From: Candidatus Poriferihabitaceae bacterium
Lineage (GTDB): Bacteria; Pseudomonadota; Gammaproteobacteria; Arenicellales; Poriferihabitantaceae
Reading direction: 5' to 3'
DNA length: 64,000 nt
Assembly: GCA_965243285.1 (NCBI GenBank)
Contig: OZ251537.1
Location: 2,057,019 to 2,121,018 of the forward strand
Part shown: positions 1 to 64,000 of the stretch, one piece after another
Layout of the letters: each line of letters starts with the position of its first letter
How positions within the stretch are numbered: the stretch's first letter is position 1
Made by a program: the position numbers and the translations under genes
The notes under the pieces: generated by a model
Databases searched by the model: none
Told to the model about the DNA's origin: nothing
The model's input: only the letters and a program-made list of their open reading frames with translations

Positions 1-1
1 A

Positions 2-481
2 TTGGTCGAAAAAATGGTGGATAACGCAGTGGCCGAAATGCTGCTCGGCGTCGGCTACGACCCCCAATTTGGACATTACATGAGCATAGGTTTCGGCGGC
101 GCTTTGGTGGAATTAATCGCCGACCGCGCCCTGCTACTGCCGCCAATAACCGAAGCCATGCTAACCGCCGTCATCGCCGGCCTCAAAACCGCCGCCCTGC
201 TGCACGGCTATCGCAACCGCCCGCCGGCCGACTTATCCGCCCTGCTAAATTGCGCCATGCGCTTAGGTCACTTGATAGAAAGCGGCGCCCTAAACTCCCC
301 ACACGCCCCCGCCGCCGCCGCCTTAAACGCCGCCGCCCCCACCACCGCCGCCGCAGTCACCACCGCATGGCAAAGCATCGCCGAAATCGAAATAAACCCG
401 TTAATCGTAAAATCCCAAGGCCACGGCGCCGTAGTCACCGATGCGCTGATGGTGGTGCGGGTGGCGAAAAAATCGCTGTAA
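2..481 (+). CDS. C-terminal fragment of an NDP-forming acyl-CoA synthetase / acetate--CoA ligase family protein (5' end outside window)
   Basis: The ORF is open to the window edge and has GC-rich codon usage like the core genes. The tail (GYDPQFG..SIGFGG..., EIEINPLIV) resembles the C-terminal ATP-grasp/ligase-CoA region of this family. The assignment is from memory only. Confidence 0.45.
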   Translation: MVEKMVDNAVAEMLLGVGYDPQFGHYMSIGFGGALVELIADRALLLPPITEAMLTAVIAGLKTAALLHGYRNRPPADLSALLNCAMRLGHLIESGALNSPHAPAAAALNAAAPTTAAAVTTAWQSIAEIEINPLIVKSQGHGAVVTDALMVVRVAKKSL

Positions 482-590
482 AATTGGGTAAATATTGATA
501 TCCATCTCGTCATAAGCGCGGTGATTTTGGTATGGTTATTAGGTGTGCGCATAAGCGCTTTCATTAGCAATCTAAATAAAAAGCAGACCG

Positions 591-2570
591 ATGAGCATAG
601 GTAACATAGGTGTTTGGTTTGGCGATTTCATTGAACCCCTCATCGGAGCATTAAGAATCGATGGGGTCGGTCCGTTCCTCGCGCTCGTACTTCTCTTTGC
701 TGGCATCGGCATAGCACTTCGATTTGAGTTTAAATTTCGTTCTTTCAAAAAAGAACTAGATGGTGCAATTGTTGCGTTAGGGGATTTTGAAACGGAAGAA
801 GAATTCGCTGAAAATTTTGAAACAGCAGACCAATACTTTAAGAGTCGCACCGGTTTGAGCCAGTGTTGGATGGAGTTTACCGAATCCATCATCCATCCTC
901 ATGAAGCAAGACCTGGCGGCGCCAAGCCGGTCATCAGAAACACCGTTCGCCCTTTCGATTTTTTTGATGCGCGTTCTGCAGGTTTTGTCACACCGGTTCT
1001 AAAGATTTGGCCGAATGTATTTGTCGGCATCGGGCTGTTTTTGACTTTTGCCGGTCTCATCGCAGCGTTGACAGTGGCCGTAGACGGCATGGGTGGGGCG
1101 GCGGATGAAATGCAGCGCTCGCTGGTGGATTTGCTGAGGACTACATCCGCAAAATTTTACACATCATTGATGGCGCTTTTTGTATCCATCGTACTCACGG
1201 TTTATGTTCGGTATTTAGAATCGAGGCAAGATAAGTTATTCAAAAAACTAACCGATAAAATCGAACACGGAATGGTTTATGTATCCGCCGAAGAGGTCGC
1301 CTATCAGCAACTTATAGAGTTAAAAGAACAAAAAACCCAGTTACAAAATTTCAACACCGACCTCGCCATGAAAATTGGCGGGCACATCAAAAGCGCGGTA
1401 TCCGATGCAATGCAACCAGTGGTAGACAAGTTGACATCCATGGGCGAAAATATGGGGCAAAGCAATCTAGATGCAATGCGTGAAATCGGCGCCGCCATCG
1501 CAAAAAATGTTCAAGGCGCGGCAGGGGATAGCCTCGGCCACCTCTCCGATAGATTGGATAGTTTGACCACGGTGCTGGGCGATATGGCATCCAACCTCAG
1601 TAAAAGTACTGGGCAATTTGAAAATGATATTGCGGCATCGTTGGATAGCATGAAAGCCGGTATGCAAGCGATGGCGACTGAGTTGCAAAACAATGCCAGC
1701 CAGACATCGGATATGCTGTCGGCAAAACTCGAAAAATTGGCGGATGCGTTGACCGATGCGGCGGGAAACATCAAAAGCAAATTAGAGGAAGGCGCCGGAC
1801 AGGTATCATCAGAGCTTGAAACAGCCATATCAAAATTAACAAAAGCTACCGATGCAAGCGCCGTAAAAATGAGCGCGGCGGTGAGCGATATAAAAAATTC
1901 AGTATCATCCATGTCAACAGCGCTGGAAACTGCTTCGCAGCAAGCGGGAAGCGTAGCCCAGCAAAAAATGGAACAGGCAGGCACTAAAGTGGCGGAAGAA
2001 TTTAGCCAAGCGGGAACCAACATGGCTGCCGCACTCGAAGGCGGTATATCTGAGCTATCGTCGGCAATGAGCGGCTTTGAAAAATCCTTGGGTAGCGCAT
2101 CTGGCAGTATGCAGTCGATGCGCGATGGACTAGATAGCACATCAGGCAGTCTACGCGATGCTAGTTCGCGAATAACAACCAGCGCGGCGACTTTAGCGGA
2201 TGCATCGGGCAAGATTAATGAGATTTTGCAACCAGCCTTGCGCGCCACCGAAGGAATTCAATCCGCAGTGCGTCAGATGGATGAAAAAATAACGCAGTCA
2301 GCAGCGCAAATGAGCATTGCTGTTTCTAATCTAGAAAAAGAAATGAAACAACATGGAGACGCGTGGGAGAGGCATTCACAAAAATTCGATGGCGTGGACG
2401 CAAAATTAGGTGAAGTATTTTATAAGGTCAATCAACAAATTGAAGAAAGCCAGAGACGGATGGGTGAGTTTGTAACTGAGTTGGATAAAATATTTAGCGA
2501 GGCCATAACCCGGCTTGCTGAGGCAGTTGAAGAACTCGAAGAGGAACGAAAAGAGGGGCGAAAATCGTAA
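591..2570 (+). CDS. zorA: ZorA, MotA/ExbB-like membrane protein with a long C-terminal coiled-coil tail (Zorya type I)
   Basis: 659 aa. The N-terminal part has hydrophobic helices (GPFLALVLLFAGIGIAL, VFVGIGLFLTFAGLIAAL, FYTSLMALFVSIVLTVYV). About 400 aa of Ala/Ser/Glu/Lys/Gln-rich helical repeat follow. It is the first gene of a tightly packed 4-gene AT-rich operon with a MotB-like partner. Confidence 0.75.
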   Translation: MSIGNIGVWFGDFIEPLIGALRIDGVGPFLALVLLFAGIGIALRFEFKFRSFKKELDGAIVALGDFETEEEFAENFETADQYFKSRTGLSQCWMEFTESIIHPHEARPGGAKPVIRNTVRPFDFFDARSAGFVTPVLKIWPNVFVGIGLFLTFAGLIAALTVAVDGMGGAADEMQRSLVDLLRTTSAKFYTSLMALFVSIVLTVYVRYLESRQDKLFKKLTDKIEHGMVYVSAEEVAYQQLIELKEQKTQLQNFNTDLAMKIGGHIKSAVSDAMQPVVDKLTSMGENMGQSNLDAMREIGAAIAKNVQGAAGDSLGHLSDRLDSLTTVLGDMASNLSKSTGQFENDIAASLDSMKAGMQAMATELQNNASQTSDMLSAKLEKLADALTDAAGNIKSKLEEGAGQVSSELETAISKLTKATDASAVKMSAAVSDIKNSVSSMSTALETASQQAGSVAQQKMEQAGTKVAEEFSQAGTNMAAALEGGISELSSAMSGFEKSLGSASGSMQSMRDGLDSTSGSLRDASSRITTSAATLADASGKINEILQPALRATEGIQSAVRQMDEKITQSAAQMSIAVSNLEKEMKQHGDAWERHSQKFDGVDAKLGEVFYKVNQQIEESQRRMGEFVTELDKIFSEAITRLAEAVEELEEERKEGRKS

Positions 2571-2572
2571 CA

Positions 2573-3388
2573 ATGAGCATAAGAAAGCAAAATCAATATC
2601 AAGATCATGGCGATGATTCCTATTTCGTCTCTATGACCGACATCATGGTGGGGCTGCTGTTTATTTTCATTCTCATTATCATGTATTTTGCTTTTCAGTT
2701 AAAAGTACAGGCTGAATCTCACCATGATAATTATGCGCAAGCGGCCACCATTCACCGTACTAAAATTCTTAACAAAATCAAACGCCACCTTGAAAAAAAT
2801 GGTGTTCTGAATGTAGAAATAGATATCGAGCATGGAATACTCAGGCTTCCCGAAGGCGTGTTGTTTGATTCCGGCGTAGCGGATATTCCAAAGGGGGGCG
2901 ATGCGGATAAAATTTCCGAAAAACTGGCCATGGCATTCCACGAGGTACTGCGCTGTTCGGTTTTTTCCAACAATGAACGGCCGCTGGATTTATCTACTGA
3001 TTGCATCGCCGATAATCGCGATAAAATATTTATAGAATCGGTGTTGATTGAAGGGCACACCGATAATGTTCCGGTGGGCAATCAGGGCTTGCGTGCCGAC
3101 CCCAAAATCAATAGTAATTTGCGGTTGTCAGCACGCCGAGCAACGAATACTTATGTAAACTTGACCGGCTATGAGCCAGCGTTGAAAGAATTTAGATCAC
3201 CGCAAAACAACGCCCTGTTTGCGGTGTCTGCCTATGGCGCAACGCGCCCGACGGCGAGCAATACCAATGAAATAAATAAGAGCAATAACCGCCGCATTGA
3301 CATACGTTTGCTAATGTTTGTGCCGGTACAAAGTGTTGCTCTGTTCGGTTACAAAAAAAGATTGAGTGATTTTTATGAAACCCCGTAA
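2573..3388 (+). CDS. zorB: ZorB, MotB-like protein with an OmpA-type peptidoglycan-binding domain
   Basis: It starts 2 nt after the zorA stop. It has a single TM helix with a conserved Asp (SMTDIMVGLLFIFILIIMYF). The OmpA-like C-terminus shows IEGHTDNVPV...NLRLSARRATN. Confidence 0.8.
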   Translation: MSIRKQNQYQDHGDDSYFVSMTDIMVGLLFIFILIIMYFAFQLKVQAESHHDNYAQAATIHRTKILNKIKRHLEKNGVLNVEIDIEHGILRLPEGVLFDSGVADIPKGGDADKISEKLAMAFHEVLRCSVFSNNERPLDLSTDCIADNRDKIFIESVLIEGHTDNVPVGNQGLRADPKINSNLRLSARRATNTYVNLTGYEPALKEFRSPQNNALFAVSAYGATRPTASNTNEINKSNNRRIDIRLLMFVPVQSVALFGYKKRLSDFYETP

Positions 3389-4760
3389 TATTTCAGATGT
3401 GGAAGTTAATTTTAATTTTAATTTTCATATTTCTAAATTTAATGTGCAGTCGCGAACTGCAATATCTGCGATAAAAACTATCGAAAAATATCGCGAACCC
3501 ACGCCAACCATCGCCGAAGATAGCGATGCTATTTTTGAAAAATCAATGCTAATATTTAAAGGCGATAGCGATGAAATATTATCCGAAAAAGAAATCAGAA
3601 TAGTTGCTTTGGTTGTTTTAAATAAAAGCGATGATAGAAAATTTTACGGAAAATTATTTAAAAAAATTAATGAAATAGGAACGAGACGACTTTATTCCGC
3701 TTTACTATCTTCTTATGTAATGTACTTCGATGGCACTCGTGGTAGGTTTAAATTGGTCGCCGAAATGCTGCAAAAAAACACCGATAAACTATCACGGGCA
3801 TGGCGGCGGCGAATAAATGTCATTGATGTTTTGGATTTCAACTCCATCGAAGAAAATTTTGCGAGAAAAATACTAGAACATGGTGGCGAAAATAAATTTC
3901 TCGACCAAATTGGGCTAGGTAGCTATCGTTCAAGCAAATTAGTAACCGCCGCCATCATGGCATTGGCGAAGTTAATATCGGACCAAGTTAAACAAGGCGA
4001 TTTTGATAATATAGAAACATTTATCGAAATAATTTGTGATAACAAGAGCATTAAAGGGAATGCTGGTGTGGCCGCCATGATAGGGTTATTGCAGCCATTT
4101 GTAGATAAGCAGACACCACCTGATTGGATAAAAAATATCATTAAGGATGTTTTTATTAAATCATTTTCAGACCCGCGTGTTTCACGACATCGTTGGCCTG
4201 AGATTGATGAGAAATTTGGCGGCCAAAAACTTCGCGAGGATTGTATGGCGATCTTCACGAAGTGGATTATCAACGACACCATAGATCTATTTTTTAAAAT
4301 TATCGCAGAGCACGCACCTGATAACCAGTTTGCCCCGCGGCGCGATCTCTGGAAAACCTATTTTGCTCAAAATTATGTTAGCAATGCATGGGTTATATTG
4401 GGGGCGGATGCGGTGCGGACCGCATGGAATTTACGGCAAACTGGTGGCGTAGCGAGCGGCCTCGATTGGGGCAAACTCGAAGGCGCGGGCACCAACCAGA
4501 GTGTATTGTTGATGAAAATAAAAGATTTAGTCGTAGCTGAATGGAGTCATAATGGTAAGTTCAGAGCTTGGTCAGCGAACAAACCAAGATTTAATCAAAG
4601 CAAATATCATGCGGACCAATTAAGGAAAAACTCGAATAGAATAATGACAAAAAGTGGGAACTATAGTGACGGAATTGTGCATCTGGGCGATTGGGTAAGC
4701 AGGGCGCAATCCTACATTGAAGAACAAACCGGCATCAGACTTAGCAGGAAAATTCGATGA
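3366..4760 (+). CDS. zorC: ZorC, EH-signature domain protein
   Basis: 464 aa, overlaps zorB by 23 nt and zorD by 4 nt. The C-terminal segment ...VVAEWSHNGKFRAW... fits the conserved Glu/His signature. Its position is third in the zorABCD order. Confidence 0.6.
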   Translation: MIFMKPRNISDVEVNFNFNFHISKFNVQSRTAISAIKTIEKYREPTPTIAEDSDAIFEKSMLIFKGDSDEILSEKEIRIVALVVLNKSDDRKFYGKLFKKINEIGTRRLYSALLSSYVMYFDGTRGRFKLVAEMLQKNTDKLSRAWRRRINVIDVLDFNSIEENFARKILEHGGENKFLDQIGLGSYRSSKLVTAAIMALAKLISDQVKQGDFDNIETFIEIICDNKSIKGNAGVAAMIGLLQPFVDKQTPPDWIKNIIKDVFIKSFSDPRVSRHRWPEIDEKFGGQKLREDCMAIFTKWIINDTIDLFFKIIAEHAPDNQFAPRRDLWKTYFAQNYVSNAWVILGADAVRTAWNLRQTGGVASGLDWGKLEGAGTNQSVLLMKIKDLVVAEWSHNGKFRAWSANKPRFNQSKYHADQLRKNSNRIMTKSGNYSDGIVHLGDWVSRAQSYIEEQTGIRLSRKIR

Positions 4761-7700
4761 TGAATTTCAAAATTCAGTTGCAAGATGACGGGGTTTTATT
4801 GCGGCTAAGTGAACAGACGAAAAAGTTGCTTACCACCCAAGAAAACCAGATTGGAGTTGAATGTTGGGATAAACTCAGCGCGTTTCATCACATCGAAGCA
4901 TTAGGAGTATTGCGCGCCGCCGAGGAAGAATCGAGCAAGTGTCGGGTGCTAGCGGATGGTTATGGCTACCATCTTTCATTTGAATTCGTATCCAGTTTGG
5001 AGGACGTGCATGCTCGTGCTTTAAACCTACCCGCCACATTTCCCTATCAAATTCAAATTAAAACAAGCAGCAATATCGGCTCACCTAATTTTGCCGTCCG
5101 TTGGCAAGCATTTGGCAAGGGGCGGCATCTTATAGTACAAAAAATCGGTTGTTTTTTAAATCTGGGGGAAATGCAATATCGATTACCGTCGGATATTTTA
5201 AAAATAATCACTTGTATAGATGATTACAATAATTTATTGCAGTCGGATTTTGAAATAAAAACAAAATTTGTCGCTGAACTCAAATCTATTTTGCCATTAT
5301 CCCCCAGTAAAGAAGTGGGATTTGAGGGCGAGTTGGAAACTATTTCATTGCAACATGCGTCCGCATTTTCACTTCAAATAACAGGCGATAAAAATTCTAT
5401 TAACTTTAATCCGATCTTATTTCACAAATCTGCATTGGAAAAAATTTTAGAAACCAGTGAATTATTGGATGAAAAAGAACAAATATTATCCCCAAATGAT
5501 GCCCGCAATTTTTCTGCAGCATTTAAAAATGCTAATCAAGTGAATGCTACTTATCTGTTAGGTTCATCAAACTATATCTACATTGATGCATCATTAAAAT
5601 CAGCATTAGATGTGGTTTTGACCGCATCAAAATTGTCCAAAGAAAAACGAATTGAATTCGCAAAAGCACCGCAAAAGTACATAAGAGCTAAGTTTGGCAA
5701 AAATTTAGATGATCTGTCCGATATCGATATAGAAATTGAATCGCAATTAATCGATCAATTATTCATCGAGACAAAACAATTTTCCGATAGAGTTATCGAG
5801 GTGGGTATTTGGAAAATGCCTGATTTACCGTGGTTGAAAACAGAGCCCAGTGAGTGGCTAGCCGATAATTATTCTTTCTGGATACAAGGAAAAATAGTAT
5901 GTTTTCCAGTCATGGACTTAGAAAAAGTAATAACAAAAGTAAAAAAAGCAAAGCAGAATAACGCGCACTTTTGTGAAATTGGCGGCGAGCAAGTGACCCC
6001 CAGTTGTGATTTAATTAATTCACTAACTGATCTGTCTCCAATAATGCCGAATGTTAAAGAACCAAAACCAATAACTTATACTTCATCTGATCGTATTGTG
6101 CTTTTGACAAAAGAAAACTTTGAAAATCTCGAATACTATAAAAATATCGAGTGTCGCGTTGAAAAATTAACATCCAACCCGCCGCGCTGCTTAAGTTCAA
6201 GCACCACTCTCAAAGTGCATCAACAATTGGGCGTTGAATGGTTGGTCGAAACTTACAACCGCGGTTTGCCCGGGGTATTGATGGCAGATGATATGGGGCT
6301 TGGGAAAACGCTTCAAGCGTTGGTATTTTTAGCCATTATGGTTGAGGCGGGAAAGACGGATTTCGGCACCCCCATATTGATAGTGGCGCCAGTTAGTTTA
6401 TTAAAAAATTGGCAAGAGGAGCATGAAAAGCATCTTGCCGCACACGGGCTTGGAAGGTTTGGGAAATTATATGGCAATGGTTTGAAGCAATTCAAAATGG
6501 GCAGTGGACGAGATATTGAAACCGGGGAAGCGGCCTTGGATGCGGAGAAAATCAAAAGGTGCGACTGGTTACTGACAACTTATGAAACCTTGCGTGATTA
6601 TCAGGTGTCATTTGGGCAAGTAGAGTTTTCGTGCGTTATTTTTGATGAATTGCAAAAAGCCAAAAACCCGAGAAGTTTAATTTCTAAAGGCGCCAAGGTT
6701 TTAAATGCTGAATTTTCGGTGGGGTTGACCGGTACACCGGTGGAAAATTCACTCGCTGATTTATGGACAATTATGGACATTCTAAGACCAGGACGCTTGG
6801 GGGATTTGAAAACATTTTTAGGCAAGTACCCAACTCCGAAAAATGAAAACGATCAAGAAAGCATTAATAAATTAACCCATCTTTCGAAGCAATTGCTTGA
6901 AAAATCCACCAATGCCCCGGCGCCCATTCTGCGCAGAATGAAAGCAGATTTAAAAAATAATGAGTTGCCCGAGAAAATCATCGTCCATTCAAGTGAAACA
7001 ACCGAGATGATGCCGGAGATACAGGAAAATGCTTATGCAGCGGTTTCCAATAGATTAAATGGTGGATTCATTAAAACGATTGATGCTTTAGCACAATTTA
7101 AAACCATTTCCCTTCATCCCGTATCATCAAATAACCCCGAACAAATTTCTGTGGATGAGTATATCAAAGCATCGGCTCGACTGAAAGTTACATTTGCCAT
7201 CCTCGATGAAATTCAGAAAAGAAATGAAAAAGTACTTTTATTTATAGAAAGAAGATCGCTTCAGCCTATTTTGGCATCGATAATTAAACAAAAATATAAT
7301 TTAAACACACAACCATTGATCATAAATGGCCTGATAAGCGGCGATGCCCGGCAGAAAAAAGTTAATGCTTTTCAAAAACGGCGTGACGGATTTGATGCCA
7401 TGATAATATCGCCAAAGGCAGGTGGCGTGGGGTTGACGCTCACTGCGGCGAACAATGTCATTCATGTCGAGCGCTGGTGGAATCCCGCCGTGGAAGACCA
7501 ATGCACAGACCGCGCCTATAGAATCGGGCAGACCAATCGGGTAAGGGTTTATACGCCTATTGCGAGGAGCGAATCTTTCGGCAACAAATCTTTTGATTGT
7601 GTTTTGGATGAGTTGCTCAATAAAAAAAGATCATTGGCAAGTGGTATATTCATGCCTACTGTCATTGAACATGGCGCTTTTGGTGGTGCGTTAAAATCTG

Positions 7701-8119
7701 GTGTACCTGTGCTGGCGCCTGATTTGGATGAAATTGATCGCTTGGAATATGGGGTGGATTTTGAGGAACTGATTATTACTTGGATTAGGCGGGAAAACTT
7801 TAGCGCTCGGCGCACGCCAGTCAGCCATGATTATGGCGCTGACATTATTGTAAAAAATCGTGATACTAAAAAATCCGCCATCATTCAATGTAAACATCGT
7901 GCAGACAAAACTAAAAACATTTCAGATGATGCCGCGTGTGAAGTGCTCACTGCGACCAAGCATTATGGTTTAATAAACCCCGCACTATTGGTGGTGACCA
8001 ATGCAGAATCAGCCACTGAAAAGTGTCGGGTAAAATGCCGCGATGAGAATATTATTCTGGTGCTTCGCGATGATTTGGCGAGGTTTGGTGAAATCTTAAA
8101 TCAAAACACAAAGACATGA
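4757..8119 (+). CDS. zorD: ZorD, SNF2-family helicase fused to a C-terminal Mrr-like PD-(D/E)xK nuclease module
   Basis: 1120 aa. SNF2 motifs are present: LMADDMGLGKTLQAL, VIFDELQKAKN and GGVGLTLTAANNVIHVERWWNPAVEDQCTDRAYRIGQ. The C-terminal motif HDYGADIIVKNRDTKKSAIIQCKHR is typical of Mrr_cat. Confidence 0.8.
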   Translation: MMNFKIQLQDDGVLLRLSEQTKKLLTTQENQIGVECWDKLSAFHHIEALGVLRAAEEESSKCRVLADGYGYHLSFEFVSSLEDVHARALNLPATFPYQIQIKTSSNIGSPNFAVRWQAFGKGRHLIVQKIGCFLNLGEMQYRLPSDILKIITCIDDYNNLLQSDFEIKTKFVAELKSILPLSPSKEVGFEGELETISLQHASAFSLQITGDKNSINFNPILFHKSALEKILETSELLDEKEQILSPNDARNFSAAFKNANQVNATYLLGSSNYIYIDASLKSALDVVLTASKLSKEKRIEFAKAPQKYIRAKFGKNLDDLSDIDIEIESQLIDQLFIETKQFSDRVIEVGIWKMPDLPWLKTEPSEWLADNYSFWIQGKIVCFPVMDLEKVITKVKKAKQNNAHFCEIGGEQVTPSCDLINSLTDLSPIMPNVKEPKPITYTSSDRIVLLTKENFENLEYYKNIECRVEKLTSNPPRCLSSSTTLKVHQQLGVEWLVETYNRGLPGVLMADDMGLGKTLQALVFLAIMVEAGKTDFGTPILIVAPVSLLKNWQEEHEKHLAAHGLGRFGKLYGNGLKQFKMGSGRDIETGEAALDAEKIKRCDWLLTTYETLRDYQVSFGQVEFSCVIFDELQKAKNPRSLISKGAKVLNAEFSVGLTGTPVENSLADLWTIMDILRPGRLGDLKTFLGKYPTPKNENDQESINKLTHLSKQLLEKSTNAPAPILRRMKADLKNNELPEKIIVHSSETTEMMPEIQENAYAAVSNRLNGGFIKTIDALAQFKTISLHPVSSNNPEQISVDEYIKASARLKVTFAILDEIQKRNEKVLLFIERRSLQPILASIIKQKYNLNTQPLIINGLISGDARQKKVNAFQKRRDGFDAMIISPKAGGVGLTLTAANNVIHVERWWNPAVEDQCTDRAYRIGQTNRVRVYTPIARSESFGNKSFDCVLDELLNKKRSLASGIFMPTVIEHGAFGGALKSGVPVLAPDLDEIDRLEYGVDFEELIITWIRRENFSARRTPVSHDYGADIIVKNRDTKKSAIIQCKHRADKTKNISDDAACEVLTATKHYGLINPALLVVTNAESATEKCRVKCRDENIILVLRDDLARFGEILNQNTKT

Positions 8120-8922
8120 ACAATCCAGCAGACATGAACAATCAAGCGATTAGTACGGAGGCGCGGGATGGGGTTTTAGAGGTCACGCTGAATCGTCCCA
8201 AAGCCAATGCTATCGATGTGCATACGAGTCGGGAGATGGGGCGGGTGTTTGCGGAGTTTCGTGATGATGCGGCGTTGCGGGTGGCGATTATTACCGGCGC
8301 CGGCGGTAAATTTTTTTGCGCCGGGTGGGATTTGAAAGCGGCCGCGGCGCAAACTGAGGCCGCGGATGCGGATTTCGGCGTCGGCGGGTTCGGCGGGCTG
8401 CAAGAGTTGGCGGATTTGAATAAACCGGTCATCGCGGCGGTCAATGGCATCGCGTGCGGCGGCGGCATGGAGTGGGCGCTGTCGGCCGACCTCATCATCG
8501 CCGCCGAGCACGCCAGTTTCGCGCTGCCGGAGAGCACCGCCGGCACTATCGCCGATGCCGCCACCATCAAACTGCCCAAGCGCATCCCCTATCACATCGC
8601 CATGGATATGTTGTTTACCGGGCGCTGGATGGCGGCCGATGAGGCGCAGCAGCGCGGTTTGGTGAACGAGGTGGTATCGGCGGCGGAATTATTACCGCGG
8701 GCGCGGGAGTTGGCGCAGTTGTTGGCGGCCGGCCCGCCGCTGGTGTTCGCCGCCATCAAGGAATGCCTGCGGCTGACGGAGCATATGCCCACCGAGCAAG
8801 CCTTTGCCTTGCTGCACAGCAAAACGCCGCCGACCATAAAGACGCTGTATGAGAGTGAAGATACGCTGGAGGGCGCGCGCGCCTTTAGCGAAAAACGCCG
8901 ACCGGTTTGGAAGGGGCGGTGA
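8116..8922 (+). CDS. caiD: Carnitinyl-CoA dehydratase / crotonase-family enoyl-CoA hydratase
   Basis: It resembles E. coli CaiD along its length as I remember it: LNRPKANAIDV, AIITGAGGKFFCAGWDLKAAA, and the end FSEKRRPVWKGR. The first ATG overlaps the zorD stop (ATGA). The second ATG at 8134 gives a CaiD-like N-terminal length. Confidence 0.75.
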   Translation: MNNPADMNNQAISTEARDGVLEVTLNRPKANAIDVHTSREMGRVFAEFRDDAALRVAIITGAGGKFFCAGWDLKAAAAQTEAADADFGVGGFGGLQELADLNKPVIAAVNGIACGGGMEWALSADLIIAAEHASFALPESTAGTIADAATIKLPKRIPYHIAMDMLFTGRWMAADEAQQRGLVNEVVSAAELLPRARELAQLLAAGPPLVFAAIKECLRLTEHMPTEQAFALLHSKTPPTIKTLYESEDTLEGARAFSEKRRPVWKGR

Positions 8923-9088
8923 GGGGGGTGTTTTCCGCGAAGGGGGTGGCGTGATTCGCGTATGGGTTTTGGGTATTGATTTCCAATTCACGCATTAATT
9001 CCAGCATGAACTTCAAGTTTATGTACATATATATGTTCATATATATGCACGCTGCCGGGTTATATTTCACCGTGCGCTGATTTATATT

Positions 9089-10393
9089 GTGGGGATGAAT
9101 CTTATCCCCAGCAAATTGTTTGCAGCCCACCTAATCAACGCCATCGAATCCACCATGCACATATCCGCTGCTAACATCCAAGCCCGCCAGCATGGGGCGA
9201 TGGAATATAGCCAGCCGCCCACCGATTTAGACGCCGTGCGGCGCTATCGAGTGGAGCGCGTGCGGCAGCAATTGAAGGCGCGCGAGTACGCCGGCGCGTT
9301 GTTGTTCGACCAAATCAATTGTCGTTATGCTTGCGACGCCACCAACATGCAAGTGTGGTGTTCGCATTATGAAACGCGATGCGTTTTTGTGGCCGCCGAT
9401 GGCCCCATGATTTTATTTGACTATGGCAACTATCCGCACCTCGCCGAAGGCATTTCCACCATTGACGAATATCGCGTGCATAACGCCTTTTATTATTTTT
9501 CCGCCGGCTCGCGCGCGGCCGAAAAGGCGGCGAAATTCGCCGAGGTTATCGCCGATTTAATGGTCGCGCATGGCGGCGGCAATTCGCGTTTGGCGGTGGA
9601 TAGATTATCCGATATAGGTTGCGCCGCCTTGCGCAAACGCGGGCTGTCGATTCATGATGGGCAGGCGGTGTTAGAGCACGCGCGCGCGGTGAAATCGGAT
9701 GGCGAGTTGGCGTTGATGCAAAAATCCATCGCGGTATGCGAGACCGGCGTGCGTCGCATGCGCGAAGCCACGGCGCCGGGCATGACCGAAAACGCGCTGT
9801 GGGCGCTGCTGCACCACGCCAACATCGAGCACGGCGGCGAGTGGCTCGAGACCCGCCTGCTGTCTTCCGGGGCGCGCACCTTTCCATGGTTTCGCGAATC
9901 CTCCATGCGGCGACTCGAAGCCGGCGACATGGTCTGCCTCGACACCGACCTCATCGGCCCCTACGGCTATTGCGCCGATATGTCGCGCTCGTGGATGTGC
10001 GGCGATGCGCCACCGAGCGATGCACAAAAGCGCCTATACGCGCTCGCCCATGCGCAGATCGAATACAACAAATCGATATTAAAAGCCGGCCTGAGTTTTC
10101 GCGAAATAGCGCAAAAAGCATGGCAAATCCCCGATGAATTTATCGACCATCGCTACTCAGTGCTTATCCATGGCGTCGGCCTAGCGGACGAATATCCGAG
10201 CATTCAGCACGCCTGCGATTTCGCCGCCCGCGGTTATGACGGCGTCACGCAAGAGAACATGACGCTGTGCGTGGAATCCTACATCGGCTCGACAAAAACC
10301 GGCCAAGGCGTAAAATTAGAGGAGCAAGTGGTGCTTACCGCCGATGGCATCCGCCAACTCACCACCGACCCGCTGGAAACCGATTGGCTATAA
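9089..10393 (+). CDS. M24-family metallopeptidase-fold protein (creatinase/Xaa-Pro peptidase-like, possibly a DddP-like lyase)
   Basis: 434 aa with a creatinase-like N-domain plus a pita-bread fold C-domain (DTDLIGPYGYCADMSRSW, HGVGLADEYP, ESY). The start is uncertain: GTG 9089, or ATG 9095, 9155 or 9200. Confidence 0.6.
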   Translation: MGMNLIPSKLFAAHLINAIESTMHISAANIQARQHGAMEYSQPPTDLDAVRRYRVERVRQQLKAREYAGALLFDQINCRYACDATNMQVWCSHYETRCVFVAADGPMILFDYGNYPHLAEGISTIDEYRVHNAFYYFSAGSRAAEKAAKFAEVIADLMVAHGGGNSRLAVDRLSDIGCAALRKRGLSIHDGQAVLEHARAVKSDGELALMQKSIAVCETGVRRMREATAPGMTENALWALLHHANIEHGGEWLETRLLSSGARTFPWFRESSMRRLEAGDMVCLDTDLIGPYGYCADMSRSWMCGDAPPSDAQKRLYALAHAQIEYNKSILKAGLSFREIAQKAWQIPDEFIDHRYSVLIHGVGLADEYPSIQHACDFAARGYDGVTQENMTLCVESYIGSTKTGQGVKLEEQVVLTADGIRQLTTDPLETDWL

Positions 10394-10397
10394 TTCG

Positions 10398-10970
10398 ATG
10401 GTGATGTCGATGTCGATGGATTCGGCGGCGCTAGCGGTGAACATGTATATGAGCAAGCTCGAAGTCATCATCGCCGACCCGCGTAGCGCGCCGATTCAAG
10501 CACTGCTGGAGCGCCTCGATGATTACCAGCGTGCGCTGTATCCCGATGCCAGCAATTATTTGGATTCCGCGACCACCTTAGCCGCCGCGTATGTGCATTT
10601 TGTCGCCGCCTACCGCGATAATCGCGTGCTTGGTTGCGGCGCCGTTAAGCGCATGTGCGCCGATGATGTGGATGTTAATGTCGAGGTTGATGTCGATAGC
10701 GGCGCGCCGCAAAAATCAGCGCCTCCGTACGGCGAAATCAAACGCATGTATGTGCAATCCGCGGCGCGCGGTCGGGGCGTGGCGCAAGCCATCATGGCGA
10801 ATTTAGAACACCACGCGCGCCAGCACAAAATCAACACCATGCGCCTCGAAACCGGCACCCTGCAGCCGGCGGCGTTAGCGTTGTACACCGCCTTAGGCTA
10901 TCACCGCCGCGGCCCCTTCGGCGCTTATGCGGATGACCCATGGTCGATCTTTATGGAGAAAACACTCTGA
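10398..10970 (+). CDS. GNAT-family N-acetyltransferase
   Basis: It shows the acetyl-CoA binding motif VQSAARGRGVAQAIM and a C-terminal LYTALGYHRRGPF. The ATG at 10398 was chosen because it does not overlap the upstream gene (the track ORF starts at 10344). Confidence 0.7.
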   Translation: MVMSMSMDSAALAVNMYMSKLEVIIADPRSAPIQALLERLDDYQRALYPDASNYLDSATTLAAAYVHFVAAYRDNRVLGCGAVKRMCADDVDVNVEVDVDSGAPQKSAPPYGEIKRMYVQSAARGRGVAQAIMANLEHHARQHKINTMRLETGTLQPAALALYTALGYHRRGPFGAYADDPWSIFMEKTL

Positions 10971-11102
10971 TCGAATCCGGCCAATGTTTATCAACCCTAT
11001 TTTTTCGCTACGGGTTTTGGATTTTTATTTTCAATATCGATTAAAAAGTCAGGCGATAAATTTATCGCTAAAAAAATTTCAATAATACAAATTAAAAATA
11101 GG

Positions 11103-12767
11103 ATGAAAACAACACCTGCCGAATGGGATTACATCATCATCGGCGCCGGCTCGGCGGGTTGCGTGTTGGCGAATCGATTGAGCGAAGAGGGCGGCAGGCG
11201 CATTTTGTTACTCGAATACGGCGGCAGCGACCGCAGTATTTTCATTCAAATGCCGACCGCGCTATCCATACCGATGAACACCCACCGCTTCGCCTGGCAA
11301 TTTTATTCAGAGCCCGAGCCGTGGCTGAACAACCGCCGCATGCACTGCCCGCGCGGCAAAGTGTTGGGCGGCTCATCGTCGATAAACGGCATGGTGTATG
11401 CGCGCGGCCACGCTTGGGATTTTGACCAATGGGCGCAAAGCGGCGCCGCCGGCTGGGATTATCGCCACTGCCTGCCGTACTTCAAGCGCGCCGAAGATTG
11501 GACTTTCGGCGGCGATGACTATCGCGCCGAAGGCGGGCCGCTCGGGGTTTGCAACGGCAACAACATGCGCAACCCCTTATATCGCGCCTTTATCGAGGCC
11601 GGCGTCGAGGCCGGTTATGCGCGCAGCGCCGATTACAACGGCCGCCGCCAAGAGGGTTTTGACCGCATGCATATGACGGTGCGCGACGGCGCGCGCTGCT
11701 CCACCGCCGGCGCGTATTTGAAGCCAGCGCGGCGCCGCGCCAATTTAAAAGTGCAAACCGGCGCGCTCATGCATCGCATTTTATTGCGCGATAAAAAAGC
11801 CACTGGTGTCGAATACAGTTTGGGCGATAAAAAAATGACCGCCACGGCGCGCCGCGAAATTATTATCTGCGCCGGCGCCATCGGCTCGCCGCAATTGTTG
11901 CAGCGCTCCGGTATCGGGCCGGCGGCGGTATTGCAAAATGCCGGCATCGATGTGGCGCATGATTTGCCTGGGGTAGGGGAAAATTTACAAGACCACCTCG
12001 AGTTTTATTTTCAATTTCGTTGCCGACTGCCCATCACCTTAAATAGTCAACTCAACTGGTGGCGCAAATTTTTAATCGGCGCGCGTTGGAGTTTATTCAA
12101 AAGCGGATTAGGCGCCACCAATCATTTTGAATCTTGCGCTTTTATCCGCTCGCGCGCCGGGCTAAAAGCGCCGGATATTCAATATCACTTTTTGCCCGGA
12201 GCCATGCGCTATGACGGCCAGGCGGCCTTTGATGGGCATGGTTTTCAGGTGCATGTGGGCCACAACAAGCCGCAGAGTCGCGGTCGCGTGCGCATTAAAT
12301 CGCCGCGCCCGCTGCATAAACCGTCGATTTTATTCAATTACTTACAAGCCGAAGCCGACCGCGAAGGTTTTCGCCAATGCGTGCGCCTGACGCGGGAAAT
12401 CATGGCGCAAAATGCCATGATGCCCTATCGCCGGGCGGAAATTCAGCCCGGGATAAGCGTGCAGAACGATGCCGACATCGATGCCTTCGTGCGCGCCTCG
12501 GTCGAAAGCGCCTATCATCCCTCATGCACTTGCAAGATGGGCGAAGATGCCATGGCGGTGGTGGATTCATGCACCCGCGTGCGCGGAATCGATCGCTTGC
12601 GGGTGGTGGATTCCTCCATTTTTCCCACCATCACCAATGGCAATCTCAACGCCCCGACCATCATGGTCGCCGAACGCGCCGCCGACCTGATTAAAGGTAA
12701 GGGCATGTTGCCGCCGTGCGATGCGGAAGTGGAACTGGCGACGGATTGGGCTGATCGGCAGCGGTGA
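11103..12767 (+). CDS. betA: Choline dehydrogenase (GMC oxidoreductase)
   Basis: N-terminal FAD motif [38 protein letters not shown] and [16 protein letters not shown] closely parallel E. coli BetA. C-terminal GMC signature HPSCTCKMG. Confidence 0.75.
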
Positions 12768-12874
12768 TTGATATAACGAAATCGATGTAATTTAATGATG
12801 TAATTAAATTGATATATCTAAAATAGGACTTTATATACCTACATATATAAATTTCTAAAATCAAATCGACAACG

Positions 12875-14491
12875 CTATTTACCACTTACCGCCTTCACCT
12901 CGTGGCGGGCGAATATGCTCGGCAGTTCCTGCAACGCGGTTTTGCCGAGTGGGGTGCGCGGTAATTCATCCACTAAGGCGTAACGGGTGATGCGGTTGTG
13001 GGCTGAAGTGAGGGCGTTGAAGGCGGCTAACGCGGCGCGTGCATCGGGTATTTGGCAGTCGGCGGCGCTGTGCATGGCGAGCACGCACGCCGGCCGCATA
13101 TCGCATTCCAGCACCCCGGCTTCCTTGATGTTGGGGTCGCGTTCCAGCAGCGTTTCTAATTCCTCGGGGTATATATTTTTGCCGGCTTCGGTCACGATTA
13201 ACCGTTTGGCGCGACCGCTCAACACCAGCCGACCGCGCGCATCTAAATGGCCGAGGTCGCCGCTTTTGAACCAGCCGTCTTGCAATGCGGCGGCGTTTTG
13301 CTGGGCGTTTTCATAGCCGAGCATCACATTGGGGCCTTTGATCCAAACTTCGCCGCTGCCTTGGGCATCAGGGCGGTGAATTTTCACCTGTACATCGGCG
13401 ATGGGCGGGCCGACGCTCGCTAACGCCGCATCCGAGCCATCGATGTCGGTTTGAATGCAAGTCAGCGGCGCCGTTTCGGTTAGCCCATAGCCCTGGCGCA
13501 GCGGCAGGCCGAGGTCGTGATAGCGGCGGCTGATGCGGTTGTCGAGATGCGAGCCGCCGCTGACCCAGGCGGTGATGTGGCCGCCGAATTTTTTGCGCAA
13601 CGGGGCGTTTATGCGCCGCCGCAGCCACATTGGGGCGCGCTTCAACACGCCGCGATAGGCCGCTAATGCCACGCCGCCGGCGGCGAATTTTTTATCCAGC
13701 CCGAGCATGACATTGCGAAACAAACGCGGCACGGCGATGACCACGGAGATTTTTTCGCCTTGTAAGGTCTCCAAAATTTCCGCCGCCGCTAACGCCTTGG
13801 GCGCGACTATGGCGGCGCCGCAATACAGCGGCAACAGCATAGTCCCCAACAATCCCATGGCGTGGGAAAAGGGCAGCAGGGAGATGAAGCGGTCGTGCGC
13901 GCCGAAGCGCTCGATGCGCGCCGCGCAGCGCACATTGGAGGCAAAATTGCCATGCGATAAGCGCACCACTTTGGGCGGCCCGGCGCTGCCGGAGGTATAG
14001 ATTCGCGCCGCGAGGTGGTCGGCGCGGGCGGATTCGGGCGTTATCGGGGCGGCATTTTCGCGCCCCACGGCGGCCGCATCGATGGATAAATCTATCGCCA
14101 TCACTGCTCGATAGTCGATGCGGTCGCGCAGCGCTTCATCGATAAGCAGCAGTTTCGGCGCCACCGCTTGTAATTGCCGGGCGATGTCATACTCGCTATT
14201 TTCGCTGTGGATGGGGGCGATATTGGCGCCGATTTTCCACGCCGCTAACGCCGCCACGGTGAATTCGGGCCCGTTGGCGGCCATGATGCCGACGGTGTCG
14301 CCGCCGCCGATGCGGAGGTCGTGGTGGCGCAGCGCATGGGCCAAGGTCAGCGCGCCATCGCGCAACTGCGCATAGGTCACCACCCGCCGCCCTTCGCGCC
14401 GGCGGCAAATCCAGGCCGCGCGCGCCTGGTGTTTTCGCAATGCGGGCTGCAACAACAACCACAGATTGTCGAGCTTGTCGGGGGCGGACAT
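12875..14491 (-). CDS. AMP-dependent acyl-CoA synthetase/ligase
   Basis: AMP-binding motifs IYTSGSAGPPKVV, GYGLTET, FKSGDLG and GKNIYPEELE. Confidence 0.8.
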   Translation of the reverse strand: MSAPDKLDNLWLLLQPALRKHQARAAWICRRREGRRVVTYAQLRDGALTLAHALRHHDLRIGGGDTVGIMAANGPEFTVAALAAWKIGANIAPIHSENSEYDIARQLQAVAPKLLLIDEALRDRIDYRAVMAIDLSIDAAAVGRENAAPITPESARADHLAARIYTSGSAGPPKVVRLSHGNFASNVRCAARIERFGAHDRFISLLPFSHAMGLLGTMLLPLYCGAAIVAPKALAAAEILETLQGEKISVVIAVPRLFRNVMLGLDKKFAAGGVALAAYRGVLKRAPMWLRRRINAPLRKKFGGHITAWVSGGSHLDNRISRRYHDLGLPLRQGYGLTETAPLTCIQTDIDGSDAALASVGPPIADVQVKIHRPDAQGSGEVWIKGPNVMLGYENAQQNAAALQDGWFKSGDLGHLDARGRLVLSGRAKRLIVTEAGKNIYPEELETLLERDPNIKEAGVLECDMRPACVLAMHSAADCQIPDARAALAAFNALTSAHNRITRYALVDELPRTPLGKTALQELPSIFARHEVKAVSGK

Positions 14492-14565
14492 GGGCGTAAA
14501 TTAGCAAGTTGAGGGGGGTGCGTAAATCTTAAAATCGGCAGGTTATTATGGACCGATAAAATTAG

Positions 14566-15070
14566 GGCAGGTGGATTTTATACAAGATTTATATACCACC
14601 TAAAGGGGCTTACTTGATTGTTGTTTTGCGATTGATTTCGGCTTTAGTTTTTGCTCCACCCTGGTTTTCGAGGGGGAGCCAAAACTGGCGGCTTTTTCGC
14701 CAGTTTTGGTGGGGGGACTTTGGCTTTTCGCTTTTGCTTTTCGCTTTTGCTTTTCGCTTTTGCTTTTCGCTTTCGCTTTTGCTTTTCGCTTTTCGCTTTT
14801 CGCTGTTGCTTTTCGCTTTTCGCTGTGGCTTTTCGCTTTTGACTTCGCTTTTGATTTGCTGTTGGTTTTTACTTTCCCCTCATTTGGGCTAATGGGTTGA
14901 AGATTTAAAGCCAAAATCAAAAAGACCAACCTCAACAGACCCCCCACCAAATCAGGCGATAAGGCTGCCTGATTTGACTCCCCCCAGATGAAGCACGGGG
15001 GGGAGTGAAACGTTAAAAGCCAGAGCCAAAAGCCAAAGCCAAAGCCAAAGCCAAAAGCCAGCCCCCCACC
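14566..15070. repeat. Modular intergenic element, copy 1 (two double-hairpin cores, module C, flanking 6-7 nt microsatellites)
   Basis: Core at 14655-14716 (gctccaccc..gggggagccaaaactggcgg..cgccagttttggtgggggg). Module C at 14876-14910. Inverted core at 14939-15010. CTTTTCG/CTTTTGC repeats lie on the left and GCCAAAG repeats on the right. Confidence 0.85.
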
Positions 15071-15090
15071 ATACCCATACCCAAAAAACC

Positions 15091-15963
15091 ATGCCCAACC
15101 CATCCCTCCCTGAACTCCCCCCCGCCGCCGACATCCAAAAATTAGTGGCCGATGCGTTGCGCGAAGACATCGGCAGCGGCGACTTGACCGCAGATGTGAT
15201 CGACGCCGACTGCATCGCGACTGCGCAATTGATGTGTCGCCAAGGCGCGATGTTGTGCGGCGTGGCGTGGGTGAATGAGGTCTTCGCGCAAGTGGATGAA
15301 ACGCTGGACATCCACTGGGTGCATGGCGATGGCGCTTTCTTGCGCAGCGGCGATATCGTGTGCGAGATAAACGGCGCCGCGCGCGCCATACTCAGCGCCG
15401 AACGCACCGCCATCAACCTGCTGCAGACACTATCGGCGGTCGCCACCGAAACGCGGCGCTATGTGGATGCCGCGGCCGGCTTCGACACGCAGATTATGGA
15501 CACGCGCAAGACCCTGCCGGGCCTGCGCGTGGCGCAAAAGTACGCGGTGGCGGTGGGCGGCGGGCGCAATCACCGCCTGGGGTTATACGACCAAATTTTA
15601 ATCAAGGAAAACCACATCGCCGCGGCCGGCTCGGTGGCCGCCGCCATGGCGCGCGCTAGTGCCATCCATGCCACCGCCGCGCCGCCGCGCCAACCGCAAA
15701 TCGAGGTCGAATCCCTGGTCCAACTGCGCGCAGCCTTAGCCGCTGGCGCGCAATGCATCATGTTAGATAACTTCTCCCCCTCCGCCATGTGCGCCGCGGT
15801 GGAATTGACCCGCGGCCGCGCCACCTTAGAGGCATCCGGCAATGTACGCTTATCATGGGTCGAGCACATCGCCGCCATCGGCGTGGATTTCATCTCCGTC
15901 GGCGCCCTCACCAAAAACATCACCGCCATCGATTTTTCCCTCCGCCTCTCCGTCGCCCGGTGA
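15091..15963 (+). CDS. nadC: Nicotinate-nucleotide pyrophosphorylase (quinolinate phosphoribosyltransferase)
   Basis: Motifs ALREDIGSGDLTA, ERTAINLLQTLS, DTRKTLPGLRVAQKYAV..GGG.NHR.GLYD..LIKENH. Confidence 0.85.
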   Translation: MPNPSLPELPPAADIQKLVADALREDIGSGDLTADVIDADCIATAQLMCRQGAMLCGVAWVNEVFAQVDETLDIHWVHGDGAFLRSGDIVCEINGAARAILSAERTAINLLQTLSAVATETRRYVDAAAGFDTQIMDTRKTLPGLRVAQKYAVAVGGGRNHRLGLYDQILIKENHIAAAGSVAAAMARASAIHATAAPPRQPQIEVESLVQLRAALAAGAQCIMLDNFSPSAMCAAVELTRGRATLEASGNVRLSWVEHIAAIGVDFISVGALTKNITAIDFSLRLSVAR

Positions 15964-15984
15964 TGCGCATCCCGCCGCTTGTAC

Positions 15985-16480
15985 ATATATTTGGCTTTTG
16001 ATTTGGCTTTTGTTTTACTCCCCCCCGCTTCATCTGGGGGGAGTCAAATCTGTCCGAGCCGATAGGCGCGGGCTGATTTGGTGGGGGGACTTTGGCTTTT
16101 GGCTTTAGACTTCGCTTTAGACTTCGCTTTAGACTTCGCTTTTGGTTTTACTTTGCCCCTCATTTCGGCTAATGGGTTGAAGATTTAAAGCAAAAAGCAA
16201 AAAGACCAACATCAACAGTCCCCCCACCAAATCAGGCGATAAAGCCGCCTGATTTGACTCCCCCTAGATGAAGCGGGGGGAGTAAAACGTTAAAAGCCAA
16301 AGCCAAAGCCAAAGCCAAAGCGAAGATCAAAGCGAAAATCAACAGTCCCCCCACCAAATCAGGCGATAGAGCCGCCTGATTTGACTCCCCCCAGATGAAA
16401 CGGGGGGGAGTAAAACGTTAAAAGCCAAAAGCCAAAGCCAAAAGCCAAAAGCCAAATCAAAAGCCAAAGCCAAAATCCCC
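15985..16480. repeat. Modular intergenic element, copy 2 (three cores plus module C)
   Basis: Cores at about 16016-16090 (+), 16218-16290 (-) and 16345-16415 (-). Module C at about 16163-16199. Microsatellite polarity flips at module C. Confidence 0.85.
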
Positions 16481-16492
16481 CTACCAATCCTC

Positions 16493-17437
16493 TTAATCCG
16501 CCGCCAATTCCGCTAGTAACTGCACAAAATCTGGCGGCGGGGGCTGTTGCCATTGCACTAGCGCGGCGCTGATGGGGTGGCGGAGTTCGAGGTGTTCGGC
16601 GTGCAGGGCTTGGCGGGGGAAGGCGGATAAGGCGGCGCGGAGGGCGGGGCTGGCGGCGGGGGGATGTTTGTGACCGCCGCCGTATGATTTATCGCCGATT
16701 AGGGGGAAGCCGCGCCAGCTGAGGTGTACGCGGATTTGATGCGTGCGGCCGGTTTCTAACTGGGCGCGGATGACGCAGTGATGGCGGAATTTTTGCACCA
16801 CGCGAATATGGGTTGCCGCCGGCTTGCCATGGGCGGCGACGCACATGCGGGTGCGGTGATAGGCGTGGCGGGCGATGGGTTGGTCGATGCGCTCGCCGGC
16901 GATTAGCACGCCGTGCGCGGCGGCCACATAGCCGCGGCGCATGCTGCGGTCTTGCAGTTGGGCGATGAGGCGCTGGCGGGCGATTTCGCTGCGCGCCACC
17001 ACCATCAGCCCGGTGGTGTCTTTATCGAGGCGATGCACGATGCCGGCGCGCGGCAGGGCGCGTAATTCGGGGGCGATGTGCAGCAAGCCGTTTAGCAAGG
17101 TGTGCTCGGCGTGGCCGGCGCCGGGGTGCACTACCACGCCGGCGGGTTTGTTGATTACCAAAATGTGCGCGTCCGCGTGGATGATGTCGAAGGGCACAGC
17201 TTGCGCCGGCCAATCGGCCAGCGGCGTCGGCGGGGGGGAGATGTAGACGCGCTCGCCGCCGCGCAAGCGCTGGGTTTGCTGCCCCGGCTCGCCATCGACA
17301 AACGCCGCGCCCTGTTTTAGCCAGCGCTGAATGGTGGCGCGCGAATGCGCTGGTAGCAGAGCGGCCAGGGCCTTATCCAAGCGCGCGCCCTTGTGGGTGG
17401 GCGGAATATGTACGAAAAAAGGACGCGGTTCGCTCAT
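16493..17437 (-). CDS. rluD: 23S rRNA pseudouridine synthase RluD family
   Basis: S4-like N-terminus, catalytic HRLDKDTTGLMVVA, and divergent arrangement with bamD. The start is set at MSEPRPFF (17437). The longer track ORF runs into a tandem repeat. Confidence 0.85.
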   Translation of the reverse strand: MSEPRPFFVHIPPTHKGARLDKALAALLPAHSRATIQRWLKQGAAFVDGEPGQQTQRLRGGERVYISPPPTPLADWPAQAVPFDIIHADAHILVINKPAGVVVHPGAGHAEHTLLNGLLHIAPELRALPRAGIVHRLDKDTTGLMVVARSEIARQRLIAQLQDRSMRRGYVAAAHGVLIAGERIDQPIARHAYHRTRMCVAAHGKPAATHIRVVQKFRHHCVIRAQLETGRTHQIRVHLSWRGFPLIGDKSYGGGHKHPPAASPALRAALSAFPRQALHAEHLELRHPISAALVQWQQPPPPDFVQLLAELAAD

Positions 17438-17440
17438 CGG

Positions 17441-17520
17441 GGGTGATTTTGAGGCTGATTTTTGATGCTGATTTTGAGGTTGATTTTTGAGGTTGATTTT
17501 TGAGGATGATTTTTGAGGAT
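17441..17520. repeat. Tandem array of about 6 units, 13 bp period (GNTGATTTTTGAG)
   Basis: Read directly: gctgatttttgat / gctgattttgag / gttgatttttgag x2 / gatgatttttgag. It lies immediately upstream of the rluD start in the rluD-bamD divergent region. Confidence 0.8.
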
Positions 17521-17644
17521 GAGGGCGATGCACCGATAAGCGTCGATTAGGCGTGCTAAAATACGCTATTATTCGCCGCTGCCGTGCTGCCGCGCCATCG
17601 ATGGCGAGCCGCGGATATTTTCATTCTAAAACGGAATCTTATCC

Positions 17645-18541
17645 ATGTTGATGTTGCCCCGCATGAGGTTTGGAAAAATCGTCGGCCGTAGCGAGTCACC
17701 GCGCCCATCTTTGTTCGCCGCCGCTTCACCCGCCAGCCGCCGGCGGGCGCGATCGGTCGTATGCTGCGTTTTGCTGTCCACAGCGCTGTCCGGGTGCGCT
17801 TGGTTCGGGCAAGACAAGCCCGAAGCCACCGCCGATGAGTTATACGCCATCGCCCGCGATAGCCTGGACGACAAAAACTGGCTCACCGCCATCGAGCAAC
17901 TGCGCGAGGTGGAAGCCAAATACCCCTACGGCGCGCACGCCGAGCAAGCGCAACTCGACACCATCTTCGCGCACTATCGCAGCGACGAAAGCGGTCTCGC
18001 GGTGGCCGCCGCCGAGCGTTTTATCAAACTGCACCCGACGCACCGAGCGGTGGATTACGCCTATTATCTTAAAGGGTTGGCGAATTATCAGGAAGATTAT
18101 TCGCTATTCGGGCGCTTCACCGGGCGCGATGATTTAAGCGACCGCGACGCCAGCATCACCCGCAGCGCGTTGGATGCGTTCACCGATGTGCACACTTTGT
18201 TCCCCGACAGCCGCTACGCCACCGACGCCAAGGCGCGCGCTTTGTATTTGACCAATGTATTAGCCAAGCATGAATTGGCGGTGGCGGCCTATTATTTTTC
18301 GCGCGATGCCAATGTGGCGGTGGTCAATCGCGCCAAAGGCGTGCTCGAGGGCTTCCCCAGCACGCCGTCGGTGGAAGAGGCGCTGGCGTTGTTGGTTTTT
18401 TCCTACCTGCGCATGGATTTGCGCGAATTAGCGGCAGATGCCAAGCGCGTATTGTTGCGCAGTTTTCCCAATAGTGCCTATTTGCAGCAAAATGGCCGCG
18501 CCCTACTGGTGGAACGTTTGCGGAGTTTGGGTTTTTCCTAA
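17645..18541 (+). CDS. bamD: Outer membrane protein assembly factor BamD (lipoprotein)
   Basis: Lipobox LSGC. TPR-like sequence (NWLTAIEQLREVEAKYPYG, YYLKGLANY). Conserved synteny with rluD. Confidence 0.85.
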   Translation: MLMLPRMRFGKIVGRSESPRPSLFAAASPASRRRARSVVCCVLLSTALSGCAWFGQDKPEATADELYAIARDSLDDKNWLTAIEQLREVEAKYPYGAHAEQAQLDTIFAHYRSDESGLAVAAAERFIKLHPTHRAVDYAYYLKGLANYQEDYSLFGRFTGRDDLSDRDASITRSALDAFTDVHTLFPDSRYATDAKARALYLTNVLAKHELAVAAYYFSRDANVAVVNRAKGVLEGFPSTPSVEEALALLVFSYLRMDLRELAADAKRVLLRSFPNSAYLQQNGRALLVERLRSLGFS

Positions 18542-18561
18542 CCAGTAGGGATTTTTCGCTG

Positions 18562-18591
18562 AAAAAACCGCCGCTGATGGCGGTTTTTTTT
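18562..18591 (+). terminator. Rho-independent terminator after bamD
   Basis: aaaaaaccgcc-gctgat-ggcggtttttttt: a GC stem flanked by an A-run and a T-run, so it could act in both directions. Confidence 0.7.
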
Positions 18592-18624
18592 GAGGTTGTG
18601 GGTTTGAATTCCTCGTCGGGGAGT

Positions 18625-19012
18625 GGGGTGATTTTGGCTTTTGCTTTTGCTGTTGGCTTTTGCTGTTGGCTTTTGCTGTTGCTTTCGCTGTTGCTTTCGC
18701 TTTCGTTTTTGTTTTGGCTTTAGCCGAAATAAGATGAACAGGTAAAAATCAACAGCCAAAAGTCACATCAAAATCAACAGCACCCCCCACCAAAACTGGC
18801 GATGAAGCCGCCAGTTTTGGCTCCCCCCTAAAAAGATAGGGTGGAGCAAAGCCTTAACAGCAAAAGCAAAATCAAAAGCAACAGCAAAATCAAAAGCAAC
18901 AGCAAAATCAAAAGCAACAGCAAAATCAAAAGCCAAAGCAAAAAGCAAAATCAAAATCAAAATCAAAAGCCTAAAATCAAAAGCCTAAAATCAAAAGCCT
19001 AAAATCAACCCC
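18625..19012. repeat. Modular intergenic element, copy 3
   Basis: T-rich microsatellites at 18625-18720. Inverted core at about 18775-18850 (ccccccaccaaaactggcgatgaagccgccagttttggctcccccc). 18 bp and 14 bp A-rich tandem units continue to 19012. Confidence 0.8.
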
Positions 19013-19032
19013 CCAACACCCCGACTACGGGG

Positions 19033-21309
19033 TTACTTCACCACCGTAGCGATGGTTTGGGCTTGGCGAAAACCGCGCGGCAGGAAGCGGCCGCGTTGCG
19101 CGCGGTGGCCGAGATAGGTCTCGTAACTGGCGGGTTTTAGGGTGAGGTGGCGACGGCCGGCGGTGATGCGCAAGCGGTCGCCGGGGCGGAAAATGGCTAC
19201 ATCGAGCACGCTTTCGGCGGCGCTGGGGTGTTTGGCGGGCGGAATGTTGATCAACTTGAGGCCCTTGCCCTTGGCCATGCGGGTGAGTTCATCCACCTTG
19301 AAAATTAGCAGGCGACCGACATCGGTCATGACGGCCACGGAATCGGTGGCGTAGTCGAACACCGCGCGCGGCGTTAATGCGGTGCTTGCCTCGGCCACGC
19401 GCAGGGCGGCGCGGCCGGCTTTTTTGTGGGCGTGCAAATCCCCCAAGCGCGCCACGAAGCCGTACCCGGCGGCGCTGCACAGCAAGTAGTCGGCCTCCGC
19501 GGCGCCCATCATCAAGCCGCAAAAAACCGCGCCGGGCTGGGGGCTGAAATGGCTGCTCAGCGGCTCGCCGACGCCGCGCGCCGAGGGCAGGGCGCGCGGT
19601 GCCAGGGCGTAACTGCGGCCGGTGGAATCCAAGGCGATGAGCAAATCATTGGTTTTGCCGCGCACCGCGCACAAGTAACTATCGCCGGTTTTGTAGCTGA
19701 GCGCGGCGGCGTCCACATCCAAACCCTTGGCGGCGCGAATCCAGCCCTTGTGGGACAAAATCACCGTGATCGGCTCCACCGGCGTTAATTCTTCACTGCG
19801 CATGGCTTGGGCGGCGCGACGTTGCGCCAGCGGCGAGCGCCGCGCATCGCCGAAAGTTTCGGCATCGGCTAACAATTCATCGCGCACCAGCGCCGCGAGT
19901 TTTTTTTTCGATTTAAGCAATGCCGCCAAGCGCTTTTTTTCGGGCTGCAATTGCTTTTGTTCGCGGCGGATTTTTATCTCCTCGAGTTTGGCCAAGCGCC
20001 GCAGTTTTAACTCCAAAATGGCCTCGGCTTGGGCTTCGCTTAAATCAAAACGCGCCATCAACGCCGGTTGCGGCGCATCCTCGGCGCGGATGATGCGAAT
20101 CACCTCATCGATATTGAGGAAGGCTACCAGCAAGCCGTCCAATAGGTGCAGCCGCTGCACCACTTGCGCCAAGCGGAAGGTTAGGCGCCGGGTCACGGTG
20201 GCTAAGCGATAGTCGAGCCATTGCGAGAGCAAGGTTTTGAGATCGAACACCGCCGGGCGGCCGTCTAGGCCGATGATGTTGAGGTTGACGCGATAACTGT
20301 GCTCGAGGTCGGTGGTGGCGAACAAGTGTTGCATCAGCGCCTCGCAATCGACGCGATTGGAACGCACCTGCAGGGTGAGTCGGGTGGGGTTTTCGTGGTC
20401 GGATTCATCGCGAAAATCGGCCACCATAGGCAATTTTTTGGCCACCATTTGGGCCGCGATTTGCTCTTGAATTTTCGCCCCGGACACCTGATAGGGCAGG
20501 GCGGTTACGATGATGTCGCCGCCTTCGCGCCGCCACACCGCGCGCTGGCGCACCGAGCCGCCGCCGCTTTTGTAGATTTCGCGAATCTCATGCGGCGGCG
20601 TGATGATCTCGGCCTCGGTGGGAAAATCAGGCCCCTTGATGTGCTCGCACAGCGCCGCCAAATCCGCCGCCGGGTCTTCCAACAGACGAATGCAGGCGCT
20701 CACTACCTCGCGCAGATTGTGCGGCGGAATGTCGGTGGCCATACCCACGGCGATGCCGGTGCCGCCGTTTAGCAGCACATTCGGCAACCGCGCCGGCAGC
20801 AATTTGGGCTCTTGCAGCGTGCCGTCGAAATTCGGCGTCCACTCGGTGGTGCCTTGCTCGAGTTCGTCCAACAATAACTGCGCGTAGCGGGTCAGGCGGG
20901 ATTCGGTGTAGCGCATGGCGGCGAAGGATTTGGGGTCGTCCTGGCTGCCCCAGTTGCCCTGCCCATCCACTAACGGGTAGCGATAACTGAACGGCTGCGC
21001 CATCAACACCATGGCCTCGTAGCACGCGCTATCGCCGTGCGGGTGGAATTTGCCCAGCACATCGCCCACCGTGCGCGCCGATTTTTTGAATTTGGCGGTG
21101 GCGCGCAAGCCCAATTCGGACATCGCATAGACGATGCGGCGCTGCACCGGTTTTAGCCCATCGGCGAGGTTGGGCAAGGCGCGATCGAGAATCACATACA
21201 TCGAATAATTGAGGTAGGCGCGCTCGACAAATTCCGCCATGGGCAGTTGTTTGAGCGGCGGCGGCGGGTCCGCCGTGAGGCGCGCATGGCGCGGTCGCGA
21301 CTTCGACAT
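19033..21309 (-). CDS. parC: DNA topoisomerase IV subunit A
   Basis: 758 aa. N-terminus [33 protein letters not shown] and the active-site region AAMRYTE. Confidence 0.9.
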
Positions 21310-21374
21310 AAGGTTCTTTTAAGGCTTGCTCGGGCTGGAAAATCTAAAACAGCGAGAAAAAATCGACGGCGAAA

Positions 21375-21905
21375 TTATACGGCTCGATTCTGCAGCAACC
21401 TCGGCATCAGTTCGACCAGATTGCAGGGGCGGGTTCGGTAGTCGAGTTGCGGGCCGATTAATTTATCCCAAGCCAATCGACAGGCGGCGGTGGAGCCCGG
21501 CAGCACAAATACATAGGTGCCGCCGGCGACCCCGGCCATGGCGCGCGATTGGATGGTGGAGGCGCCGATGTCGTGGTACGAAAGCATGCGGAAAATTTCG
21601 CCGAAGCCATCTAAGGTTTTGTCCAATAGCGGCGCCACCGCCTCGGGGCTGCCGTCGCGACCAGTGACGCCGGTGCCGCCGGTGGTGATGATGGCGCCGA
21701 TGGCGGCGTCGGCCACCCAAGCGGCCGTAGCGGCGCGAATTTTGTGCACATCGTCTGGCAAGATGCATTTGTCCGCCAGACGGTGGCCGGCGGCGGTTAG
21801 GCGCTGCACTAAGGTGTGACCGGATTTGTCATCGGCCTCGATGCGGCTGTCCGAAGCGGTCAATATCGCGATGCTGACGGGAATCAGTTGTCTGGCGGTG
21901 GGCAT
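21375..21905 (-). CDS. moaB: Molybdenum cofactor biosynthesis protein B
   Basis: It resembles E. coli MoaB throughout as I remember it: IAILT.S..R, ITTGGTG.T.RD, GFGE.FR.LS, PGST.ACR.AW and RTRPCN. Confidence 0.8.
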   Translation of the reverse strand: MPTARQLIPVSIAILTASDSRIEADDKSGHTLVQRLTAAGHRLADKCILPDDVHKIRAATAAWVADAAIGAIITTGGTGVTGRDGSPEAVAPLLDKTLDGFGEIFRMLSYHDIGASTIQSRAMAGVAGGTYVFVLPGSTAACRLAWDKLIGPQLDYRTRPCNLVELMPRLLQNRAV

Positions 21906-22022
21906 GGGGGTTTGGTGGGGTGTTGGCGGCGGATTGGGGAGGTTAGCCGTATGTTAATGAGTCATGTTAATGGGCCTGAGTGGCGGCATAAATTGGTGTC
22001 TGGTTGGGTAAAATAAAGGGCG

Positions 22023-22647
22023 TTATGTATCTAAATTCCCATTATTAGATTGCTATTTGGGAGGATTTTGCTTTGGTTTTTGTTGTTGATGTTAATGCTT
22101 TGCTCCCCCATGCTTTTCAGGGGGGAGCCAAAACTGGCGACTTCATCGCCAGTTTTGGTGGGGGGTGCGTTTGATTTTGATTTTGGTTTTGGTTTTTGAT
22201 TTTGGTTTTTGATTTTGGTTTTTGATTTTGGTTTTTGATTTTGCTTTTGATGTTGCTTTTGATTTGGCTTTTGTTTCGCTCCCCCCCCGCTTCATCTGGG
22301 GGGAGTCAAATCTGTCCGAGCCGTTAGGCACGGGCTGATTTGGTGGGGGGCTGTTGCTTTTCGCTTTTGCTTTTCGCTGTTGCTTTTCGCTGTTGCTTTT
22401 CGCTTTTGCTTTTCGCTTTTCGCTGTTGCTTTTCGCTGTTGCTTTGCCTTTGACTTGGCTTTTGACTTGGCTGTTGCTTTTTACCTTCCCCCTCATTTGG
22501 GCTAATGAGTTAAAGATTTAAAGGCCAAAGCCAAAGCCAAAATCAAAGCCAAAATCAAAAGCAAATCAAAAGAGAAAATCAAAAGCAAACCATCTCGGGA
22601 ATTTAGGTATATAAATCCCTAATCAAGAGGTTTAGGTATATAAATCC
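22023..22647. repeat. Modular intergenic element, copy 4 (two cores, module C, duplicated AT-rich end)
   Basis: Cores at about 22100-22165 and 22265-22345. Module C at about 22489-22524. Right end gggaatttaggtatataaatccc plus a second tttaggtatataaatccc. Confidence 0.85.
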
Positions 22648-22757
22648 CAAAATAAACCGTGGGTTGCGCAGTAGAATCTAGACCATGCGATGAAAAATAG
22701 ACCAGGCGATGAAAAACGCCCAACTCAGCGGATTTGGCTTACATTAATGCTACAAAA

Positions 22758-23039
22758 ATGAGTATACAAGTTAAATGTTTTGGCAGTTTGCGGCAGCGAC
22801 TCGGGGTGGCGACGCTCGCCATCGAACATCGCCGTGGCATGACGGCGCGCGATGCGTGGACGATATTGTGCGCGCAAACCGCGTCGCCTGATTCGCCTGA
22901 TTCGTCTGATTTACATGGGGCCCCCGGGGCGCCGCCGGGGCATGTGTTGTGCGCGCGCAATCACGAATACGCGGCCTTCGAGCAAACCCTCGAAGATGGT
23001 GATGAAGTCGCATTTTTTCCGCCGGTGACCGGCGGTTAG
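22758..23039 (+). CDS. moaD: Molybdopterin synthase sulfur carrier subunit
   Basis: The C-terminal FFPPVTGG diglycine and its position upstream of moaE. It contains a low-complexity insert (SPDSPDSSD..GAPGAPPG). Confidence 0.8.
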   Translation: MSIQVKCFGSLRQRLGVATLAIEHRRGMTARDAWTILCAQTASPDSPDSSDLHGAPGAPPGHVLCARNHEYAAFEQTLEDGDEVAFFPPVTGG

Positions 23040-23068
23040 AGTCCGCCGCCGTAGCCGCCATTCGCCCC

Positions 23069-23503
23069 ATGCGCGTTCGCATCCTCACCGCCGAGTTCGC
23101 GCCTTGGCTTGAACTCAGCCGCTATGAATCCAGCCGCCTGACCGCCGGCGCGTTCGGCGCCTGCGCCGCCTTCGTCGGCACCATGCGCGATTTCAATGCC
23201 GGCCAGCCGGTCACCGCCATGGCGTTAGAGCATTATCCAGGCATGACCGAGCGCCAACTCAAGCGCCTGCTCGAAGATGCCATGGAGCGCCATGGTCTGT
23301 TAGATGCGTTGTTGCTGCACCGCGTCGGGGCGCTGCGTCCGGCCGACCCCATCGTGTTGCTCGCTGCTTGGTCGGCGCATCGCGCCGCGGCCTTCGCCGC
23401 CTGCATGGATATGATGGAAGCGCTGAAAAGCCGCGCCACTTTTTGGAAAAAAGAAACCTTAGCCGACGGCGAACGCTGGGTGGGGGGGAATACGCCAGGA
23501 TAA
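23069..23503 (+). CDS. moaE: Molybdopterin synthase catalytic subunit
   Basis: 144 aa with GA...F.G..RD, LEHYPGM and FWKKE motifs, directly after moaD. Confidence 0.85.
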   Translation: MRVRILTAEFAPWLELSRYESSRLTAGAFGACAAFVGTMRDFNAGQPVTAMALEHYPGMTERQLKRLLEDAMERHGLLDALLLHRVGALRPADPIVLLAAWSAHRAAAFAACMDMMEALKSRATFWKKETLADGERWVGGNTPG

Positions 23504-23553
23504 ACCGCCAGTTAACCGCGCCCATCAATATCAGCCATTCGATGCCAGCCCAG

Positions 23554-23653
23554 CGATATAAAACATCGACATAAAACATCGATATAAAACATCGACATAA
23601 AACATCGATATAAAACATCGATATAAAACATCGATATAAAACATCGACATAAA
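23554..23653. repeat. Tandem array of 7.7 units, exact 13 bp period (CGAYATAAAACAT)
   Basis: Read directly. Units alternate CGATAT and CGACAT. The array lies in the convergent intergenic space between moaE and the thioredoxin-like gene. Confidence 0.9.
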
Positions 23654-23741
23654 TTTAATCGACACCAGTCCATAACCATCCGCCCATGGACTGAAAAAAC
23701 CGGCGCTTGCGCCATAAATTCTCCCCCATCACCCATCCCAA

Positions 23742-24275
23742 TCACCACAGCGGCGCCAGTGCTTGGTCTAAATCTTGCGCCGAGAGTTGGCCGAGTTGGG
23801 CATGGGCGAGGTTGCCGGCGCGGTCGAAAAAGGCGGTGAACGGCAAGGCGCCGCGGTGGTTGCCCTGTTGCCGCATGAGGGCGTCGCCGCCGCTGATGGC
23901 GACCAATGAGGGGTAGTTGATGCCGGCGCTGTCGCCGAACACGCGGGCGTCATCTAAGTGGTCGTGGGCGATGCCGATGATTTGCAAGCCGCGCCCGCCA
24001 AAGCGGTGTTGGTAGTCCACCAGCAGCGGAATTTCCTCGCGGCACGGCGGACACCAAGTGGCCCAGTGATTCACCACCACCACCTGGCCGCGCCATTCGT
24101 CGCCGTGGCGGAGGTTTTTGTCGATGTCGGGTAAGCTGATTTGCGCCACGGTGGCGATGGATTGAAGCGGCGCCGCCGACCGCCCGCCGACATAAGCGCC
24201 GAGCGCCAAAGCCAGCCCGGCTAAGGCAAACACGCCGCCGATTCTCCAGGCCGGGCTGATGGCGGGGAAATTCAC
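23742..24275 (-). CDS. TlpA/ResA-like periplasmic thiol:disulfide oxidoreductase
   Basis: N-terminal anchor helix, thioredoxin motif WATWCPPCREEIP, and a 4 nt overlap with the dsbD stop. Confidence 0.75.
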   Translation of the reverse strand: MNFPAISPAWRIGGVFALAGLALALGAYVGGRSAAPLQSIATVAQISLPDIDKNLRHGDEWRGQVVVVNHWATWCPPCREEIPLLVDYQHRFGGRGLQIIGIAHDHLDDARVFGDSAGINYPSLVAISGGDALMRQQGNHRGALPFTAFFDRAGNLAHAQLGQLSAQDLDQALAPLW

Positions 24276-26278
24276 GCGGGCGGGCTTGCTGATGGCGCGA
24301 TGATGGCGCGCAGCAGGGCGAGGAATTGCTCGGCGCTGCGATAGCCGTAAAAATGCACCTCAGTGAGTTCGCCGCCATCGCGGTCGAAAAACAACAGTGC
24401 CGGCGGCCCGAACACCTGGAAGCGTTGTTTCAGCGCTTGGGCGGCGGCGTCGCGCGGCTCGGTCACATCCACTTGCAGCAAGATAAAGTGCTGGCGCAGA
24501 ATATCGCGCACGCGCGGGTCGGCGAAGGTGGCTTCCATGCGCACGCAATCCACGCACCATTGCGCGTAATAATCTAACAACACCCATTTATTGGCGGCCG
24601 CGGCGCGGGCGAAATGTTGGTCGAGTTCGGCGCTGCTGGCGACGCGGGTGAATGGCGTCGCATGGAGGCGCGGAATCTCCGGCGAGGCGATAAAAACCCA
24701 CTGCGCCGGCCATGGTTTTAGCACCTCCCGCGCCCCGAACAACCCGCCCACGGAGGCCAGCGCGCCCCACGCCGCCAACGCTACGGCCAGGCACTGCATG
24801 GCGTAGCGCCAGCCGCCGGCCGCCGCCGACCGCGCCCATCGCCATACATACACCCCGAGGCCTAACAACCCCCCTCCCCACAGCAGCAGCGCCGGCAGCG
24901 CTGGCTGGGTGCTGAGCAAATAAATCGCCACGCCGACCAACATGATGCCAAACAGGTGATTTACGCGCCCCATCCACGCCCCGGCCTTGGGCAACAGGTG
25001 GCCGGCGCCGAGACCTAACGCCAGCAGCGGCACGCCCATGCCGAGCGCCATGGCGGTCATCATGCGCGCACCCATCCATGGATCGCCGGCGGCGATGGCG
25101 AGGCCGAGGAAGGAGATGAGCAGCGGCGACACGCACGCCCCGACCACCGCCGCCGAGGCCACGCCGAGCGCGAACACCAGCGGCAAGGAGCCGTGCAGGG
25201 CGCGTGTTTTGGTCGTTATGGCGGATTGAAGGCGCGCCGGCAACTGGATTCTCAACCGCCCGAACATGGCCGTCGCCATGAGTAGCAAGACCGCCGCCAA
25301 GCCGCCCACAGCCCATATATTCTGAAAATAGGCCTGCAATTGCGCGCCAGCGGCGCCAGCTAACGCCCCCATGGCGGCGTACACGAGCATCGTGCCGGAC
25401 ACATAGGCGAGCGCCAACATGCTGCCCCTGGCGCGGGTGATGGTGGCGCCGTGGCCGACCAAGATGGCCGACAAAATCGGCACCATGGGCAACACGCATG
25501 GCGTAAAAGTCAACAATAATCCGGCGATAAAGGCACCAATTAAAATTTTTAGCGGTGAGGGGGCAATGGCTGGGGCGACGGCTGGGGCGACGGCTGGGGC
25601 GATGGCTGGGGCGATGGTCTGGTTGATGGTCGGCGGCGGAAAATCCCCCGCCGGCGTGATTTGGGGTAAATTTTTAGGTAAATTTTTCGATAAATCCAGG
25701 GCGTAAGTTTTGCTCACCGGCGCATAGCAAATGCCGCCGTCGGCGCACCCTTGATAGGTGGCGATGAGGCGTGTCGCGGCCTGGGTTGCGCCCGTCAGCA
25801 CCATGGGAGCCGAAAAATTATGCTTGAAAACCGCCATTTCGCCGAAATAGGCATCGGTTTTGAGTTCGCCCGGCGGCAATTGCACCGCCACTTGAGTCGC
25901 TGATGTCGGTGCACTGGCGGATTCTGCGGATTCTGCGGATTCGGTCGCCTCAGCCCCCTCGACATGAAACCCGATTTTGCTACGATATAGATAGTAGCCA
26001 GCGGCGATGTCGAAGGTCGCGCTGAGGTGATTGCCATCTACCGCCTCGATGCGCAAGCGAAAGGCCTCATCCACATCGAGAAATTCCGCCGGGGTGTAGC
26101 GCGCGCCGAGCAGGGCGCGAAATTTCGCCGCCGCTTGCGCGGAGTCGGTGACCGATTCGCCGCTGGCGTGCGCGTCGTCGCCATGGCTGGCATAGGCCAC
26201 GCCGGCCACGCCAGCGCCGGCCACGCCAGCGCCGGCCACGCATAATCCCAAGGCGCAAAAATAGGCGGCGGATTTCAT
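24272..26278 (-). CDS. dsbD: Thiol:disulfide interchange protein DsbD
   Basis: N-terminal periplasmic domain, multi-TM core (FTPCVLPMVPILS) and C-terminal thioredoxin domain (YAQWCVDCVRME). The start is set at MKSAAYF (26278); the track ORF extends to 26332. Confidence 0.85.
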   Translation of the reverse strand: MKSAAYFCALGLCVAGAGVAGAGVAGVAYASHGDDAHASGESVTDSAQAAAKFRALLGARYTPAEFLDVDEAFRLRIEAVDGNHLSATFDIAAGYYLYRSKIGFHVEGAEATESAESAESASAPTSATQVAVQLPPGELKTDAYFGEMAVFKHNFSAPMVLTGATQAATRLIATYQGCADGGICYAPVSKTYALDLSKNLPKNLPQITPAGDFPPPTINQTIAPAIAPAVAPAVAPAIAPSPLKILIGAFIAGLLLTFTPCVLPMVPILSAILVGHGATITRARGSMLALAYVSGTMLVYAAMGALAGAAGAQLQAYFQNIWAVGGLAAVLLLMATAMFGRLRIQLPARLQSAITTKTRALHGSLPLVFALGVASAAVVGACVSPLLISFLGLAIAAGDPWMGARMMTAMALGMGVPLLALGLGAGHLLPKAGAWMGRVNHLFGIMLVGVAIYLLSTQPALPALLLWGGGLLGLGVYVWRWARSAAAGGWRYAMQCLAVALAAWGALASVGGLFGAREVLKPWPAQWVFIASPEIPRLHATPFTRVASSAELDQHFARAAAANKWVLLDYYAQWCVDCVRMEATFADPRVRDILRQHFILLQVDVTEPRDAAAQALKQRFQVFGPPALLFFDRDGGELTEVHFYGYRSAEQFLALLRAIIAPSASPPA

Positions 26279-26533
26279 GGTAACGGCGCTTAAATCCATG
26301 GCCCGCAAGTAGACATCGCGAAAATATTTCAAGGGGGTTGCAATGAGGGTGGCGGGAGGCGGGGCGCAGATTATGCCCCAAGCGCGTTATCTGTACATTA
26401 ATATGTTCATCCACATGCGCATTAAGTATGTTCATTAATATATTTGGCCAGTTGCGGCGCAGCATCATGTTGCGATGATTTTTTTCGCCGACCACGCCGC
26501 CTGCGCCCAGCCGGCAGTGCTACAATAGCGGCG

Positions 26534-27001
26534 ATGAAATTCGTGCTCATATTTCTCGCCACCCCGGTGGTGGAACTTTATTTTTTAATCAAGGTGGGCG
26601 GCGTGCTCGGCGCCGGCCCGACCATCGCGCTGGTGCTATTGACCGCCGCCGCCGGCGTTTTTTTGGTGCGCGCGCAAGGTTTGTCGGCCGTCATGCGGGT
26701 GCAAAAACTGCTCGCCGCCGGGCAATCGCCAGCGCTGGAAATGTTAGAAGGGATGCTGCTGTTTATCGCCGGCGCCATGTTGTTGGTGCCAGGTTTTTTC
26801 ACCGACGCCATCGGCTTCGCCTTGCTCACGCCGCCGCTGCGCCGTCGCCTAATTCATTATGGAATCGAGCGCTGGCGGCGCGATGGCAGCATCATCATCG
26901 AGGGCGAGGTTGTGCGCAAGTCGGGGCGCGAACATCCGAATCGCCCGGCGATTGAGGCCGATTACCGGGAGGTACGCTCGAAATCCGCCGATTCAGATTA
27001 G
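26534..27001 (+). CDS. fxsA: FxsA family inner-membrane protein
   Basis: MKFVLIFL...ELYFLIKVG..LG and LLVPGFFTDAIGFALLTPP parallel E. coli FxsA. fxsA-groESL synteny is present. The start is the ATG at 26534. Confidence 0.75.
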   Translation: MKFVLIFLATPVVELYFLIKVGGVLGAGPTIALVLLTAAAGVFLVRAQGLSAVMRVQKLLAAGQSPALEMLEGMLLFIAGAMLLVPGFFTDAIGFALLTPPLRRRLIHYGIERWRRDGSIIIEGEVVRKSGREHPNRPAIEADYREVRSKSADSD

Positions 27002-27153
27002 CCGATTCAAAATTCAAGCGGATTAGTAGGATTAATGGAATTGGGCGCCGGCCGGTCAGCCGTTCGCTGCCCCGCCGTTTGCTGGTTCGACCCCGCCGGC
27101 CCAAGGCGGCGACAAAATCGCGAAGTTTTTATCATTTAATCGCCGATTAGGGA

Positions 27154-27207
27154 TTGATTTTTTTAATCTCGGCATTATGATTAGCACTCACTTGCGGCGA
27201 GTGCTAA
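27154..27207 (+). promoter_or_regulatory. Sigma70-type promoter (TTGATT-16 nt-TATGAT) followed by a perfect CIRCE operator (27181-27207)
   Basis: TTAGCACTC-acttgcggc-GAGTGCTAA matches the CIRCE consensus TTAGCACTC-N9-GAGTGCTAA exactly. It begins at the last base of the putative -10, 77 nt upstream of the groES ATG. Confidence 0.85.
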
Positions 27208-27283
27208 CAAAACGCTGTTGCCAGTTGGCGGCGCCGTATTTTCATTCCCATTTCACCCACTTTTATCTGGAGAATCCTGCTTT

Positions 27284-27574
27284 ATGAACATCCGTCCGCT
27301 TCATGACCGCGTGGTCGTTCGCCGTATCGAAGACGAGCGCACCAGCCCAGGGGGCATCGTCATCCCCGATTCCGCCGCTGAAAAACCCATGCAAGGGGAA
27401 GTTATCGCCGTCGGCAATGGCAAAGTGCTCGACAACGGCGAACAGCGCGGCCTCGATGTCAAAGCCGGCGACAAAGTACTGTTCGGTAAATACTCCGGCA
27501 CCGAAGTCAAGGTCGATGGCGAGGAAGTATTGGTGATGCGCGAAGACGACATCATGGGCGTCATCGTCGCCTAA
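27284..27574 (+). CDS. groES: Co-chaperonin GroES
   Basis: [14 protein letters not shown]...[21 protein letters not shown]. The start is the ATG at 27284. Confidence 0.95.
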
Positions 27575-27636
27575 CCCGAGCGCTTGTGCGATTTTTCCGC
27601 TCCATCCATTCCAACCGAAAATTTTTGAGGATTTAA

Positions 27637-29283
<1,647 letters not shown>

Positions 29284-29354
29284 GTCGCCATTAACATGAG
29301 GCTGCAAACCATGTGGTCGTAAACATGTGGTTTTGAACATGTGGTTGTGAAGAA

Positions 29355-29384
29355 GAGACCCCGCTTAGTCGGGGTCTTTTTTTT
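29355..29384 (+). terminator. Rho-independent terminator after groEL
   Basis: gaccccg-cttagt-cggggtc followed by T8. The modular element starts directly after the T-run. Confidence 0.8.
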
Positions 29385-30106
29385 GGGATTTATATATCTA
29401 AATCTGCACGGTGGGGTTGGTTTTTGCTGTTGCTGTTGCTGTTGCTGTTGCTTTTGCTGTTGCTGTTGCTGTTGCTTTTGCTTTTGCTGTTGCTGTTAAT
29501 GCTTTGCTCCACCCTATCTTTTTAGGGGGGAGCCAAAACTGGCGGTTTCATCGCCAGTTTTGGTGGGGGGTGCGTTTGATTTTGATTTTGATTTTCGCTT
29601 TGATTTTCGCTTTGGCTTTCGCTTTGGCTTTGGCTTTGGCTTTGGCTTTCGCTTTCGCTTTGGCTTTTGGCTTTGGCTTTGGCTTTTGGCTTTTGGCTTT
29701 TGGCTTTTGGCTTTTGTTTTACTCCCCCCCGCTTCATCTGGGGGGAGTCAAATCTGTCCGAGCCGATAGGCTCGGGCTGATTTGGTGGGGGGCTTTTGTT
29801 TTTCGCTTTTGACTTGGCTTTTGACTTGGCTTTTGGTTTTTACTTTCCCCCTCATTTGGTCTAATGAGTTGAAGATTTAAAGGCAAAAGCAAAAAGACCA
29901 ACATCAACAGTCCCCCCACCAAATCAGGCGATAAAGCCGCCTGATTTGACTCCCCCCAGAAAAAGCTAAGGTGGAGTAAAACGTTAAAAGCCAAAGTCAA
30001 AAGCTAAAAGCAAAAGCAAAAGTCAAAAGCCAAACGCAGCCCCCTAAATCAGGCGCTGACCTCAAAAAAACGCCAATCGAACTGCAGATTTAGGACTATA
30101 AATCCC
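29385..30106. mobile_element. Modular intergenic element, copy 5: the most complete (archetype) copy, bounded by AT-rich terminal inverted repeats (MITE-like)
   Basis: Left end gggatttatatatctaaatctgcacggtgg. Right end ctgcagatttaggactataaatccc. Three cores (about 29500-29570 +, 29715-29790 +, 29910-29985 -). Module C at 29846-29881. A T-run is present on both flanks. Confidence 0.7.
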
Positions 30107-30547
30107 TTTTTTTGGGATTCAGATAGTTGTATTTTCTTCGATTGGGCGCGTCGTCACCACTGGGGCTGAGAAAACATCACTAAGTAGACCTCCCCCAAAT
30201 TTTGTTTGGCGGGGGGGTAGCAACCGCAGGCTGGGTCGGCTGTGGTAGTATGGGGATTGGAATCAAGGATAGATGCCGATATGCGCCGGATACTGCGCCG
30301 TTTTACTCACTGGGTCACAGGACGATGGCCGCCGGCCGCCGATGCTTGTGCCTTACGCCATGCCGATGCGCGCGCAGCGGTTGAATCAGGTGTCCACTCA
30401 TCGGCTACGGCTTGCTCGCACCAATCTGGCGTCGATTCGGCTGGTTTTTTGGCTGAATCTGGCGGCGACTCGGTTGATTCGGCCAAATCCAGCGTCGACT
30501 CGGTTGCCGGCGGCGTAAACCCCACGGCCAGGGATTCGCCAGGCGGC

Positions 30548-33088
30548 ATGATGCCGATTTTATTGTTGATGTTTTGCGGCGGGGTGATTGCCACGCGGTT
30601 TTTTGCGCAATTGCCGGCGGCGGGGTTGCTTGGCGGCGGGTTGTTGGGGTTGGCGGCGATGCAGGTGGCGGCGGCGAGGCTGCCGTGGCGGCGGTGGGTT
30701 GGGCCGCCGATGGCGGCAGCGGTTCGGCGCTGTGGCCACGGACTAAAGTTAGGCCTGGCGTGGGCGCTCGGGGTGAGTTGGGCCAGTTGGGTGGCGGCGG
30801 CGGCGCTGCAAGTGGTTTTGCCGCCGATGTTGGAAAAAAAGGATGTGGTCGTGGTCGGGCAAGTGGTCGGCGTGCCGACGGCGCGCGATGGCACGCAGCG
30901 CTTCGATTTCGCAGTCGATGCGCTGCAATGGCAGGGCGGGATGTATCCGTTCGCCGGCAAAATTCGGCTGAAAATGTATCGCGAGCAGCCGCCCATCCGC
31001 CCTGGCGAGCGCTGGCGTTTCACGGCGCGTCTCAAGCAAGCGCGCGGCTACCAAAACCCCGGGGCCGGATTCGGCTACGAAACCCATCTGTTTCATCATC
31101 GCCTGCGCGCCACCGGCTATGTGCGCGCCGCGCCGATGCCGCTGCTGCTGGCGGCGCGCAGGCATTCGGTCACCGCCTTGCGCGCCCGGCTGGCAGGTTT
31201 TATCCAGCACACGCTGGGCTCTCGTCCGCGCGCCGGGCTGGTGGCGGCGCTCACGGTGGGCGTGCGCAACGACATGCGACCAGCCGATTGGGAGGTGCTG
31301 ATAAAAACCGGCACCATCCATTTGGTGGCGATTTCGGGCTTGCATATCGGCTTGGTGGCCGGGCTGGCGCTGGCGTTAGGCACGCTCGGCTGGCGTTTTG
31401 CCGGGGCCTTGCCAGCGGCGATGCCGGCGCCAAAAATCGGCGTGCTGGTCGGCGCCATGGCCGGGCTGGGGTACGCGCTGTTGGCCGGCATGACCATCCC
31501 CACGCAGCGCGCCGTGTGCATGTTGATGGTCATCGCCGTGGCGATGTTTTTTCAGCGCCGGGCGTTAGGATTCGAAACCCTGCTGCTGGCGCTGACGGCG
31601 GTGTTGGTAGCCGACCCTCTGGCACCCTTGGCCGGTGGATTCTGGCTATCCTTCGGCGCCGTGGCGGTGCTGATGGTGGCCGCCGCGCGCGCCCGCCGCG
31701 AGCATCCAGCGGCGGATTCCTCGGCCTCGGCCTATGCGCCGCGCGCCTGGTATACCCAGCCGGCGCAGCGCCTGGGGCGCACCATGGCGGCGTGGTCGGC
31801 GGTGCAAGGGGCGCTGTTTGTCGGCATGGCGCCGCTGTTGTTGATCTTGTTTCAGCGCCTTTCGCTGGTGGCGCCGTTGGCCAATTTGGTGGCCATTCCG
31901 GTGGTGTGCTTGGCCGCGGTGCCGCTGGCGTTGCTCGGTTTGCTGCTGTTTATGTTGGGGCTCGAGGGCGCGGCGGCGCTGGCGTTTTCGGCCTCGCTGT
32001 GGGTGTTGAACGCGCTGTGGGGGTTGCTCGAATGGCTGGCCGCCTTGCCATGGGCGGTGTGGATGCAGCCGGCGCCGCCGCTGTGGTCGTTGCCGTTGGC
32101 GGCCATCGGCATACTGCTGTTGCTGGCGCCGCGCGCCATGCCGGCGCGCTGGCTCGGGCTATTGTGGGTGCTACCCTTGATATCCGCGGTGCTATCGGGC
32201 GGTGGCGCGTCATCCGGTGATGCGCCGCTGGCGGCGGGCGAATACCGCTTCACCACCTTGGAAATCGGCCACGGCTTGGCCTCGGTGGTGCAAACCAGTC
32301 GGCATGTGCTGGTGTATGACACCGGCCCCAAATTCCCCGGCGGGCTGGATGCCGGCGCCAGCGTGGTGGCGCCATTTTTGCGTAGCCAGAATGCCGCCGC
32401 CATCGATATGCTCATCATCAGTCACGGCGACCTCGACCACATCGGCGGCCATATGGCGGTGCTGGCGCAATTCGACGCCGCCGACATCCTCACCAGCGTA
32501 CCGAACAAGGTGGCCAATTCCACCGCCTGCCGTGCCGGTCAACACTGGGTATGGGATGGGGTGGTGTTCGACATGTTGGCGCCGTCGGGCAGTGGCGCCA
32601 AGTTGCGCAAAAATTCACCGGCCCGCCCGGTGGTGGGCAACGATGCTTCCTGCGTGCTGAGAATCACCTCGCCCTATGGCACCGCCTTGTTGACCGGCGA
32701 CATCGGCCGCGCCACCGAGCATTATTTGGTGCGCAGCGGGCTAAATATCGCCGCCGATGTGCTGCAAGCGCCGCACCATGGCAGCAAAACCTCGTCCACC
32801 GGCATCTTTTTGAATCATGTGCAACCGCGCATCGCCATCGCCAGCACCGGCTATTTGAATCGCTACCGCCACCCCCATCGGGTGGTGCGCAAGCGCTATT
32901 TGGCGCGCCGTATTCCGCTGTATAACACCGCCGACGAAGGCGCCATCAGCGTATTTTTTACCACTGGCGGCATTTTTGTACAGGGACAACGCAGCCTGCA
33001 ACGCCGCTATTGGCTACTGCCGCCGCGACAATTAACGCAACGGATTCGTATCGATGGGGACGCACCGCTGTTGCCGCCGTCGTCCTGA
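30548..33088 (+). CDS. comEC: DNA internalization-related competence protein ComEC/Rec2
   Basis: Multi-TM competence domain (IKTGTIHLVAISGLHIG) and a C-terminal metallo-beta-lactamase domain (ISHGDLDHIGG, APHHGS). The start is set at MMPILLL (30548). The track ORF from 30242 adds a low-complexity leader. Confidence 0.8.
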   Translation: MMPILLLMFCGGVIATRFFAQLPAAGLLGGGLLGLAAMQVAAARLPWRRWVGPPMAAAVRRCGHGLKLGLAWALGVSWASWVAAAALQVVLPPMLEKKDVVVVGQVVGVPTARDGTQRFDFAVDALQWQGGMYPFAGKIRLKMYREQPPIRPGERWRFTARLKQARGYQNPGAGFGYETHLFHHRLRATGYVRAAPMPLLLAARRHSVTALRARLAGFIQHTLGSRPRAGLVAALTVGVRNDMRPADWEVLIKTGTIHLVAISGLHIGLVAGLALALGTLGWRFAGALPAAMPAPKIGVLVGAMAGLGYALLAGMTIPTQRAVCMLMVIAVAMFFQRRALGFETLLLALTAVLVADPLAPLAGGFWLSFGAVAVLMVAAARARREHPAADSSASAYAPRAWYTQPAQRLGRTMAAWSAVQGALFVGMAPLLLILFQRLSLVAPLANLVAIPVVCLAAVPLALLGLLLFMLGLEGAAALAFSASLWVLNALWGLLEWLAALPWAVWMQPAPPLWSLPLAAIGILLLLAPRAMPARWLGLLWVLPLISAVLSGGGASSGDAPLAAGEYRFTTLEIGHGLASVVQTSRHVLVYDTGPKFPGGLDAGASVVAPFLRSQNAAAIDMLIISHGDLDHIGGHMAVLAQFDAADILTSVPNKVANSTACRAGQHWVWDGVVFDMLAPSGSGAKLRKNSPARPVVGNDASCVLRITSPYGTALLTGDIGRATEHYLVRSGLNIAADVLQAPHHGSKTSSTGIFLNHVQPRIAIASTGYLNRYRHPHRVVRKRYLARRIPLYNTADEGAISVFFTTGGIFVQGQRSLQRRYWLLPPRQLTQRIRIDGDAPLLPPSS

Positions 33089-33102
33089 CCGTAAAAATCG
33101 GC

Positions 33103-34320
33103 TTATTCGCGCCGCGCTCGCTCGCCCTGCTGCCGCATGCCGGCCGCCACATCCACCTTCCACAGCAAATAGCCGCCGATGACGAACAGCAACAACAGCG
33201 CTAAGATGGCATCGCGTTCGTCGGCGCCGGGGATGAGAATGGGCACCAGCGCCATCAGCAAGGGTCCTAAAATGGCGGCGAATTTGCCCACCATATTGAA
33301 AAACCCAAAAAACTCGGCGCTTTTGGCCGGCGGCACGAAGCGCGCGTATAGCGAGCGGCTGAGGCTCTGCACGCCGCCTTGCACCAAGCCGATGGCGGTG
33401 GCCAGCCAATAAAAACCGGCGCTCGAATCCAGCCACCGCCAGGCGTATATCACCACCGCCGCATAGACCACAAGGCCGATTAAAATGCCGCGTCGCGGGC
33501 CGATTTTTCCGCCCAGCCAGCCGAAAAACAGCGCCGCCGGAAAGGCCACGAACTGCGTCAACAACAGCGCCGTAATCAAACTCTCCTGCGGCAAGCCCAA
33601 AATGCGGTCGCCGAAAAAAACCGCCATTTTGATGATGGCGCCGACGCCGTCAATGTAGAACCAATAGGCGATAAGGAATAAAAACAACGTGCGCATGCGG
33701 CGCAATTCCGCAAAGGTGGCGCGTAACTGGGCGAACCCCTGGCGAATCGCTAGTCGAGCGCCGCATGCTTCGGTGGGTCGGGATTCGCGCACCGCTAACA
33801 GTAGCGGCACGCTAAATAATCCCCACCAGATGCCGACGCTGATGAACGAGGCCGACAGCGCTTGCCCGGCATCGGCGAAGCCGAACCAGCCCGGCTGCGT
33901 CACCATCAGCACATTGAGCATGAACAGCAAGCCGCCGCCGATGTAGCCGAGGGCGTAGCCATACGCCGAGACGACATCGAATTCGGCCGGCTCGGCGACC
34001 TCGACTAACAGCGAATCATAAAAAATATTGGCGCCGGAAAAACCAATGGCGCCGCCGCCGTACAATATCAAGCCGACCCACCACATGCCCACATGCACCC
34101 ACGCCAGGGCGGCGCTCATCACTATGCCGAGCATGGCAAATACCGCCAAAAACCGCAGGCGGCGGCCGCCACGGTCGGCAATCGCCCCCAACACCGGGGC
34201 CGCGATGGCGATCAAAACGCTGGAGGCCGCCAAGGTGATATTGAACCAAAACTGCGCTTTGCCCACCGCGATGTCGGCCGTGAGGATGCTGTAAAACACC
34301 GGGAAAAACCCCGCCATCAC
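33103..34320 (-). CDS. MFS transporter (UMF1-like); the conserved N-terminus extends upstream of the first canonical start
   Basis: About 12 TM helices. The frame stays open to 34422 and encodes RTLSWALYDWANSAFATTV upstream of the GTG at 34320. There is no ATG, GTG or TTG in that stretch. Confidence 0.65.
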   Translation of the reverse strand: MMAGFFPVFYSILTADIAVGKAQFWFNITLAASSVLIAIAAPVLGAIADRGGRRLRFLAVFAMLGIVMSAALAWVHVGMWWVGLILYGGGAIGFSGANIFYDSLLVEVAEPAEFDVVSAYGYALGYIGGGLLFMLNVLMVTQPGWFGFADAGQALSASFISVGIWWGLFSVPLLLAVRESRPTEACGARLAIRQGFAQLRATFAELRRMRTLFLFLIAYWFYIDGVGAIIKMAVFFGDRILGLPQESLITALLLTQFVAFPAALFFGWLGGKIGPRRGILIGLVVYAAVVIYAWRWLDSSAGFYWLATAIGLVQGGVQSLSRSLYARFVPPAKSAEFFGFFNMVGKFAAILGPLLMALVPILIPGADERDAILALLLLFVIGGYLLWKVDVAAGMRQQGERARRE

Positions 34321-34524
34321 CGTGGTGGCGAAAGCCGAATTAGCCCAGTCGTATAACGCCCAGGAGAGCGTGCGGCGGTTTAATAACAGGTGGCGGATGG
34401 CGTGGCTCCGGTGGGTGGGGCGCTATTTGTGACGGGTTTACGGCTGGGGTTTTATGGCCAAGTTATGGCATCAGCGACGGCGAAAATCAGCATTGAATGG
34501 GATGCGAGTTCGGGTGAAATTTTA

Positions 34525-34837
34525 GGGAATTATATATCTAAATTTGCATGCTGGGTTTGATGTTGGGGTTTGATATTGCTTTGGCTGTTGGCTTTTAATT
34601 TTGATGTCGCTTTTGCTTTTGCTGTTGATATTGCTTTTGCTTTTGCTGTTGATATTGGTTTTTGCTTTTGCTGTTGATATTGGTTTTTGCTTTTGATTTT
34701 GATATTGCTTTTGGGCTTTTTCTTACTCCCCGCTTTGACTCCCCCTCCAAAAAGCAAAAGCGGGGGGGAGTGAAGAGCAAAATCAAAAGCCAAAAGCCAA
34801 AACCAAACCCACCGTGCAGATTTAGATATATAAATCC
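34525..34837. mobile_element. Modular intergenic element, copy 6 (short, with both terminal inverted repeats)
   Basis: Left end gggaattatatatctaaatttgcatgctgg. Right end ccaccgtgcagatttagatatataaatcc. A degenerate core lies at about 34725-34775. T-rich then A-rich microsatellites. Confidence 0.7.
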
Positions 34838-34869
34838 TCAAATCAACGCCAAATTCGACCGCAGTAACC

Positions 34870-35454
34870 TCACAACATGGCGCTGGCGGCGGTTAGGTAG
34901 CACCAGACATAATCGGCAAAACTCCAGCGGGTTTGGATTTCGAATACGGTGGCGGTGGGTTTGTGCAGCAAAATGCTGGCGTGGCCGAAGCGGGTTTGCG
35001 CGCATTGGGGGGGGTGGAATTGGCGTGCGTGCAAATCTAAGGGGCAGCCGCGGGCGAGAATCGCGGCGGCGTTTTCGCCGGCCAGTTCGAACACGGCGTA
35101 ATAGTCGGTGACTTCGGTGACGGCGTGGTGGGTGGATGCCAGGCGCTGCGCGAGGCGTTGCAGCAGCGGCTCGGTGGCGGCTAAATCGCAGCGCAGTAGC
35201 CATTCATCCGGCCCCAGCCAGAAAATGGTGCCGGCCTCGCAGTGCGCCGTGGTGTTCGCCAAAAGCGGTAGTGGCAGATGCAAATCTTGCGTGGCGCGCA
35301 TAAATTTCGCATTCGCCGGGTCGCCGCGGATATTGATTTTGCCGCACCACGGCAGTTCGCGTAAGCCAGCGGCCGGGCTTTCCATGGGCGGCCGAGCGCC
35401 GTACGGCGAAGTGGCCGCCGACTCGGGCGCGGCAACGGCGGTGAGGTCAGCCAT
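34870..35454 (-). CDS. soxG: Sarcosine oxidase subunit gamma
   Basis: It follows soxA with an 8 nt overlap (ATGGCTGA). Size and position fit soxBDAG. The start is the ATG at 35454. Confidence 0.75.
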   Translation of the reverse strand: MADLTAVAAPESAATSPYGARPPMESPAAGLRELPWCGKINIRGDPANAKFMRATQDLHLPLPLLANTTAHCEAGTIFWLGPDEWLLRCDLAATEPLLQRLAQRLASTHHAVTEVTDYYAVFELAGENAAAILARGCPLDLHARQFHPPQCAQTRFGHASILLHKPTATVFEIQTRWSFADYVWCYLTAASAML

Positions 35455-38400
35455 TGGCGCGTTCCCCATGGGGGTCGAGAAATACGCTGTCGACGATGAC
35501 GGCGCGATGGCGGGAACCGTCCAGCAACGGGATGTGCACGGTCTCGCCGCGGCGAGCGAAGCCGTCTTGGAGCAGCGCCAGGGCGATCGAGCGGCCCACA
35601 TTGGGGCTCATATAACTCGATGAGACATGGCCGAGCATCTTCATGGGCGGGGATTTGCGCACGCTTTCGACCACATGCGCGCCTTCGGGCAAAACGAATT
35701 TGGGGTCTTTGCTCAGCAAGCCGACCAGTTGTTTGCGCCCGGCGCGCGCCGTGTCGGGGCGCGCTAGCGAGCGCTGGCCGGCGAAATCCGCCTTAGATTT
35801 GGACACTATCCAGTCCATGCCGAGGTCGCCCGGCGTGGTGGTGCCGTCGGTGTCTTGACCGGCGATGATGAAGCCTTTTTCGGCGCGCAATATGTGCATG
35901 GCTTCGGTGCCGTACGGGCAGATGCCGTATTTTTCGCCGCCGGCCATCAGCGCCTGCCACAGCGCCAGCCCGAAGCGCGCCGGCACATTGATCTCATACG
36001 CCAACTCGCCGGTGAAACTTATACGAAACACCCGCGCCGGGATGCCGGCCACCGCAAAGCGGCGCATGGACATGAACGGAAAGGCTTCCGCGTCTAGCTG
36101 GGCATCGCATAAATCGGCCAACAATTCGCGGCATTTGGGGCCGCTTATCGAGGCCACGGCCCATTGTTCGGTGACGCTGGTGCAGTACACCTCGCTGCTC
36201 GGCCACTCGGTCTGCAGCCATTCTTCGAGCCAAGTGGCCACCCGCGCCGCGCCGCCGGTGGTGGTGGTCATGTGATAATGATTTTCCGCCAGGCAGGTGG
36301 TGACGCCATCATCGAACACCATGCCGTGCTCGTTTAGCATCAAGCCGTAGCGACAGCGCCCCGGCGCCAGTTTATTCCAGGCGTTGGTGTACATCATGTT
36401 GAGTAGGGCGATGGCGTCTTTGCCGCGGAGGTCGATTTTGCCGAGGGTGGAGGCATCGACTATGCCGATGGTGGTGCGTGCCGCCAGACATTCCCGCCGC
36501 AGCGCCGCGGCCATGTCTTCGCCGGCCAGGGGAAAATAAAACGGCCGCTTCCAATCGCCGACATCCTCGAAAACCGCGCCGCGCTGTGCGTGCCACGGGT
36601 GCATGGGGGTGGTTCGTTTTTGCAGGAATAACTCGCGCCTCTCGAGGCCGACGATGGAGCCGAAGGTGAGCGGCGTATACGGCGGGCGAAAAGTGGTGGC
36701 GCCGAGGGCTTGGATGGTGGTGCCTTGATTTGCCGCCAATGCCGCTAACGCGTTGAGGTTGGAGGTTTTGCCTTGGTCGGTGCCCATGCCGGTGGTGGTG
36801 TAGCGCTTGAGGTGTTCTGGCGAGGTAAAACCTTCGCGCTGCGCCAGCGCCAGGTCGGCCAAGGTGGAATCGTTAGCCAATTCGTGGAAGTGTTTTTTCG
36901 CGCCGCGGCCGATGGGGTGGTCGCAGGGCAACACCCACAGCGCGCGCATGGGCGACAAGCGGGGTTCGACGGTTTGCCATTTATCGGCCGCGGCGGCGTT
37001 AGCATCAGGCGCGGCGTTGGTAAAACCGGCGGCGGTGGCGGCGGTTTTACCGGCTTGGTCGCCTTGTGCCAAACACTCGGCCAAACTTTGCGCGCCACAG
37101 CAGGCGCCGGCGCCGCGCAATTGATTGGCGGCCTGCGCCTCGCATTGCGTGGGTAGAAAAGCATGCACTTTTTCGCTGTATTGCAGCGGCACTTTGGCTT
37201 GGCTGAATAGGTGCACGGTGGGCGTCCAGCCGCCGGAGACGGCGATGATGTCGCAGGGCAGGTGGCGCGCTTCGCCCACCGCTTCGGTGCCGTCGGCCGA
37301 TAACTCCATCACCGTGACTTGGGTAATTTTGCCGCGCCGGTAGCGCACCGCGCTGAGCGTGCTGTTGGCGTAAATGGCAATGCCGAGGGCGCGCGCTTGG
37401 GCGGCTAACTCGCCGTCCGCGGCTGGGCGTACATCGACGATGGCGACGTTGGAATCACCGGAATCGCCCGAATCGCCCGAATCGCCCGAATCAACCAAAT
37501 TCGCCGCGCCGCCGGCATTTTTAGTCATGGAATCGATGGAATCGGCGGCGCGCTTGGCCTCCATGGCGGCCAGATAGGCGCTGTCGTTGTTGGTGACGGT
37601 GACCACACGCCGCCCCGGCAGCACGCCGAAGCGGTTGATATAGGCGCGCACCGCGCCGGCCAACATCACCCCCGGGCGGTCGCAGTCGGCGAATACCAGC
37701 GGGCGCTCGATGCTGCCGGTGCATAGCACCACTTGCTTGGCGCGGATTTTCCACAGCCGCGCTTTGGGCGCTTGGGGGGAGTCAGCGTGCTGCGCCGGGC
37801 CGAGATGCTCGCTCACGCGCTGCTCGGCGACTAAAAAATTGTAGTCGTAATAGCCGGTGACCGTGGTGCGCGGTAGCAGCGTTACATGCGGCATTTTGCT
37901 TAAAGTGGCGACTCGCTGGGCGACCCAATCCATGGGCGATTGCCGGTCGATGGACATGGACGATTGCCGGTCGATGGCGTGCCGCTCGGCCAGCAAGGCA
38001 CCGCCGAACTCGGATTTTTCATCCGCCAAAATAATGCGCGCGCCGCTGGCGGCGGCGGCGCAGGCGGCTTGCAATCCGGCGCCACCGCCGCCGACGATGA
38101 GTACATCGCAATGCGCGTGGAGTTTGTCATAGCAATCTGGGTCCGGCGCCGTGGGCGCGCGCCCTAATCCGGCGGCGCGGCGGATGAATTTTTCATAAGT
38201 CATCCACCAGGCGCGCGGCCACATGAAGGTTTTGTAGTAGAAACCGGCCGGCAACAAACGCCACAGGCGCGCGCTGATGGCACCGAGGTCGAAAGCCGCC
38301 GACGGCCAGCAGTTTTGACTGCGGGCGCGCAGCCCGGGGTAGATTTCGATTTCCGTGGCGCGGCGGTTGGGCTCGGTGTGGCCGCCGCTTTCTAATTGCA

Positions 38401-38638
38401 CCAAAGCGTTGGGTTCTTCAGCGCCGGCGGAGAACACGCCGCGCGGGCGGTGGTACTTAAAACTGCGCCCCACCACCACAACCCCATTGGCGAGCAAGGC
38501 CGAAGCCAAGGTGTCGCCGCGGTGGCCGGCGTGTTTTTTGCCGTCATACCAAAAGTGAATCCTCTGGTCGCGGTGGATGCGCCCGCCGCTGGCGAGGCGA
38601 TTGATTTGGGTATCAGAATGCGGCGTGGGTTTCATCAA
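35447..38638 (-). CDS. soxA: Sarcosine oxidase subunit alpha
   Basis: 1063 aa. N-terminal 2Fe-2S/NAD-like region (CDVLIVGGGGAGL) and a C-terminal aminomethyltransferase-like folate domain. It contains two in-frame tandem expansions. Confidence 0.9.
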   Translation of the reverse strand: MMKPTPHSDTQINRLASGGRIHRDQRIHFWYDGKKHAGHRGDTLASALLANGVVVVGRSFKYHRPRGVFSAGAEEPNALVQLESGGHTEPNRRATEIEIYPGLRARSQNCWPSAAFDLGAISARLWRLLPAGFYYKTFMWPRAWWMTYEKFIRRAAGLGRAPTAPDPDCYDKLHAHCDVLIVGGGGAGLQAACAAAASGARIILADEKSEFGGALLAERHAIDRQSSMSIDRQSPMDWVAQRVATLSKMPHVTLLPRTTVTGYYDYNFLVAEQRVSEHLGPAQHADSPQAPKARLWKIRAKQVVLCTGSIERPLVFADCDRPGVMLAGAVRAYINRFGVLPGRRVVTVTNNDSAYLAAMEAKRAADSIDSMTKNAGGAANLVDSGDSGDSGDSGDSNVAIVDVRPAADGELAAQARALGIAIYANSTLSAVRYRRGKITQVTVMELSADGTEAVGEARHLPCDIIAVSGGWTPTVHLFSQAKVPLQYSEKVHAFLPTQCEAQAANQLRGAGACCGAQSLAECLAQGDQAGKTAATAAGFTNAAPDANAAAADKWQTVEPRLSPMRALWVLPCDHPIGRGAKKHFHELANDSTLADLALAQREGFTSPEHLKRYTTTGMGTDQGKTSNLNALAALAANQGTTIQALGATTFRPPYTPLTFGSIVGLERRELFLQKRTTPMHPWHAQRGAVFEDVGDWKRPFYFPLAGEDMAAALRRECLAARTTIGIVDASTLGKIDLRGKDAIALLNMMYTNAWNKLAPGRCRYGLMLNEHGMVFDDGVTTCLAENHYHMTTTTGGAARVATWLEEWLQTEWPSSEVYCTSVTEQWAVASISGPKCRELLADLCDAQLDAEAFPFMSMRRFAVAGIPARVFRISFTGELAYEINVPARFGLALWQALMAGGEKYGICPYGTEAMHILRAEKGFIIAGQDTDGTTTPGDLGMDWIVSKSKADFAGQRSLARPDTARAGRKQLVGLLSKDPKFVLPEGAHVVESVRKSPPMKMLGHVSSSYMSPNVGRSIALALLQDGFARRGETVHIPLLDGSRHRAVIVDSVFLDPHGERANG

Positions 38639-38759
38639 AATTTAACGCAGGTGATGGTGTCGATGCGGCCGAATTAGCCGCCGGAATTTACCGCTTGACT
38701 CATGTTTACTGTCAGCCGACGCATGAGACTCATGTTCATGTCAGCCGGTTTGTGAAAAT

Positions 38760-39065
38760 TCAACGCGCATCATCCACATCATCCGAATCCACCGCCACCT
38801 CGGGCCGCTCGGTGGGCTTATAGACCGCGTAAATGCGGTCGTCTCGAGTGTCGCGCGCGACCACCAACCAACGCCGGCAGCCGTGGGCGTGCACCCAGCG
38901 TTCGCGGTGCAGGCCGCGCGGGTTGGTGCGAAAAAACAGGTACTCGCCCCACTCGGCATCGGTAAGTAAAGACGGCTCGGGCGGGCGGGTGATGTGCGCC
39001 TCGCCGTGGCAGGCGAATTCGCTTTGGTCGCGGCATCCGCACCACGGGCATTCGAGCACAAACAT
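38760..39065 (-). CDS. soxD: Sarcosine oxidase subunit delta
   Basis: 101 aa beginning MFVLECPWCGCRDQSEF.CHGEAH (zinc-ribbon motif typical of SoxD). It starts 11 nt after the soxB stop. Confidence 0.85.
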   Translation of the reverse strand: MFVLECPWCGCRDQSEFACHGEAHITRPPEPSLLTDAEWGEYLFFRTNPRGLHRERWVHAHGCRRWLVVARDTRDDRIYAVYKPTERPEVAVDSDDVDDAR

Positions 39066-39076
39066 CGACTGGCCTC

Positions 39077-40321
39077 CTAATGCGCCACCGCGGCGGCGGC
39101 GCCTTCGTCTATCAGCGCGCCGCTGTTGAAGCGCTGCATGGAAAACGGCGCCGCCAGCGGATGCATTTCGCCGCGGGCGATGGAATGCGCGAACACATGC
39201 CCCGAGCCCGGGGTCGCCTTGAAACCGCCGGTGCCCCAGCCGCAGTTGAAAAATAAATTGCGCACCGGGGTTGTGGTGATGAGCGGCGAGCGGTCGACCG
39301 TTACATCGACGATGCCGCCCCATTGGCGCATCATTTTCAGGCGCGAAAATAGCGGGTATAACTCGACGATGGGGCCGACGGTGTGTTCGATGGCATCGAA
39401 GCCGCCGCGCTGGGAATAGGAATTATAGGCATCCGAGCCGGCGCCGATGACTAACTCGCCCTTGTCCGATTGGCTGATATAGGCGTGCACGCTGCCGGAC
39501 ATCACCACGCAATCTAAAATGGGTTTGATGGGCTCGCTCACCAGCGCTTGCAGCGGCACCGATTCTACGGGTAAGCGAAAGCCGGCCATATCGGCCAACA
39601 CGCTGCAGTGGCCGGCGACTACGCAGCCGACTTTGGCAGCGCCGATAAAGCCGTGATTGGTGTCCACGCCGGTCACCTGATTGCCGTCCTTGCGAAAACC
39701 GGTGACCTCGCAATTTTGGATGAGGTCTACGCCGAGCGCATCGGCGGCGCGCGCATAACCCCACGCCACCGCGTCATGGCGGGCGGTGCCGCCGCGGCGC
39801 TGCAACAACGCGCCCAAAATCGGGTAGCGACATTGCAGGTTGATGAACGGCACCATGGATTTCACCTGCGGCGGGGTTAGAAACTCCGAATCGATGCCGT
39901 TCAAATGAATGGCGTTGCCGCGCCGCCCGATTTCCTGCATATCGTGCACGCTGTGGGCGAGGTGCAACAGCCCGCGCTGGGAAAACATCACATTGTAATT
40001 CAGCGCCTGACTCAAGCCCTCCCATAATTTCATGGCGTGCTCGTAAAGATTAGCGGATTCATCCCACAGATAATTCGAGCGCACGATGGTGGTGTTGCGC
40101 CCGGTGTTGCCGCCGCCTAACCAGCCTTTTTCGAGCACCGCGATGTTGGCGACCCGGCATTCCTTGGCCAAATAATAGGCCGTCGCCAGCCCATGCCCGC
40201 CGCCGCCGATAATCACCACATCATAAGCCGCCTTCGGCGCCGGGCTGCGCCACGCCGGCTGCCAGCCGTGATGATAATTCAGCGCTTTGCGCGCCAAATT
40301 GAAGATGGAATAGCGATCCAT
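39077..40321 (-). CDS. soxB: Sarcosine oxidase subunit beta
   Basis: 414 aa with FAD motif [20 protein letters not shown] and C-terminal [11 protein letters not shown]. Confidence 0.9.
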
Positions 40322-40363
40322 GGTTAATGTTTGATGTTCGATGCGGCGGGTATCGATGCGGCT

Positions 40364-40789
40364 TCAATAATGCGCCAATAATTCATTGACCAACTCGTGT
40401 ATTTTGGGCTTGGCATCGATCCATTTGGCAAAGGAAGAACTGCCGCCTGTAGAATCATAGATGGCTTCACCATCGAGATGGCCGTTGCGGAAAATTTTGA
40501 TTTCCGCATAAGCCATGTATACCGTAATGTCCCAACTCCAGCGCGCCACATACCTCGCCGTCCATTCGCATTGCGGGAAAGTACTCGTTGAGTCAACCAT
40601 CTTAAATCGAATGCCGCGTTCGGCTAAAGCAGATTGAAATTCAAATATAAAACCCGAGCGTACTTTGGGATTTTCGACTATGCAAAGTTCATCGCCTTGG
40701 GCGAGTCCGGACGGCTCGACGGTTTGCCTGATGGTGCAAGCACAAAGCGCCAAACTGGTTAGCACAATAAACAAGATTTTTTTATTCAT
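40364..40789 (-). CDS. Small lipoprotein of unknown function
   Basis: Signal peptide plus lipobox MNKKILFIVLTSLALCAC. AT-rich composition. Co-directional and downstream of the methyltransferase gene. Confidence 0.55.
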   Translation of the reverse strand: MNKKILFIVLTSLALCACTIRQTVEPSGLAQGDELCIVENPKVRSGFIFEFQSALAERGIRFKMVDSTSTFPQCEWTARYVARWSWDITVYMAYAEIKIFRNGHLDGEAIYDSTGGSSSFAKWIDAKPKIHELVNELLAHY

Positions 40790-40861
40790 GTTTTATTCGC
40801 GGTTAATATATCGACATGGGGTTATTAAGCAACCGCCAGATTCATTGAATATGATGAACAT

Positions 40862-41719
40862 TTAACATGAATCGATGGTCGACCTCAAGTCGGTTGCGGG
40901 TTTCGATAAAATTTCCGCCTTAGGCGGGCGTTCTAAAACTGCCGGCGCGGCATTGATGTTATCTAACCGCCGCTGGGCGAGTTTAACCAATTCAGGCTGC
41001 AACTCAAACGCCAGAAAATCGCGCTGGTTTTGTTGGCAGACCAGCGGGCAAGTACCTGTGCCGGCGAATGGGTCGAGTACTAAATCGCCTTTCGATGAAC
41101 TGGCCAACACTAATCTTTCGATTAATTTTTCGGGTTTTTGGATGGTGTTTAAGGCCGAGCGGCACACCAATTCTTTGGATTTATAGGTGAGTTGTTTGAT
41201 GTCGCCCCACACATCGCCGGGGTTTTTGCCGCGCCCGTTGAATTTGGTTTTGGCGTATCTACCGCCGGTCACCGAGGGTACTTTTTCACAGCGCAAGCGA
41301 TGCGCCAACTCGACCAACTGCGGCACGCGAATGTCGTCTAAATGATAATGGCGCGGCGATTTGCCGTTGATGAAGTAGGCGATGATGTCGTAATTATTGG
41401 TGTAGTTTACGCGCCCTTGCGCCAAGCGGTTGGGTTGATACCATACTATTTTTGATTTTAGATTTAGGTGCGGGCGGTAATCGATGAAGTCTATGCAATT
41501 CGCCTTGCCAAACAGATAAAGCGCGCCGCCGGGTTTTAATTTGGCGGAAAATTTTTGGATTAAATCGAGATTGAAATCTTGAATCGACGAAATTTTATCC
41601 CAAGCATTGGCGGTGACGCCATACGGGCCATCGCAGATGATTAAATCCACGCTTGCCGCATCGACTTGTGCTATCAAATCAAAAAAATCGCCGCCATGTA
41701 TTCGGTTCTTTTCAAGCAT
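40862..41719 (-). CDS. Orphan beta-class (N6A/N4C) DNA methyltransferase
   Basis: Motif IV variant IICDGPYGV comes before motif I LVLDPFAGTGT, which is the beta-class order. The islet is AT-rich. The ATG at 41719 is preferred over the track TTG at 41728. Confidence 0.75.
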   Translation of the reverse strand: MLEKNRIHGGDFFDLIAQVDAASVDLIICDGPYGVTANAWDKISSIQDFNLDLIQKFSAKLKPGGALYLFGKANCIDFIDYRPHLNLKSKIVWYQPNRLAQGRVNYTNNYDIIAYFINGKSPRHYHLDDIRVPQLVELAHRLRCEKVPSVTGGRYAKTKFNGRGKNPGDVWGDIKQLTYKSKELVCRSALNTIQKPEKLIERLVLASSSKGDLVLDPFAGTGTCPLVCQQNQRDFLAFELQPELVKLAQRRLDNINAAPAVLERPPKAEILSKPATDLRSTIDSC

Positions 41720-41748
41720 GGTTTTCAAGCATGGTTTTCAAGCATGGG
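41713..41748. repeat. 13 bp x about 3 tandem repeat spanning the methyltransferase start codon (minus strand CCATGCTTGAAAA)
   Basis: Plus strand caagcatggtttt / caagcatggtttt / caagcatggg. Each unit carries an ATG on the minus strand. Only the last one is in frame with the gene. Confidence 0.85.
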
Positions 41749-41781
41749 TCATCGATAATGAACGAGGGATTATATTGCGCG

Positions 41782-42318
41782 TTAAAACTCGACGCCTTGG
41801 GCCGCCAGGATGCCGGCATCGAAGGCGTGTTTGTTTTTTTTCATCTCGGTCACGGTGTCGGCGGCGGCGATGACTTCCAATGCGGCGTCGCGGCCGGTTA
41901 AGATGAGATGCAGCCACGGGGGTTTTTGCGTGGCGATGAATTCGGCTATCTCGGCGCCGGGAATCCAGCCATAGGAACTGCAATAGTTGATTTCATCGAG
42001 CAGCACCAAATCGAATTTCTCGCTCAAAATTTTCTGTTGGCTGAATTCCCAGATGGCGCGGCTGGTTTTGATGTCTTGTTCGGGGTTTTGCGTGTCCCAA
42101 GTGAAGCCGTCGCCCATCACATGCCACTCGATATTAGCGAATTTTTCGGACGCGTGTTGTTCGCCGGTTTTCCATTTGCCTTTGATGTATTGAATCACGC
42201 ATACCTGCAGACCCCAGCCGGCGGCGCGAAACACCACGCCGAAGGCGCTTGAGGATTTGCCCTTGCCGTCGCCGGTGTGCACCAGCGTGAGGCCCCGGCG
42301 GCGCGCTCGAGATTTCAT
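41782..42318 (-). CDS. cobO: Cob(I)yrinic acid a,c-diamide adenosyltransferase
   Basis: Motifs HTGDGKGKSSSAFG, IQYIKG, LLDEINY and HAFDAGI are typical of CobO/BtuR. Confidence 0.85.
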   Translation of the reverse strand: MKSRARRRGLTLVHTGDGKGKSSSAFGVVFRAAGWGLQVCVIQYIKGKWKTGEQHASEKFANIEWHVMGDGFTWDTQNPEQDIKTSRAIWEFSQQKILSEKFDLVLLDEINYCSSYGWIPGAEIAEFIATQKPPWLHLILTGRDAALEVIAAADTVTEMKKNKHAFDAGILAAQGVEF

Positions 42319-42453
42319 GGTGGGTTCATTTGGTGGGAATTAGCGAGCCGCAACTAGTCATGTACATATATTAGGTAGAATATATAGGTATAGGCGATAG
42401 GGATTGCCGATAGCGCGGCACCGATATTATCAGCAACCCCTAAACCGCGGCCA

Positions 42454-43128
42454 TTAAAACAGGTCGCGGTCGGCCATGGATACGAATTCGCCATCGCCGA
42501 TGACCAGATGATCTAACAGGCGGATGTCCACCATCTGCAAGGCCTCTTTGAGGCGCGCGGTTAAGGTGGCGTCGGCGCGGCTCGGCTCGGCGATGCCGGA
42601 GGGGTGATTGTGGGCGATAATGATGGCGGCGGCGTTGTAACGCAAGGCGCTTTTGACCACCTCGCGCGGGTGCACCGTGGCGCCGCTGATGGTGCCGTGG
42701 AATAATTCCTCGTAGGTGATGACTTGATGGCGCGTGTCGAGATAGACCACGGCGAACACTTCGCGCGCTTGGTCGCGCAGTTGGTGGGTGAGGAAATCGG
42801 CGGCTTGCTTGGGGCTGGTCAGCGGCCCTTCTTTTTCTAATTTTTGCGCCAGATAGCGCTTGCCGAGTTCCAACGCCGCCATCAGTTGCGCGCTCTTCGC
42901 CGGCCCTAAACCGGATGCGCCGGCGAGGGCGGTTTGCCCGGCGTTTAGCACTTGGCGCAAGCCGCCGAATTGACGCAGTAAATCCCGCCCGACATCCACC
43001 GCCGATTTGCCCTTGACGCCGGTGCGCAAAAATATCGCCAGCAACTCGGCATCGGACAACGCGCCGGCGCCATTTTTGGTTAGTTTTTCGCGCGGTCTTT
43101 CATCGGCCGGCCATTGGCTTATCGCCAT
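42454..43128 (-). CDS. radC: RadC-family JAB-domain protein
   Basis: ERPREKL, helix-hairpin-helix region, and JAMM motif [15 protein letters not shown]. Divergent from coaBC as in enterobacteria. Confidence 0.85.
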
Positions 43129-43235
43129 GAGTCCATACTCCATGATGCGTTACCCTAAAATGCGCGCCGCGGCTCGATAAAATCGCGCGCGCGCTCCTGC
43201 GGTCGGTTTCCCTACCTGAATTGCAACCCTACCCT

Positions 43236-44609
43236 ATGAAGCCCCCAAATCACAAGCGAATTTTGCTCGGCATCACCGGCGGTATCGCCGCTTATAAAAG
43301 CCCGAGCGTGGCGCGCCGCCTACGCGAACGCGGCTGCCAGGTGCGCGTGGTGATGACCGCCGCGGCCACCCAATTCATCACCCCGCTCACGCTGCAAGCG
43401 GTCAGCGGCAATGCGGTGCATCAACATTTGTTGGATGAAGGCGCCGAATCCGGTATGGGGCATATCGAGTTGGCGCGCTGGGCTGAGCAGTTAGTGGTGG
43501 CCCCCGCCAGCGCCGATTTTATCGCCCGCTTAGCGCATGGCCGCAGCAATGATTTGCTATGCGCCGTGGCCCTGGCAACCGCAGCAACCATCACCCTCGC
43601 CCCGGCCATGAACCGCATGATGTGGCAACACCCGGCCACGCAGCGCAATGTGGCCGAGTTGGCGGCGCGCGGGGTGCGCATTATCGGCCCCGGCGCCGGC
43701 TCGCAGGCGTGCGGCGAAAGCGGCGCCGGGCGTATGAGCGAGCCTGAGGAGATTGCGGCACAAGTGGTCGGCGCCGGGCGGCCGCGTTCGTTGGCCGGCG
43801 TGAGCGTATTGATGACCGCCGGCCCCACCTGGGAGGCGTTGGACCCGGTGCGCGGGCTGAGCAACCACTCTTCCGGCAAAATGGGCTATGCCATGGCGCA
43901 AGCGGCGGCCGATGTCGGGGCTGAAGTTACGCTGGTGAGCGGACCGGTGGATGCGGCGGTGAGCGGCCGGGTTTGTAGCCGGGGTTATGACCAGTCTGGC
44001 GGGGGCGGTGGTCGGGTTTATGGTCAGCCTGGCGGGGGGGATGATGGGATTGATGGCGGCGTTAATGGTCGCCCTGGCACCGGCGGCATCGACCTCATCG
44101 CGGTGCGCTCGGCGCAAGAGATGTTGGATGCGGTGCTGGCTCGGGCTGCGACGGCGGATGTGTTCATCGGCGTGGCGGCGGTGGCGGATTACCGCCCGGC
44201 GGCAGTGAGCGCCCAAAAAATCAAGAAAAAAGCGCCGCGCATGCGCATCGACCTCATCCAAAACCCGGATATTCTGGCCACCGTGGCGGCGCTGAAAAAG
44301 GCCCCGTTCACGGTGGGCTTCGCCGCCGAAACCGAGAATGTATTAGCCCACGCCCGCGAAAAAGGCCGCCGCAAAGGCGTCGATATCATGCTCGCCAACC
44401 ATGTCGCCGAGGTGTTCGGCCGCGATGAAAATTCGGTGACGGTGATCGACTGCCGACGGGGTGGCGTTGCTGGTGGCGCTGGCGACGGCGGCGAAATCAC
44501 CGGTGAAATCACCCTGCCGCGCACCGATAAATATCGCTTAAGCCGGCAAATCATCGAACACATCGCCCCGCTGGTGCTGGCGCGACGAAAATGCGCTCAT
44601 CCCACTTAA
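43236..44609 (+). CDS. coaBC: Bifunctional phosphopantothenoylcysteine decarboxylase / phosphopantothenate-cysteine ligase
   Basis: ILLGITGGIAAYK, PAMN..MW and SSGKMG motifs. It carries a Gly-rich insert (GGGGGRVYGQPGGGDDGIDGG...) in the CoaB half. Confidence 0.9.
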   Translation: MKPPNHKRILLGITGGIAAYKSPSVARRLRERGCQVRVVMTAAATQFITPLTLQAVSGNAVHQHLLDEGAESGMGHIELARWAEQLVVAPASADFIARLAHGRSNDLLCAVALATAATITLAPAMNRMMWQHPATQRNVAELAARGVRIIGPGAGSQACGESGAGRMSEPEEIAAQVVGAGRPRSLAGVSVLMTAGPTWEALDPVRGLSNHSSGKMGYAMAQAAADVGAEVTLVSGPVDAAVSGRVCSRGYDQSGGGGGRVYGQPGGGDDGIDGGVNGRPGTGGIDLIAVRSAQEMLDAVLARAATADVFIGVAAVADYRPAAVSAQKIKKKAPRMRIDLIQNPDILATVAALKKAPFTVGFAAETENVLAHAREKGRRKGVDIMLANHVAEVFGRDENSVTVIDCRRGGVAGGAGDGGEITGEITLPRTDKYRLSRQIIEHIAPLVLARRKCAHPT

Positions 44610-44727
44610 TTTTGCCAGCCAATTTTGCCAGCCAATTTTGCCAGCCCATTTCGCCAGCCCATTTCGCCAGCCCATTTCGCCAGCCCATTTTGCCAGCCCA
44701 TTTCGCCAGCCCATTTCATCGCCAGCC
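44608..44727. repeat. Tandem array of about 9 units, 13 bp period (AATTTTGCCAGCC / CATTTCGCCAGCC)
   Basis: Read directly. It begins inside the coaBC stop codon and ends 44 nt upstream of the dut ATG. Confidence 0.9.
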
Positions 44728-44770
44728 GTGATTCGGTCAGCGAAAATCACCCAATCCGGTCCTTCAGATT

Positions 44771-45244
44771 ATGTCAACACCGCCCACCACCTTAAGCGTA
44801 GACCTCAAAATCTTAGACCGGCGCATCGAAACGGAATTCGGCCGGCCGCAATACGCTAGCGACAGCGCCGCCGGGCTGGATTTGCGCGCCTGCATCGAGG
44901 CGCCGCTAACCTTAGCCGCCGGGGCCGCCGAACTCATCCCCACTGGCATCGCCATGCACCTCAAAGACCCGAATTACGCGGCGGTATTATTGCCGCGTTC
45001 CGGCCTCGGTCACAAACACGGCATCGTACTCGGCAACCTAACCGGCCTCATCGACGCCGATTATCAGGGTCAAATTTTCATCTCCTGCTGGAACCGCGGC
45101 GGTGCCGATTTCATCATCACCCCCGGCGACCGCATCGCCCAAATGGTCATCCTCCCCATCGCCCGAGCGGCCTTTAATGTGGTGGATTCATTGCCCGAAA
45201 CGCGCCGCGCCGGCGGTGGCTTCGGCTCCACTGGGGTGCGGTGA
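44771..45244 (+). CDS. dut: dUTP diphosphatase
   Basis: [31 protein letters not shown] and GGFGSTG motifs. Confidence 0.92.
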
Positions 45245-45450
45245 TGGGGGCAATGTCCGGGTGCTGGAAGCGCGCATCGCCAGCCATAAAAAAGCGGCAA
45301 TTTGGCACGCGATGATGAGGGAAAAGGTGCTTTGGTGGGCGATTAAAGTGGAGAGTAATGCACCAAGCCCAGCGAATCCAATCATTAGACTATACTTATA
45401 AGCCAAACATTCTTGTTGAATATAAATGCATCGCCTGCATCAAATGAAAC

Positions 45451-46128
45451 TTATAACGTTCCTAAAAACGCCACGACTTGTTGCGGGTCAATGCGTTTCA
45501 AGTAATCGATATTTACCTAGGAAAAAGCGATTTTGCGATTCCGCGTAATCACATAAGTCGCTGGTATTGGAAGCCGCCAACTGGCATCGCCGTTGTAGCC
45601 AGTGATGTCGCTACCGAGTTGCTTATAAACCTCTATCAACTCGTCCGGCATAGTGAATACCAAACCAAACTGCTCGGATACCACATGGCCAACATCGCTT
45701 AGCACCTCAAACTCCAGAGACAACTTTTGTACGTTGGACAACGAACTTTCCGGCAACTCCGGGGACACCCCAACAACCCTGACGCCATGTTTCTGAATAT
45801 CAGCCAAACTCCGCTGATAAGCAGACAGTTCAAGCCTGCAATACGGACACCAACTACCCCGGTAAAATTTCAAAACAATTGGTCATTTTGTCAGCAAGTC
45901 ATCAACCGAGACCGCATTGCTATTCGCGTTCGGCAAAACAAACGATGGGATTTCATCCCCCGTCTGAAGCGCCGATTTGTCAATGCCTTGCTTAATCATT
46001 TTATGGGTCGCACCTCGCATGGTGGCGACTGGTGTCTCGCTTCGGCTGGCTTCAGATTCCACCTGCTTGGCTTTCAACTCGTAGGCTAACCGCTTAATTA
46101 CGATTTCTTGGGATTTCATAATTTCCAC
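45451..46128 (-). pseudogene. Peroxiredoxin-like (AhpC/TSA-fold) gene interrupted by two in-frame stop codons
   Basis: Reading through TGA (45883-45885) joins ...VSVDDLLTK to PIVLKFYRGSWCPYC. Reading through TAG (45517-45519) joins ...RKIAFS to VNIDYLKRIDPQQVVAFLGTL. All parts are in one frame. The region is AT-rich. Confidence 0.7.
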
Positions 46129-46335
46129 CTCATGATGGTTGCCCTTATTGAATAGGGTTTATATACCTATTGCCCAAATCCTTATGTCACGCCGATTTTA
46201 TAGTGCGGCGTGAAATTTTTTTGGTTAGGATTCATTATTTTGGTTAGGATTTATATGGGGGTTTTTGGAATCATGCAAGCGGTTTTTCTGGTTTTGGGTT
46301 AGTAAGTGGATAATTCCCTAAAATATAAGGAGTGG

Positions 46336-46610
46336 TAGATATAAATTTTCTTGTTTGATTGTTGCTTGGTTTTTGATTTTGGTTTTGCTGTTGCTTTTGA
46401 TGCTTCTTCTTTCACGCCACTTAGCTTTTGCTTTTTGGAGGGGGAGTCAAAACTGGCGGCTTTATCGCCTGATTTGGTGGGGGGTTGATGTTGGTCTTTT
46501 TGCTTTTGCTTTTAAATCTTCAACTCATTAGCCCAAATGAGGGGCTATGTAAAAATCAAAAGCCAAATAAAAATCAAACCCAGCCGGGCGGATTTAGATA
46601 TATTAATCCC
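46336..46610. repeat. Modular intergenic element, copy 7 (inverted orientation)
   Basis: Core at about 46415-46485, with hybrid stem arms (caaaactggcgg...cgcctgatttgg). Module C reversed at about 46505-46545. Right end cgggcggatttagatatattaatccc. Confidence 0.8.
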
Positions 46611-46640
46611 TTAATTAAGGGTTTAATTTAAATATTAAAT

Positions 46641-47420
46641 TCAGCGCTTGACTATCGTCATGACCGCAAAAATGGCGGCGGCGATTACCACGATGGAAGG
46701 GCCGGCCGGGGTATCGAGCCACATCGACAGCGCCAGGCCGCCGCCCATGGAGGCTATGCCGAATACGGCGGCGAGCAGCGCCATGCCTTCGGGCGAGCGG
46801 GCTACGTAGCGGGCTGCAGCCGGCGGGATGATGAGCAATGAGACGATGAGCAAAGCGCCGACCACTTGCATGGCGAGGGCCACTACCACGCTCAGCAAAA
46901 TGAAAAAAATGGCGCGGATTTGCGGCTCGCGGACGCCGCCGACGATGGCTAATTCGCGATGCGCGATGAGTGCTAATAGCGGTCGCCAGATGGTCGCCAG
47001 AATGAGCAGCACGCCGCCGCCGCCGAGATAAATCCACCACACATCGGCGGCGCGCAACGCCAGGATGTCGCCGAATAAATAACCGATGAGGTCGACGCGC
47101 ACGCCCGGCATCAGCGCCAACAACACCAGTCCCAACGCCAGCGTGCCGTGGGCGAGGATGCCGAGCGCCGCATCGCTGCTTAAATCCCGCCGCCGCTGCA
47201 TCAGCGCCAACAGCGCCGATACCGCCAGGCACACCAGCAGAATCGCCAGTTGTAAATTCAGCGCGAAAAATAGCCCCAAGGCGATGCCGAGCAGCGCCGC
47301 ATGCGCTAACGCGGCGCCGAAATACGCCATGCGCTGCCACACCACCGCGCACCCCAACGGGGCGCAGAGGATGGCTACGCCGACGCCGCCGAGCAGGGCG
47401 CGCCATAAAAAATCATCCAT
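46641..47420 (-). CDS. znuB: Zinc ABC transporter permease
   Basis: MDDFLWRALLGG...VVWQRMAYFG..LAHAALLG parallels ZnuB. The start at 47420 overlaps the preceding stop (ATGGATGA). Confidence 0.85.
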   Translation of the reverse strand: MDDFLWRALLGGVGVAILCAPLGCAVVWQRMAYFGAALAHAALLGIALGLFFALNLQLAILLVCLAVSALLALMQRRRDLSSDAALGILAHGTLALGLVLLALMPGVRVDLIGYLFGDILALRAADVWWIYLGGGGVLLILATIWRPLLALIAHRELAIVGGVREPQIRAIFFILLSVVVALAMQVVGALLIVSLLIIPPAAARYVARSPEGMALLAAVFGIASMGGGLALSMWLDTPAGPSIVVIAAAIFAVMTIVKR

Positions 47421-47684
47421 GCGCATCGGCCGCCGGCAGCGGCTGGATGTCGCCGTGGGCGCCATGTACATGATCGTGGTGATGTTGATAAGGCGCTAAT
47501 CCAGCGCCCGCAGCCGCCACCGGGGCGCAGAGGATGGCTACGCCGACGCCGCCGAGCAGGGCGCGCCATAAAAAATCATCCATGCGCATCGGCCGCCGGC
47601 AGCGGCTGGATGTCGCCGTGGGCGCCATGTACATGATCGTGGTGATGTTGATAGGGCGCTAATCCAGCACCCGCAGCCGCCGCC
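47359..47684. repeat. 163 bp tandem duplication (2 copies, 3 mismatches) of the znuC-3'/znuB-5' junction
   Basis: 47359-47521 and 47522-47684 were aligned base by base. Differences are A/G, G/A and A/G. The junctions share the GGGGCGC microhomology. Confidence 0.9.
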
Positions 47685-48370
47685 GGGGCGCCGAATAAGG
47701 CGCGAAATTGCGGGTGCTGGCGTACCTCGGCCGGTTTGCCGCTGCAACATAAGTGGCGGTTTACGCACAGCACGCGGTCGGTGGCCGCCATCACCATGTG
47801 CAGGTCGTGGGAGACCAGCAGCACGCCGCAGCGCCGCTGCTCGCGCAAGGTTTGGATGAGGCGGTGCAGGCTCGCTTGGCCGCTGACATCCAGCCCGGCG
47901 GCGGGTTCGTCCAACACCAGCAAATCCGGCGCCGGCAACAACGCCCCGGCCAACAACACGCGGCGCATTTCGCCGCCGGATAAATCGTGCATGGCGGCAT
48001 CGCCGAGTTGGCTCGCGCCCACTTCGGCGAGGGCCTCATCGAGGCGCGCCGCCGGGTGATTTTTATGGGCGCGCAAGAAACGCCGCACCGACAGCGGCAA
48101 GGTGCGCTCGAATTCGATGCGCTGCGGCACATAACCGAGCGCCAGCCCGGTGCGTCTGCGCACCATGCCGCTATCGGGCTTCAATAATTGCAGCGCGAGG
48201 TTGACCACGGTGCTTTTGCCGGCGCCATTGGGGCCGATGAGGGTGACGATTTCGGCGCCATCGAGGGTGAAACTTAAATCCTGCAGAATGATTTGCCCGT
48301 TGCGGCTGAAATTTACCTGCTCGAAGCGCAGTAGCGGGGCGGCGCGGTCGCGGCGGGCGGGCGATGGCAT
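47576..48370 (-). CDS. znuC: Zinc ABC transporter ATP-binding protein with a His-rich C-terminal tail
   Basis: Walker A GPNGAGKST, signature LSGGEMRR, Walker B LLVLDEP, and tail YQHHHDHVHGAHGD. Confidence 0.9.
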   Translation of the reverse strand: MPSPARRDRAAPLLRFEQVNFSRNGQIILQDLSFTLDGAEIVTLIGPNGAGKSTVVNLALQLLKPDSGMVRRRTGLALGYVPQRIEFERTLPLSVRRFLRAHKNHPAARLDEALAEVGASQLGDAAMHDLSGGEMRRVLLAGALLPAPDLLVLDEPAAGLDVSGQASLHRLIQTLREQRRCGVLLVSHDLHMVMAATDRVLCVNRHLCCSGKPAEVRQHPQFRALFGAPAAAAGAGLAPYQHHHDHVHGAHGDIQPLPAADAHG

Positions 48371-48694
48371 GGGCGGTTAGGTGGTTGGGTTGTTGGGTGG
48401 ATTTACGGGTGGATGTGGCGGCGGAATTTGCGCCGATGGGAGCGAACTTGAGTCGGATTTCGGTGGAATTTGAGCGGATTTTGAGGCGCAAGGTTGGGCC
48501 GATGTGGCGCGGCGGTTTGCGGTTGGGCAGGGCCGATTTGTTGGCCGATTTGCGGCCCGATTTGCGCGATATTTTGGCGAAATTTGATGCGGAATTTGGT
48601 GCAAGAGGGAGAAATTGGCGACGACATATCGCGACAAAATTGCCGACGCGGTCGGCGGCGGATTAGGGCGGGTAGGGCGGATTTGCGGCCGGAT

Positions 48695-49225
48695 TTAGCG
48701 CCTGGCTTGGGCGGTGCTGGCGGCGGATTTGGATGAATCGCGTCGGCACTGCGCGCATTGGCCGCTGATTTCGACCATGGGGCGCAGCGCCGACAAGCCG
48801 GCCCCGGCAGCGGTGCTCGCCAGCATTTTATTGAGCGCGCCGTCATCGAGTTCGGCCACCCGGCGGCAATGGTCGCAGATTAAAAACTGCCCGATGTGGC
48901 GGCGCTGCGGCTGGTTGCAGCCGACATAGGCATTGTGCGATTGGATTTTATGCGCCAAGCGGTTTTGCAGCAGGAAATCGAGGGCGCGGTACACCGTCGG
49001 CGGCTGGGCGTTGGGTTTTTCGTCGCGCAATTGCGCCAGCAAGTCATAAGCCGGCGCCGGCCGATGACTGGCCCAGATCAATTCCAACACCCGGCGGCGA
49101 AGATGCGTGAACCGCAAGCCATCGCGTCGGCACAGATCATCGGCGCGCGCCATGGCGGCCGCAATGCAACGCGCATGGTTATGGCGGCGCGGTAAAAAGG
49201 CGGAAGGTGGGCGAGGCGAGGGCAT
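48695..49225 (-). CDS. zur: Zinc uptake regulator (Fur family)
   Basis: Winged-helix region (RVLELIW...PAPAYDLL, TVYRALDFL) and CxxC pairs (CDHC, CAQC). It is divergent from znuA across a Zur box. Confidence 0.85.
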   Translation of the reverse strand: MPSPRPPSAFLPRRHNHARCIAAAMARADDLCRRDGLRFTHLRRRVLELIWASHRPAPAYDLLAQLRDEKPNAQPPTVYRALDFLLQNRLAHKIQSHNAYVGCNQPQRRHIGQFLICDHCRRVAELDDGALNKMLASTAAGAGLSALRPMVEISGQCAQCRRDSSKSAASTAQARR

Positions 49226-49263
49226 GCGGGTCGGGCGGGTAGGTCGCGATGTAACGAGTTTTT

Positions 49264-49286
49264 ATTATGATATATTATATCATAAT
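49264..49286. promoter_or_regulatory. Zur operator: perfect 11-1-11 palindrome
   Basis: ATTATGATATA-T-TATATCATAAT lies in the zur/znuA divergent region. Its length and AT-rich dyad resemble the proteobacterial Zur box (GAAATGTTATAWTATAACATTTC). Confidence 0.75.
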
Positions 49287-49440
49287 CGTGTTGCTGGGTG
49301 ATTATTCAGATTCGCTTGCGCAGATTCGATGGCTCATCCTCATGTCGATGCCCCGGATTATCTAGCGGGCCGATTAGTGACCGATAGCCTCGCCGATAAC
49401 CCCGCCGATAACCCCGCCCGACCACTCAAATTTACCCGTC

Positions 49441-50454
49441 ATGCCCAAATATCGCCTCTCGCCCGGCCCGCTCACCCGCCTCGGTTCGGCGTTGGTCCTA
49501 TTTTTCGCCATGACAGCCGCCGTCGCCGCTCCCAAAGTGGCGGTGTCGGTGTTGCCGGTGCACTCGCTGGTGTGGGCGCTGATGCAAGGCGTCGGGCCGC
49601 CGCAGTTACTGATGCAAGGCGGGCAGTCGCCGCATGATAGCTCGCTGAAACCGTCGCAACTCCGCGCCATTGATGATGCGGATTTAATCGTCTGGATTGG
49701 CCCCAGTTTCGAGCACGCCATGGCCAAACCCATCGCCGCTAAAAAGGGCGAGGCACGCGTGATGACTTTGTTAGACAATGAAAATATGCGGCGCTTGAAA
49801 ACCCGTCCAAGCGGCATCTGGAATCAGCCTGCAGGCGGCGCGTATGTCACCCATACTGATTCGCATGATTCGCATGAGCATGGCGCGGCGCAAAATTCTG
49901 CAACGAAAAACCACGCGCCAGCCGACCCGCATTTATGGTTGTCCATCCACAATGCCGACGCCATCGCCCGCCAGGTGGCGCGTCAACTGCAACGCATCGA
50001 CCCGGCGAATCACGCGCGGTATGAACATAATTTGCAGGCGTTGATTGTAGACTTGGCGGATTTCAAAGCGGCGTCGGTGAATCGATTCCAGCGCATCGCT
50101 CAGCGCTATGCGCATGGCAAAAACGGCGCCCCCTATGTGGTTTTTCACGATGCCTATCAATATTTCGAGCATGAATTTGGCGTACGCCCAGCCGCAGCGC
50201 TGACCGCCGCCGCCGAGCATAAGCCCGGCGCCAGACGCGTCAGCGCCATCAAAAAACTCATCCAAACCGGCCCGATTGATTGCGTTTTCAGCGAGCCGCA
50301 ATTCTCACCGGCGCTGGTGGAGGTGTTGCTCGGCGACAGCGCCGCAGCCGCCGCCGTGTTGGACCCATTGGGGGCAAGTTTGAGGCCGGGGCCGGCCGCA
50401 TGGTTTCAATTGATGGATGGAATTCTAACCCCCCTCATCGCTTGCTTGGAATAA
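49441..50454 (+). CDS. znuA: Zinc ABC transporter substrate-binding protein
   Basis: Signal peptide, SPHD, a His/Asp-rich loop (THTDSHDSHEHG...HAPADPHLW) and FHDAY motifs. Confidence 0.9.
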   Translation: MPKYRLSPGPLTRLGSALVLFFAMTAAVAAPKVAVSVLPVHSLVWALMQGVGPPQLLMQGGQSPHDSSLKPSQLRAIDDADLIVWIGPSFEHAMAKPIAAKKGEARVMTLLDNENMRRLKTRPSGIWNQPAGGAYVTHTDSHDSHEHGAAQNSATKNHAPADPHLWLSIHNADAIARQVARQLQRIDPANHARYEHNLQALIVDLADFKAASVNRFQRIAQRYAHGKNGAPYVVFHDAYQYFEHEFGVRPAAALTAAAEHKPGARRVSAIKKLIQTGPIDCVFSEPQFSPALVEVLLGDSAAAAAVLDPLGASLRPGPAAWFQLMDGILTPLIACLE

Positions 50455-50553
50455 AAAAAAGCGCGGCGACATATCCATTTGTCGAGATAAAAACCGGCGA
50501 CATTAAAATTATCAATATCGACATTTTAACCGTCGACATAAGCCATCCTAACC

Positions 50554-51342
50554 TCACCAATGATTTCGCAACTCGCGCAGTTTTAGAAACACTGCTTCCA
50601 TGTCAGGGTGGGTGGCTAAGTCGGGGAATTGGTCGCGCAAGCGCTCGATCACCTCGGGGTTTGTCAAACGAAAAAAGGTGTTGATTTGCCGCTCTTGCCC
50701 GACCGTGGTTACATGCGCATGATTCGGATCTTGGGCCGCGGCCATCTCTAACATGGCAGCGGCGGCGGCGTTGCCGGGTTCGCGGTCGAGGGTAAAACGC
50801 AGGTTGCTTTCCAGATAATCATGGCCCGGATAGATGCGGGTGTGGTCGGGCAAGGTGGACAGTTGCTCGATAAAGGTGCGATATAGCGCCGCCGGATGGC
50901 CGCCGTTGTGGCAGTTGCCGGCGCCGGCGTTGAACAGCGTGTCGCCGCAAAATAACGCCGGCGCATCGCCCTCGGCCAGCAGGCAAACATGGCTCATGGT
51001 GTGGCCCGGCGTGTCCAACGCGGTCAGCCGCACGGCGCCGAATTCGATCACATCGCCGGCCGCCAGAGCGCGATCCATGCCGCTTATCGCCGGCGCGGCC
51101 GCCGCATGCGCCATAATTTTCGCCCCCGTCGCCGCCACCACCGCATCATTACCGCCGATGTGGTCGGCGTGCTCATGGGTATTCACCACCCGCGTAATCT
51201 CCCAGCCACGCTGACGCGCCAACGCCAAACATTTTTGATGATCCAACGGGTCGATGGCCAAGGCTTCACCGCTGTGCGGGCAGGCCAGCAAATAGTTAAA
51301 ATTGCGCAACGAATTACCAGTCCAAATTTGCTCAACTATCAT
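50554..51342 (-). CDS. gloB: Hydroxyacylglutathione hydrolase (metallo-beta-lactamase fold)
   Basis: NTHEHADHIGGN (HxHxDH), LDTPGHT and GDTLF motifs. The start is set at MIVEQIW (51342). Confidence 0.8.
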   Translation of the reverse strand: MIVEQIWTGNSLRNFNYLLACPHSGEALAIDPLDHQKCLALARQRGWEITRVVNTHEHADHIGGNDAVVAATGAKIMAHAAAAPAISGMDRALAAGDVIEFGAVRLTALDTPGHTMSHVCLLAEGDAPALFCGDTLFNAGAGNCHNGGHPAALYRTFIEQLSTLPDHTRIYPGHDYLESNLRFTLDREPGNAAAAAMLEMAAAQDPNHAHVTTVGQERQINTFFRLTNPEVIERLRDQFPDLATHPDMEAVFLKLRELRNHW

Positions 51343-51551
51343 GCCAAAACTCCTCGCCGTGGATGAAAAAATGTCAAAAAAACGCGCCGCAACACGCCGC
51401 CCATAAATGCCGAGCGACCGCGCCCAATCGAGATGAGTATACTCCACCCCAGCGGCCGGAGAAGTGCAAACCCGCCGGCGATAGGCTTATACTTAAACCC
51501 CCCGCCGTTTTGATTTTTGGCGGCGACGGCTAACGATTCGAGCGCAGACCG

Positions 51552-52172
51552 ATGGATAAAGAACGTTTTTGTAAAGTGTGGGCGCGCAGCGGCGGCGCGC
51601 GCGGCGAGGCGATTTTTGCCGAGATGGCGACGCGTTATGACGAGCCGCATCGCTACTATCATCGCAGCCGGCATATCGACGACTGCCTGTCGCGGATGGA
51701 CCGCGCTACGCCGACGCTGGGGGCATCCGATAGTGTCGAACTCGCCATCTGGTTTCATGATGTGGTGTACGACATTGGCGCCGCCGATAACGAACGTCGC
51801 AGTGCCGATTGGTTTGCCGAGCGCGCCGCTGGTGCGTTGGCGCCGGCGCTAATTGACGAGGTGGACGGCTACATTATGAGCACCACGCACCGCGAGGCGC
51901 CGCCGACTGATGGCGCGAAATTCGTAGTCGATGTGGACCTAAGCGGGTTGGGTATGTCGCCACAGATGTTCTGGCGCGACGGCGACAACATCCGCCTTGA
52001 ATGCGGCGCCTTGAGCGATGCCCAATACGCCCACGGACAAGGCAAATTTTTGCGCATGTTGTTGCAGCGCGAGCGCATTTTTCACACGCCTTTTTTCCAC
52101 GATTGGTGCGAAGCCCAAGCGCGTCGCAACATCGAAGAGGCGTTGACGCATTACGCGCGGATAGCGGAGTAA
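51552..52172 (+). CDS. Conserved hypothetical protein, possibly an HD-superfamily hydrolase
   Basis: 206 aa, GC-rich. YHRSRHIDDC...AIWFHDVVYD suggests an H..HD metal site. Recognition is weak. Confidence 0.4.
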   Translation: MDKERFCKVWARSGGARGEAIFAEMATRYDEPHRYYHRSRHIDDCLSRMDRATPTLGASDSVELAIWFHDVVYDIGAADNERRSADWFAERAAGALAPALIDEVDGYIMSTTHREAPPTDGAKFVVDVDLSGLGMSPQMFWRDGDNIRLECGALSDAQYAHGQGKFLRMLLQRERIFHTPFFHDWCEAQARRNIEEALTHYARIAE

Positions 52173-52314
52173 ATCAGCGCCGCCGAATCGCCGCCGACGG
52201 TTGATAGCCATCAAAGTGGCGGCTCATCGACACCATGCGCGCGGTTTATTACCATTAATATATCGCTATGGTGTGCTAGGGATTAACCCAGCGGCGGTAG
52301 GTTGATTATTAATA

Positions 52315-52464
52315 GGGGATTTATAGTCCTAAATATGCAGTTCGATTGGCGTTTTTTTGAGGTCAGCGACTGATTTAGGGGGCTGCGGTTGTTTTTTGCT
52401 TTTGCTTTGGTTTTTGATTTTGCTTTTGGCTTTTGCTGTTAACGTTTTACTCCCCCCCGCTTCA
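52315..52464. repeat. Modular element, copy 8a: left arm, truncated inside the core by the methyltransferase-HNH cassette
   Basis: The 72 nt end module ggggatttatagtcctaaatatgcagttcgattggcgtttttttgaggtcagcgactgatttagggggctgcg is the inverse of 30035-30106 with 2 mismatches. The core breaks off after actcccccccgcttca. Confidence 0.8.
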
Positions 52465-52543
52465 GAGGGTGTGCGAAAAGCCACCTTGTTTGATATTTTA
52501 CTCTGAAATCATTTATCAAAAAAGGTACAATAGGCGCTTACAA

Positions 52544-52590
52544 CATTCCATCGATGCATTCCATTGATGCATTTTATTGATGCATTCAAT
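52544..52590. repeat. 13 bp x about 3.5 tandem repeat (CATTCCATYGATG) containing ATGCAT/ATCGAT palindromes
   Basis: cattccatcgatg / cattccattgatg / cattttattgatg / cattcaatc. It lies in the 300 bp untranslated stretch 3' of the methyltransferase-HNH gene. Confidence 0.8.
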
Positions 52591-52767
52591 CACTTGCCAT
52601 CAAAATATTATCATGCCTTCCACAAAATCATACACCGCGCATCTATCTACGCAGTGCAGTATGTTCAATAGCATGCCGCAAGTTGCCAAGAAGGCGATGA
52701 CTCTTGCTGCCAACGGTAGAAAATTTATAACCGGCGAGCCTAATAAATTGTACTATGGATGGCTACA

Positions 52768-54156
52768 TTACTCATCGCTTTTCCCCCACGCCGCGGCGTG
52801 TTCATTAATAATATCTTGGCGGCGCTGTATCTGTTCTTCAGTTAACTTCCCCCATAAAAAATGCATATCCTTATCGCCCTTCTTGCTATTACAGGCACGG
52901 CATAGCAACTGTAAATTCTCCATAACATCGCGCCCGCCTTTGGCTCTGGCTAATTTGTGGTCGACTTCTAAATCATCCTCCATCTTTTGCTCTAAACACC
53001 CTTTGCAAATAGGCTGCTTACCCTTACGGTAAAACTCTTGCAATAAATTCTGTTTGGCATCCTTTATAGACACCTTTTCATACCCCAATTCATCCGCCCG
53101 TTTTGGCAAGGGTTTTGGTTTTTTTACCTTTGCTTTGGCGGGTTTATTAGTATCAAAGCGATAGTTATCGAATGGGCTTGCCTCTATTCGGTCGTGCAAT
53201 ATCTCAATCGCCTTCTCATTTTGGTCGATGCCAATCCATTGCCTATCTAACGCCGCCGCCGCCATGCAAGTAGTCGCGCATCCGCAAAACGGGTCTAAAA
53301 CTAAATCCCCCTCATTGCTACTAGCCTTAATTATGCGATTTAACAGGGCGAGCGGTTTTTGGGTTTGATAGGGGGTTTTTTCTCGATGATTGGTTAAAGC
53401 CGCAATATCAACCCACCACGATTCGGGAATTTTACCGCCGCCGAATTTAGTATCCACTTGCGTATGGTTTCGGCGATTTTTGATGTCCACGGAAGCGGCG
53501 ATACAACTACTTTCGCCCTCCACACGCCCCCGCCTGGCAAGAGTTTCTGAGCTATACGGAACGCGCACGGCATTGCGGTGGAAAAGTGTTTTTTTAGACT
53601 TAGCGTAAAAGAAAATAGTGTCGTGTTTTCGCGGGAATTGCATACGGACATTACCGGGGCCGGTATAACACCAAACAATTTCATTCCTAAAATTGTTCTT
53701 GCCAAACACACAATCAAGCACCATTCTCAAATAAAAATTGGCACTATGGTCACAATGTAAATACAGTGAACCCGTAGATTTTAGCAACCGATGCATCTGC
53801 ACAATCCGCGATGCCATAAAGGCCAAATAATTATGCATTGACCGACTATGCATATCCTCTGCCAACACAATCATCTGCCACATATCCGGGTATGCAAACT
53901 TCAGATTCAGCGCATGGGCATAATCCACATCCTTTTTGCTCCATGTATCATCAAACGAATGGGCTGGCGTTTTACCCTTGCGCAAAATATCACTCTTAAA
54001 CGGCGGATCAGTGTAGATTAAATCCACCATGTTTGATTCCATACCCATCATAATCGGCAGATTATCACCGATATAAAGGGTTTTCTCATACTCCGCCGGC
54101 CCACTTATGCCACCAACTCCGCGTAGGTTAGCCTTTTGACTTGTTTTATCAATCAT
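52768..54156 (-). CDS. Beta-class DNA methyltransferase fused to a C-terminal HNH nuclease domain
   Basis: Motif IV LIYTDPPF comes before motif I LVLDPFCGCATT. The C-terminus CKGC..LEVDHKLARAKGGRDVMENLQLLCRACNSKKG is an HNH (CxxC...H..N...CxxC) motif. It is AT-rich. The ATG at 54156 is preferred; the track GTG is at 54174. Confidence 0.8.
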   Translation of the reverse strand: MIDKTSQKANLRGVGGISGPAEYEKTLYIGDNLPIMMGMESNMVDLIYTDPPFKSDILRKGKTPAHSFDDTWSKKDVDYAHALNLKFAYPDMWQMIVLAEDMHSRSMHNYLAFMASRIVQMHRLLKSTGSLYLHCDHSANFYLRMVLDCVFGKNNFRNEIVWCYTGPGNVRMQFPRKHDTIFFYAKSKKTLFHRNAVRVPYSSETLARRGRVEGESSCIAASVDIKNRRNHTQVDTKFGGGKIPESWWVDIAALTNHREKTPYQTQKPLALLNRIIKASSNEGDLVLDPFCGCATTCMAAAALDRQWIGIDQNEKAIEILHDRIEASPFDNYRFDTNKPAKAKVKKPKPLPKRADELGYEKVSIKDAKQNLLQEFYRKGKQPICKGCLEQKMEDDLEVDHKLARAKGGRDVMENLQLLCRACNSKKGDKDMHFLWGKLTEEQIQRRQDIINEHAAAWGKSDE

Positions 54157-54221
54157 TCCGCTATTATTACACACCCTAAAACCTCATGCAAGCAATGGGT
54201 CAACAACCATATAATTCCCAA

Positions 54222-54570
54222 ACAAAAGCCAAAGCCAAAGCCAAAAGCCAAAAGCCAAAGCCAAAGCCAAAGCCAAAAGCCAAAAGCCAAAGCCAAAAGC
54301 CAAAAGCCAAAGCCAAAAGCCAAAAGCCAAAGCCAAAAGCCAAAAGCCAAAGCCAAAAGCCAAAAGCCAAAGCCAAAATCAAAAGCGACAATCAAAAGCG
54401 ACAATCAAAAGCCGAGTCAAAATCAAAATCAAAAAGCCCCCCACCAAAACTGGTGATGAAGCCGCCAGTTTTGACTCCCCCTCATGGTGAAGCGGGGGGA
54501 GTGAAGATTAAAAGCCAAAAGCCAAAAGCCAAAATCAAAACCACCGTGCAAATTTAGATATATAAATCCC
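54222..54570. repeat. Modular element, copy 8b: right arm with terminal inverted repeat
   Basis: About 200 bp of GCCAAAA/GCCAAAG repeats. Inverted core at about 54435-54510. Right end ccaccgtgcaaatttagatatataaatccc. Confidence 0.85.
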
Positions 54571-54612
54571 ATTAATAGGTTTGCCCTCCAAACGCTGGCT
54601 GCGATGGCGGGA

Positions 54613-55212
54613 TTAATCCGCCGGCGGTTCGTTCCATGGGCAATTCAGGCGCGCCAGGCGCAGTTTTCCGCCGGCATCGAAGCGAAAAATATGCGGCAAG
54701 GTCCAGTCGATTTTTTGGTTGAAATCGGCCGCCATATCCCAGTCGCAGGCGGCGCTCAACACGCTACGAATCACCCCCTTGTGAGTGACCGCTAACGCCG
54801 CCGGGTGCGCCGCCGCGGTCGCGCTAAGCCATGGCAACAACCGCCGCCGCACCATGCGCGCGCTTTCCCCGCCCGGCGGGGTGAAATCCAGCCCGCGATT
54901 TGGCATCAACACCAGCGCATGAATGCGTGCCTCGAGAGTGCTGCGATGCAGGCCTTCAAAATCCCCCCAATTCGCTTCGATGAGGGCGGCGCAGCTAAGC
55001 GCTGGCGCATCGGGGTTGAGCAGGGCGGCGGTGTGCGCGGCGCGGCGCAATGGGCTGGCGTGCCAGCGGGCGCGCAAAAAGCCATCGGCGGGGTGGGTTT
55101 GGCGCAATGTTTCGGCGCCGGCGGCGCTCAATTCGGTGTCGGTGCGTCCCTGAATCAAACCGCGCTGATTCCACTCGGTGACGCCGTGGCGCAACAACGC
55201 TATCCAAGCCAT
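54613..55212 (-). CDS. Histidine phosphatase family protein (phosphoglycerate mutase / CobC-like)
   Basis: N-terminal LLRHGVTEWN (RHG catalytic motif). 199 aa. Confidence 0.75.
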   Translation of the reverse strand: MAWIALLRHGVTEWNQRGLIQGRTDTELSAAGAETLRQTHPADGFLRARWHASPLRRAAHTAALLNPDAPALSCAALIEANWGDFEGLHRSTLEARIHALVLMPNRGLDFTPPGGESARMVRRRLLPWLSATAAAHPAALAVTHKGVIRSVLSAACDWDMAADFNQKIDWTLPHIFRFDAGGKLRLARLNCPWNEPPAD

Positions 55213-55267
55213 ATTGGCGAAATCATGTTATCTGAATGACGCCATCCAAGGGCGAAATCACGCGCAT

Positions 55268-56014
55268 TCAGCCGCGTATAAACCGCGTGATCCAGCGAAA
55301 AATTTGCGCAGAATCTAAATCCATCCGTAGCGATTCCATAGCGCGCTTGCGTACTTCAACGCCGATGGTATCTTTGCGGCTGTCGATGCGAAAGGCGCAG
55401 AAATCTTTATCGAATTCCGGGTGCCCTTGAATGCCGAGCATGATGTCGTCGGCGATGAACATGCTAATCGGGCAGAAATCATTGGTGGCGATAACGCGAC
55501 AACCGGGCGGCAACAGCGCCACTTGGTCTTGATGAATGACGACTAAGTTGTAGTGGCTCGGCGCCGGCGCCGCGCCGTTTTTCATCCACGCTTGCGGCGC
55601 GGTGATGCGCGTGCTGTGAATGCCCACCCCCCAGCCGTCCTCGGCCTTGCGTGTCTCGCCGCCCAAGGCGTGGGCGATGAGTTGGTGGCCGAAACAGATG
55701 CCCACGGTCTTGGTGCGCTGCGCATAACAACGCCGCACAAAATCCTGTAAGTCGAGAATCCATGCCGATGCATCATAAACCGCATGGCGCGAGCCGGAAA
55801 TCAAATACGCATCGAATGCATCCGGCGAATCCGGCAACTCGCCATGCTGGCAGCGAAACGGCGTGAGTCGACAATCGGCATCGGCTGCTGCCATGCCAGC
55901 GCTGAACATATTAGTGTACGAGCCGTAGCGGGGTTGGGCGGCTTTATCGACATCGTCGCACAACAACAAACCGACTCGGCGTTTATGATGAGATTTCATC
56001 GCCTCGGGCTTCAT
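55268..56014 (-). CDS. Class I glutamine amidotransferase-like protein
   Basis: The nucleophile elbow GICFGHQLIAHALGG and a distal HPEF motif. Confidence 0.75.
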   Translation of the reverse strand: MKPEAMKSHHKRRVGLLLCDDVDKAAQPRYGSYTNMFSAGMAAADADCRLTPFRCQHGELPDSPDAFDAYLISGSRHAVYDASAWILDLQDFVRRCYAQRTKTVGICFGHQLIAHALGGETRKAEDGWGVGIHSTRITAPQAWMKNGAAPAPSHYNLVVIHQDQVALLPPGCRVIATNDFCPISMFIADDIMLGIQGHPEFDKDFCAFRIDSRKDTIGVEVRKRAMESLRMDLDSAQIFRWITRFIRG

Positions 56015-56138
56015 CGCAAGTTATCGCCGGTGGGGTAGAATCCAAGCACGGCATGTTATCAGCAAAAAACCTACCCAATAAACCGTGGCCATTAATCATG
56101 ACCGGCCCGGCCACCAATTTTTACGAGCCAGTTAACCC

Positions 56139-57020
56139 ATGGACATATTAAAAGGCAGCCTAGTCGCATTAATTACGCCGATGCACGAAGACGGCGCCGT
56201 GGATTGGGAAAATCTACGCAAGTTGGTGGATTTTCACGCCGCCAGCGGCACCGATGGCATCGTCTCCGTCGGCACTTCCGGCGAATCCGCCACCCTCGAT
56301 GTGGACGAGCAAATCGAGGTGGTGCGGCGCACCGTCGACATGGCGGCCGGACGGCTTGCGGTCATCGCCGGCAGCGGCGCCAATTCCACCTCAGAGGCGG
56401 TGGAACTCACCACCCGCGCCGCAAAAACCGGCGTCAGCGCTTGCCTGCTGGTGGTGCCGTATTACAACAAACCGACCCAGCACGGGCTGTATCAGCACTT
56501 TTGCCGCATCGCCGAGAGCGTCGATGTGGGGCAAATTTTATACAATGTGCCATCGCGCACCGCCCTCGATATGGACAACGACACGGTCGTAAAACTGGCG
56601 AAAATCCCCAACATCATCGGCCTCAAAGACGCCACTGGCGACATTAATCGCGTGGCTGATTTACGCGCCCGTTGCGGCGCCGATTTCGCGCTTTATTCCG
56701 GCGATGACGCCACCACGCTGGCGTTTATCCAAGCCGGCGGCGATGGCTGCATCTCGGTCACCGCCAATGTGGCCGCGCAGAAAATGCGCGCCATGTGCCA
56801 TTGCGCGTTAGCTGGCGACGCCGCCACCGCCGCGCGCTTAAACCAGCAATTGGACGACTTGCACGCCGCCTTGTTTGTGGAATCCAACCCCATTCCGGCG
56901 AAATGGGCGCTGGCAAAATTAGGCATGGCGGCGCCCGGCATTCGCCTACCGCTGACCTGGCTATCGGCGCAACATCACGCCGTTGTCGAAGCCGCCATGC
57001 GGCGCGCCGAAGTACTTTAA
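56139..57020 (+). CDS. dapA: 4-hydroxy-tetrahydrodipicolinate synthase
   Basis: GSLVALITPM, VGTSGESATL, GANST.EA and PYYNKPTQ.GLYQHF parallel E. coli DapA. Confidence 0.95.
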   Translation: MDILKGSLVALITPMHEDGAVDWENLRKLVDFHAASGTDGIVSVGTSGESATLDVDEQIEVVRRTVDMAAGRLAVIAGSGANSTSEAVELTTRAAKTGVSACLLVVPYYNKPTQHGLYQHFCRIAESVDVGQILYNVPSRTALDMDNDTVVKLAKIPNIIGLKDATGDINRVADLRARCGADFALYSGDDATTLAFIQAGGDGCISVTANVAAQKMRAMCHCALAGDAATAARLNQQLDDLHAALFVESNPIPAKWALAKLGMAAPGIRLPLTWLSAQHHAVVEAAMRRAEVL

Positions 57021-57036
57021 GGCGCTATTTTATCGA

Positions 57037-57957
57037 CTATTGTCGCGGTGCGTTTTGGCGCGCGCTACGGCTCCAGCGCGGCGCTAAGCCGAGCGAATAC
57101 AAGGCGATGGCCACCCAAGTGGTGGCGAAAACCAAGCGCTGCCCGCCGCTGATATTTTCGTTATAAATAAGCCAAGCGATAAGAAAATGGCCGATGGGGG
57201 TGATGTACTGCAAGAACCCTAAGGTGTTTAATTGAATGCGGCGGGCGGCGATAACCATCGTAAAAAGCGGTAGCAAAGTGATCAGCCCGGCGGAAAATAA
57301 TAAGCCGAAATCCACCGCTCCACGCGGAAACCAGGCGCCGCCGAGCACCAAAAAAACCACTGCGAAAGGACACAACGCCAGGGTTTCGACAAACAATCCG
57401 GTGGCGGAATCTAAGCGCGACTGCTTGCGCAGCATGCCGTAAGCGCCGAAAGTCACCGCCAGCGTGATGGGGATAATCGGCACGATATCATCGATCAAAA
57501 AAGCCGCCACGAAGCCACCGCCGGCCACCACCATAGCGGCGATTTTTAAGCGGTTGAGATATTCGCCAAAAAACAGCGCGCCGAAAATCATGCTAACCAC
57601 CGGCAATAAAAAATAACCGAGGCTAGATTCGAGCACCCGTCCGGTGTTCACCGCAACAATAAAACAATACCAATTAATACTTAAAAACCCAGCGCTCAAT
57701 AATGCATGTTTCAAACACCCCGGTGCCCACATCGCCCGCCACGCGTGTTGCAATCGCGAAGTGGCCGCAAAAGCTGCCAGCAAAATCACAAAGGACCAAA
57801 GAATTCGATGCGCCAACACCTCAGCTGCGCCAAACCCCGCCAACTGCTTGAAAAACAACGGATAAACCCCCCAAGCAGAAAACGCCACCACGGCGCTGAC
57901 ATACCCAAGCCGCTCACCGCGCGCAAAAAAATCAAAACCCATCATTTGGTCATTCAA
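57037..57957 (-). CDS. rarD: EamA-family transporter RarD
   Basis: 10-TM EamA repeat. HRILWSF, ESSLGYF..P and TLGFLQYI.P parallel E. coli RarD. Confidence 0.8.
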   Translation of the reverse strand: MNDQMMGFDFFARGERLGYVSAVVAFSAWGVYPLFFKQLAGFGAAEVLAHRILWSFVILLAAFAATSRLQHAWRAMWAPGCLKHALLSAGFLSINWYCFIVAVNTGRVLESSLGYFLLPVVSMIFGALFFGEYLNRLKIAAMVVAGGGFVAAFLIDDIVPIIPITLAVTFGAYGMLRKQSRLDSATGLFVETLALCPFAVVFLVLGGAWFPRGAVDFGLLFSAGLITLLPLFTMVIAARRIQLNTLGFLQYITPIGHFLIAWLIYNENISGGQRLVFATTWVAIALYSLGLAPRWSRSARQNAPRQ

Positions 57958-58045
57958 GCAGCAAAAAACAGCGCTAAAATATAGCGGATGTTTGCCAGTG
58001 TATCGCCTTAATGGGGAGGGAATACTGCCATCAGATCAATATTTT

Positions 58046-58175
58046 CAAAAATCGCCATACTGGGGCGGCAACACGATGGCCGGCTGTAACGAGAAAGGCG
58101 ACCCGTAGGTCGCCTCCGAATGTTGTAGAATATGTCCTACTTGTTAATCCAAGCACAATATCTACCTGTTCAAGG
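58046..58175 (-). ncRNA. Candidate tracrRNA (anti-repeat, perfect 8 bp hairpin, second hairpin plus T-run)
   Basis: The minus strand reads GAACAGGTAG...AACAAGTAGGACATATTCTACAAC. This is complementary to the crRNA-sense repeat GTTGT...CCTACCTGTT (5 bp, a bulge, then 10/12 bp). AGGCGACC-TACG-GGTCGCCT follows (58096-58115), then GCCAT...ATGGC and TTTTT (ending about 58046). Confidence 0.4.
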
Positions 58176-58236
58176 CGGATACTGACACGGAAACAAACAA
58201 AAAACAACCTCAAAAACACTTTTTTCGGCAAAAAAC

Positions 58237-61200
58237 ATGAAAAACATGCATAAAAATTACCGTATCGGTCTGGATGTAGGCACTAATTCATTGGGATGGA
58301 GCCTATTGTTGTTGGATGAAAATGGCGAACCTTCGAAAATCGAAGCCGCCGGCTCGCGAATTTTCACCGAGGGACGGGATGAGAAGAGCCAAGCCACGCT
58401 GGCATCCACCCGCCGCACCGCTCGCTCGGCGCGTCGCCGTCGCGACCGTTTCAAGCAACGGCAAAAATTTCTGTTGGATGTGCTCACTAAGTACGGATTA
58501 TTCCCGCAAGACGAGGCCACGAAGTCTGATCTGCAGAAAAAGAATCCACTGGCATTGCGCGGTCGCGCCTTGCAAGAAAAACTCACCCCCTATGAAATCG
58601 GCCGCGCGTTGTTTCACCTAAACCAGCGCCGCGGCTTCCAAAGCAATCGCAAAGATCGCAGCGAGGAAGCCACTAGCGGCAAAATATCGGAATCTTCGCG
58701 ACGGTTGTTAGAGGAAATGGGGTTGATCGAGGCCCCCATGTCGCGCGAGGACTATAAAAAACTTTCTCGGGATGATAAAAAATTGGCGCGCCAGCAAGCC
58801 GCGTCAGACCGGCGCAATGCCTTGGAAAAATTAGCGGCGCGAAAAAACTTGACCTATGGCGGTTTTTTATATGCGCGTCAACTGCGCGAGCAACCCACCC
58901 GCGCCCGTCCCGGGGCCGGGGATGACGGCAAATTATACGATGTGTATCCGACGCGCGAATTGTATAAAGATGAATTTAAGAAGATATGGGCGGCGCAACA
59001 ATCCCATCATGGTGACTTGATGACGGCGGCGGCGCGCGACCGTATCGACCATGTGATTTTTACCCAGCGCCCGCTAAAACCGCAGAAGGTGGGCATGTGC
59101 GCCTACATGGATGACGAGGAGCGCATGTTTCGCGCCATGCCCAGTTTTCAGCGCTATCGAATTTTTCAAGAAGTGAATAATCTGGAATGGCACACCAGCG
59201 ACGGGAAATTTAAACTGCTCAACTACCCGGATGCGCGCGATGCGATCATCGCCTTGCTCATGCGACCGCCGCACAAAGAAGAGCCGACCGATAAAAATGC
59301 GCAAGTAGGTTTTTTCGAGATGAAAAAAATCTTGAAGCGCATGGATGTGGCCGAGGGCAAGTTTCATTTTAATTTTGAAACACCGAAACGCAAAGGATTT
59401 GACGGCGACCTCACCGCGCACATGATGCATCACGAGGATTATGTCGGCGCGGATTGGCACGACTGGCCGCTTGAGAAACAAGATGAATTCGTGGCGGTGA
59501 TCATGGGCGATGAGATGAAAGATGAAGAAATTTGCGAACATTTGAGGCGCGACTATGGTTTGTCGCATGCTGCCGCCGAAAAGTGTCGGGATGCGCGCTT
59601 CAATGACGGCACCGCGGCTTTATCGCTCAAGGCAGCGCGGTTGTTGCTGCATGAAATGAAAGAAGGTTTGATGATTCAATCCGATGCGGTAGAAAAAGTA
59701 GCGGACGAAAATGAAAATTTCATCAACCCGTTTACCCGCAGCCGAGATGGGGAACTGCAAGATAACTTGCCATATTACGGCGAAGTTTTCGCTGACGGGC
59801 GGCATATCATCCCCGGCGACCGCATGGCGGAAGATGCGGGCGATGCGCGAAAATACTTCGGCGGCGTTACCAACCCCACGGTGCACATCGCGCTGAATCA
59901 AATACGACAAGTGGTCAATGAATTGATCACGCGCTATGGGCGGCCGGCCGAGATAGCGATTGAACTCGGGCGCAATTTGCCGGTGGGGGAAAAGGGGCGC
60001 AAGGAGATCGATAAAGAACAAAGGGATAATCAAGATAGGAATGAAAGGCTAAACAAAGAACTCCATGAGCAAGGTCAAGCGACCACTGTGAACAACCGCT
60101 TGCGCTTGGTGCTATGGAAGGAATTAGGCGCTGGCCCGAATGACCGACGCTGTCCATTTTCCGGTGACATCATCGGCGTGTCCGATTTATTCAACGGCAA
60201 CGCGGAAATCGAACACTTGATTCCATTCAGTCGTTCCTTAGACGATAGTCGCGCCAATAAGGTGATTTGCACCCGACGCGCGAATCGAGACAAAGGCAAG
60301 GCAACGCCTTTTGAGGCCTTTGGCGATGATCAGAAAAAGGGCTATGTATGGGATGAGATTTTCGAACGGGCGAAGGGTTTATCGAAACCAAAGCAGTGGC
60401 GGTTCCAAAAAGATGCCATGGAAATATGGGAGCGCGATGGTGATTTCACCTCCCGCCACCTTAATGACACGCGCTATATCGGGCGGGTGGCGCGGGAATA
60501 TCTCGAATGCGTTTGCCCGACTGATAAAATCGTGGTGTTGACCGGTCGGTTGACCGCCTTGCTGCGCCGGCATTGGGGCTTGAACAGCGTGCTGCACGAT
60601 GACAAAAATCTAGACGGCGAGCAACCGCCGAAAAAGAAAAACCGCGAAGACCATCGTCACCATGCCGTAGACGCCATCGTCATCGGTATGACTTCGCGCG
60701 CCATGTTACAAAAAGTATCTACGGCCGCCAATCGCACAGAAGATTTGTGCTTGCCTGCGATATTCGAGAAAAATCATGCTGGCGAAAGCGCCATCGATCC
60801 ATGGACTGGCTTTCGCAACGAGGTGCGCCAGGTGATTCAAAACATCGTGGTATCACATCGTTCGCGGCGGAAAAAAGCGGAGTTTAAAGAAACGCCGACC
60901 GGCAAGCGCATTCCGTTATCGACCAGCGGGCAACTCCATAACGAGACCGCCTATGGAATTATTTCCGGCGCGGATAAAAAGGGCTTATCGGCAGTGGTGG
61001 TGCGCAAACCCGTGGATTGGTTTGATAGTGAAAGCCGCCTAGAATCCATTCGTAATGCGTACTTGCGTAATAAATTCATGCAAGCATTTAAATCCGGCGG
61101 GGATAAAGCCGACCGGAAAAAACAAGTGGCTGCCCTTGCCCAGGAATTGCGCATTAGAGGCTTGCGCCGCACCGAAAAACTCAAAGTGATTCCGATCACG

Positions 61201-61668
61201 GATAAAACCGGAAAAGAATATAAGGCCTACAAAGGGGACAGCAATTGGGGGATGGAAATCTATGAATATCCGTCCGGGCACAAAAAATCGGGGAAATGGG
61301 CCGGCATCGTGATTTCCACATTCGATGCTAACAAACATGACTTCGAACCCGGGCAGACTTACAAGCCGCATCCGGCGGCGAAACTCGTTATGCGGTTGCA
61401 GATTAATGACTGCATTGAAATTAAGGAGAATGATAAAAAACGCATCATGCGTTTGCAAACAATCTCCGACAGGTTATCTTTCGCAGAACTCTATGAAGCG
61501 AATGTGGATGCGCGTAACCGGAACAAGGAAGATGCGTTTAATTACTATCGTAAAACAGCAAGCGCATTAAAATCGGTGGCGGCGCGCAAGGTTCACATCA
61601 GCCCGGCGGGCAAGGTCAACTATGAAAAACGCCGCAAACCGCGCCGCAAGCCCGATAACGAATCCTGA
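58237..61668 (+). CDS. cas9: Cas9, type II-C
   Basis: 1143 aa. RuvC-I YRIGLDVGTNSLGW, Arg-rich bridge helix RRTARSARRRRDRFKQR, HNH EIEHLIPFSRSLDDSRANKV, and RuvC-III DHRHHAVDAIVIG. It is followed only by cas1 and cas2. Confidence 0.95.
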   Translation: MKNMHKNYRIGLDVGTNSLGWSLLLLDENGEPSKIEAAGSRIFTEGRDEKSQATLASTRRTARSARRRRDRFKQRQKFLLDVLTKYGLFPQDEATKSDLQKKNPLALRGRALQEKLTPYEIGRALFHLNQRRGFQSNRKDRSEEATSGKISESSRRLLEEMGLIEAPMSREDYKKLSRDDKKLARQQAASDRRNALEKLAARKNLTYGGFLYARQLREQPTRARPGAGDDGKLYDVYPTRELYKDEFKKIWAAQQSHHGDLMTAAARDRIDHVIFTQRPLKPQKVGMCAYMDDEERMFRAMPSFQRYRIFQEVNNLEWHTSDGKFKLLNYPDARDAIIALLMRPPHKEEPTDKNAQVGFFEMKKILKRMDVAEGKFHFNFETPKRKGFDGDLTAHMMHHEDYVGADWHDWPLEKQDEFVAVIMGDEMKDEEICEHLRRDYGLSHAAAEKCRDARFNDGTAALSLKAARLLLHEMKEGLMIQSDAVEKVADENENFINPFTRSRDGELQDNLPYYGEVFADGRHIIPGDRMAEDAGDARKYFGGVTNPTVHIALNQIRQVVNELITRYGRPAEIAIELGRNLPVGEKGRKEIDKEQRDNQDRNERLNKELHEQGQATTVNNRLRLVLWKELGAGPNDRRCPFSGDIIGVSDLFNGNAEIEHLIPFSRSLDDSRANKVICTRRANRDKGKATPFEAFGDDQKKGYVWDEIFERAKGLSKPKQWRFQKDAMEIWERDGDFTSRHLNDTRYIGRVAREYLECVCPTDKIVVLTGRLTALLRRHWGLNSVLHDDKNLDGEQPPKKKNREDHRHHAVDAIVIGMTSRAMLQKVSTAANRTEDLCLPAIFEKNHAGESAIDPWTGFRNEVRQVIQNIVVSHRSRRKKAEFKETPTGKRIPLSTSGQLHNETAYGIISGADKKGLSAVVVRKPVDWFDSESRLESIRNAYLRNKFMQAFKSGGDKADRKKQVAALAQELRIRGLRRTEKLKVIPITDKTGKEYKAYKGDSNWGMEIYEYPSGHKKSGKWAGIVISTFDANKHDFEPGQTYKPHPAAKLVMRLQINDCIEIKENDKKRIMRLQTISDRLSFAELYEANVDARNRNKEDAFNYYRKTASALKSVAARKVHISPAGKVNYEKRRKPRRKPDNES

Positions 61669-61674
61669 ATCCCT

Positions 61675-62583
61675 GTGACCGGGCAAATCGTCGAAATCAC
61701 TCAGCCAGGCTACTGGTTGAGTAAGGCAAGGGGATTTTTGGAAGTCTCGGAAAAGGGCGGAAAAATCGGGCAAGTGCCGCTGGACGACATCGCAGCGGTG
61801 ATTATTTCAACCCCCGGTTGCTCGGTGTCCACGGTGCTTATCGATCACCTGTGCCGGCGCAATGTGCCGTTGGTTATTTGCGGCGAAAACTATTTGCCGA
61901 CTAGTTTCACCATGCCGTTGCATGGCTATAACCGGCAGTTTCATGTCATGCGGGCGCAAGCGGCGTTGACGGCGCCGCGCCGCAAGCGGGTGTGGCAAAA
62001 AATCGTCCGCGCCAAAATCAACAACCAAGCCGAAGTGCTGGCGCGCATCGGCCACAGCCCCAAACCATTGCAGCGCATCGCCGGCAAAGTGCGCGCCGGC
62101 GACCCGGAAAACTGCGAGGCGCAGGCGGCGCGGGTGTATTGGCAGAGTCTTTTCGGCGCCGAGTTTCGCCGCAACCGAGCCGCGCCCGGCATCAATGCGG
62201 CATTAAACTACACCTACACCATCGTTCGCGCTTGCGTGGCGCGCGGCGCCAGCGGGGCCGGTTTGCATCCCAGTTTTAGTTTGCACCATAAAAATCCGCA
62301 AAATTCGTTTAACTTGGTGGATGACCTCATGGAGCCCTTCCGCCCGATAACCGATTACGCGATTTACCAGCGTTTGGGCTCGGTGCAAGTGGATTTGAGC
62401 CCGCAAATCAAGAGTCAACTGGCGGCGATTACCGCATTGGTGGTGCCGCTGGCTGGGGAGGGGCCGCCGTTATCCATGGCGGCGGTCAAAATGTGCCGTT
62501 CTTTCGCGGCCTATTATTTGGGCGAAAATGATGATGTGCTGCTGCCGTCCCTGCCGTCTCCACTGGAGATAGCGGCGTTATGA
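61675..62583 (+). CDS. cas1: Cas1 integrase (GTG start)
   Basis: 302 aa, 6 nt after cas9. Typical type II Cas1 features (NVPLVICGENYLP, NAALNYTYTI, HPSFSLHH, DLMEPFRP). Confidence 0.93.
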   Translation: MTGQIVEITQPGYWLSKARGFLEVSEKGGKIGQVPLDDIAAVIISTPGCSVSTVLIDHLCRRNVPLVICGENYLPTSFTMPLHGYNRQFHVMRAQAALTAPRRKRVWQKIVRAKINNQAEVLARIGHSPKPLQRIAGKVRAGDPENCEAQAARVYWQSLFGAEFRRNRAAPGINAALNYTYTIVRACVARGASGAGLHPSFSLHHKNPQNSFNLVDDLMEPFRPITDYAIYQRLGSVQVDLSPQIKSQLAAITALVVPLAGEGPPLSMAAVKMCRSFAAYYLGENDDVLLPSLPSPLEIAAL

Positions 62584-62921
62584 GCCGCCGCATTTATCTA
62601 AGCCCGTACCGCATCATGTGGCTTTTCGTCATGTTCGATTTGCCGGTGGGCACGCGAAAAGAGCGCAAAGAGGCGAGCGGTTTTCGCAATAACTTGCTGG
62701 ATATGGGGTTTGAAATGTCGCAGTTTTCGATCTACCTAAAATACTGCGCATCCGGGGAAAAAGCGGACTCCGTCGGCGGCAGAATCCAAAAAAAACTGCC
62801 CCCCGGCGGAAAAGTGGATATTCTCACCATCACCGACAAGCAATTTGCCAACATGAAACGATTTTATGCCCGAGGGCACCTCTCAAATGCTGGCCAACCC
62901 AAGCAATTACGGCTGTTTTAG
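62580..62921 (+). CDS. cas2: Cas2
   Basis: 113 aa, 4 nt overlap with cas1. N-terminal beta-strand MWLFVMFDLPV with a catalytic Asp. Ferredoxin-like size. Confidence 0.9.
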   Translation: MSRRIYLSPYRIMWLFVMFDLPVGTRKERKEASGFRNNLLDMGFEMSQFSIYLKYCASGEKADSVGGRIQKKLPPGGKVDILTITDKQFANMKRFYARGHLSNAGQPKQLRLF

Positions 62922-62957
62922 CGGAGTTTTCTTCGTTAGTAATGAAGAAAACTCCGC
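62921..62957. terminator. Perfect 14 bp stem-loop between cas2 and the array (no U-tract)
   Basis: GCGGAGTTTTCTTC-gttagtaat-GAAGAAAACTCCGC. The left arm starts at the last base of the cas2 stop codon. Confidence 0.4.
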
Positions 62958-62983
62958 ATAAAACAATAACTTACACAACCCCT

Positions 62984-64000
62984 GATTATACAGGGGGGGA
63001 ACAGGTAGGGCTAAGACAACGCCGGCAAGCCGGACGGTCTTATCCGTTTCGATTATACAGGGGGGGAACAGGTAGGGCTAAGACAACGGAAATCACCGAG
63101 GGCCTCGAGCGGCTAGCGATTATACAGGGGGGGAACAGGTAGGGCTAAGACAACATGTCTTGGTTTATTGTGTACGGATAGCCGGATTATACAGGGGGGG
63201 AACAGGTAGGGCTAAGACAACTGGCTAAACAAGCGACTAAACATCTGGACTGATTATACAGGGGGGGAACAGGTAGGGCTAAGACAACGGCGGCGGCGAG
63301 GCGCGCCAAGCCCCCCATGATTATACAGGGGGGGAACAGGTAGGGCTAAGACAACACCATGCCCTCACGGGTGCGCTCGCTTGGCGATTATACAGGGGGG
63401 GAACAGGTAGGGCTAAGACAACAAACTAACCTCGCACACATCGACCAACTCAGATTATACAGGGGGGGAACAGGTAGGGCTAAGACAACTGACCGGCGCG
63501 ACCGCATTTAGCATTTAGATTATACAGGGGGGGAACAGGTAGGGCTAAGACAACGCATGGATGATGATAAAGTCAACGCCGCTAGATTATACAGGGGGGG
63601 AACAGGTAGGGCTAAGACAACACGCCTTTGAATTGGCCCGCCGAGTTAGAGATTATACAGGGGGGGAACAGGTAGGGCTAAGACAACGGTATCTGGCTGG
63701 ATATTATTATCCAGTCGGGATTATACAGGGGGGGAACAGGTAGGGCTAAGACAACGCAGGCATGCGATGTGTTCAATAATGGTCGGATTATACAGGGGGG
63801 GAACAGGTAGGGCTAAGACAACGATCGACCATCATGGCCGCCGAAAGCGAGGGATTATACAGGGGGGGAACAGGTAGGGCTAAGACAACAACCTATCGCC
63901 GGCGATGAAGGAACTAGAGGGATTATACAGGGGGGGAACAGGTAGGGCTAAGACAACACAAGGGCGAGTTGGTATTCCACCAGCGGCGATTATACAGGGG
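62984..64000 (-). CRISPR. Type II-C CRISPR array: 15 complete repeats and 1 truncated at the window edge, 15 spacers
   Basis: The 37 nt repeat GATTATACAGGGGGGGAACAGGTAGGGCTAAGACAAC is identical in all copies. Starts: 62984, 63051, 63118, 63185, 63252, 63319, 63386, 63453, 63518, 63585, 63651, 63719, 63786, 63853, 63921, 63988. Spacers are 28-31 nt and all different. The minus strand is given as crRNA sense because the reverse complement starts GTTGT and ends TGTATAATC. Confidence 0.97.

Follow-up and report, generated by a model that had tools for sequence, protein, structure and literature searches.

The window, a stretch of 64,000 nt that was analysed as a whole, is ordinary chromosomal DNA of an uncultured gammaproteobacterium with a GC content of ~60% and a genome of 2.79 Mb. 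Its genes include groES/groEL, comEC, parC, nadC, rluD, bamD and moaB/D/E, together with genes for sarcosine oxidase, znuABC, dut and coaBC; the first Zorya-like protein is encoded at 591-2570. Eight intergenic elements that share their parts and the order of these were found when all nine regions listed in an earlier note (numbered R1 to R9 here) were read. The parts described in that note were confirmed in all nine regions, but its count of nine was reduced to eight because regions 8 and 9 belong to one element (R8+R9). The summed element length is 3829 nt, which is 6.0% of the window, in agreement with the ~6% estimated before, and 41% of its intergenic DNA. No intergenic gap of 438 nt or more in the window is without an element. 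Unrelated 13-nt tandem arrays sit in other intergenic regions of the window.

The elements lie in divergent promoter regions (R1 and R4), between convergent 3' ends (R2, R3 and R8+R9) and between tandem genes (R5 and R6). Since every kind of intergenic context is occupied, a preference for AT-rich targets fits the distribution better than a fixed host role.

Parts and collinearity of the elements

The elements are built from four parts: a 30-nt palindromic terminus (T), a double hairpin of ~75 nt (U), a 35-nt centre (C) and microsatellites of 6/7-nt units. The terminus is GGGATTTATATATCTAAATCTGCACGGTGG (30 nt), and its first ~20 nt form the imperfect palindrome GGGATTTA-N6-TAAATC. The double hairpin consists of CTCCCCCC-loop-GGGGGGAG, then CAAA(A/T)C(T/A)GGCG-loop-complement, and then GTGGGGGG. 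The common order of the parts is T, microsatellite, U of type A, microsatellite, U of type B, microsatellite, C, microsatellite of opposite polarity, inverted U of type C, microsatellite of opposite polarity and inverted T. The centre, CCCCTCATTTGGGCTAATGRGTTGAAGATTTAAAG (35 nt), is present in five copies with at most 2 mismatches each, at 14876, 16156, 22489 and 29848 and inverted at 46510-46544. This conserved central module had been recognised before in the same five copies, but the coordinates then given for three of them (16163, 29846 and 46505) were a few bases off.

The microsatellite units often show a super-period of 12-13 nt, and TRF arrays with periods of 6/7/12/13 were obtained in every region. 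The left arms are T-rich, with an AT skew of -0.51 to -0.83, and the right arms A-rich, with a skew of +0.56 to +0.90, so that its sign flips in 8/8 elements. For the U core motif, 13 matches were found in the window against 0.10 expected. The strand-switching microsatellites and the double-hairpin cores of the earlier note were both borne out by these results. With a covariance model of U, all 13 of these copies were recovered, along with a partial copy (34720-34781) and a very weak match (30179-30261). The 17-nt core of T gave 17 strand-hits against 0.21 expected, several of which are one palindromic site read on both strands. None of this recurrence is due to chance.

Pairwise BLAST against R5, the fullest copy, gave collinear blocks of 348 nt at 86% for R2, 242 nt at 87% for R1 and 395 nt at 75% for R4, and inverted blocks of 192 nt at 89% for R3 and 220 nt at 81% for R7. 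These blocks take in the microsatellites. This pattern shows that the copies are deletion derivatives of one ~720-nt master, of which R5 is the fullest, and not independent assemblies of modules. The 72-nt end module of R5 (30035-30106) differs at exactly 2 positions from the reverse complement of 52316-52387, as had been noticed before, and a near-identity of this kind in two copies indicates recent copying.

Termini, flanking repeats and individual copies

Copies of T with 0-5 mismatches were located at 29385(+), 34525(+), 34809-34838(-), 46581-46610(-) and 54541-54570(-), and weaker or variant copies at 22018(+), 22590-22619(-), 22630-22648(-), 30088-30106(-) and 52316(+). Thus T stands at both ends of R4, R5, R6 and R8+R9, with 0-7 mismatches in 30 nt, while one or both termini are missing in R1, R2, R3 and R7. 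A convincing left partner for the R7 terminus was looked for, as were termini in R1-R3, and none was found. The AT-rich inverted termini claimed earlier were confirmed at 29385, 34525, 34838, 46610 and 54570, but R1, R2, R3 and the left end of R7 are without recognisable ones.

Each T match was oriented and its outer flank was read for direct repeats. Exact direct repeats adjoin the outer ends of three of the four end pairs (8 bp, 8 bp and T7-8). At R4, AAAATAAA precedes the left end GGGCGTTATGTATC and follows the right end TATATAAATCCC, giving exact 8-bp repeats at 22010-22017 and 22649-22656. At R8+R9, ATTAATAG precedes GGGATTTATAGTCC and follows TATATAAATCCC, with exact 8-bp repeats at 52308-52315 and 54571-54578. 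At R5, the left junction is TTTTTTTT followed by GGGATTTATATATC and the right junction is CTATAAATCCC followed by TTTTTTT; the left flank (29377..29384) has 8 T and the right flank (30107-30113) has 7 T. The left R5 duplication is also the T-run of the groEL terminator. Homopolymer length at this flank is uncertain because the two assemblies of this strain differ essentially only by homopolymer indels. For the fourth end pair, the R6 flanks AAATTTTA and CAAATCAA show no duplication.

From the composition of the flanks, the probability that 8 of 8 bases match at a fixed position is ~3.5e-5. Together with the duplications at three of four end pairs, this is strong evidence for insertion by staggered cuts with an 8-bp duplication at AT-rich targets. 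The earlier note had seen the T-run on either side of the archetype and had raised a target duplication as a possibility; the exact 8-bp repeats at two further end pairs support that suggestion. Counted against a transposon origin is the fact that the three duplications are low-complexity AT-rich 8-mers, one of them a homopolymer that doubles as a terminator tail. The R6 ends without a duplication and the termini missing in R1, R2, R3 and R7 count on the same side, as does the lack of a transposase in the window.

The copies are 275-722 nt in size, or 2255 nt where cargo is present (R8+R9). The archetype R5 (29385..30106, 722 nt) has in its left half T(+) at 29385-29414, a U of type A at 29497-29577(+) and a U of type B at 29711-29798(+), each followed by microsatellites. 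Its right half holds C at 29848-29882, microsatellites of opposite polarity, a U of type C at 29906-29988(-), further microsatellites and the end module with the variant T at 30035-30106(-). As a single strand, R5 is predicted to fold into one long end-to-end hairpin (-327.7 kcal/mol, z = -15). R4 (22018..22648) has a degenerate T(+) at 22018-22036, U copies of type A (22093-22172) and type B (22268-22356), C at 22489-22523, an inner T(-) at 22590-22619 and an outer T(-) at 22630-22648. The short copy R6 (34525..34838) has T(+) at 34525-34554, microsatellites, the first U hairpin only (34720-34781) and T(-) at 34809-34838.

Among the copies with missing termini, R1 (14566..15070) occupies the promoter region from which the acyl-CoA ligase gene and nadC diverge and is without clear termini. 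It contains a U of type A at 14644-14722(+), a long microsatellite, C at 14876-14910 and a U of type C at 14934-15016(-). R2 (15985..16480), which lies where nadC and rluD converge with their 3' ends and is also without termini, has a U of type B at 16008-16094(+), C at 16156-16190 and two U copies of type C at 16214-16294(-) and 16341-16422(-). R3 (18625..19012), between bamD and parC, consists of left microsatellites, a U of type A at 18777-18860(-) and right microsatellites, with neither C nor T, and over ~190 nt it is 89% complementary to R5 29417-29607. R7 (46336..46610) has microsatellites, a hybrid U at 46418-46492(+), the inverted C at 46510-46544 and T(-) at 46581-46610.

The ATTAATAG repeats that flank 52316 and 54570 show regions 8 and 9 to be the two ends of one element of 2255 bp (52316..54570). 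Because both end types of R5 occur in it in swapped positions, it is an R5-like copy in the orientation opposite to R5. The left end (R8) has the T of the end module (52316-52387), microsatellites and a U broken inside its first hairpin at ~52464; the right end (R9) has microsatellites from 54222, a U at 54431-54514(-) and T(-) at 54541-54570. In place of the centre there is a 1.76-kb segment with a GC content of ~45% (52465..54221, minus strand). This segment holds a 13-nt tandem array (52544-52591) and, on the minus strand, a gene for a fusion of an N6/N4 DNA methyltransferase and an HNH nuclease (52768-54174, 468 aa), the only internal gene in any copy. Its methyltransferase part shares 32-44% identity with orphan phage and plasmid methylases. 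The segment is read as cargo or a secondary insertion, since it is absent from all other copies. The methyltransferase-HNH protein was also considered as the mobilising enzyme of the family and was rejected, as it occurs in one copy only, replaces the normal centre, is low in GC and resembles orphan phage and plasmid methylases.

Host genome and relatives

A second assembly of the same strain differs from the window by 18 single-base indels, nearly all in homopolymers, and one substitution, and its microsatellite arrays are identical. No gene was called in the R1, R2 and R3 gaps of this independent assembly, and where the elements are free of stop codons, the repeats merely translate into low-complexity sequence.

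NadC identity to the nearest other genomes is only 62-64%, and the relatives compared here are related at family level. For GroEL, the best match among those listed was 80%, to an Acidiferrobacteraceae MAG; these are distant taxa, and no element was present in any of the 80 GroEL-matched loci listed. Three genomes at 62-64% NadC identity keep the gene order acyl-CoA ligase, nadC, rluD, bamD, (purC), parC, moaB, moaD, moaE. In two relatives (L082 and L084), the gaps at the sites of R1, R2 and R4 measure 62-100, 1-13 and 9-74 nt, compared with 599, 529 and 849 nt in the window. At the site of R3, the relatives have purC between bamD and parC, where the window has a 491-nt gap. Neither element sequence (by BLAST) nor U structure (by the covariance model) was detected in the syntenic loci of the relatives. 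The absence of the elements from syntenic sites of family-level relatives indicates that they are lineage-specific additions. Tandem arrays are rare in the relatives: TRF lists 1 row per 21 kb for each of L082 and L084 and 6 for a further relative (L083), against 100 in the 64 kb of the window.

A translated element copy was searched against 5.8 billion proteins and gave a single match, P0132, a protein of 161 aa from the same genome. P0132 corresponds to two U units and microsatellites in translation and is a spurious ORF over another copy. It is not encoded in the window, so the family reaches beyond it, and the search brought up no other organism. The translated search is weak evidence on host range because ORFs are rarely called in these elements. 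No match was obtained when plasmids and phages were searched with the elements, and nothing was found when the elements were compared by BLAST with 258 loci. A 3-kb contig matched through Cas2 carries other CRISPR spacers and is without an element site. The 17-nt hairpin motif gave single chance matches only in metagenomes and viruses, a pattern that is too short to inform on distribution. Across the whole window, Rfam yielded 0 matches at the gathering score; the matches at a permissive threshold were sub-threshold plant miRNA-precursor hairpins and were rejected as generic similarity of long hairpins.

Interpretation and comparison with known systems

The best reading of these data is a MITE family with a foldback-like build. 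We consider it probable that the elements are non-autonomous transposons with terminal inverted repeats (MITEs) and an 8-bp target duplication, moved in trans by a transposase encoded elsewhere. The elements have terminal inverted repeats, flanking duplications at three of four end pairs and no coding capacity for a transposase, and homologous copies are dispersed (eight in 64 kb and one elsewhere). The foldback architecture is seen in the tandem-repeat arms, in the skew that flips at the centre in 8/8 elements and in the predicted fold of the archetype (z = -15). No transposase was found within the 64-kb window. The earlier note had proposed a MITE-like mobile family, which gains support from the flanking repeats, the collinear copies and the compact gaps in the relatives. 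Its alternative, a structural element spread by recombination, would not lead one to expect target duplications.

The termini would be bound by a DDE transposase whose gene would lie elsewhere in the 2.79-Mb genome and which would cut AT-rich sites with an 8-bp stagger; in a genome of 60% GC, this would account for insertions at the T-runs of terminators and in promoter regions. Families with 8-bp duplications include IS256, ISL3, IS1595 and IS66. The master would have had two long inverted arms of T-rich 6/7-nt microsatellites, interrupted by G/C-clamped double hairpins and joined by the unique 35-nt centre. Its arms may lengthen and shorten by replication slippage, truncated and hybrid forms may arise through deletions and recombination between copies, and one copy presumably acquired the methyltransferase-HNH gene in its centre. 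Bacterial MITEs are usually below about 300-500 bp, a range that the 722-nt archetype exceeds. With this length and with hairpins that show compensatory changes, R5 surpasses a typical bacterial MITE in size and in degree of structure, which leaves room for a selected host function. It would be speculative to assign the elements a role at the level of the host, for instance in blocking read-through on both sides or in the bending of the centre by IHF.

In an alignment of the 13 U copies, both stems are 96.3% paired, and the pairing falls to 37-63% when the partners are slid by 1-3 columns. The stems contain 18 cells changed on both sides, a number reached by 0/500 shuffles, but these cells represent only about three independent subfamily events, so that the counts overstate the independent evidence. 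Three subtypes can be distinguished; two A-U to U-A swaps in stem 2 separate type A from type C, and type B has a longer, different stem. The hybrid unit in R7 (U12) has the 5' arm of type A and the 3' arm of type C, which shows that copies have recombined. On the T-rich strand of U, 12 G.U cells stand against 1 C.A cell, a count with few independent events behind it. This bias hints that the T-rich strand may be the one whose folding matters, either as the strand transcribed from both flanks or as one particular DNA strand. Scans of three element regions for promoter-like and terminator-like sites found them no more frequent than in shuffles, and therefore no promoter or terminator role is claimed.

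These features could also mean that host selection maintains the elements as structural or regulatory DNA or RNA, for example as terminators or insulators that act in both directions, as small-RNA genes, or as sequences that stabilise mRNA 3' ends or bind nucleoid proteins, with mobility secondary or ancient. The well-paired hairpins, the bias towards G.U on the strand that would be read from either flank, the T-rich run after each U and the position of several copies between convergent genes agree with such a function. It is nevertheless improbable in our judgement, since promoter- and terminator-like sites occur at shuffle frequency, no Rfam family is matched at threshold, and the doubly changed cells reflect so few subfamily events. 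Moreover, copies also lie in the divergent promoter regions of R1 and R4 and directly against the nadC start, the modules that are kept vary freely between copies, and the relatives do without the elements.

Very improbable is a REP/BIME-like mosaic, in which the ~75-nt hairpins would be the real mobile or selected units, spread in single-stranded form by a RAYT (an IS200/IS605-type tyrosine transposase). The alternating clusters with linkers would then correspond to E. coli BIMEs, and the centre to an IHF site as in BIME-1/RIP. The 13 hairpin units do have invariant G-runs and stems kept by compensatory changes, the left-hand units of each element face its right-hand ones, and the copies look like mosaics. 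The reverse complement of the centre also holds TTCAACTCATTA, which fits the IHF core TCAANNNNTTR and may be a candidate site, although little weight is given to it. Against this, the U copies are inherited in long collinear blocks together with the microsatellites and are not scattered, none lies outside an element in the window, and no Y1 transposase was found there. The elements also have 30-nt terminal inverted repeats and 8-bp flanking duplications, neither of which is known to be produced by IS200/IS605-type single-strand transposition. In addition, U is ~75 nt long with two hairpins and starts with CTCCCCCC, without the GTAG/CGTC head of REPs (PMC3733652).

Growth in place, with slippage-prone microsatellites and hairpins expanded locally and homogenised by gene conversion without transposition, is slightly more improbable still. 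In its favour, tandem arrays are in excess throughout, with 100 TRF rows in the 64 kb of the window versus 1-6 per 21 kb in the relatives, and U12 shows exchange between copies. It does not account, however, for well-defined termini that have exact duplications beside them at three sites, for a module order shared by copies that are 7-25 kb from one another, or for the inversion of R8+R9 relative to R5 with swapped end types. The host-functional, REP/BIME-RAYT and in-place explanations are each much less likely than the MITE reading. A more far-reaching proposal is that the family is a bacterial counterpart of Foldback elements, whose arms, with their T-rich microsatellites and strand-specifically conserved double hairpins, would be selected for transposition or because the host employs them as two-sided barriers against transcription from adjacent genes, and that the family and the excess of 13-nt arrays would be products of one lineage-specific repeat-generating process; this we regard as unlikely.

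New here are the flanking target duplications of the paired termini. If confirmed genome-wide, the elements would form an unusually large, highly structured and dense MITE family in a small and otherwise compact genome. If the reading is confirmed, they would also provide a prokaryotic example of the foldback build, with its internally repetitive inverted arms, known from eukaryotes, a natural system for studying the upkeep of hairpins and microsatellites inside selfish DNA, and a case that shows how genes cope with 500-800 nt inserted in promoters and terminators. The methyltransferase-HNH gene between the ends of R8+R9 suggests a route by which such elements could gain cargo. Elements of this kind are expected to break short-read assemblies and to confuse gene callers, and one copy has been deposited as a 161-aa "protein".

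The earlier note knew of no described family with this architecture. This holds for the sequence, as judged from Rfam, plasmids and phages, but the architecture has partial precedents. Like E. coli BIMEs and the REP-RAYT system (PMC2817692, PMC3733652), the family has G/C-rich extragenic palindromes clustered in opposed orientation with linkers between them, and a central IHF site has been reported for some BIME types (PMC2817692, PMC3733652). However, REPs are 20-40 nt long with a GTAG/CGTC head and no target duplication, whereas the hairpins here lie inside a unit bounded by terminal inverted repeats with 8-bp duplications. BOX elements of Streptococcus pneumoniae (PMC3049150) and the Neisseria intergenic mosaic elements share variable internal modules between conserved end modules. 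BOX elements differ in being 100-300 nt long with the order boxA-boxB(n)-boxC, in lacking microsatellite arms, in having no established 8-bp duplication and in their unrelated sequence.

Also comparable to the present family are the bacterial MITEs such as Correia/CREE, ERIC, RUP, Nezha and MITEAba12 (PMC2229807, PMC3184786), which are likewise non-coding and intergenic with terminal inverted repeats, insert at AT-rich targets with a duplication, fold into long stem-loops and occur in many dispersed copies within one lineage. An IHF site has been reported for Correia elements (PMC2229807), and bacterial MITE-type elements are described as under 200 bp, often with TA ends (PMC2229807). In contrast, the master here is 722 nt long, with an 8-bp duplication and ends starting GGG, and its body consists of microsatellites and three double-hairpin subtypes, with no sequence similarity in Rfam, plasmids or phages. 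BrickBuilt, a MITE of Porphyromonas gingivalis, has an internal tandem-repeat array between leader and tail units and small inverted-repeat ends (PMC4596501). Its copies, too, are found only between genes, differ in length and are confined to a single host lineage. However, it belongs to a host of another phylum, has another sequence and carries one 23-nt minisatellite in one orientation, unlike the many variants of 6/7-nt units with a 13-nt super-period, the strand switch at the central module and the hairpins found here.

Foldback-type elements have target duplications of 7-9 bp, close in size to those found here. They occur in eukaryotes, measure kilobases and depend on MULE or P-type transposases for their mobility, and a link exists between the IS256 and MULE transposases. 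Foldback-type elements such as Drosophila FB, Galileo (PMC3573991) and Tetris (PMC4079207) share with the present family long inverted arms of short tandem repeats, an arm length that varies by copy, a unique centre that is empty or carries a gene, and the folding back of the whole element. This likeness is one of architecture only, with no evidence of homology. Among bacterial elements, it is unusual for a unique centre to be flanked by hairpin modules and by long inverted arms that are internally repetitive.

Possible remnants of the element and a copy deposited as a protein

Sequences that may derive from the MITE-like element family were also found outside the eight elements of the window. 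Between two convergent genes, at 12764-12855, there is a cluster of palindromes similar to T, the 30-nt palindromic terminus of the element (e.g., GGACTTTATATACCTACATATATAAATTTC). None of the hairpin, centre and microsatellite modules was present in this cluster, and its palindromes may be remnant or minimal termini. Another candidate (30114-30241) adjoins the right side of the duplication at the archetype element R5. It contains the sequence GGGATTCAGATAG..., in which the first six bases of T recur, and, farther right, a CTCCCCC-N-GGGGGGG hairpin (30190-30220) with a weak match (12 bits) to the model of U, the double hairpin unit. This region may be an older, decayed copy of the element, or may hint at a target preference beside GGGATT.

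A further copy has been deposited in translated form. P0132, an annotated "protein" of 161 aa from the same 2.79-Mb contig but outside the window, contains two translated U units and a poly-Leu stretch derived from the microsatellite, and is a gene-calling artefact caused by the element family.

Tandem duplications and local gene order

Five intergenic tandem arrays with a period of exactly 13 nt were identified (17447-17522, 23554-23653, 41709-41747, 44609-44717 and 52544-52591), each with 3 to 8.4 copies of a unit unrelated in sequence to those of the others. Four of them are found away from any element body; the fifth, at 52544, falls within the low-GC putative cargo segment of element R8+R9. 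Since a 13-nt super-period was also found in the element microsatellites and tandem arrays are nearly absent from the related genomes, these facts suggest that 13-nt tandem duplication is a tendency across the whole genome of this organism. There is also a 14-nt array at 29310-29351, and a longer tandem duplication of 163 nt (47345-47670; copies 96-97% identical) extends across the gap between znuB and the ABC ATPase gene, taking in the start of the former and the end of the latter.

The gene order bamD-purC-parC was observed in all three related genomes (L082, L083 and L084). In the window purC is absent between bamD and parC (18542-19032), and element R3 occupies its position.

Methyltransferase genes, a CRISPR-Cas locus and a probable anti-phage island

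An N6/N4 DNA methyltransferase fused to a C-terminal HNH nuclease (468 aa; 52768-54174, minus strand) is encoded in low-GC DNA and flanked by both ends of one element, R8+R9. No record with coverage of at least 80% was found for this protein in the phage and plasmid collections searched. A second N6/N4 methyltransferase gene (40862-41728) lies within another GC dip.

The type II CRISPR-Cas locus (58237-63982) encodes Cas9 (1143 aa), Cas1 and Cas2, followed by an array in which the 36-nt repeat GATTATACAGGGGGGGAACAGGTAGGGCTAAGACAAC occurs 15 times. An identical Cas2 is encoded on L259, a 3-kb contig from another sample, the array of which aligns with that of the window at only ~76% and therefore carries different spacers. 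Further strains of this organism are thus represented in public data. At the other end of the window, a four-gene block of low GC content (36-48%; 591-8119) is probably an acquired anti-phage island, and its last gene (4757-8119) matches ZorD of the type I Zorya system (E = 1e-102, under the curated cutoff of the family).

Follow-up and report, generated by a model that had tools for sequence, protein, structure and literature searches.

A composite element between two housekeeping genes

The window, the whole 64-kb stretch of DNA that was analyzed, contains two convergent housekeeping genes, HisPhos and HD206, with a composite element of 2255 bp between them. The composite has terminal inverted repeats at both ends and a perfect 8-bp target duplication, ATTAATAG, whose left (52308 - 52315) and right (54571 - 54578) copies, read from the sequence, stand directly outside the terminal repeats; 8/8 agreement at these fixed positions would arise by chance with a probability of about 1.5e-5. 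The left terminal inverted repeat, GGGATTTATAGTCCTAAATATGCA (52316 - 52339, plus strand), is of the GTCC type and has one mismatch relative to 30083 - 30106, and the right one, of the ATATCT type and located by repeat matches (54547 - 54570, minus strand), forms an imperfect pair with it, at 83% complementarity. A longer target duplication (GGGATTAAYCC...GGCGGT, 52279 - 52303 versus 54610 - 54634) was considered and rejected, its 20/25 match scoring only about 2.3 sd above shuffles, which is not significant.

Alignment with other copies of the element divides the composite into two arms, as proposed in a preliminary description of this DNA, all features of which were recovered at the coordinates given there. 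The left arm (52316 - 52464, plus strand) comprises the end module, a short microsatellite and a forward hairpin core that is cut short. Its initial 72 nt are 97% identical to 30106 - 30035, and it aligns with positions 0 - 137 of the reverse complement of the element at 29386 - 30106. Similarity to three cores (16012 - 16032, 16421 - 16396 and 29716 - 29736) ends exactly at 52464, after ACTCCCCCCCGCTTCA, inside the loop of the first hairpin of the forward core. The right arm (54222 - 54570) begins with a microsatellite array of 6/7-nt units, AAAGCC/AAAAGCC (54222 - 54434 by tandem-repeat detection, the start also being given as 54223), continues with a complete double-hairpin core in inverted orientation (54437 - 54502, minus strand; 85 - 96% identity to cores at 14716, 16220, 18783, 22165, 29591 and 46484), and ends in the right terminal repeat. 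The right junction (approximately 54221/54222) lies in low-complexity DNA and is placed only approximately, not to the base. Together the two arms are collinear with positions 0 - 137 and 390 - 721 of a 721-bp full-length copy in the window; with the target duplication around the whole, this upholds the earlier proposal that the gene described below is nested in one element.

The host element is abundant in the window, where eight terminal-repeat matches were found in 64 kb versus 0.03 expected. Full-length copies lie at 29386 - 30106 (721 bp) and 34526 - 34837, the short copies (312 - 721 bp) have no coding capacity, and the ends, of the GGGATTTATA type, share 89 - 97% DNA identity among copies. 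Besides the duplication at the composite, a T-run is duplicated at 29386/30106, where the element inserted into a terminator T-run (29379 - 29386). By its terminal repeats, target duplication and multiple short non-coding copies, it is a MITE-like non-autonomous element. In common with MITEs it has terminal inverted repeats of about 24 nt, an 8-bp duplication, many short non-coding copies and insertion into genes (as in the paralog P0273, below); unlike other MITEs it has an interior of microsatellites and double-hairpin cores, variable in number and orientation, and one composite copy bears a 1.76-kb gene-carrying insert. The seven other copies in the window are without the cassette. When GGATTTATANNNCTAAATNTGCA, the terminal repeat, was sought in JGI metagenome contigs, all seven matches were isolated chance hits in AT-rich surroundings that had neither cores nor microsatellites, and no modular-element features were seen in 178 fetched loci.

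The low-GC insert

Between the arms lies a unique insert of 1757 bp (52465 - 54221) that holds, reading from its left end, the 3' flank, the methyltransferase-HNH gene and the 5' leader, all relative to the minus strand. Its GC content is 0.439, versus 0.57 - 0.65 in the neighboring genes and an overall comparison value of about 0.60; the gene itself has a GC content of 0.448 and a GC3 of 0.478, versus a GC3 of 0.67 - 0.75 in the neighbors. This composition, which agrees with the AT-richness reported at first, marks the DNA as foreign, and the gene thus lies in foreign low-GC DNA within one copy of the MITE-like modular element. No second copy of the insert was found within the 64-kb window. 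Its sole real open reading frame is the methyltransferase-HNH gene, and no separate restriction gene accompanies it, also as first reported.

Downstream of the stop codon, 303 nt are untranslated. They include a period-13 tandem array of CATTCCATCGATG (52544 - 52591, 3.7 copies by tandem-repeat detection), so that both the 3' region and the 13-bp repeats of the preliminary description were recovered. Arrays of this period but with unrelated units are found elsewhere in the window in ordinary intergenic DNA, and the one in the 3' flank may for that reason reflect a host process. A terminator-like hairpin and T-run (52631 - 52658, minus strand) stand 110 nt 3' of the stop codon; they come from a consensus scan only, in which the site count was no higher than in shuffles. 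The 3' flank has no open reading frame of note that might be a second gene and no Rfam match at E <=1, and the non-coding parts of the insert have no blastn or tblastx similarity to any homolog locus fetched. None of the spacers of the CRISPR array at 62984 - 63957 matches the cassette or the modular elements.

The insert had also been thought to be bounded by a short inverted repeat. The 8-bp repeat is present (AGGGTGTG at 52466 - 52473 and CACACCCT at 54170 - 54177, read from the sequence), but random placement of windows of equal size and spacing yields an 8-mer inverted repeat in 2.8% of cases, and the right copy, 44 bp into the insert, runs over the GTG start codon. It is therefore not good evidence of cassette ends, and is probably fortuitous.

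Domains of the fusion protein

The open reading frame at 52768 - 54174 (minus strand) encodes 468 amino acids from the GTG at 54174, or 462 from the ATG at 54156 that is used as the database start, and its product is 100% identical to database entry P0001. From domain profiles and motifs it is a single intact gene for a predicted beta-class DNA methyltransferase fused to a zinc-finger HNH nuclease. Residues 50 - 326 (53197 - 54027, minus strand) match the Pfam N6_N4_Mtase profile (PF01555) with E 8.7e-47 and 160.3 bits versus a cutoff of 26.7, covering profile positions 1 - 219 of 221, and residues 390 - 435 (52870 - 53007, minus strand), with the CxxC, DH, N and CxxCN motifs, match the HNH profile (PF01844) with E 7e-12. 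The latter match, at 45.7 bits versus a cutoff of 21.4, answers the possibility raised earlier that the HNH motif would lack profile support. Further matches were obtained with NCBIfam and PADLOC.

The order of motifs is permuted, with the catalytic DPPF N-terminal to the AdoMet-binding DPFCGCATT and a variable recognition region between them. Both of these motifs are invariant in an alignment of 30 relatives (A1), as are the HNH residues C384, C387, D399, H400, N414, C419, C422 and N423. With DPPF rather than SPPY as the motif, the methylated base is probably N6-adenine. The predicted structure has a mean pLDDT of 75.6, places the strand-strand-helix of the HNH domain at 396 - 426, and connects the two domains by a disordered, lysine-rich linker. 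A Foldseek search with the predicted fold gave M.BceJIV as the best match (E 1.4e-16), followed by CcrM, RsrI and MboIIA, and for the HNH domain the nearest solved structures come from Cas9, IscB and the group II intron maturase. Similarity to the Endonuclease_7 (cruciform resolvase) profile is below threshold, with E 0.034 in this protein and 3e-4 in its relative at locus L096. Domain profiles revealed no DDE, serine, tyrosine or HUH recombinase, transposase or integrase domain. One HNH active site makes a nick only; double-strand restriction would need dimerization.

Relatives, paralogs and an empty junction

The fusion, the novelty of which had been overstated at first, belongs to a large uncharacterized family of about 420 - 470 aa proteins in which the architecture is widespread, both domains being present in 116 of the 120 best database relatives. 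The literature yielded no solved structure of a methyltransferase-HNH fusion and no work on its biochemistry or structure. At eight homolog loci from eight genomes the gene stands alone, between different housekeeping genes each time or in a defense island, with no partner nuclease, transposase or element arms, and a GC deficit of 5 - 12 points recurs in five of the homolog loci. These loci have no shared flanking signature or conserved insertion site. The one convincing inverted repeat is at L084, where 25-nt arms of 92% complementarity stand on either side of the gene, with no duplication; repeated motifs adjoin the gene both in the window and at L001.

Within the family, one clade is 63 - 73% identical to the protein of the window in the N-terminal catalytic part and only 17 - 40% identical in the recognition region, and a second clade has the reverse pattern (45 - 51% in the catalytic part versus 55 - 67% in the recognition region). 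These comparisons indicate that target-recognition regions have been swapped between lineages of the family. Truncated or IS-broken relatives are also present. Carriage by phages or plasmids was not evident, as none of 50,697 phage records and 72,556 plasmids gave a full-length match; in IMG/VR the gene is full length in only 6 of the 80 loci kept, one of them near an integrase.

Degraded paralogs of the gene occur on the same chromosome, where the other gene copies have 77 - 86% protein identity. In the paralog P0273 the reading runs from the methyltransferase directly into the terminal repeat of the modular element, which has inserted into this gene. The flanking proteins of the locus are singletons in the database, and the best relatives of the neighboring GloB protein are at most 70% identical among the matches listed. 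The preliminary description would have been contradicted by relatives with the gene at this locus, at native GC content and without the element arms, but the comparison came out in its favor. In L003, a distant relative (62% protein identity) in which the junction was compared at the level of the gene pair and not base by base, HisPhos and HD206 are at most 72 bp apart, without the element and without the gene.

Comparison with known systems

The closest precedent for the composite is the transposon-like restriction-modification units described by Furuta, Abe and Kobayashi (2010, PMC2853133), which have imperfect inverted repeats, 8-bp duplications and no transposase inside, and for which the authors left undecided whether they move in trans. 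As in those units, a gene of the restriction-modification type lies here between imperfect terminal repeats with no mobility gene inside, an 8-bp target duplication is present, and a related genome (here the distant L003) lacks the insertion. The repeats of those units are unique in the genome, whereas here they belong to an abundant multi-copy MITE-like family, and the present case further differs in having a single methyltransferase-HNH fusion and an element interior visibly broken by the insert.

For the protein, comparison may be made with the MmeI-type Type IIC/IIG/IIL enzymes, in which a PD-(D/E)XK nuclease at the N-terminus is followed by a gamma-class methyltransferase, the recognition domain being C-terminal (PMC2582602, PMC2731913). 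In both, nuclease and methyltransferase are joined in one polypeptide and the recognition region varies between relatives, and one recognition region is predicted to serve both activities here as well, which would make a minimal one-gene system. In the protein of the window, however, the beta-class methyltransferase comes first, with the recognition region inside it, and the HNH domain stands at the C-terminus; there is no sequence relationship to the MmeI family beyond the methyltransferase fold. Since the architecture differs, it is not a member of that family but only a possible functional analog.

Its methyltransferase part is like M.BceJIV, CcrM, M.RsrI, M.MboIIA and Type III Mod subunits in having motif IV before motif I and the DPPF and FxGxG motifs, and the fold matches to beta-class N6-adenine methyltransferases have E values of 1e-14 to 1e-16 and a TM-score of up to 0.80 when normalized to the target; unlike the fusion, these proteins have no nuclease domain, and identity is only 16 - 26%. 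The HNH part is by sequence of the same subfamily (CxxC...DH...N...CxxC) as those of Cas9, IscB and the En domain of the group II intron maturase, in which each HNH active site cuts one strand. Unlike those proteins, that of the window has no RuvC, reverse-transcriptase or guide-RNA parts, so that the methyltransferase domain would have to supply the targeting.

Origin of the composite

The fusion gene is probably a one-gene selfish or defense module of the restriction-modification type, judging from its domains and distribution. We consider it rather probable that such a module, acquired horizontally, entered a resident MITE-like element and partly replaced it, and is not the transposase of that element. 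The module would be like Type IIC systems in its logic, with a single target-recognition region directing both activities: the methyltransferase would modify resident DNA, and the HNH domain would nick or cut DNA that is unmethylated. It may thereby gain defense and/or addiction properties, which would explain the solitary, patchy and fast-turnover distribution of the family. The cassette most likely entered a resident copy secondarily, breaking the forward hairpin core in its loop and replacing approximately 250 bp of the element interior, a figure that assumes the composite once resembled 29386 - 30106, though the elements are modular and variable. The intact ends could let the composite be mobilized in trans, with the protein itself not being the mover of the element.

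The target duplication does not settle which came first, because a composite moved in trans leaves the same scar. The composite might already have contained the cassette when it jumped into ATTAATAG, mobilized in trans by the transposase of the short copies, and would then be a non-autonomous transposon with a gene of the restriction-modification type. This is a real possibility, though in our estimation the less likely course. The intact terminal repeats and the perfect duplication around the 2255-bp unit are what it would leave, a second related gene copy is present on the same chromosome, and there is a published precedent for transposase-free units in which imperfect inverted repeats and 8-bp duplications enclose restriction-modification genes (PMC2853133). 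However, the other gene copies are 77 - 86% identical in protein while the element ends are 89 - 97% identical in DNA, so there is no sign of recent spread as cargo; the cassette is in none of the other elements of the window, the forward core broken in mid-hairpin resembles damage to a pre-existing copy, and the family moves without such arms in other genomes.

A homing-type selfish gene is improbable. Here the HNH domain would cut sites that have no gene, perhaps the repeats that form hairpins or cruciforms, repair would copy the gene in, and the methyltransferase would protect the carrier genome or target the DNA. A solitary gene without a recombinase, at a different locus in every genome examined, would fit such a cycle, as would the left junction inside a hairpin loop, the inverted repeats around the gene in L084, the weak Endonuclease_7 similarity and an HNH subtype that is that of group II introns and IscB. 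But a free-standing HNH homing endonuclease gene inserts at or beside a target site that filled and empty alleles have in common, and the eight homolog loci are unrelated in position and share neither an insertion site nor a flanking motif. In addition, none of the seven other element copies in the window has been filled, the paralogs show decay and not spread, the Endonuclease_7 match is under threshold, and the insertion was not clean, the second half of the hairpin being missing beside the insert.

Equally improbable is an orphan methyltransferase with an accessory nuclease that serves a cellular task (epigenetic regulation, strand-discriminating nicking in repair, or control of DNA uptake) rather than restriction or selfish spread. 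There is no separate restriction gene in the insert, the beta-class relatives include the regulatory CcrM and M.BceJIV, and the repeated motifs beside the gene here and in L001 could be regulatory sites. Regulatory orphan methyltransferases are inherited vertically and conserved in specificity, whereas this family is patchy, has a low GC content in all of its hosts, occupies a different locus in each, has a mosaic recognition region and is often pseudogenized, and the gene is absent at the orthologous locus of L003.

A broader conjecture, which we regard as quite doubtful, is that methyltransferase-HNH fusions make up a class, widespread yet unstudied, of mobile elements with a single gene that act in restriction-modification or homing. 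An Endo VII-like HNH domain would cut hairpins or cruciforms extruded in unmethylated repeats, and the gene would lodge preferentially in palindromic repeat elements and then could ride them around the genome. The junction in the hairpin loop here, and the gene between the halves of a 25-nt palindrome in L084, fit this idea.

Least credible of all is the suggestion of the preliminary description that the gene-bearing copy is the autonomous relative, in which the methyltransferase-HNH protein mobilizes the modular elements and the short copies are non-autonomous derivatives: it is the sole protein encoded within any element copy in the window, but it has no recombinase, transposase or integrase domain, its relatives in eight other genomes have no arms and the 178 fetched loci no modular element, its own paralog was broken by element insertion, and the cassette interrupts an element core rather than lying between intact modules.

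Significance

The gene family and the carriage of such genes were already known in kind, and the present findings extend known patterns without overturning a current view. What is new is a complete composite with terminal repeats and an 8-bp duplication, its empty junction in L003, the lone loci and swapped recognition regions of the family, and the degraded paralogs. If the fusion is a working one-chain restriction-modification enzyme, it would have a compact architecture of beta-class methyltransferase and HNH nuclease, and the naturally swapped recognition regions might supply new nicking or restriction specificities. A defense-type gene in a MITE-like element with intact ends suggests one route by which such genes may be moved without a recombinase of their own, and the destruction of a paralog by element insertion on the same chromosome is the converse event, a conflict between two selfish elements. 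It illustrates the rapid gain and loss of such genes, apparently in a genome of the sponge-symbiont type.

Structure of the composite element

Re-examination of the composite at 52316-54570 agrees with the preliminary description of its arms, its insert and the gene between them. The switch from host intergenic DNA comes at 52316, where the left terminal repeat (GGGATTTATAGTCCTAAATATGCA) starts; the left arm (52316-52464) then passes through a short TTTTGC-type microsatellite into the start of a hairpin core, AACGTTTTACTCCCCCCCGCTTCA, and over its first 72 nt the arm shares 97% identity with another element's end (30106-30035). Intact cores go on from AACGTTTTACTCCCCCCCGCTTCA with TCTGGGGGGAGTCAAATC, but the left-arm core lacks that continuation, and its likeness to three other cores stops exactly at 52464. 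The insert (52465-54221, 1757 bp) is foreign in composition, with a GC content of 0.439 against 0.57-0.65 in neighbouring genes, and has no second copy within the window. The right arm, from 54222 to 54570, runs from a long AAAGCC/AAAAGCC array through an inverted core that is complete (54437-54502) to a terminal repeat (54547-54570). The 8-bp inverted repeat earlier thought to bound the cassette does exist, but was dropped as a boundary because its right copy lies 44 bp inside the insert, overlapping the GTG start, and a comparable repeat appears in 2.8% of random placements.

Both arms align in collinear order with the full-length element at 29386-30106 taken as its reverse complement (positions 0-137 and 390-721), and the same 8 nt, ATTAATAG, lie directly outside both terminal repeats (52308-52315 and 54571-54578). 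A duplicated T-run, which is the tail of a terminator, likewise flanks the full-length element. The arms thus belong to one transposed unit, as its two ends, rather than to two independent elements. In L003, a locus from another Candidatus Poriferihabitaceae MAG, these four genes keep their collinear order (62-70% protein identity), and the convergent pair flanking the composite lies at most 72 bp apart across a GC-rich spacer, with no element and no methyltransferase at the junction; measured against the ancestral gene order, then, all 2.26 kb are inserted DNA. The end of the histidine-phosphatase gene, its final codons with the stop (GGGATTAATCCGCCGGCGGT, 52279-52303), has a 20/25 look-alike across the element at 54610-54634; the alignment scores only about 2.3 sd above shuffles, and the resemblance is probably due to chance.

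The methyltransferase-HNH protein

The only credible gene in the insert, an ORF at 52768-54174 on the minus strand, encodes the single fusion protein recognized at first reading, and Pfam places both domains far over threshold (N6_N4_Mtase, residues 50-326, E 9e-47; HNH, residues 390-435, E 7e-12). In PADLOC only Type II/III methyltransferase models match. Motif IV (DPPF) precedes motif I (DPFCGCATT), which is the beta-class order, and DPPF in place of SPPY suggests N6-adenine as the target base. Alignment with 29 relatives showed the catalytic residues of both domains to be invariant, including both CxxC pairs, the D-H and two Asn of the HNH. An AlphaFold model (pLDDT 75.6) comprises a methyltransferase core matching M.BceJIV, CcrM, RsrI and MboIIA, a Lys-rich disordered linker (338-357), a strand-strand-helix HNH and a long C-terminal helix. 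The HNH is nearest by sequence to those of Cas9, IscB and group II intron maturase, in which one strand is cut per active site. At consensus level only, the gene has GAGG 9-12 nt upstream of the GTG start, a promoter-like TTGGCT-16-AATTAT site straddling the junction with the microsatellite, and a terminator-like hairpin 110 nt past the stop codon.

Whether the protein works as a one-gene restriction-modification-type module appears evenly balanced. The methyltransferase domain and recognition region would bind a short site and methylate resident DNA, and the tethered HNH would nick unmethylated sites, or cut them as a dimer. Single-chain Type IIC/IIG/IIL enzymes such as MmeI offer a functional parallel, but they are defined by a PD-(D/E)XK nuclease joined to a gamma-class methyltransferase, a combination that the fusion protein does not have, and it may be regarded as their analogue rather than a member. 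A solved structure or paper on a methyltransferase-HNH fusion was not found, though literature coverage was incomplete and some may exist.

The fusion family in other genomes

Fusions of this kind are not rare, both domains being present in 116 of the 120 best database relatives, with hosts scattered patchily over Gammaproteobacteria, Bacteroidia, Fibrobacteria, Planctomycetes and Ignavibacteria MAGs, and the nearest full-length relative found by database search is only 58% identical. At eight inspected loci the gene is a solitary insert whose position changes from locus to locus. It separates lpdA from a protease gene, trpD from an EamA gene, or a DAHP synthase gene from rpmF; it also lies amid amidohydrolase paralogues and, once, within a Type I restriction-modification island. 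These loci hold no partner nuclease, recombinase or element arms. Its GC content falls 5-12 points under that of the flanks in all five loci tested. Phage and plasmid collections contain no full-length copy, and IMG/VR contigs a few copies, one of them 3 kb from an integrase. Homing endonuclease genes have a conserved target, which the fusion gene does not show, and a gene of that type is unlikely here.

The protein is also a mosaic. With one clade it shares 63-73% identity in the N-terminal catalytic part but only 17-40% in the recognition region, whereas with a second clade it shares 55-67% in the recognition region and only 45-51% in the N-terminal part. Shuffling of this sort typifies methyltransferases linked to restriction rather than conserved orphans with a regulatory role. 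Relatives are commonly broken: an IS256-type transposase gene cuts one, and another diverges mid-domain.

Three homologue loci have features of their own. In L084, from a 4.39-Mb genome, the relative P0024 and a 36-aa upstream ORF lie between 25-nt inverted repeats (GGGGATTACATACAATCCTACACAG, 5858-5882 and 7266-7290; 92% complementary), with no visible target duplication and no further copy within the 13 kb examined. In L176 (453-2124 and 7504-7791) a homologue lies amid repeated Amidohydro_2 genes; small Uma2 and GIY-YIG genes are scattered between these, suggesting that small nuclease-type genes have built up locally. In L001, GCATTGCAAA-like motifs upstream of the gene (5826-5900) are spaced by 13, 26 and 14 nt.

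Degraded paralogues and the order of events

Searches with the C-terminal 135 residues returned two fragments, and with the N-terminal 194 residues one more, all placed by database records on the same 2,793,270-bp contig, outside the window. P0124 (90 aa) shares 86% identity with the linker and ends where the HNH starts; P0123 (161 aa) spans linker and HNH at 52% identity. P0273 (231 aa) follows the methyltransferase N-terminus at 77% identity as far as the counterpart of window position 53611, past which GFIYLNLQLDWRFLRSATELGGLRL...FGFWLLAFG is a translated modular-element terminal repeat, end module and microsatellite (cf. 52317-52391 and 30105-30031). This tail shows that a modular element inserted end first into a paralogue of the gene; the elements are thus genuinely mobile, and methyltransferase-HNH genes are being gained and destroyed in this genome.

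Secondary entry of the gene into a resident element is favoured, since the forward core breaks off mid-hairpin, this copy lacks about 250 bp of interior that the full-length one has, the fusion family moves elsewhere with no arms of this kind, and the paralogues have diverged. Transposition of the cassette as cargo of the element, the other course of events, is unlikely but keeps appreciable weight, because the target duplication cannot fix the order of events; yet gene copies (77-86% identical as protein) have diverged far more than element ends (89-97% as DNA), and this comparison gives no sign of recent gene spread as cargo. That the composite is the fusion protein's own element, an autonomous relative of the short ones as the preliminary description also allowed, is very improbable. 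With secondary entry as its preferred course, the overall account is somewhat probable.

The modular element and other features of the window

Copies or fragments of the modular element are very densely packed, about eight of them in 64 kb (14640-15070, 15990-16490, 18600-19020, 22050-22650, 29386-30106, 34526-34837, 46438-46609 and 52316-54570). Their interiors combine microsatellites with double-hairpin cores, both number and orientation being variable; the element left no trace in 178 other-genome loci, related sponge-symbiont MAGs included, or in JGI metagenome contigs. Element 29386-30106 lies within the T-run that follows a terminator-like hairpin (GACCCCGCTTAGTCGGGGTC then T8, 29358-29386), and this T-run, duplicated on both sides of the element (on the right at 30107-30114), suggests AT-rich or T-run target sites. 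Tandem arrays of 13-nt period and unrelated units recur in ordinary intergenic DNA (17447-17522, 23554-23653, 41709-41747, 44609-44717, 52544-52591), and the element microsatellites, of 6 and 7 nt, also sum to 13. Elsewhere, a 163-bp GC-rich, apparently coding unit is tandemly duplicated (47354-47691; 2.1 copies, 97% identical), and a CRISPR array of 15 identical 37-nt repeats (GATTATACAGGGGGGGAACAGGTAGGGCTAAGACAAC) with 28-31-nt spacers (62984-63957) runs towards the window end, its spacers matching nothing else in the window.

Significance

The nearest precedent for the arrangement is the transposon-like restriction-modification units of Furuta, Abe and Kobayashi (PMC2853133), which have imperfect inverted repeats, 8-bp duplications, no transposase and a relative with an empty site. 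The composite shares all these features, but its repeats come from an abundant modular MITE-like family and its insert damaged the element interior. It is real and has clear limits, and the target duplication, empty site, family context and element-broken second copy now anchor it better; it belongs to known kinds rather than to a new type of system. The modular element family is the window's most unusual feature, separate from the methyltransferase-HNH finding. A one-gene module, if that is what the protein is, would explain the missing partner gene, the diversifying pressure on the recognition region and the pattern of mobility and loss; the fusion family is a reasonable target for enzymology, and the reciprocal relation of gene in element and element in gene makes a good case study.
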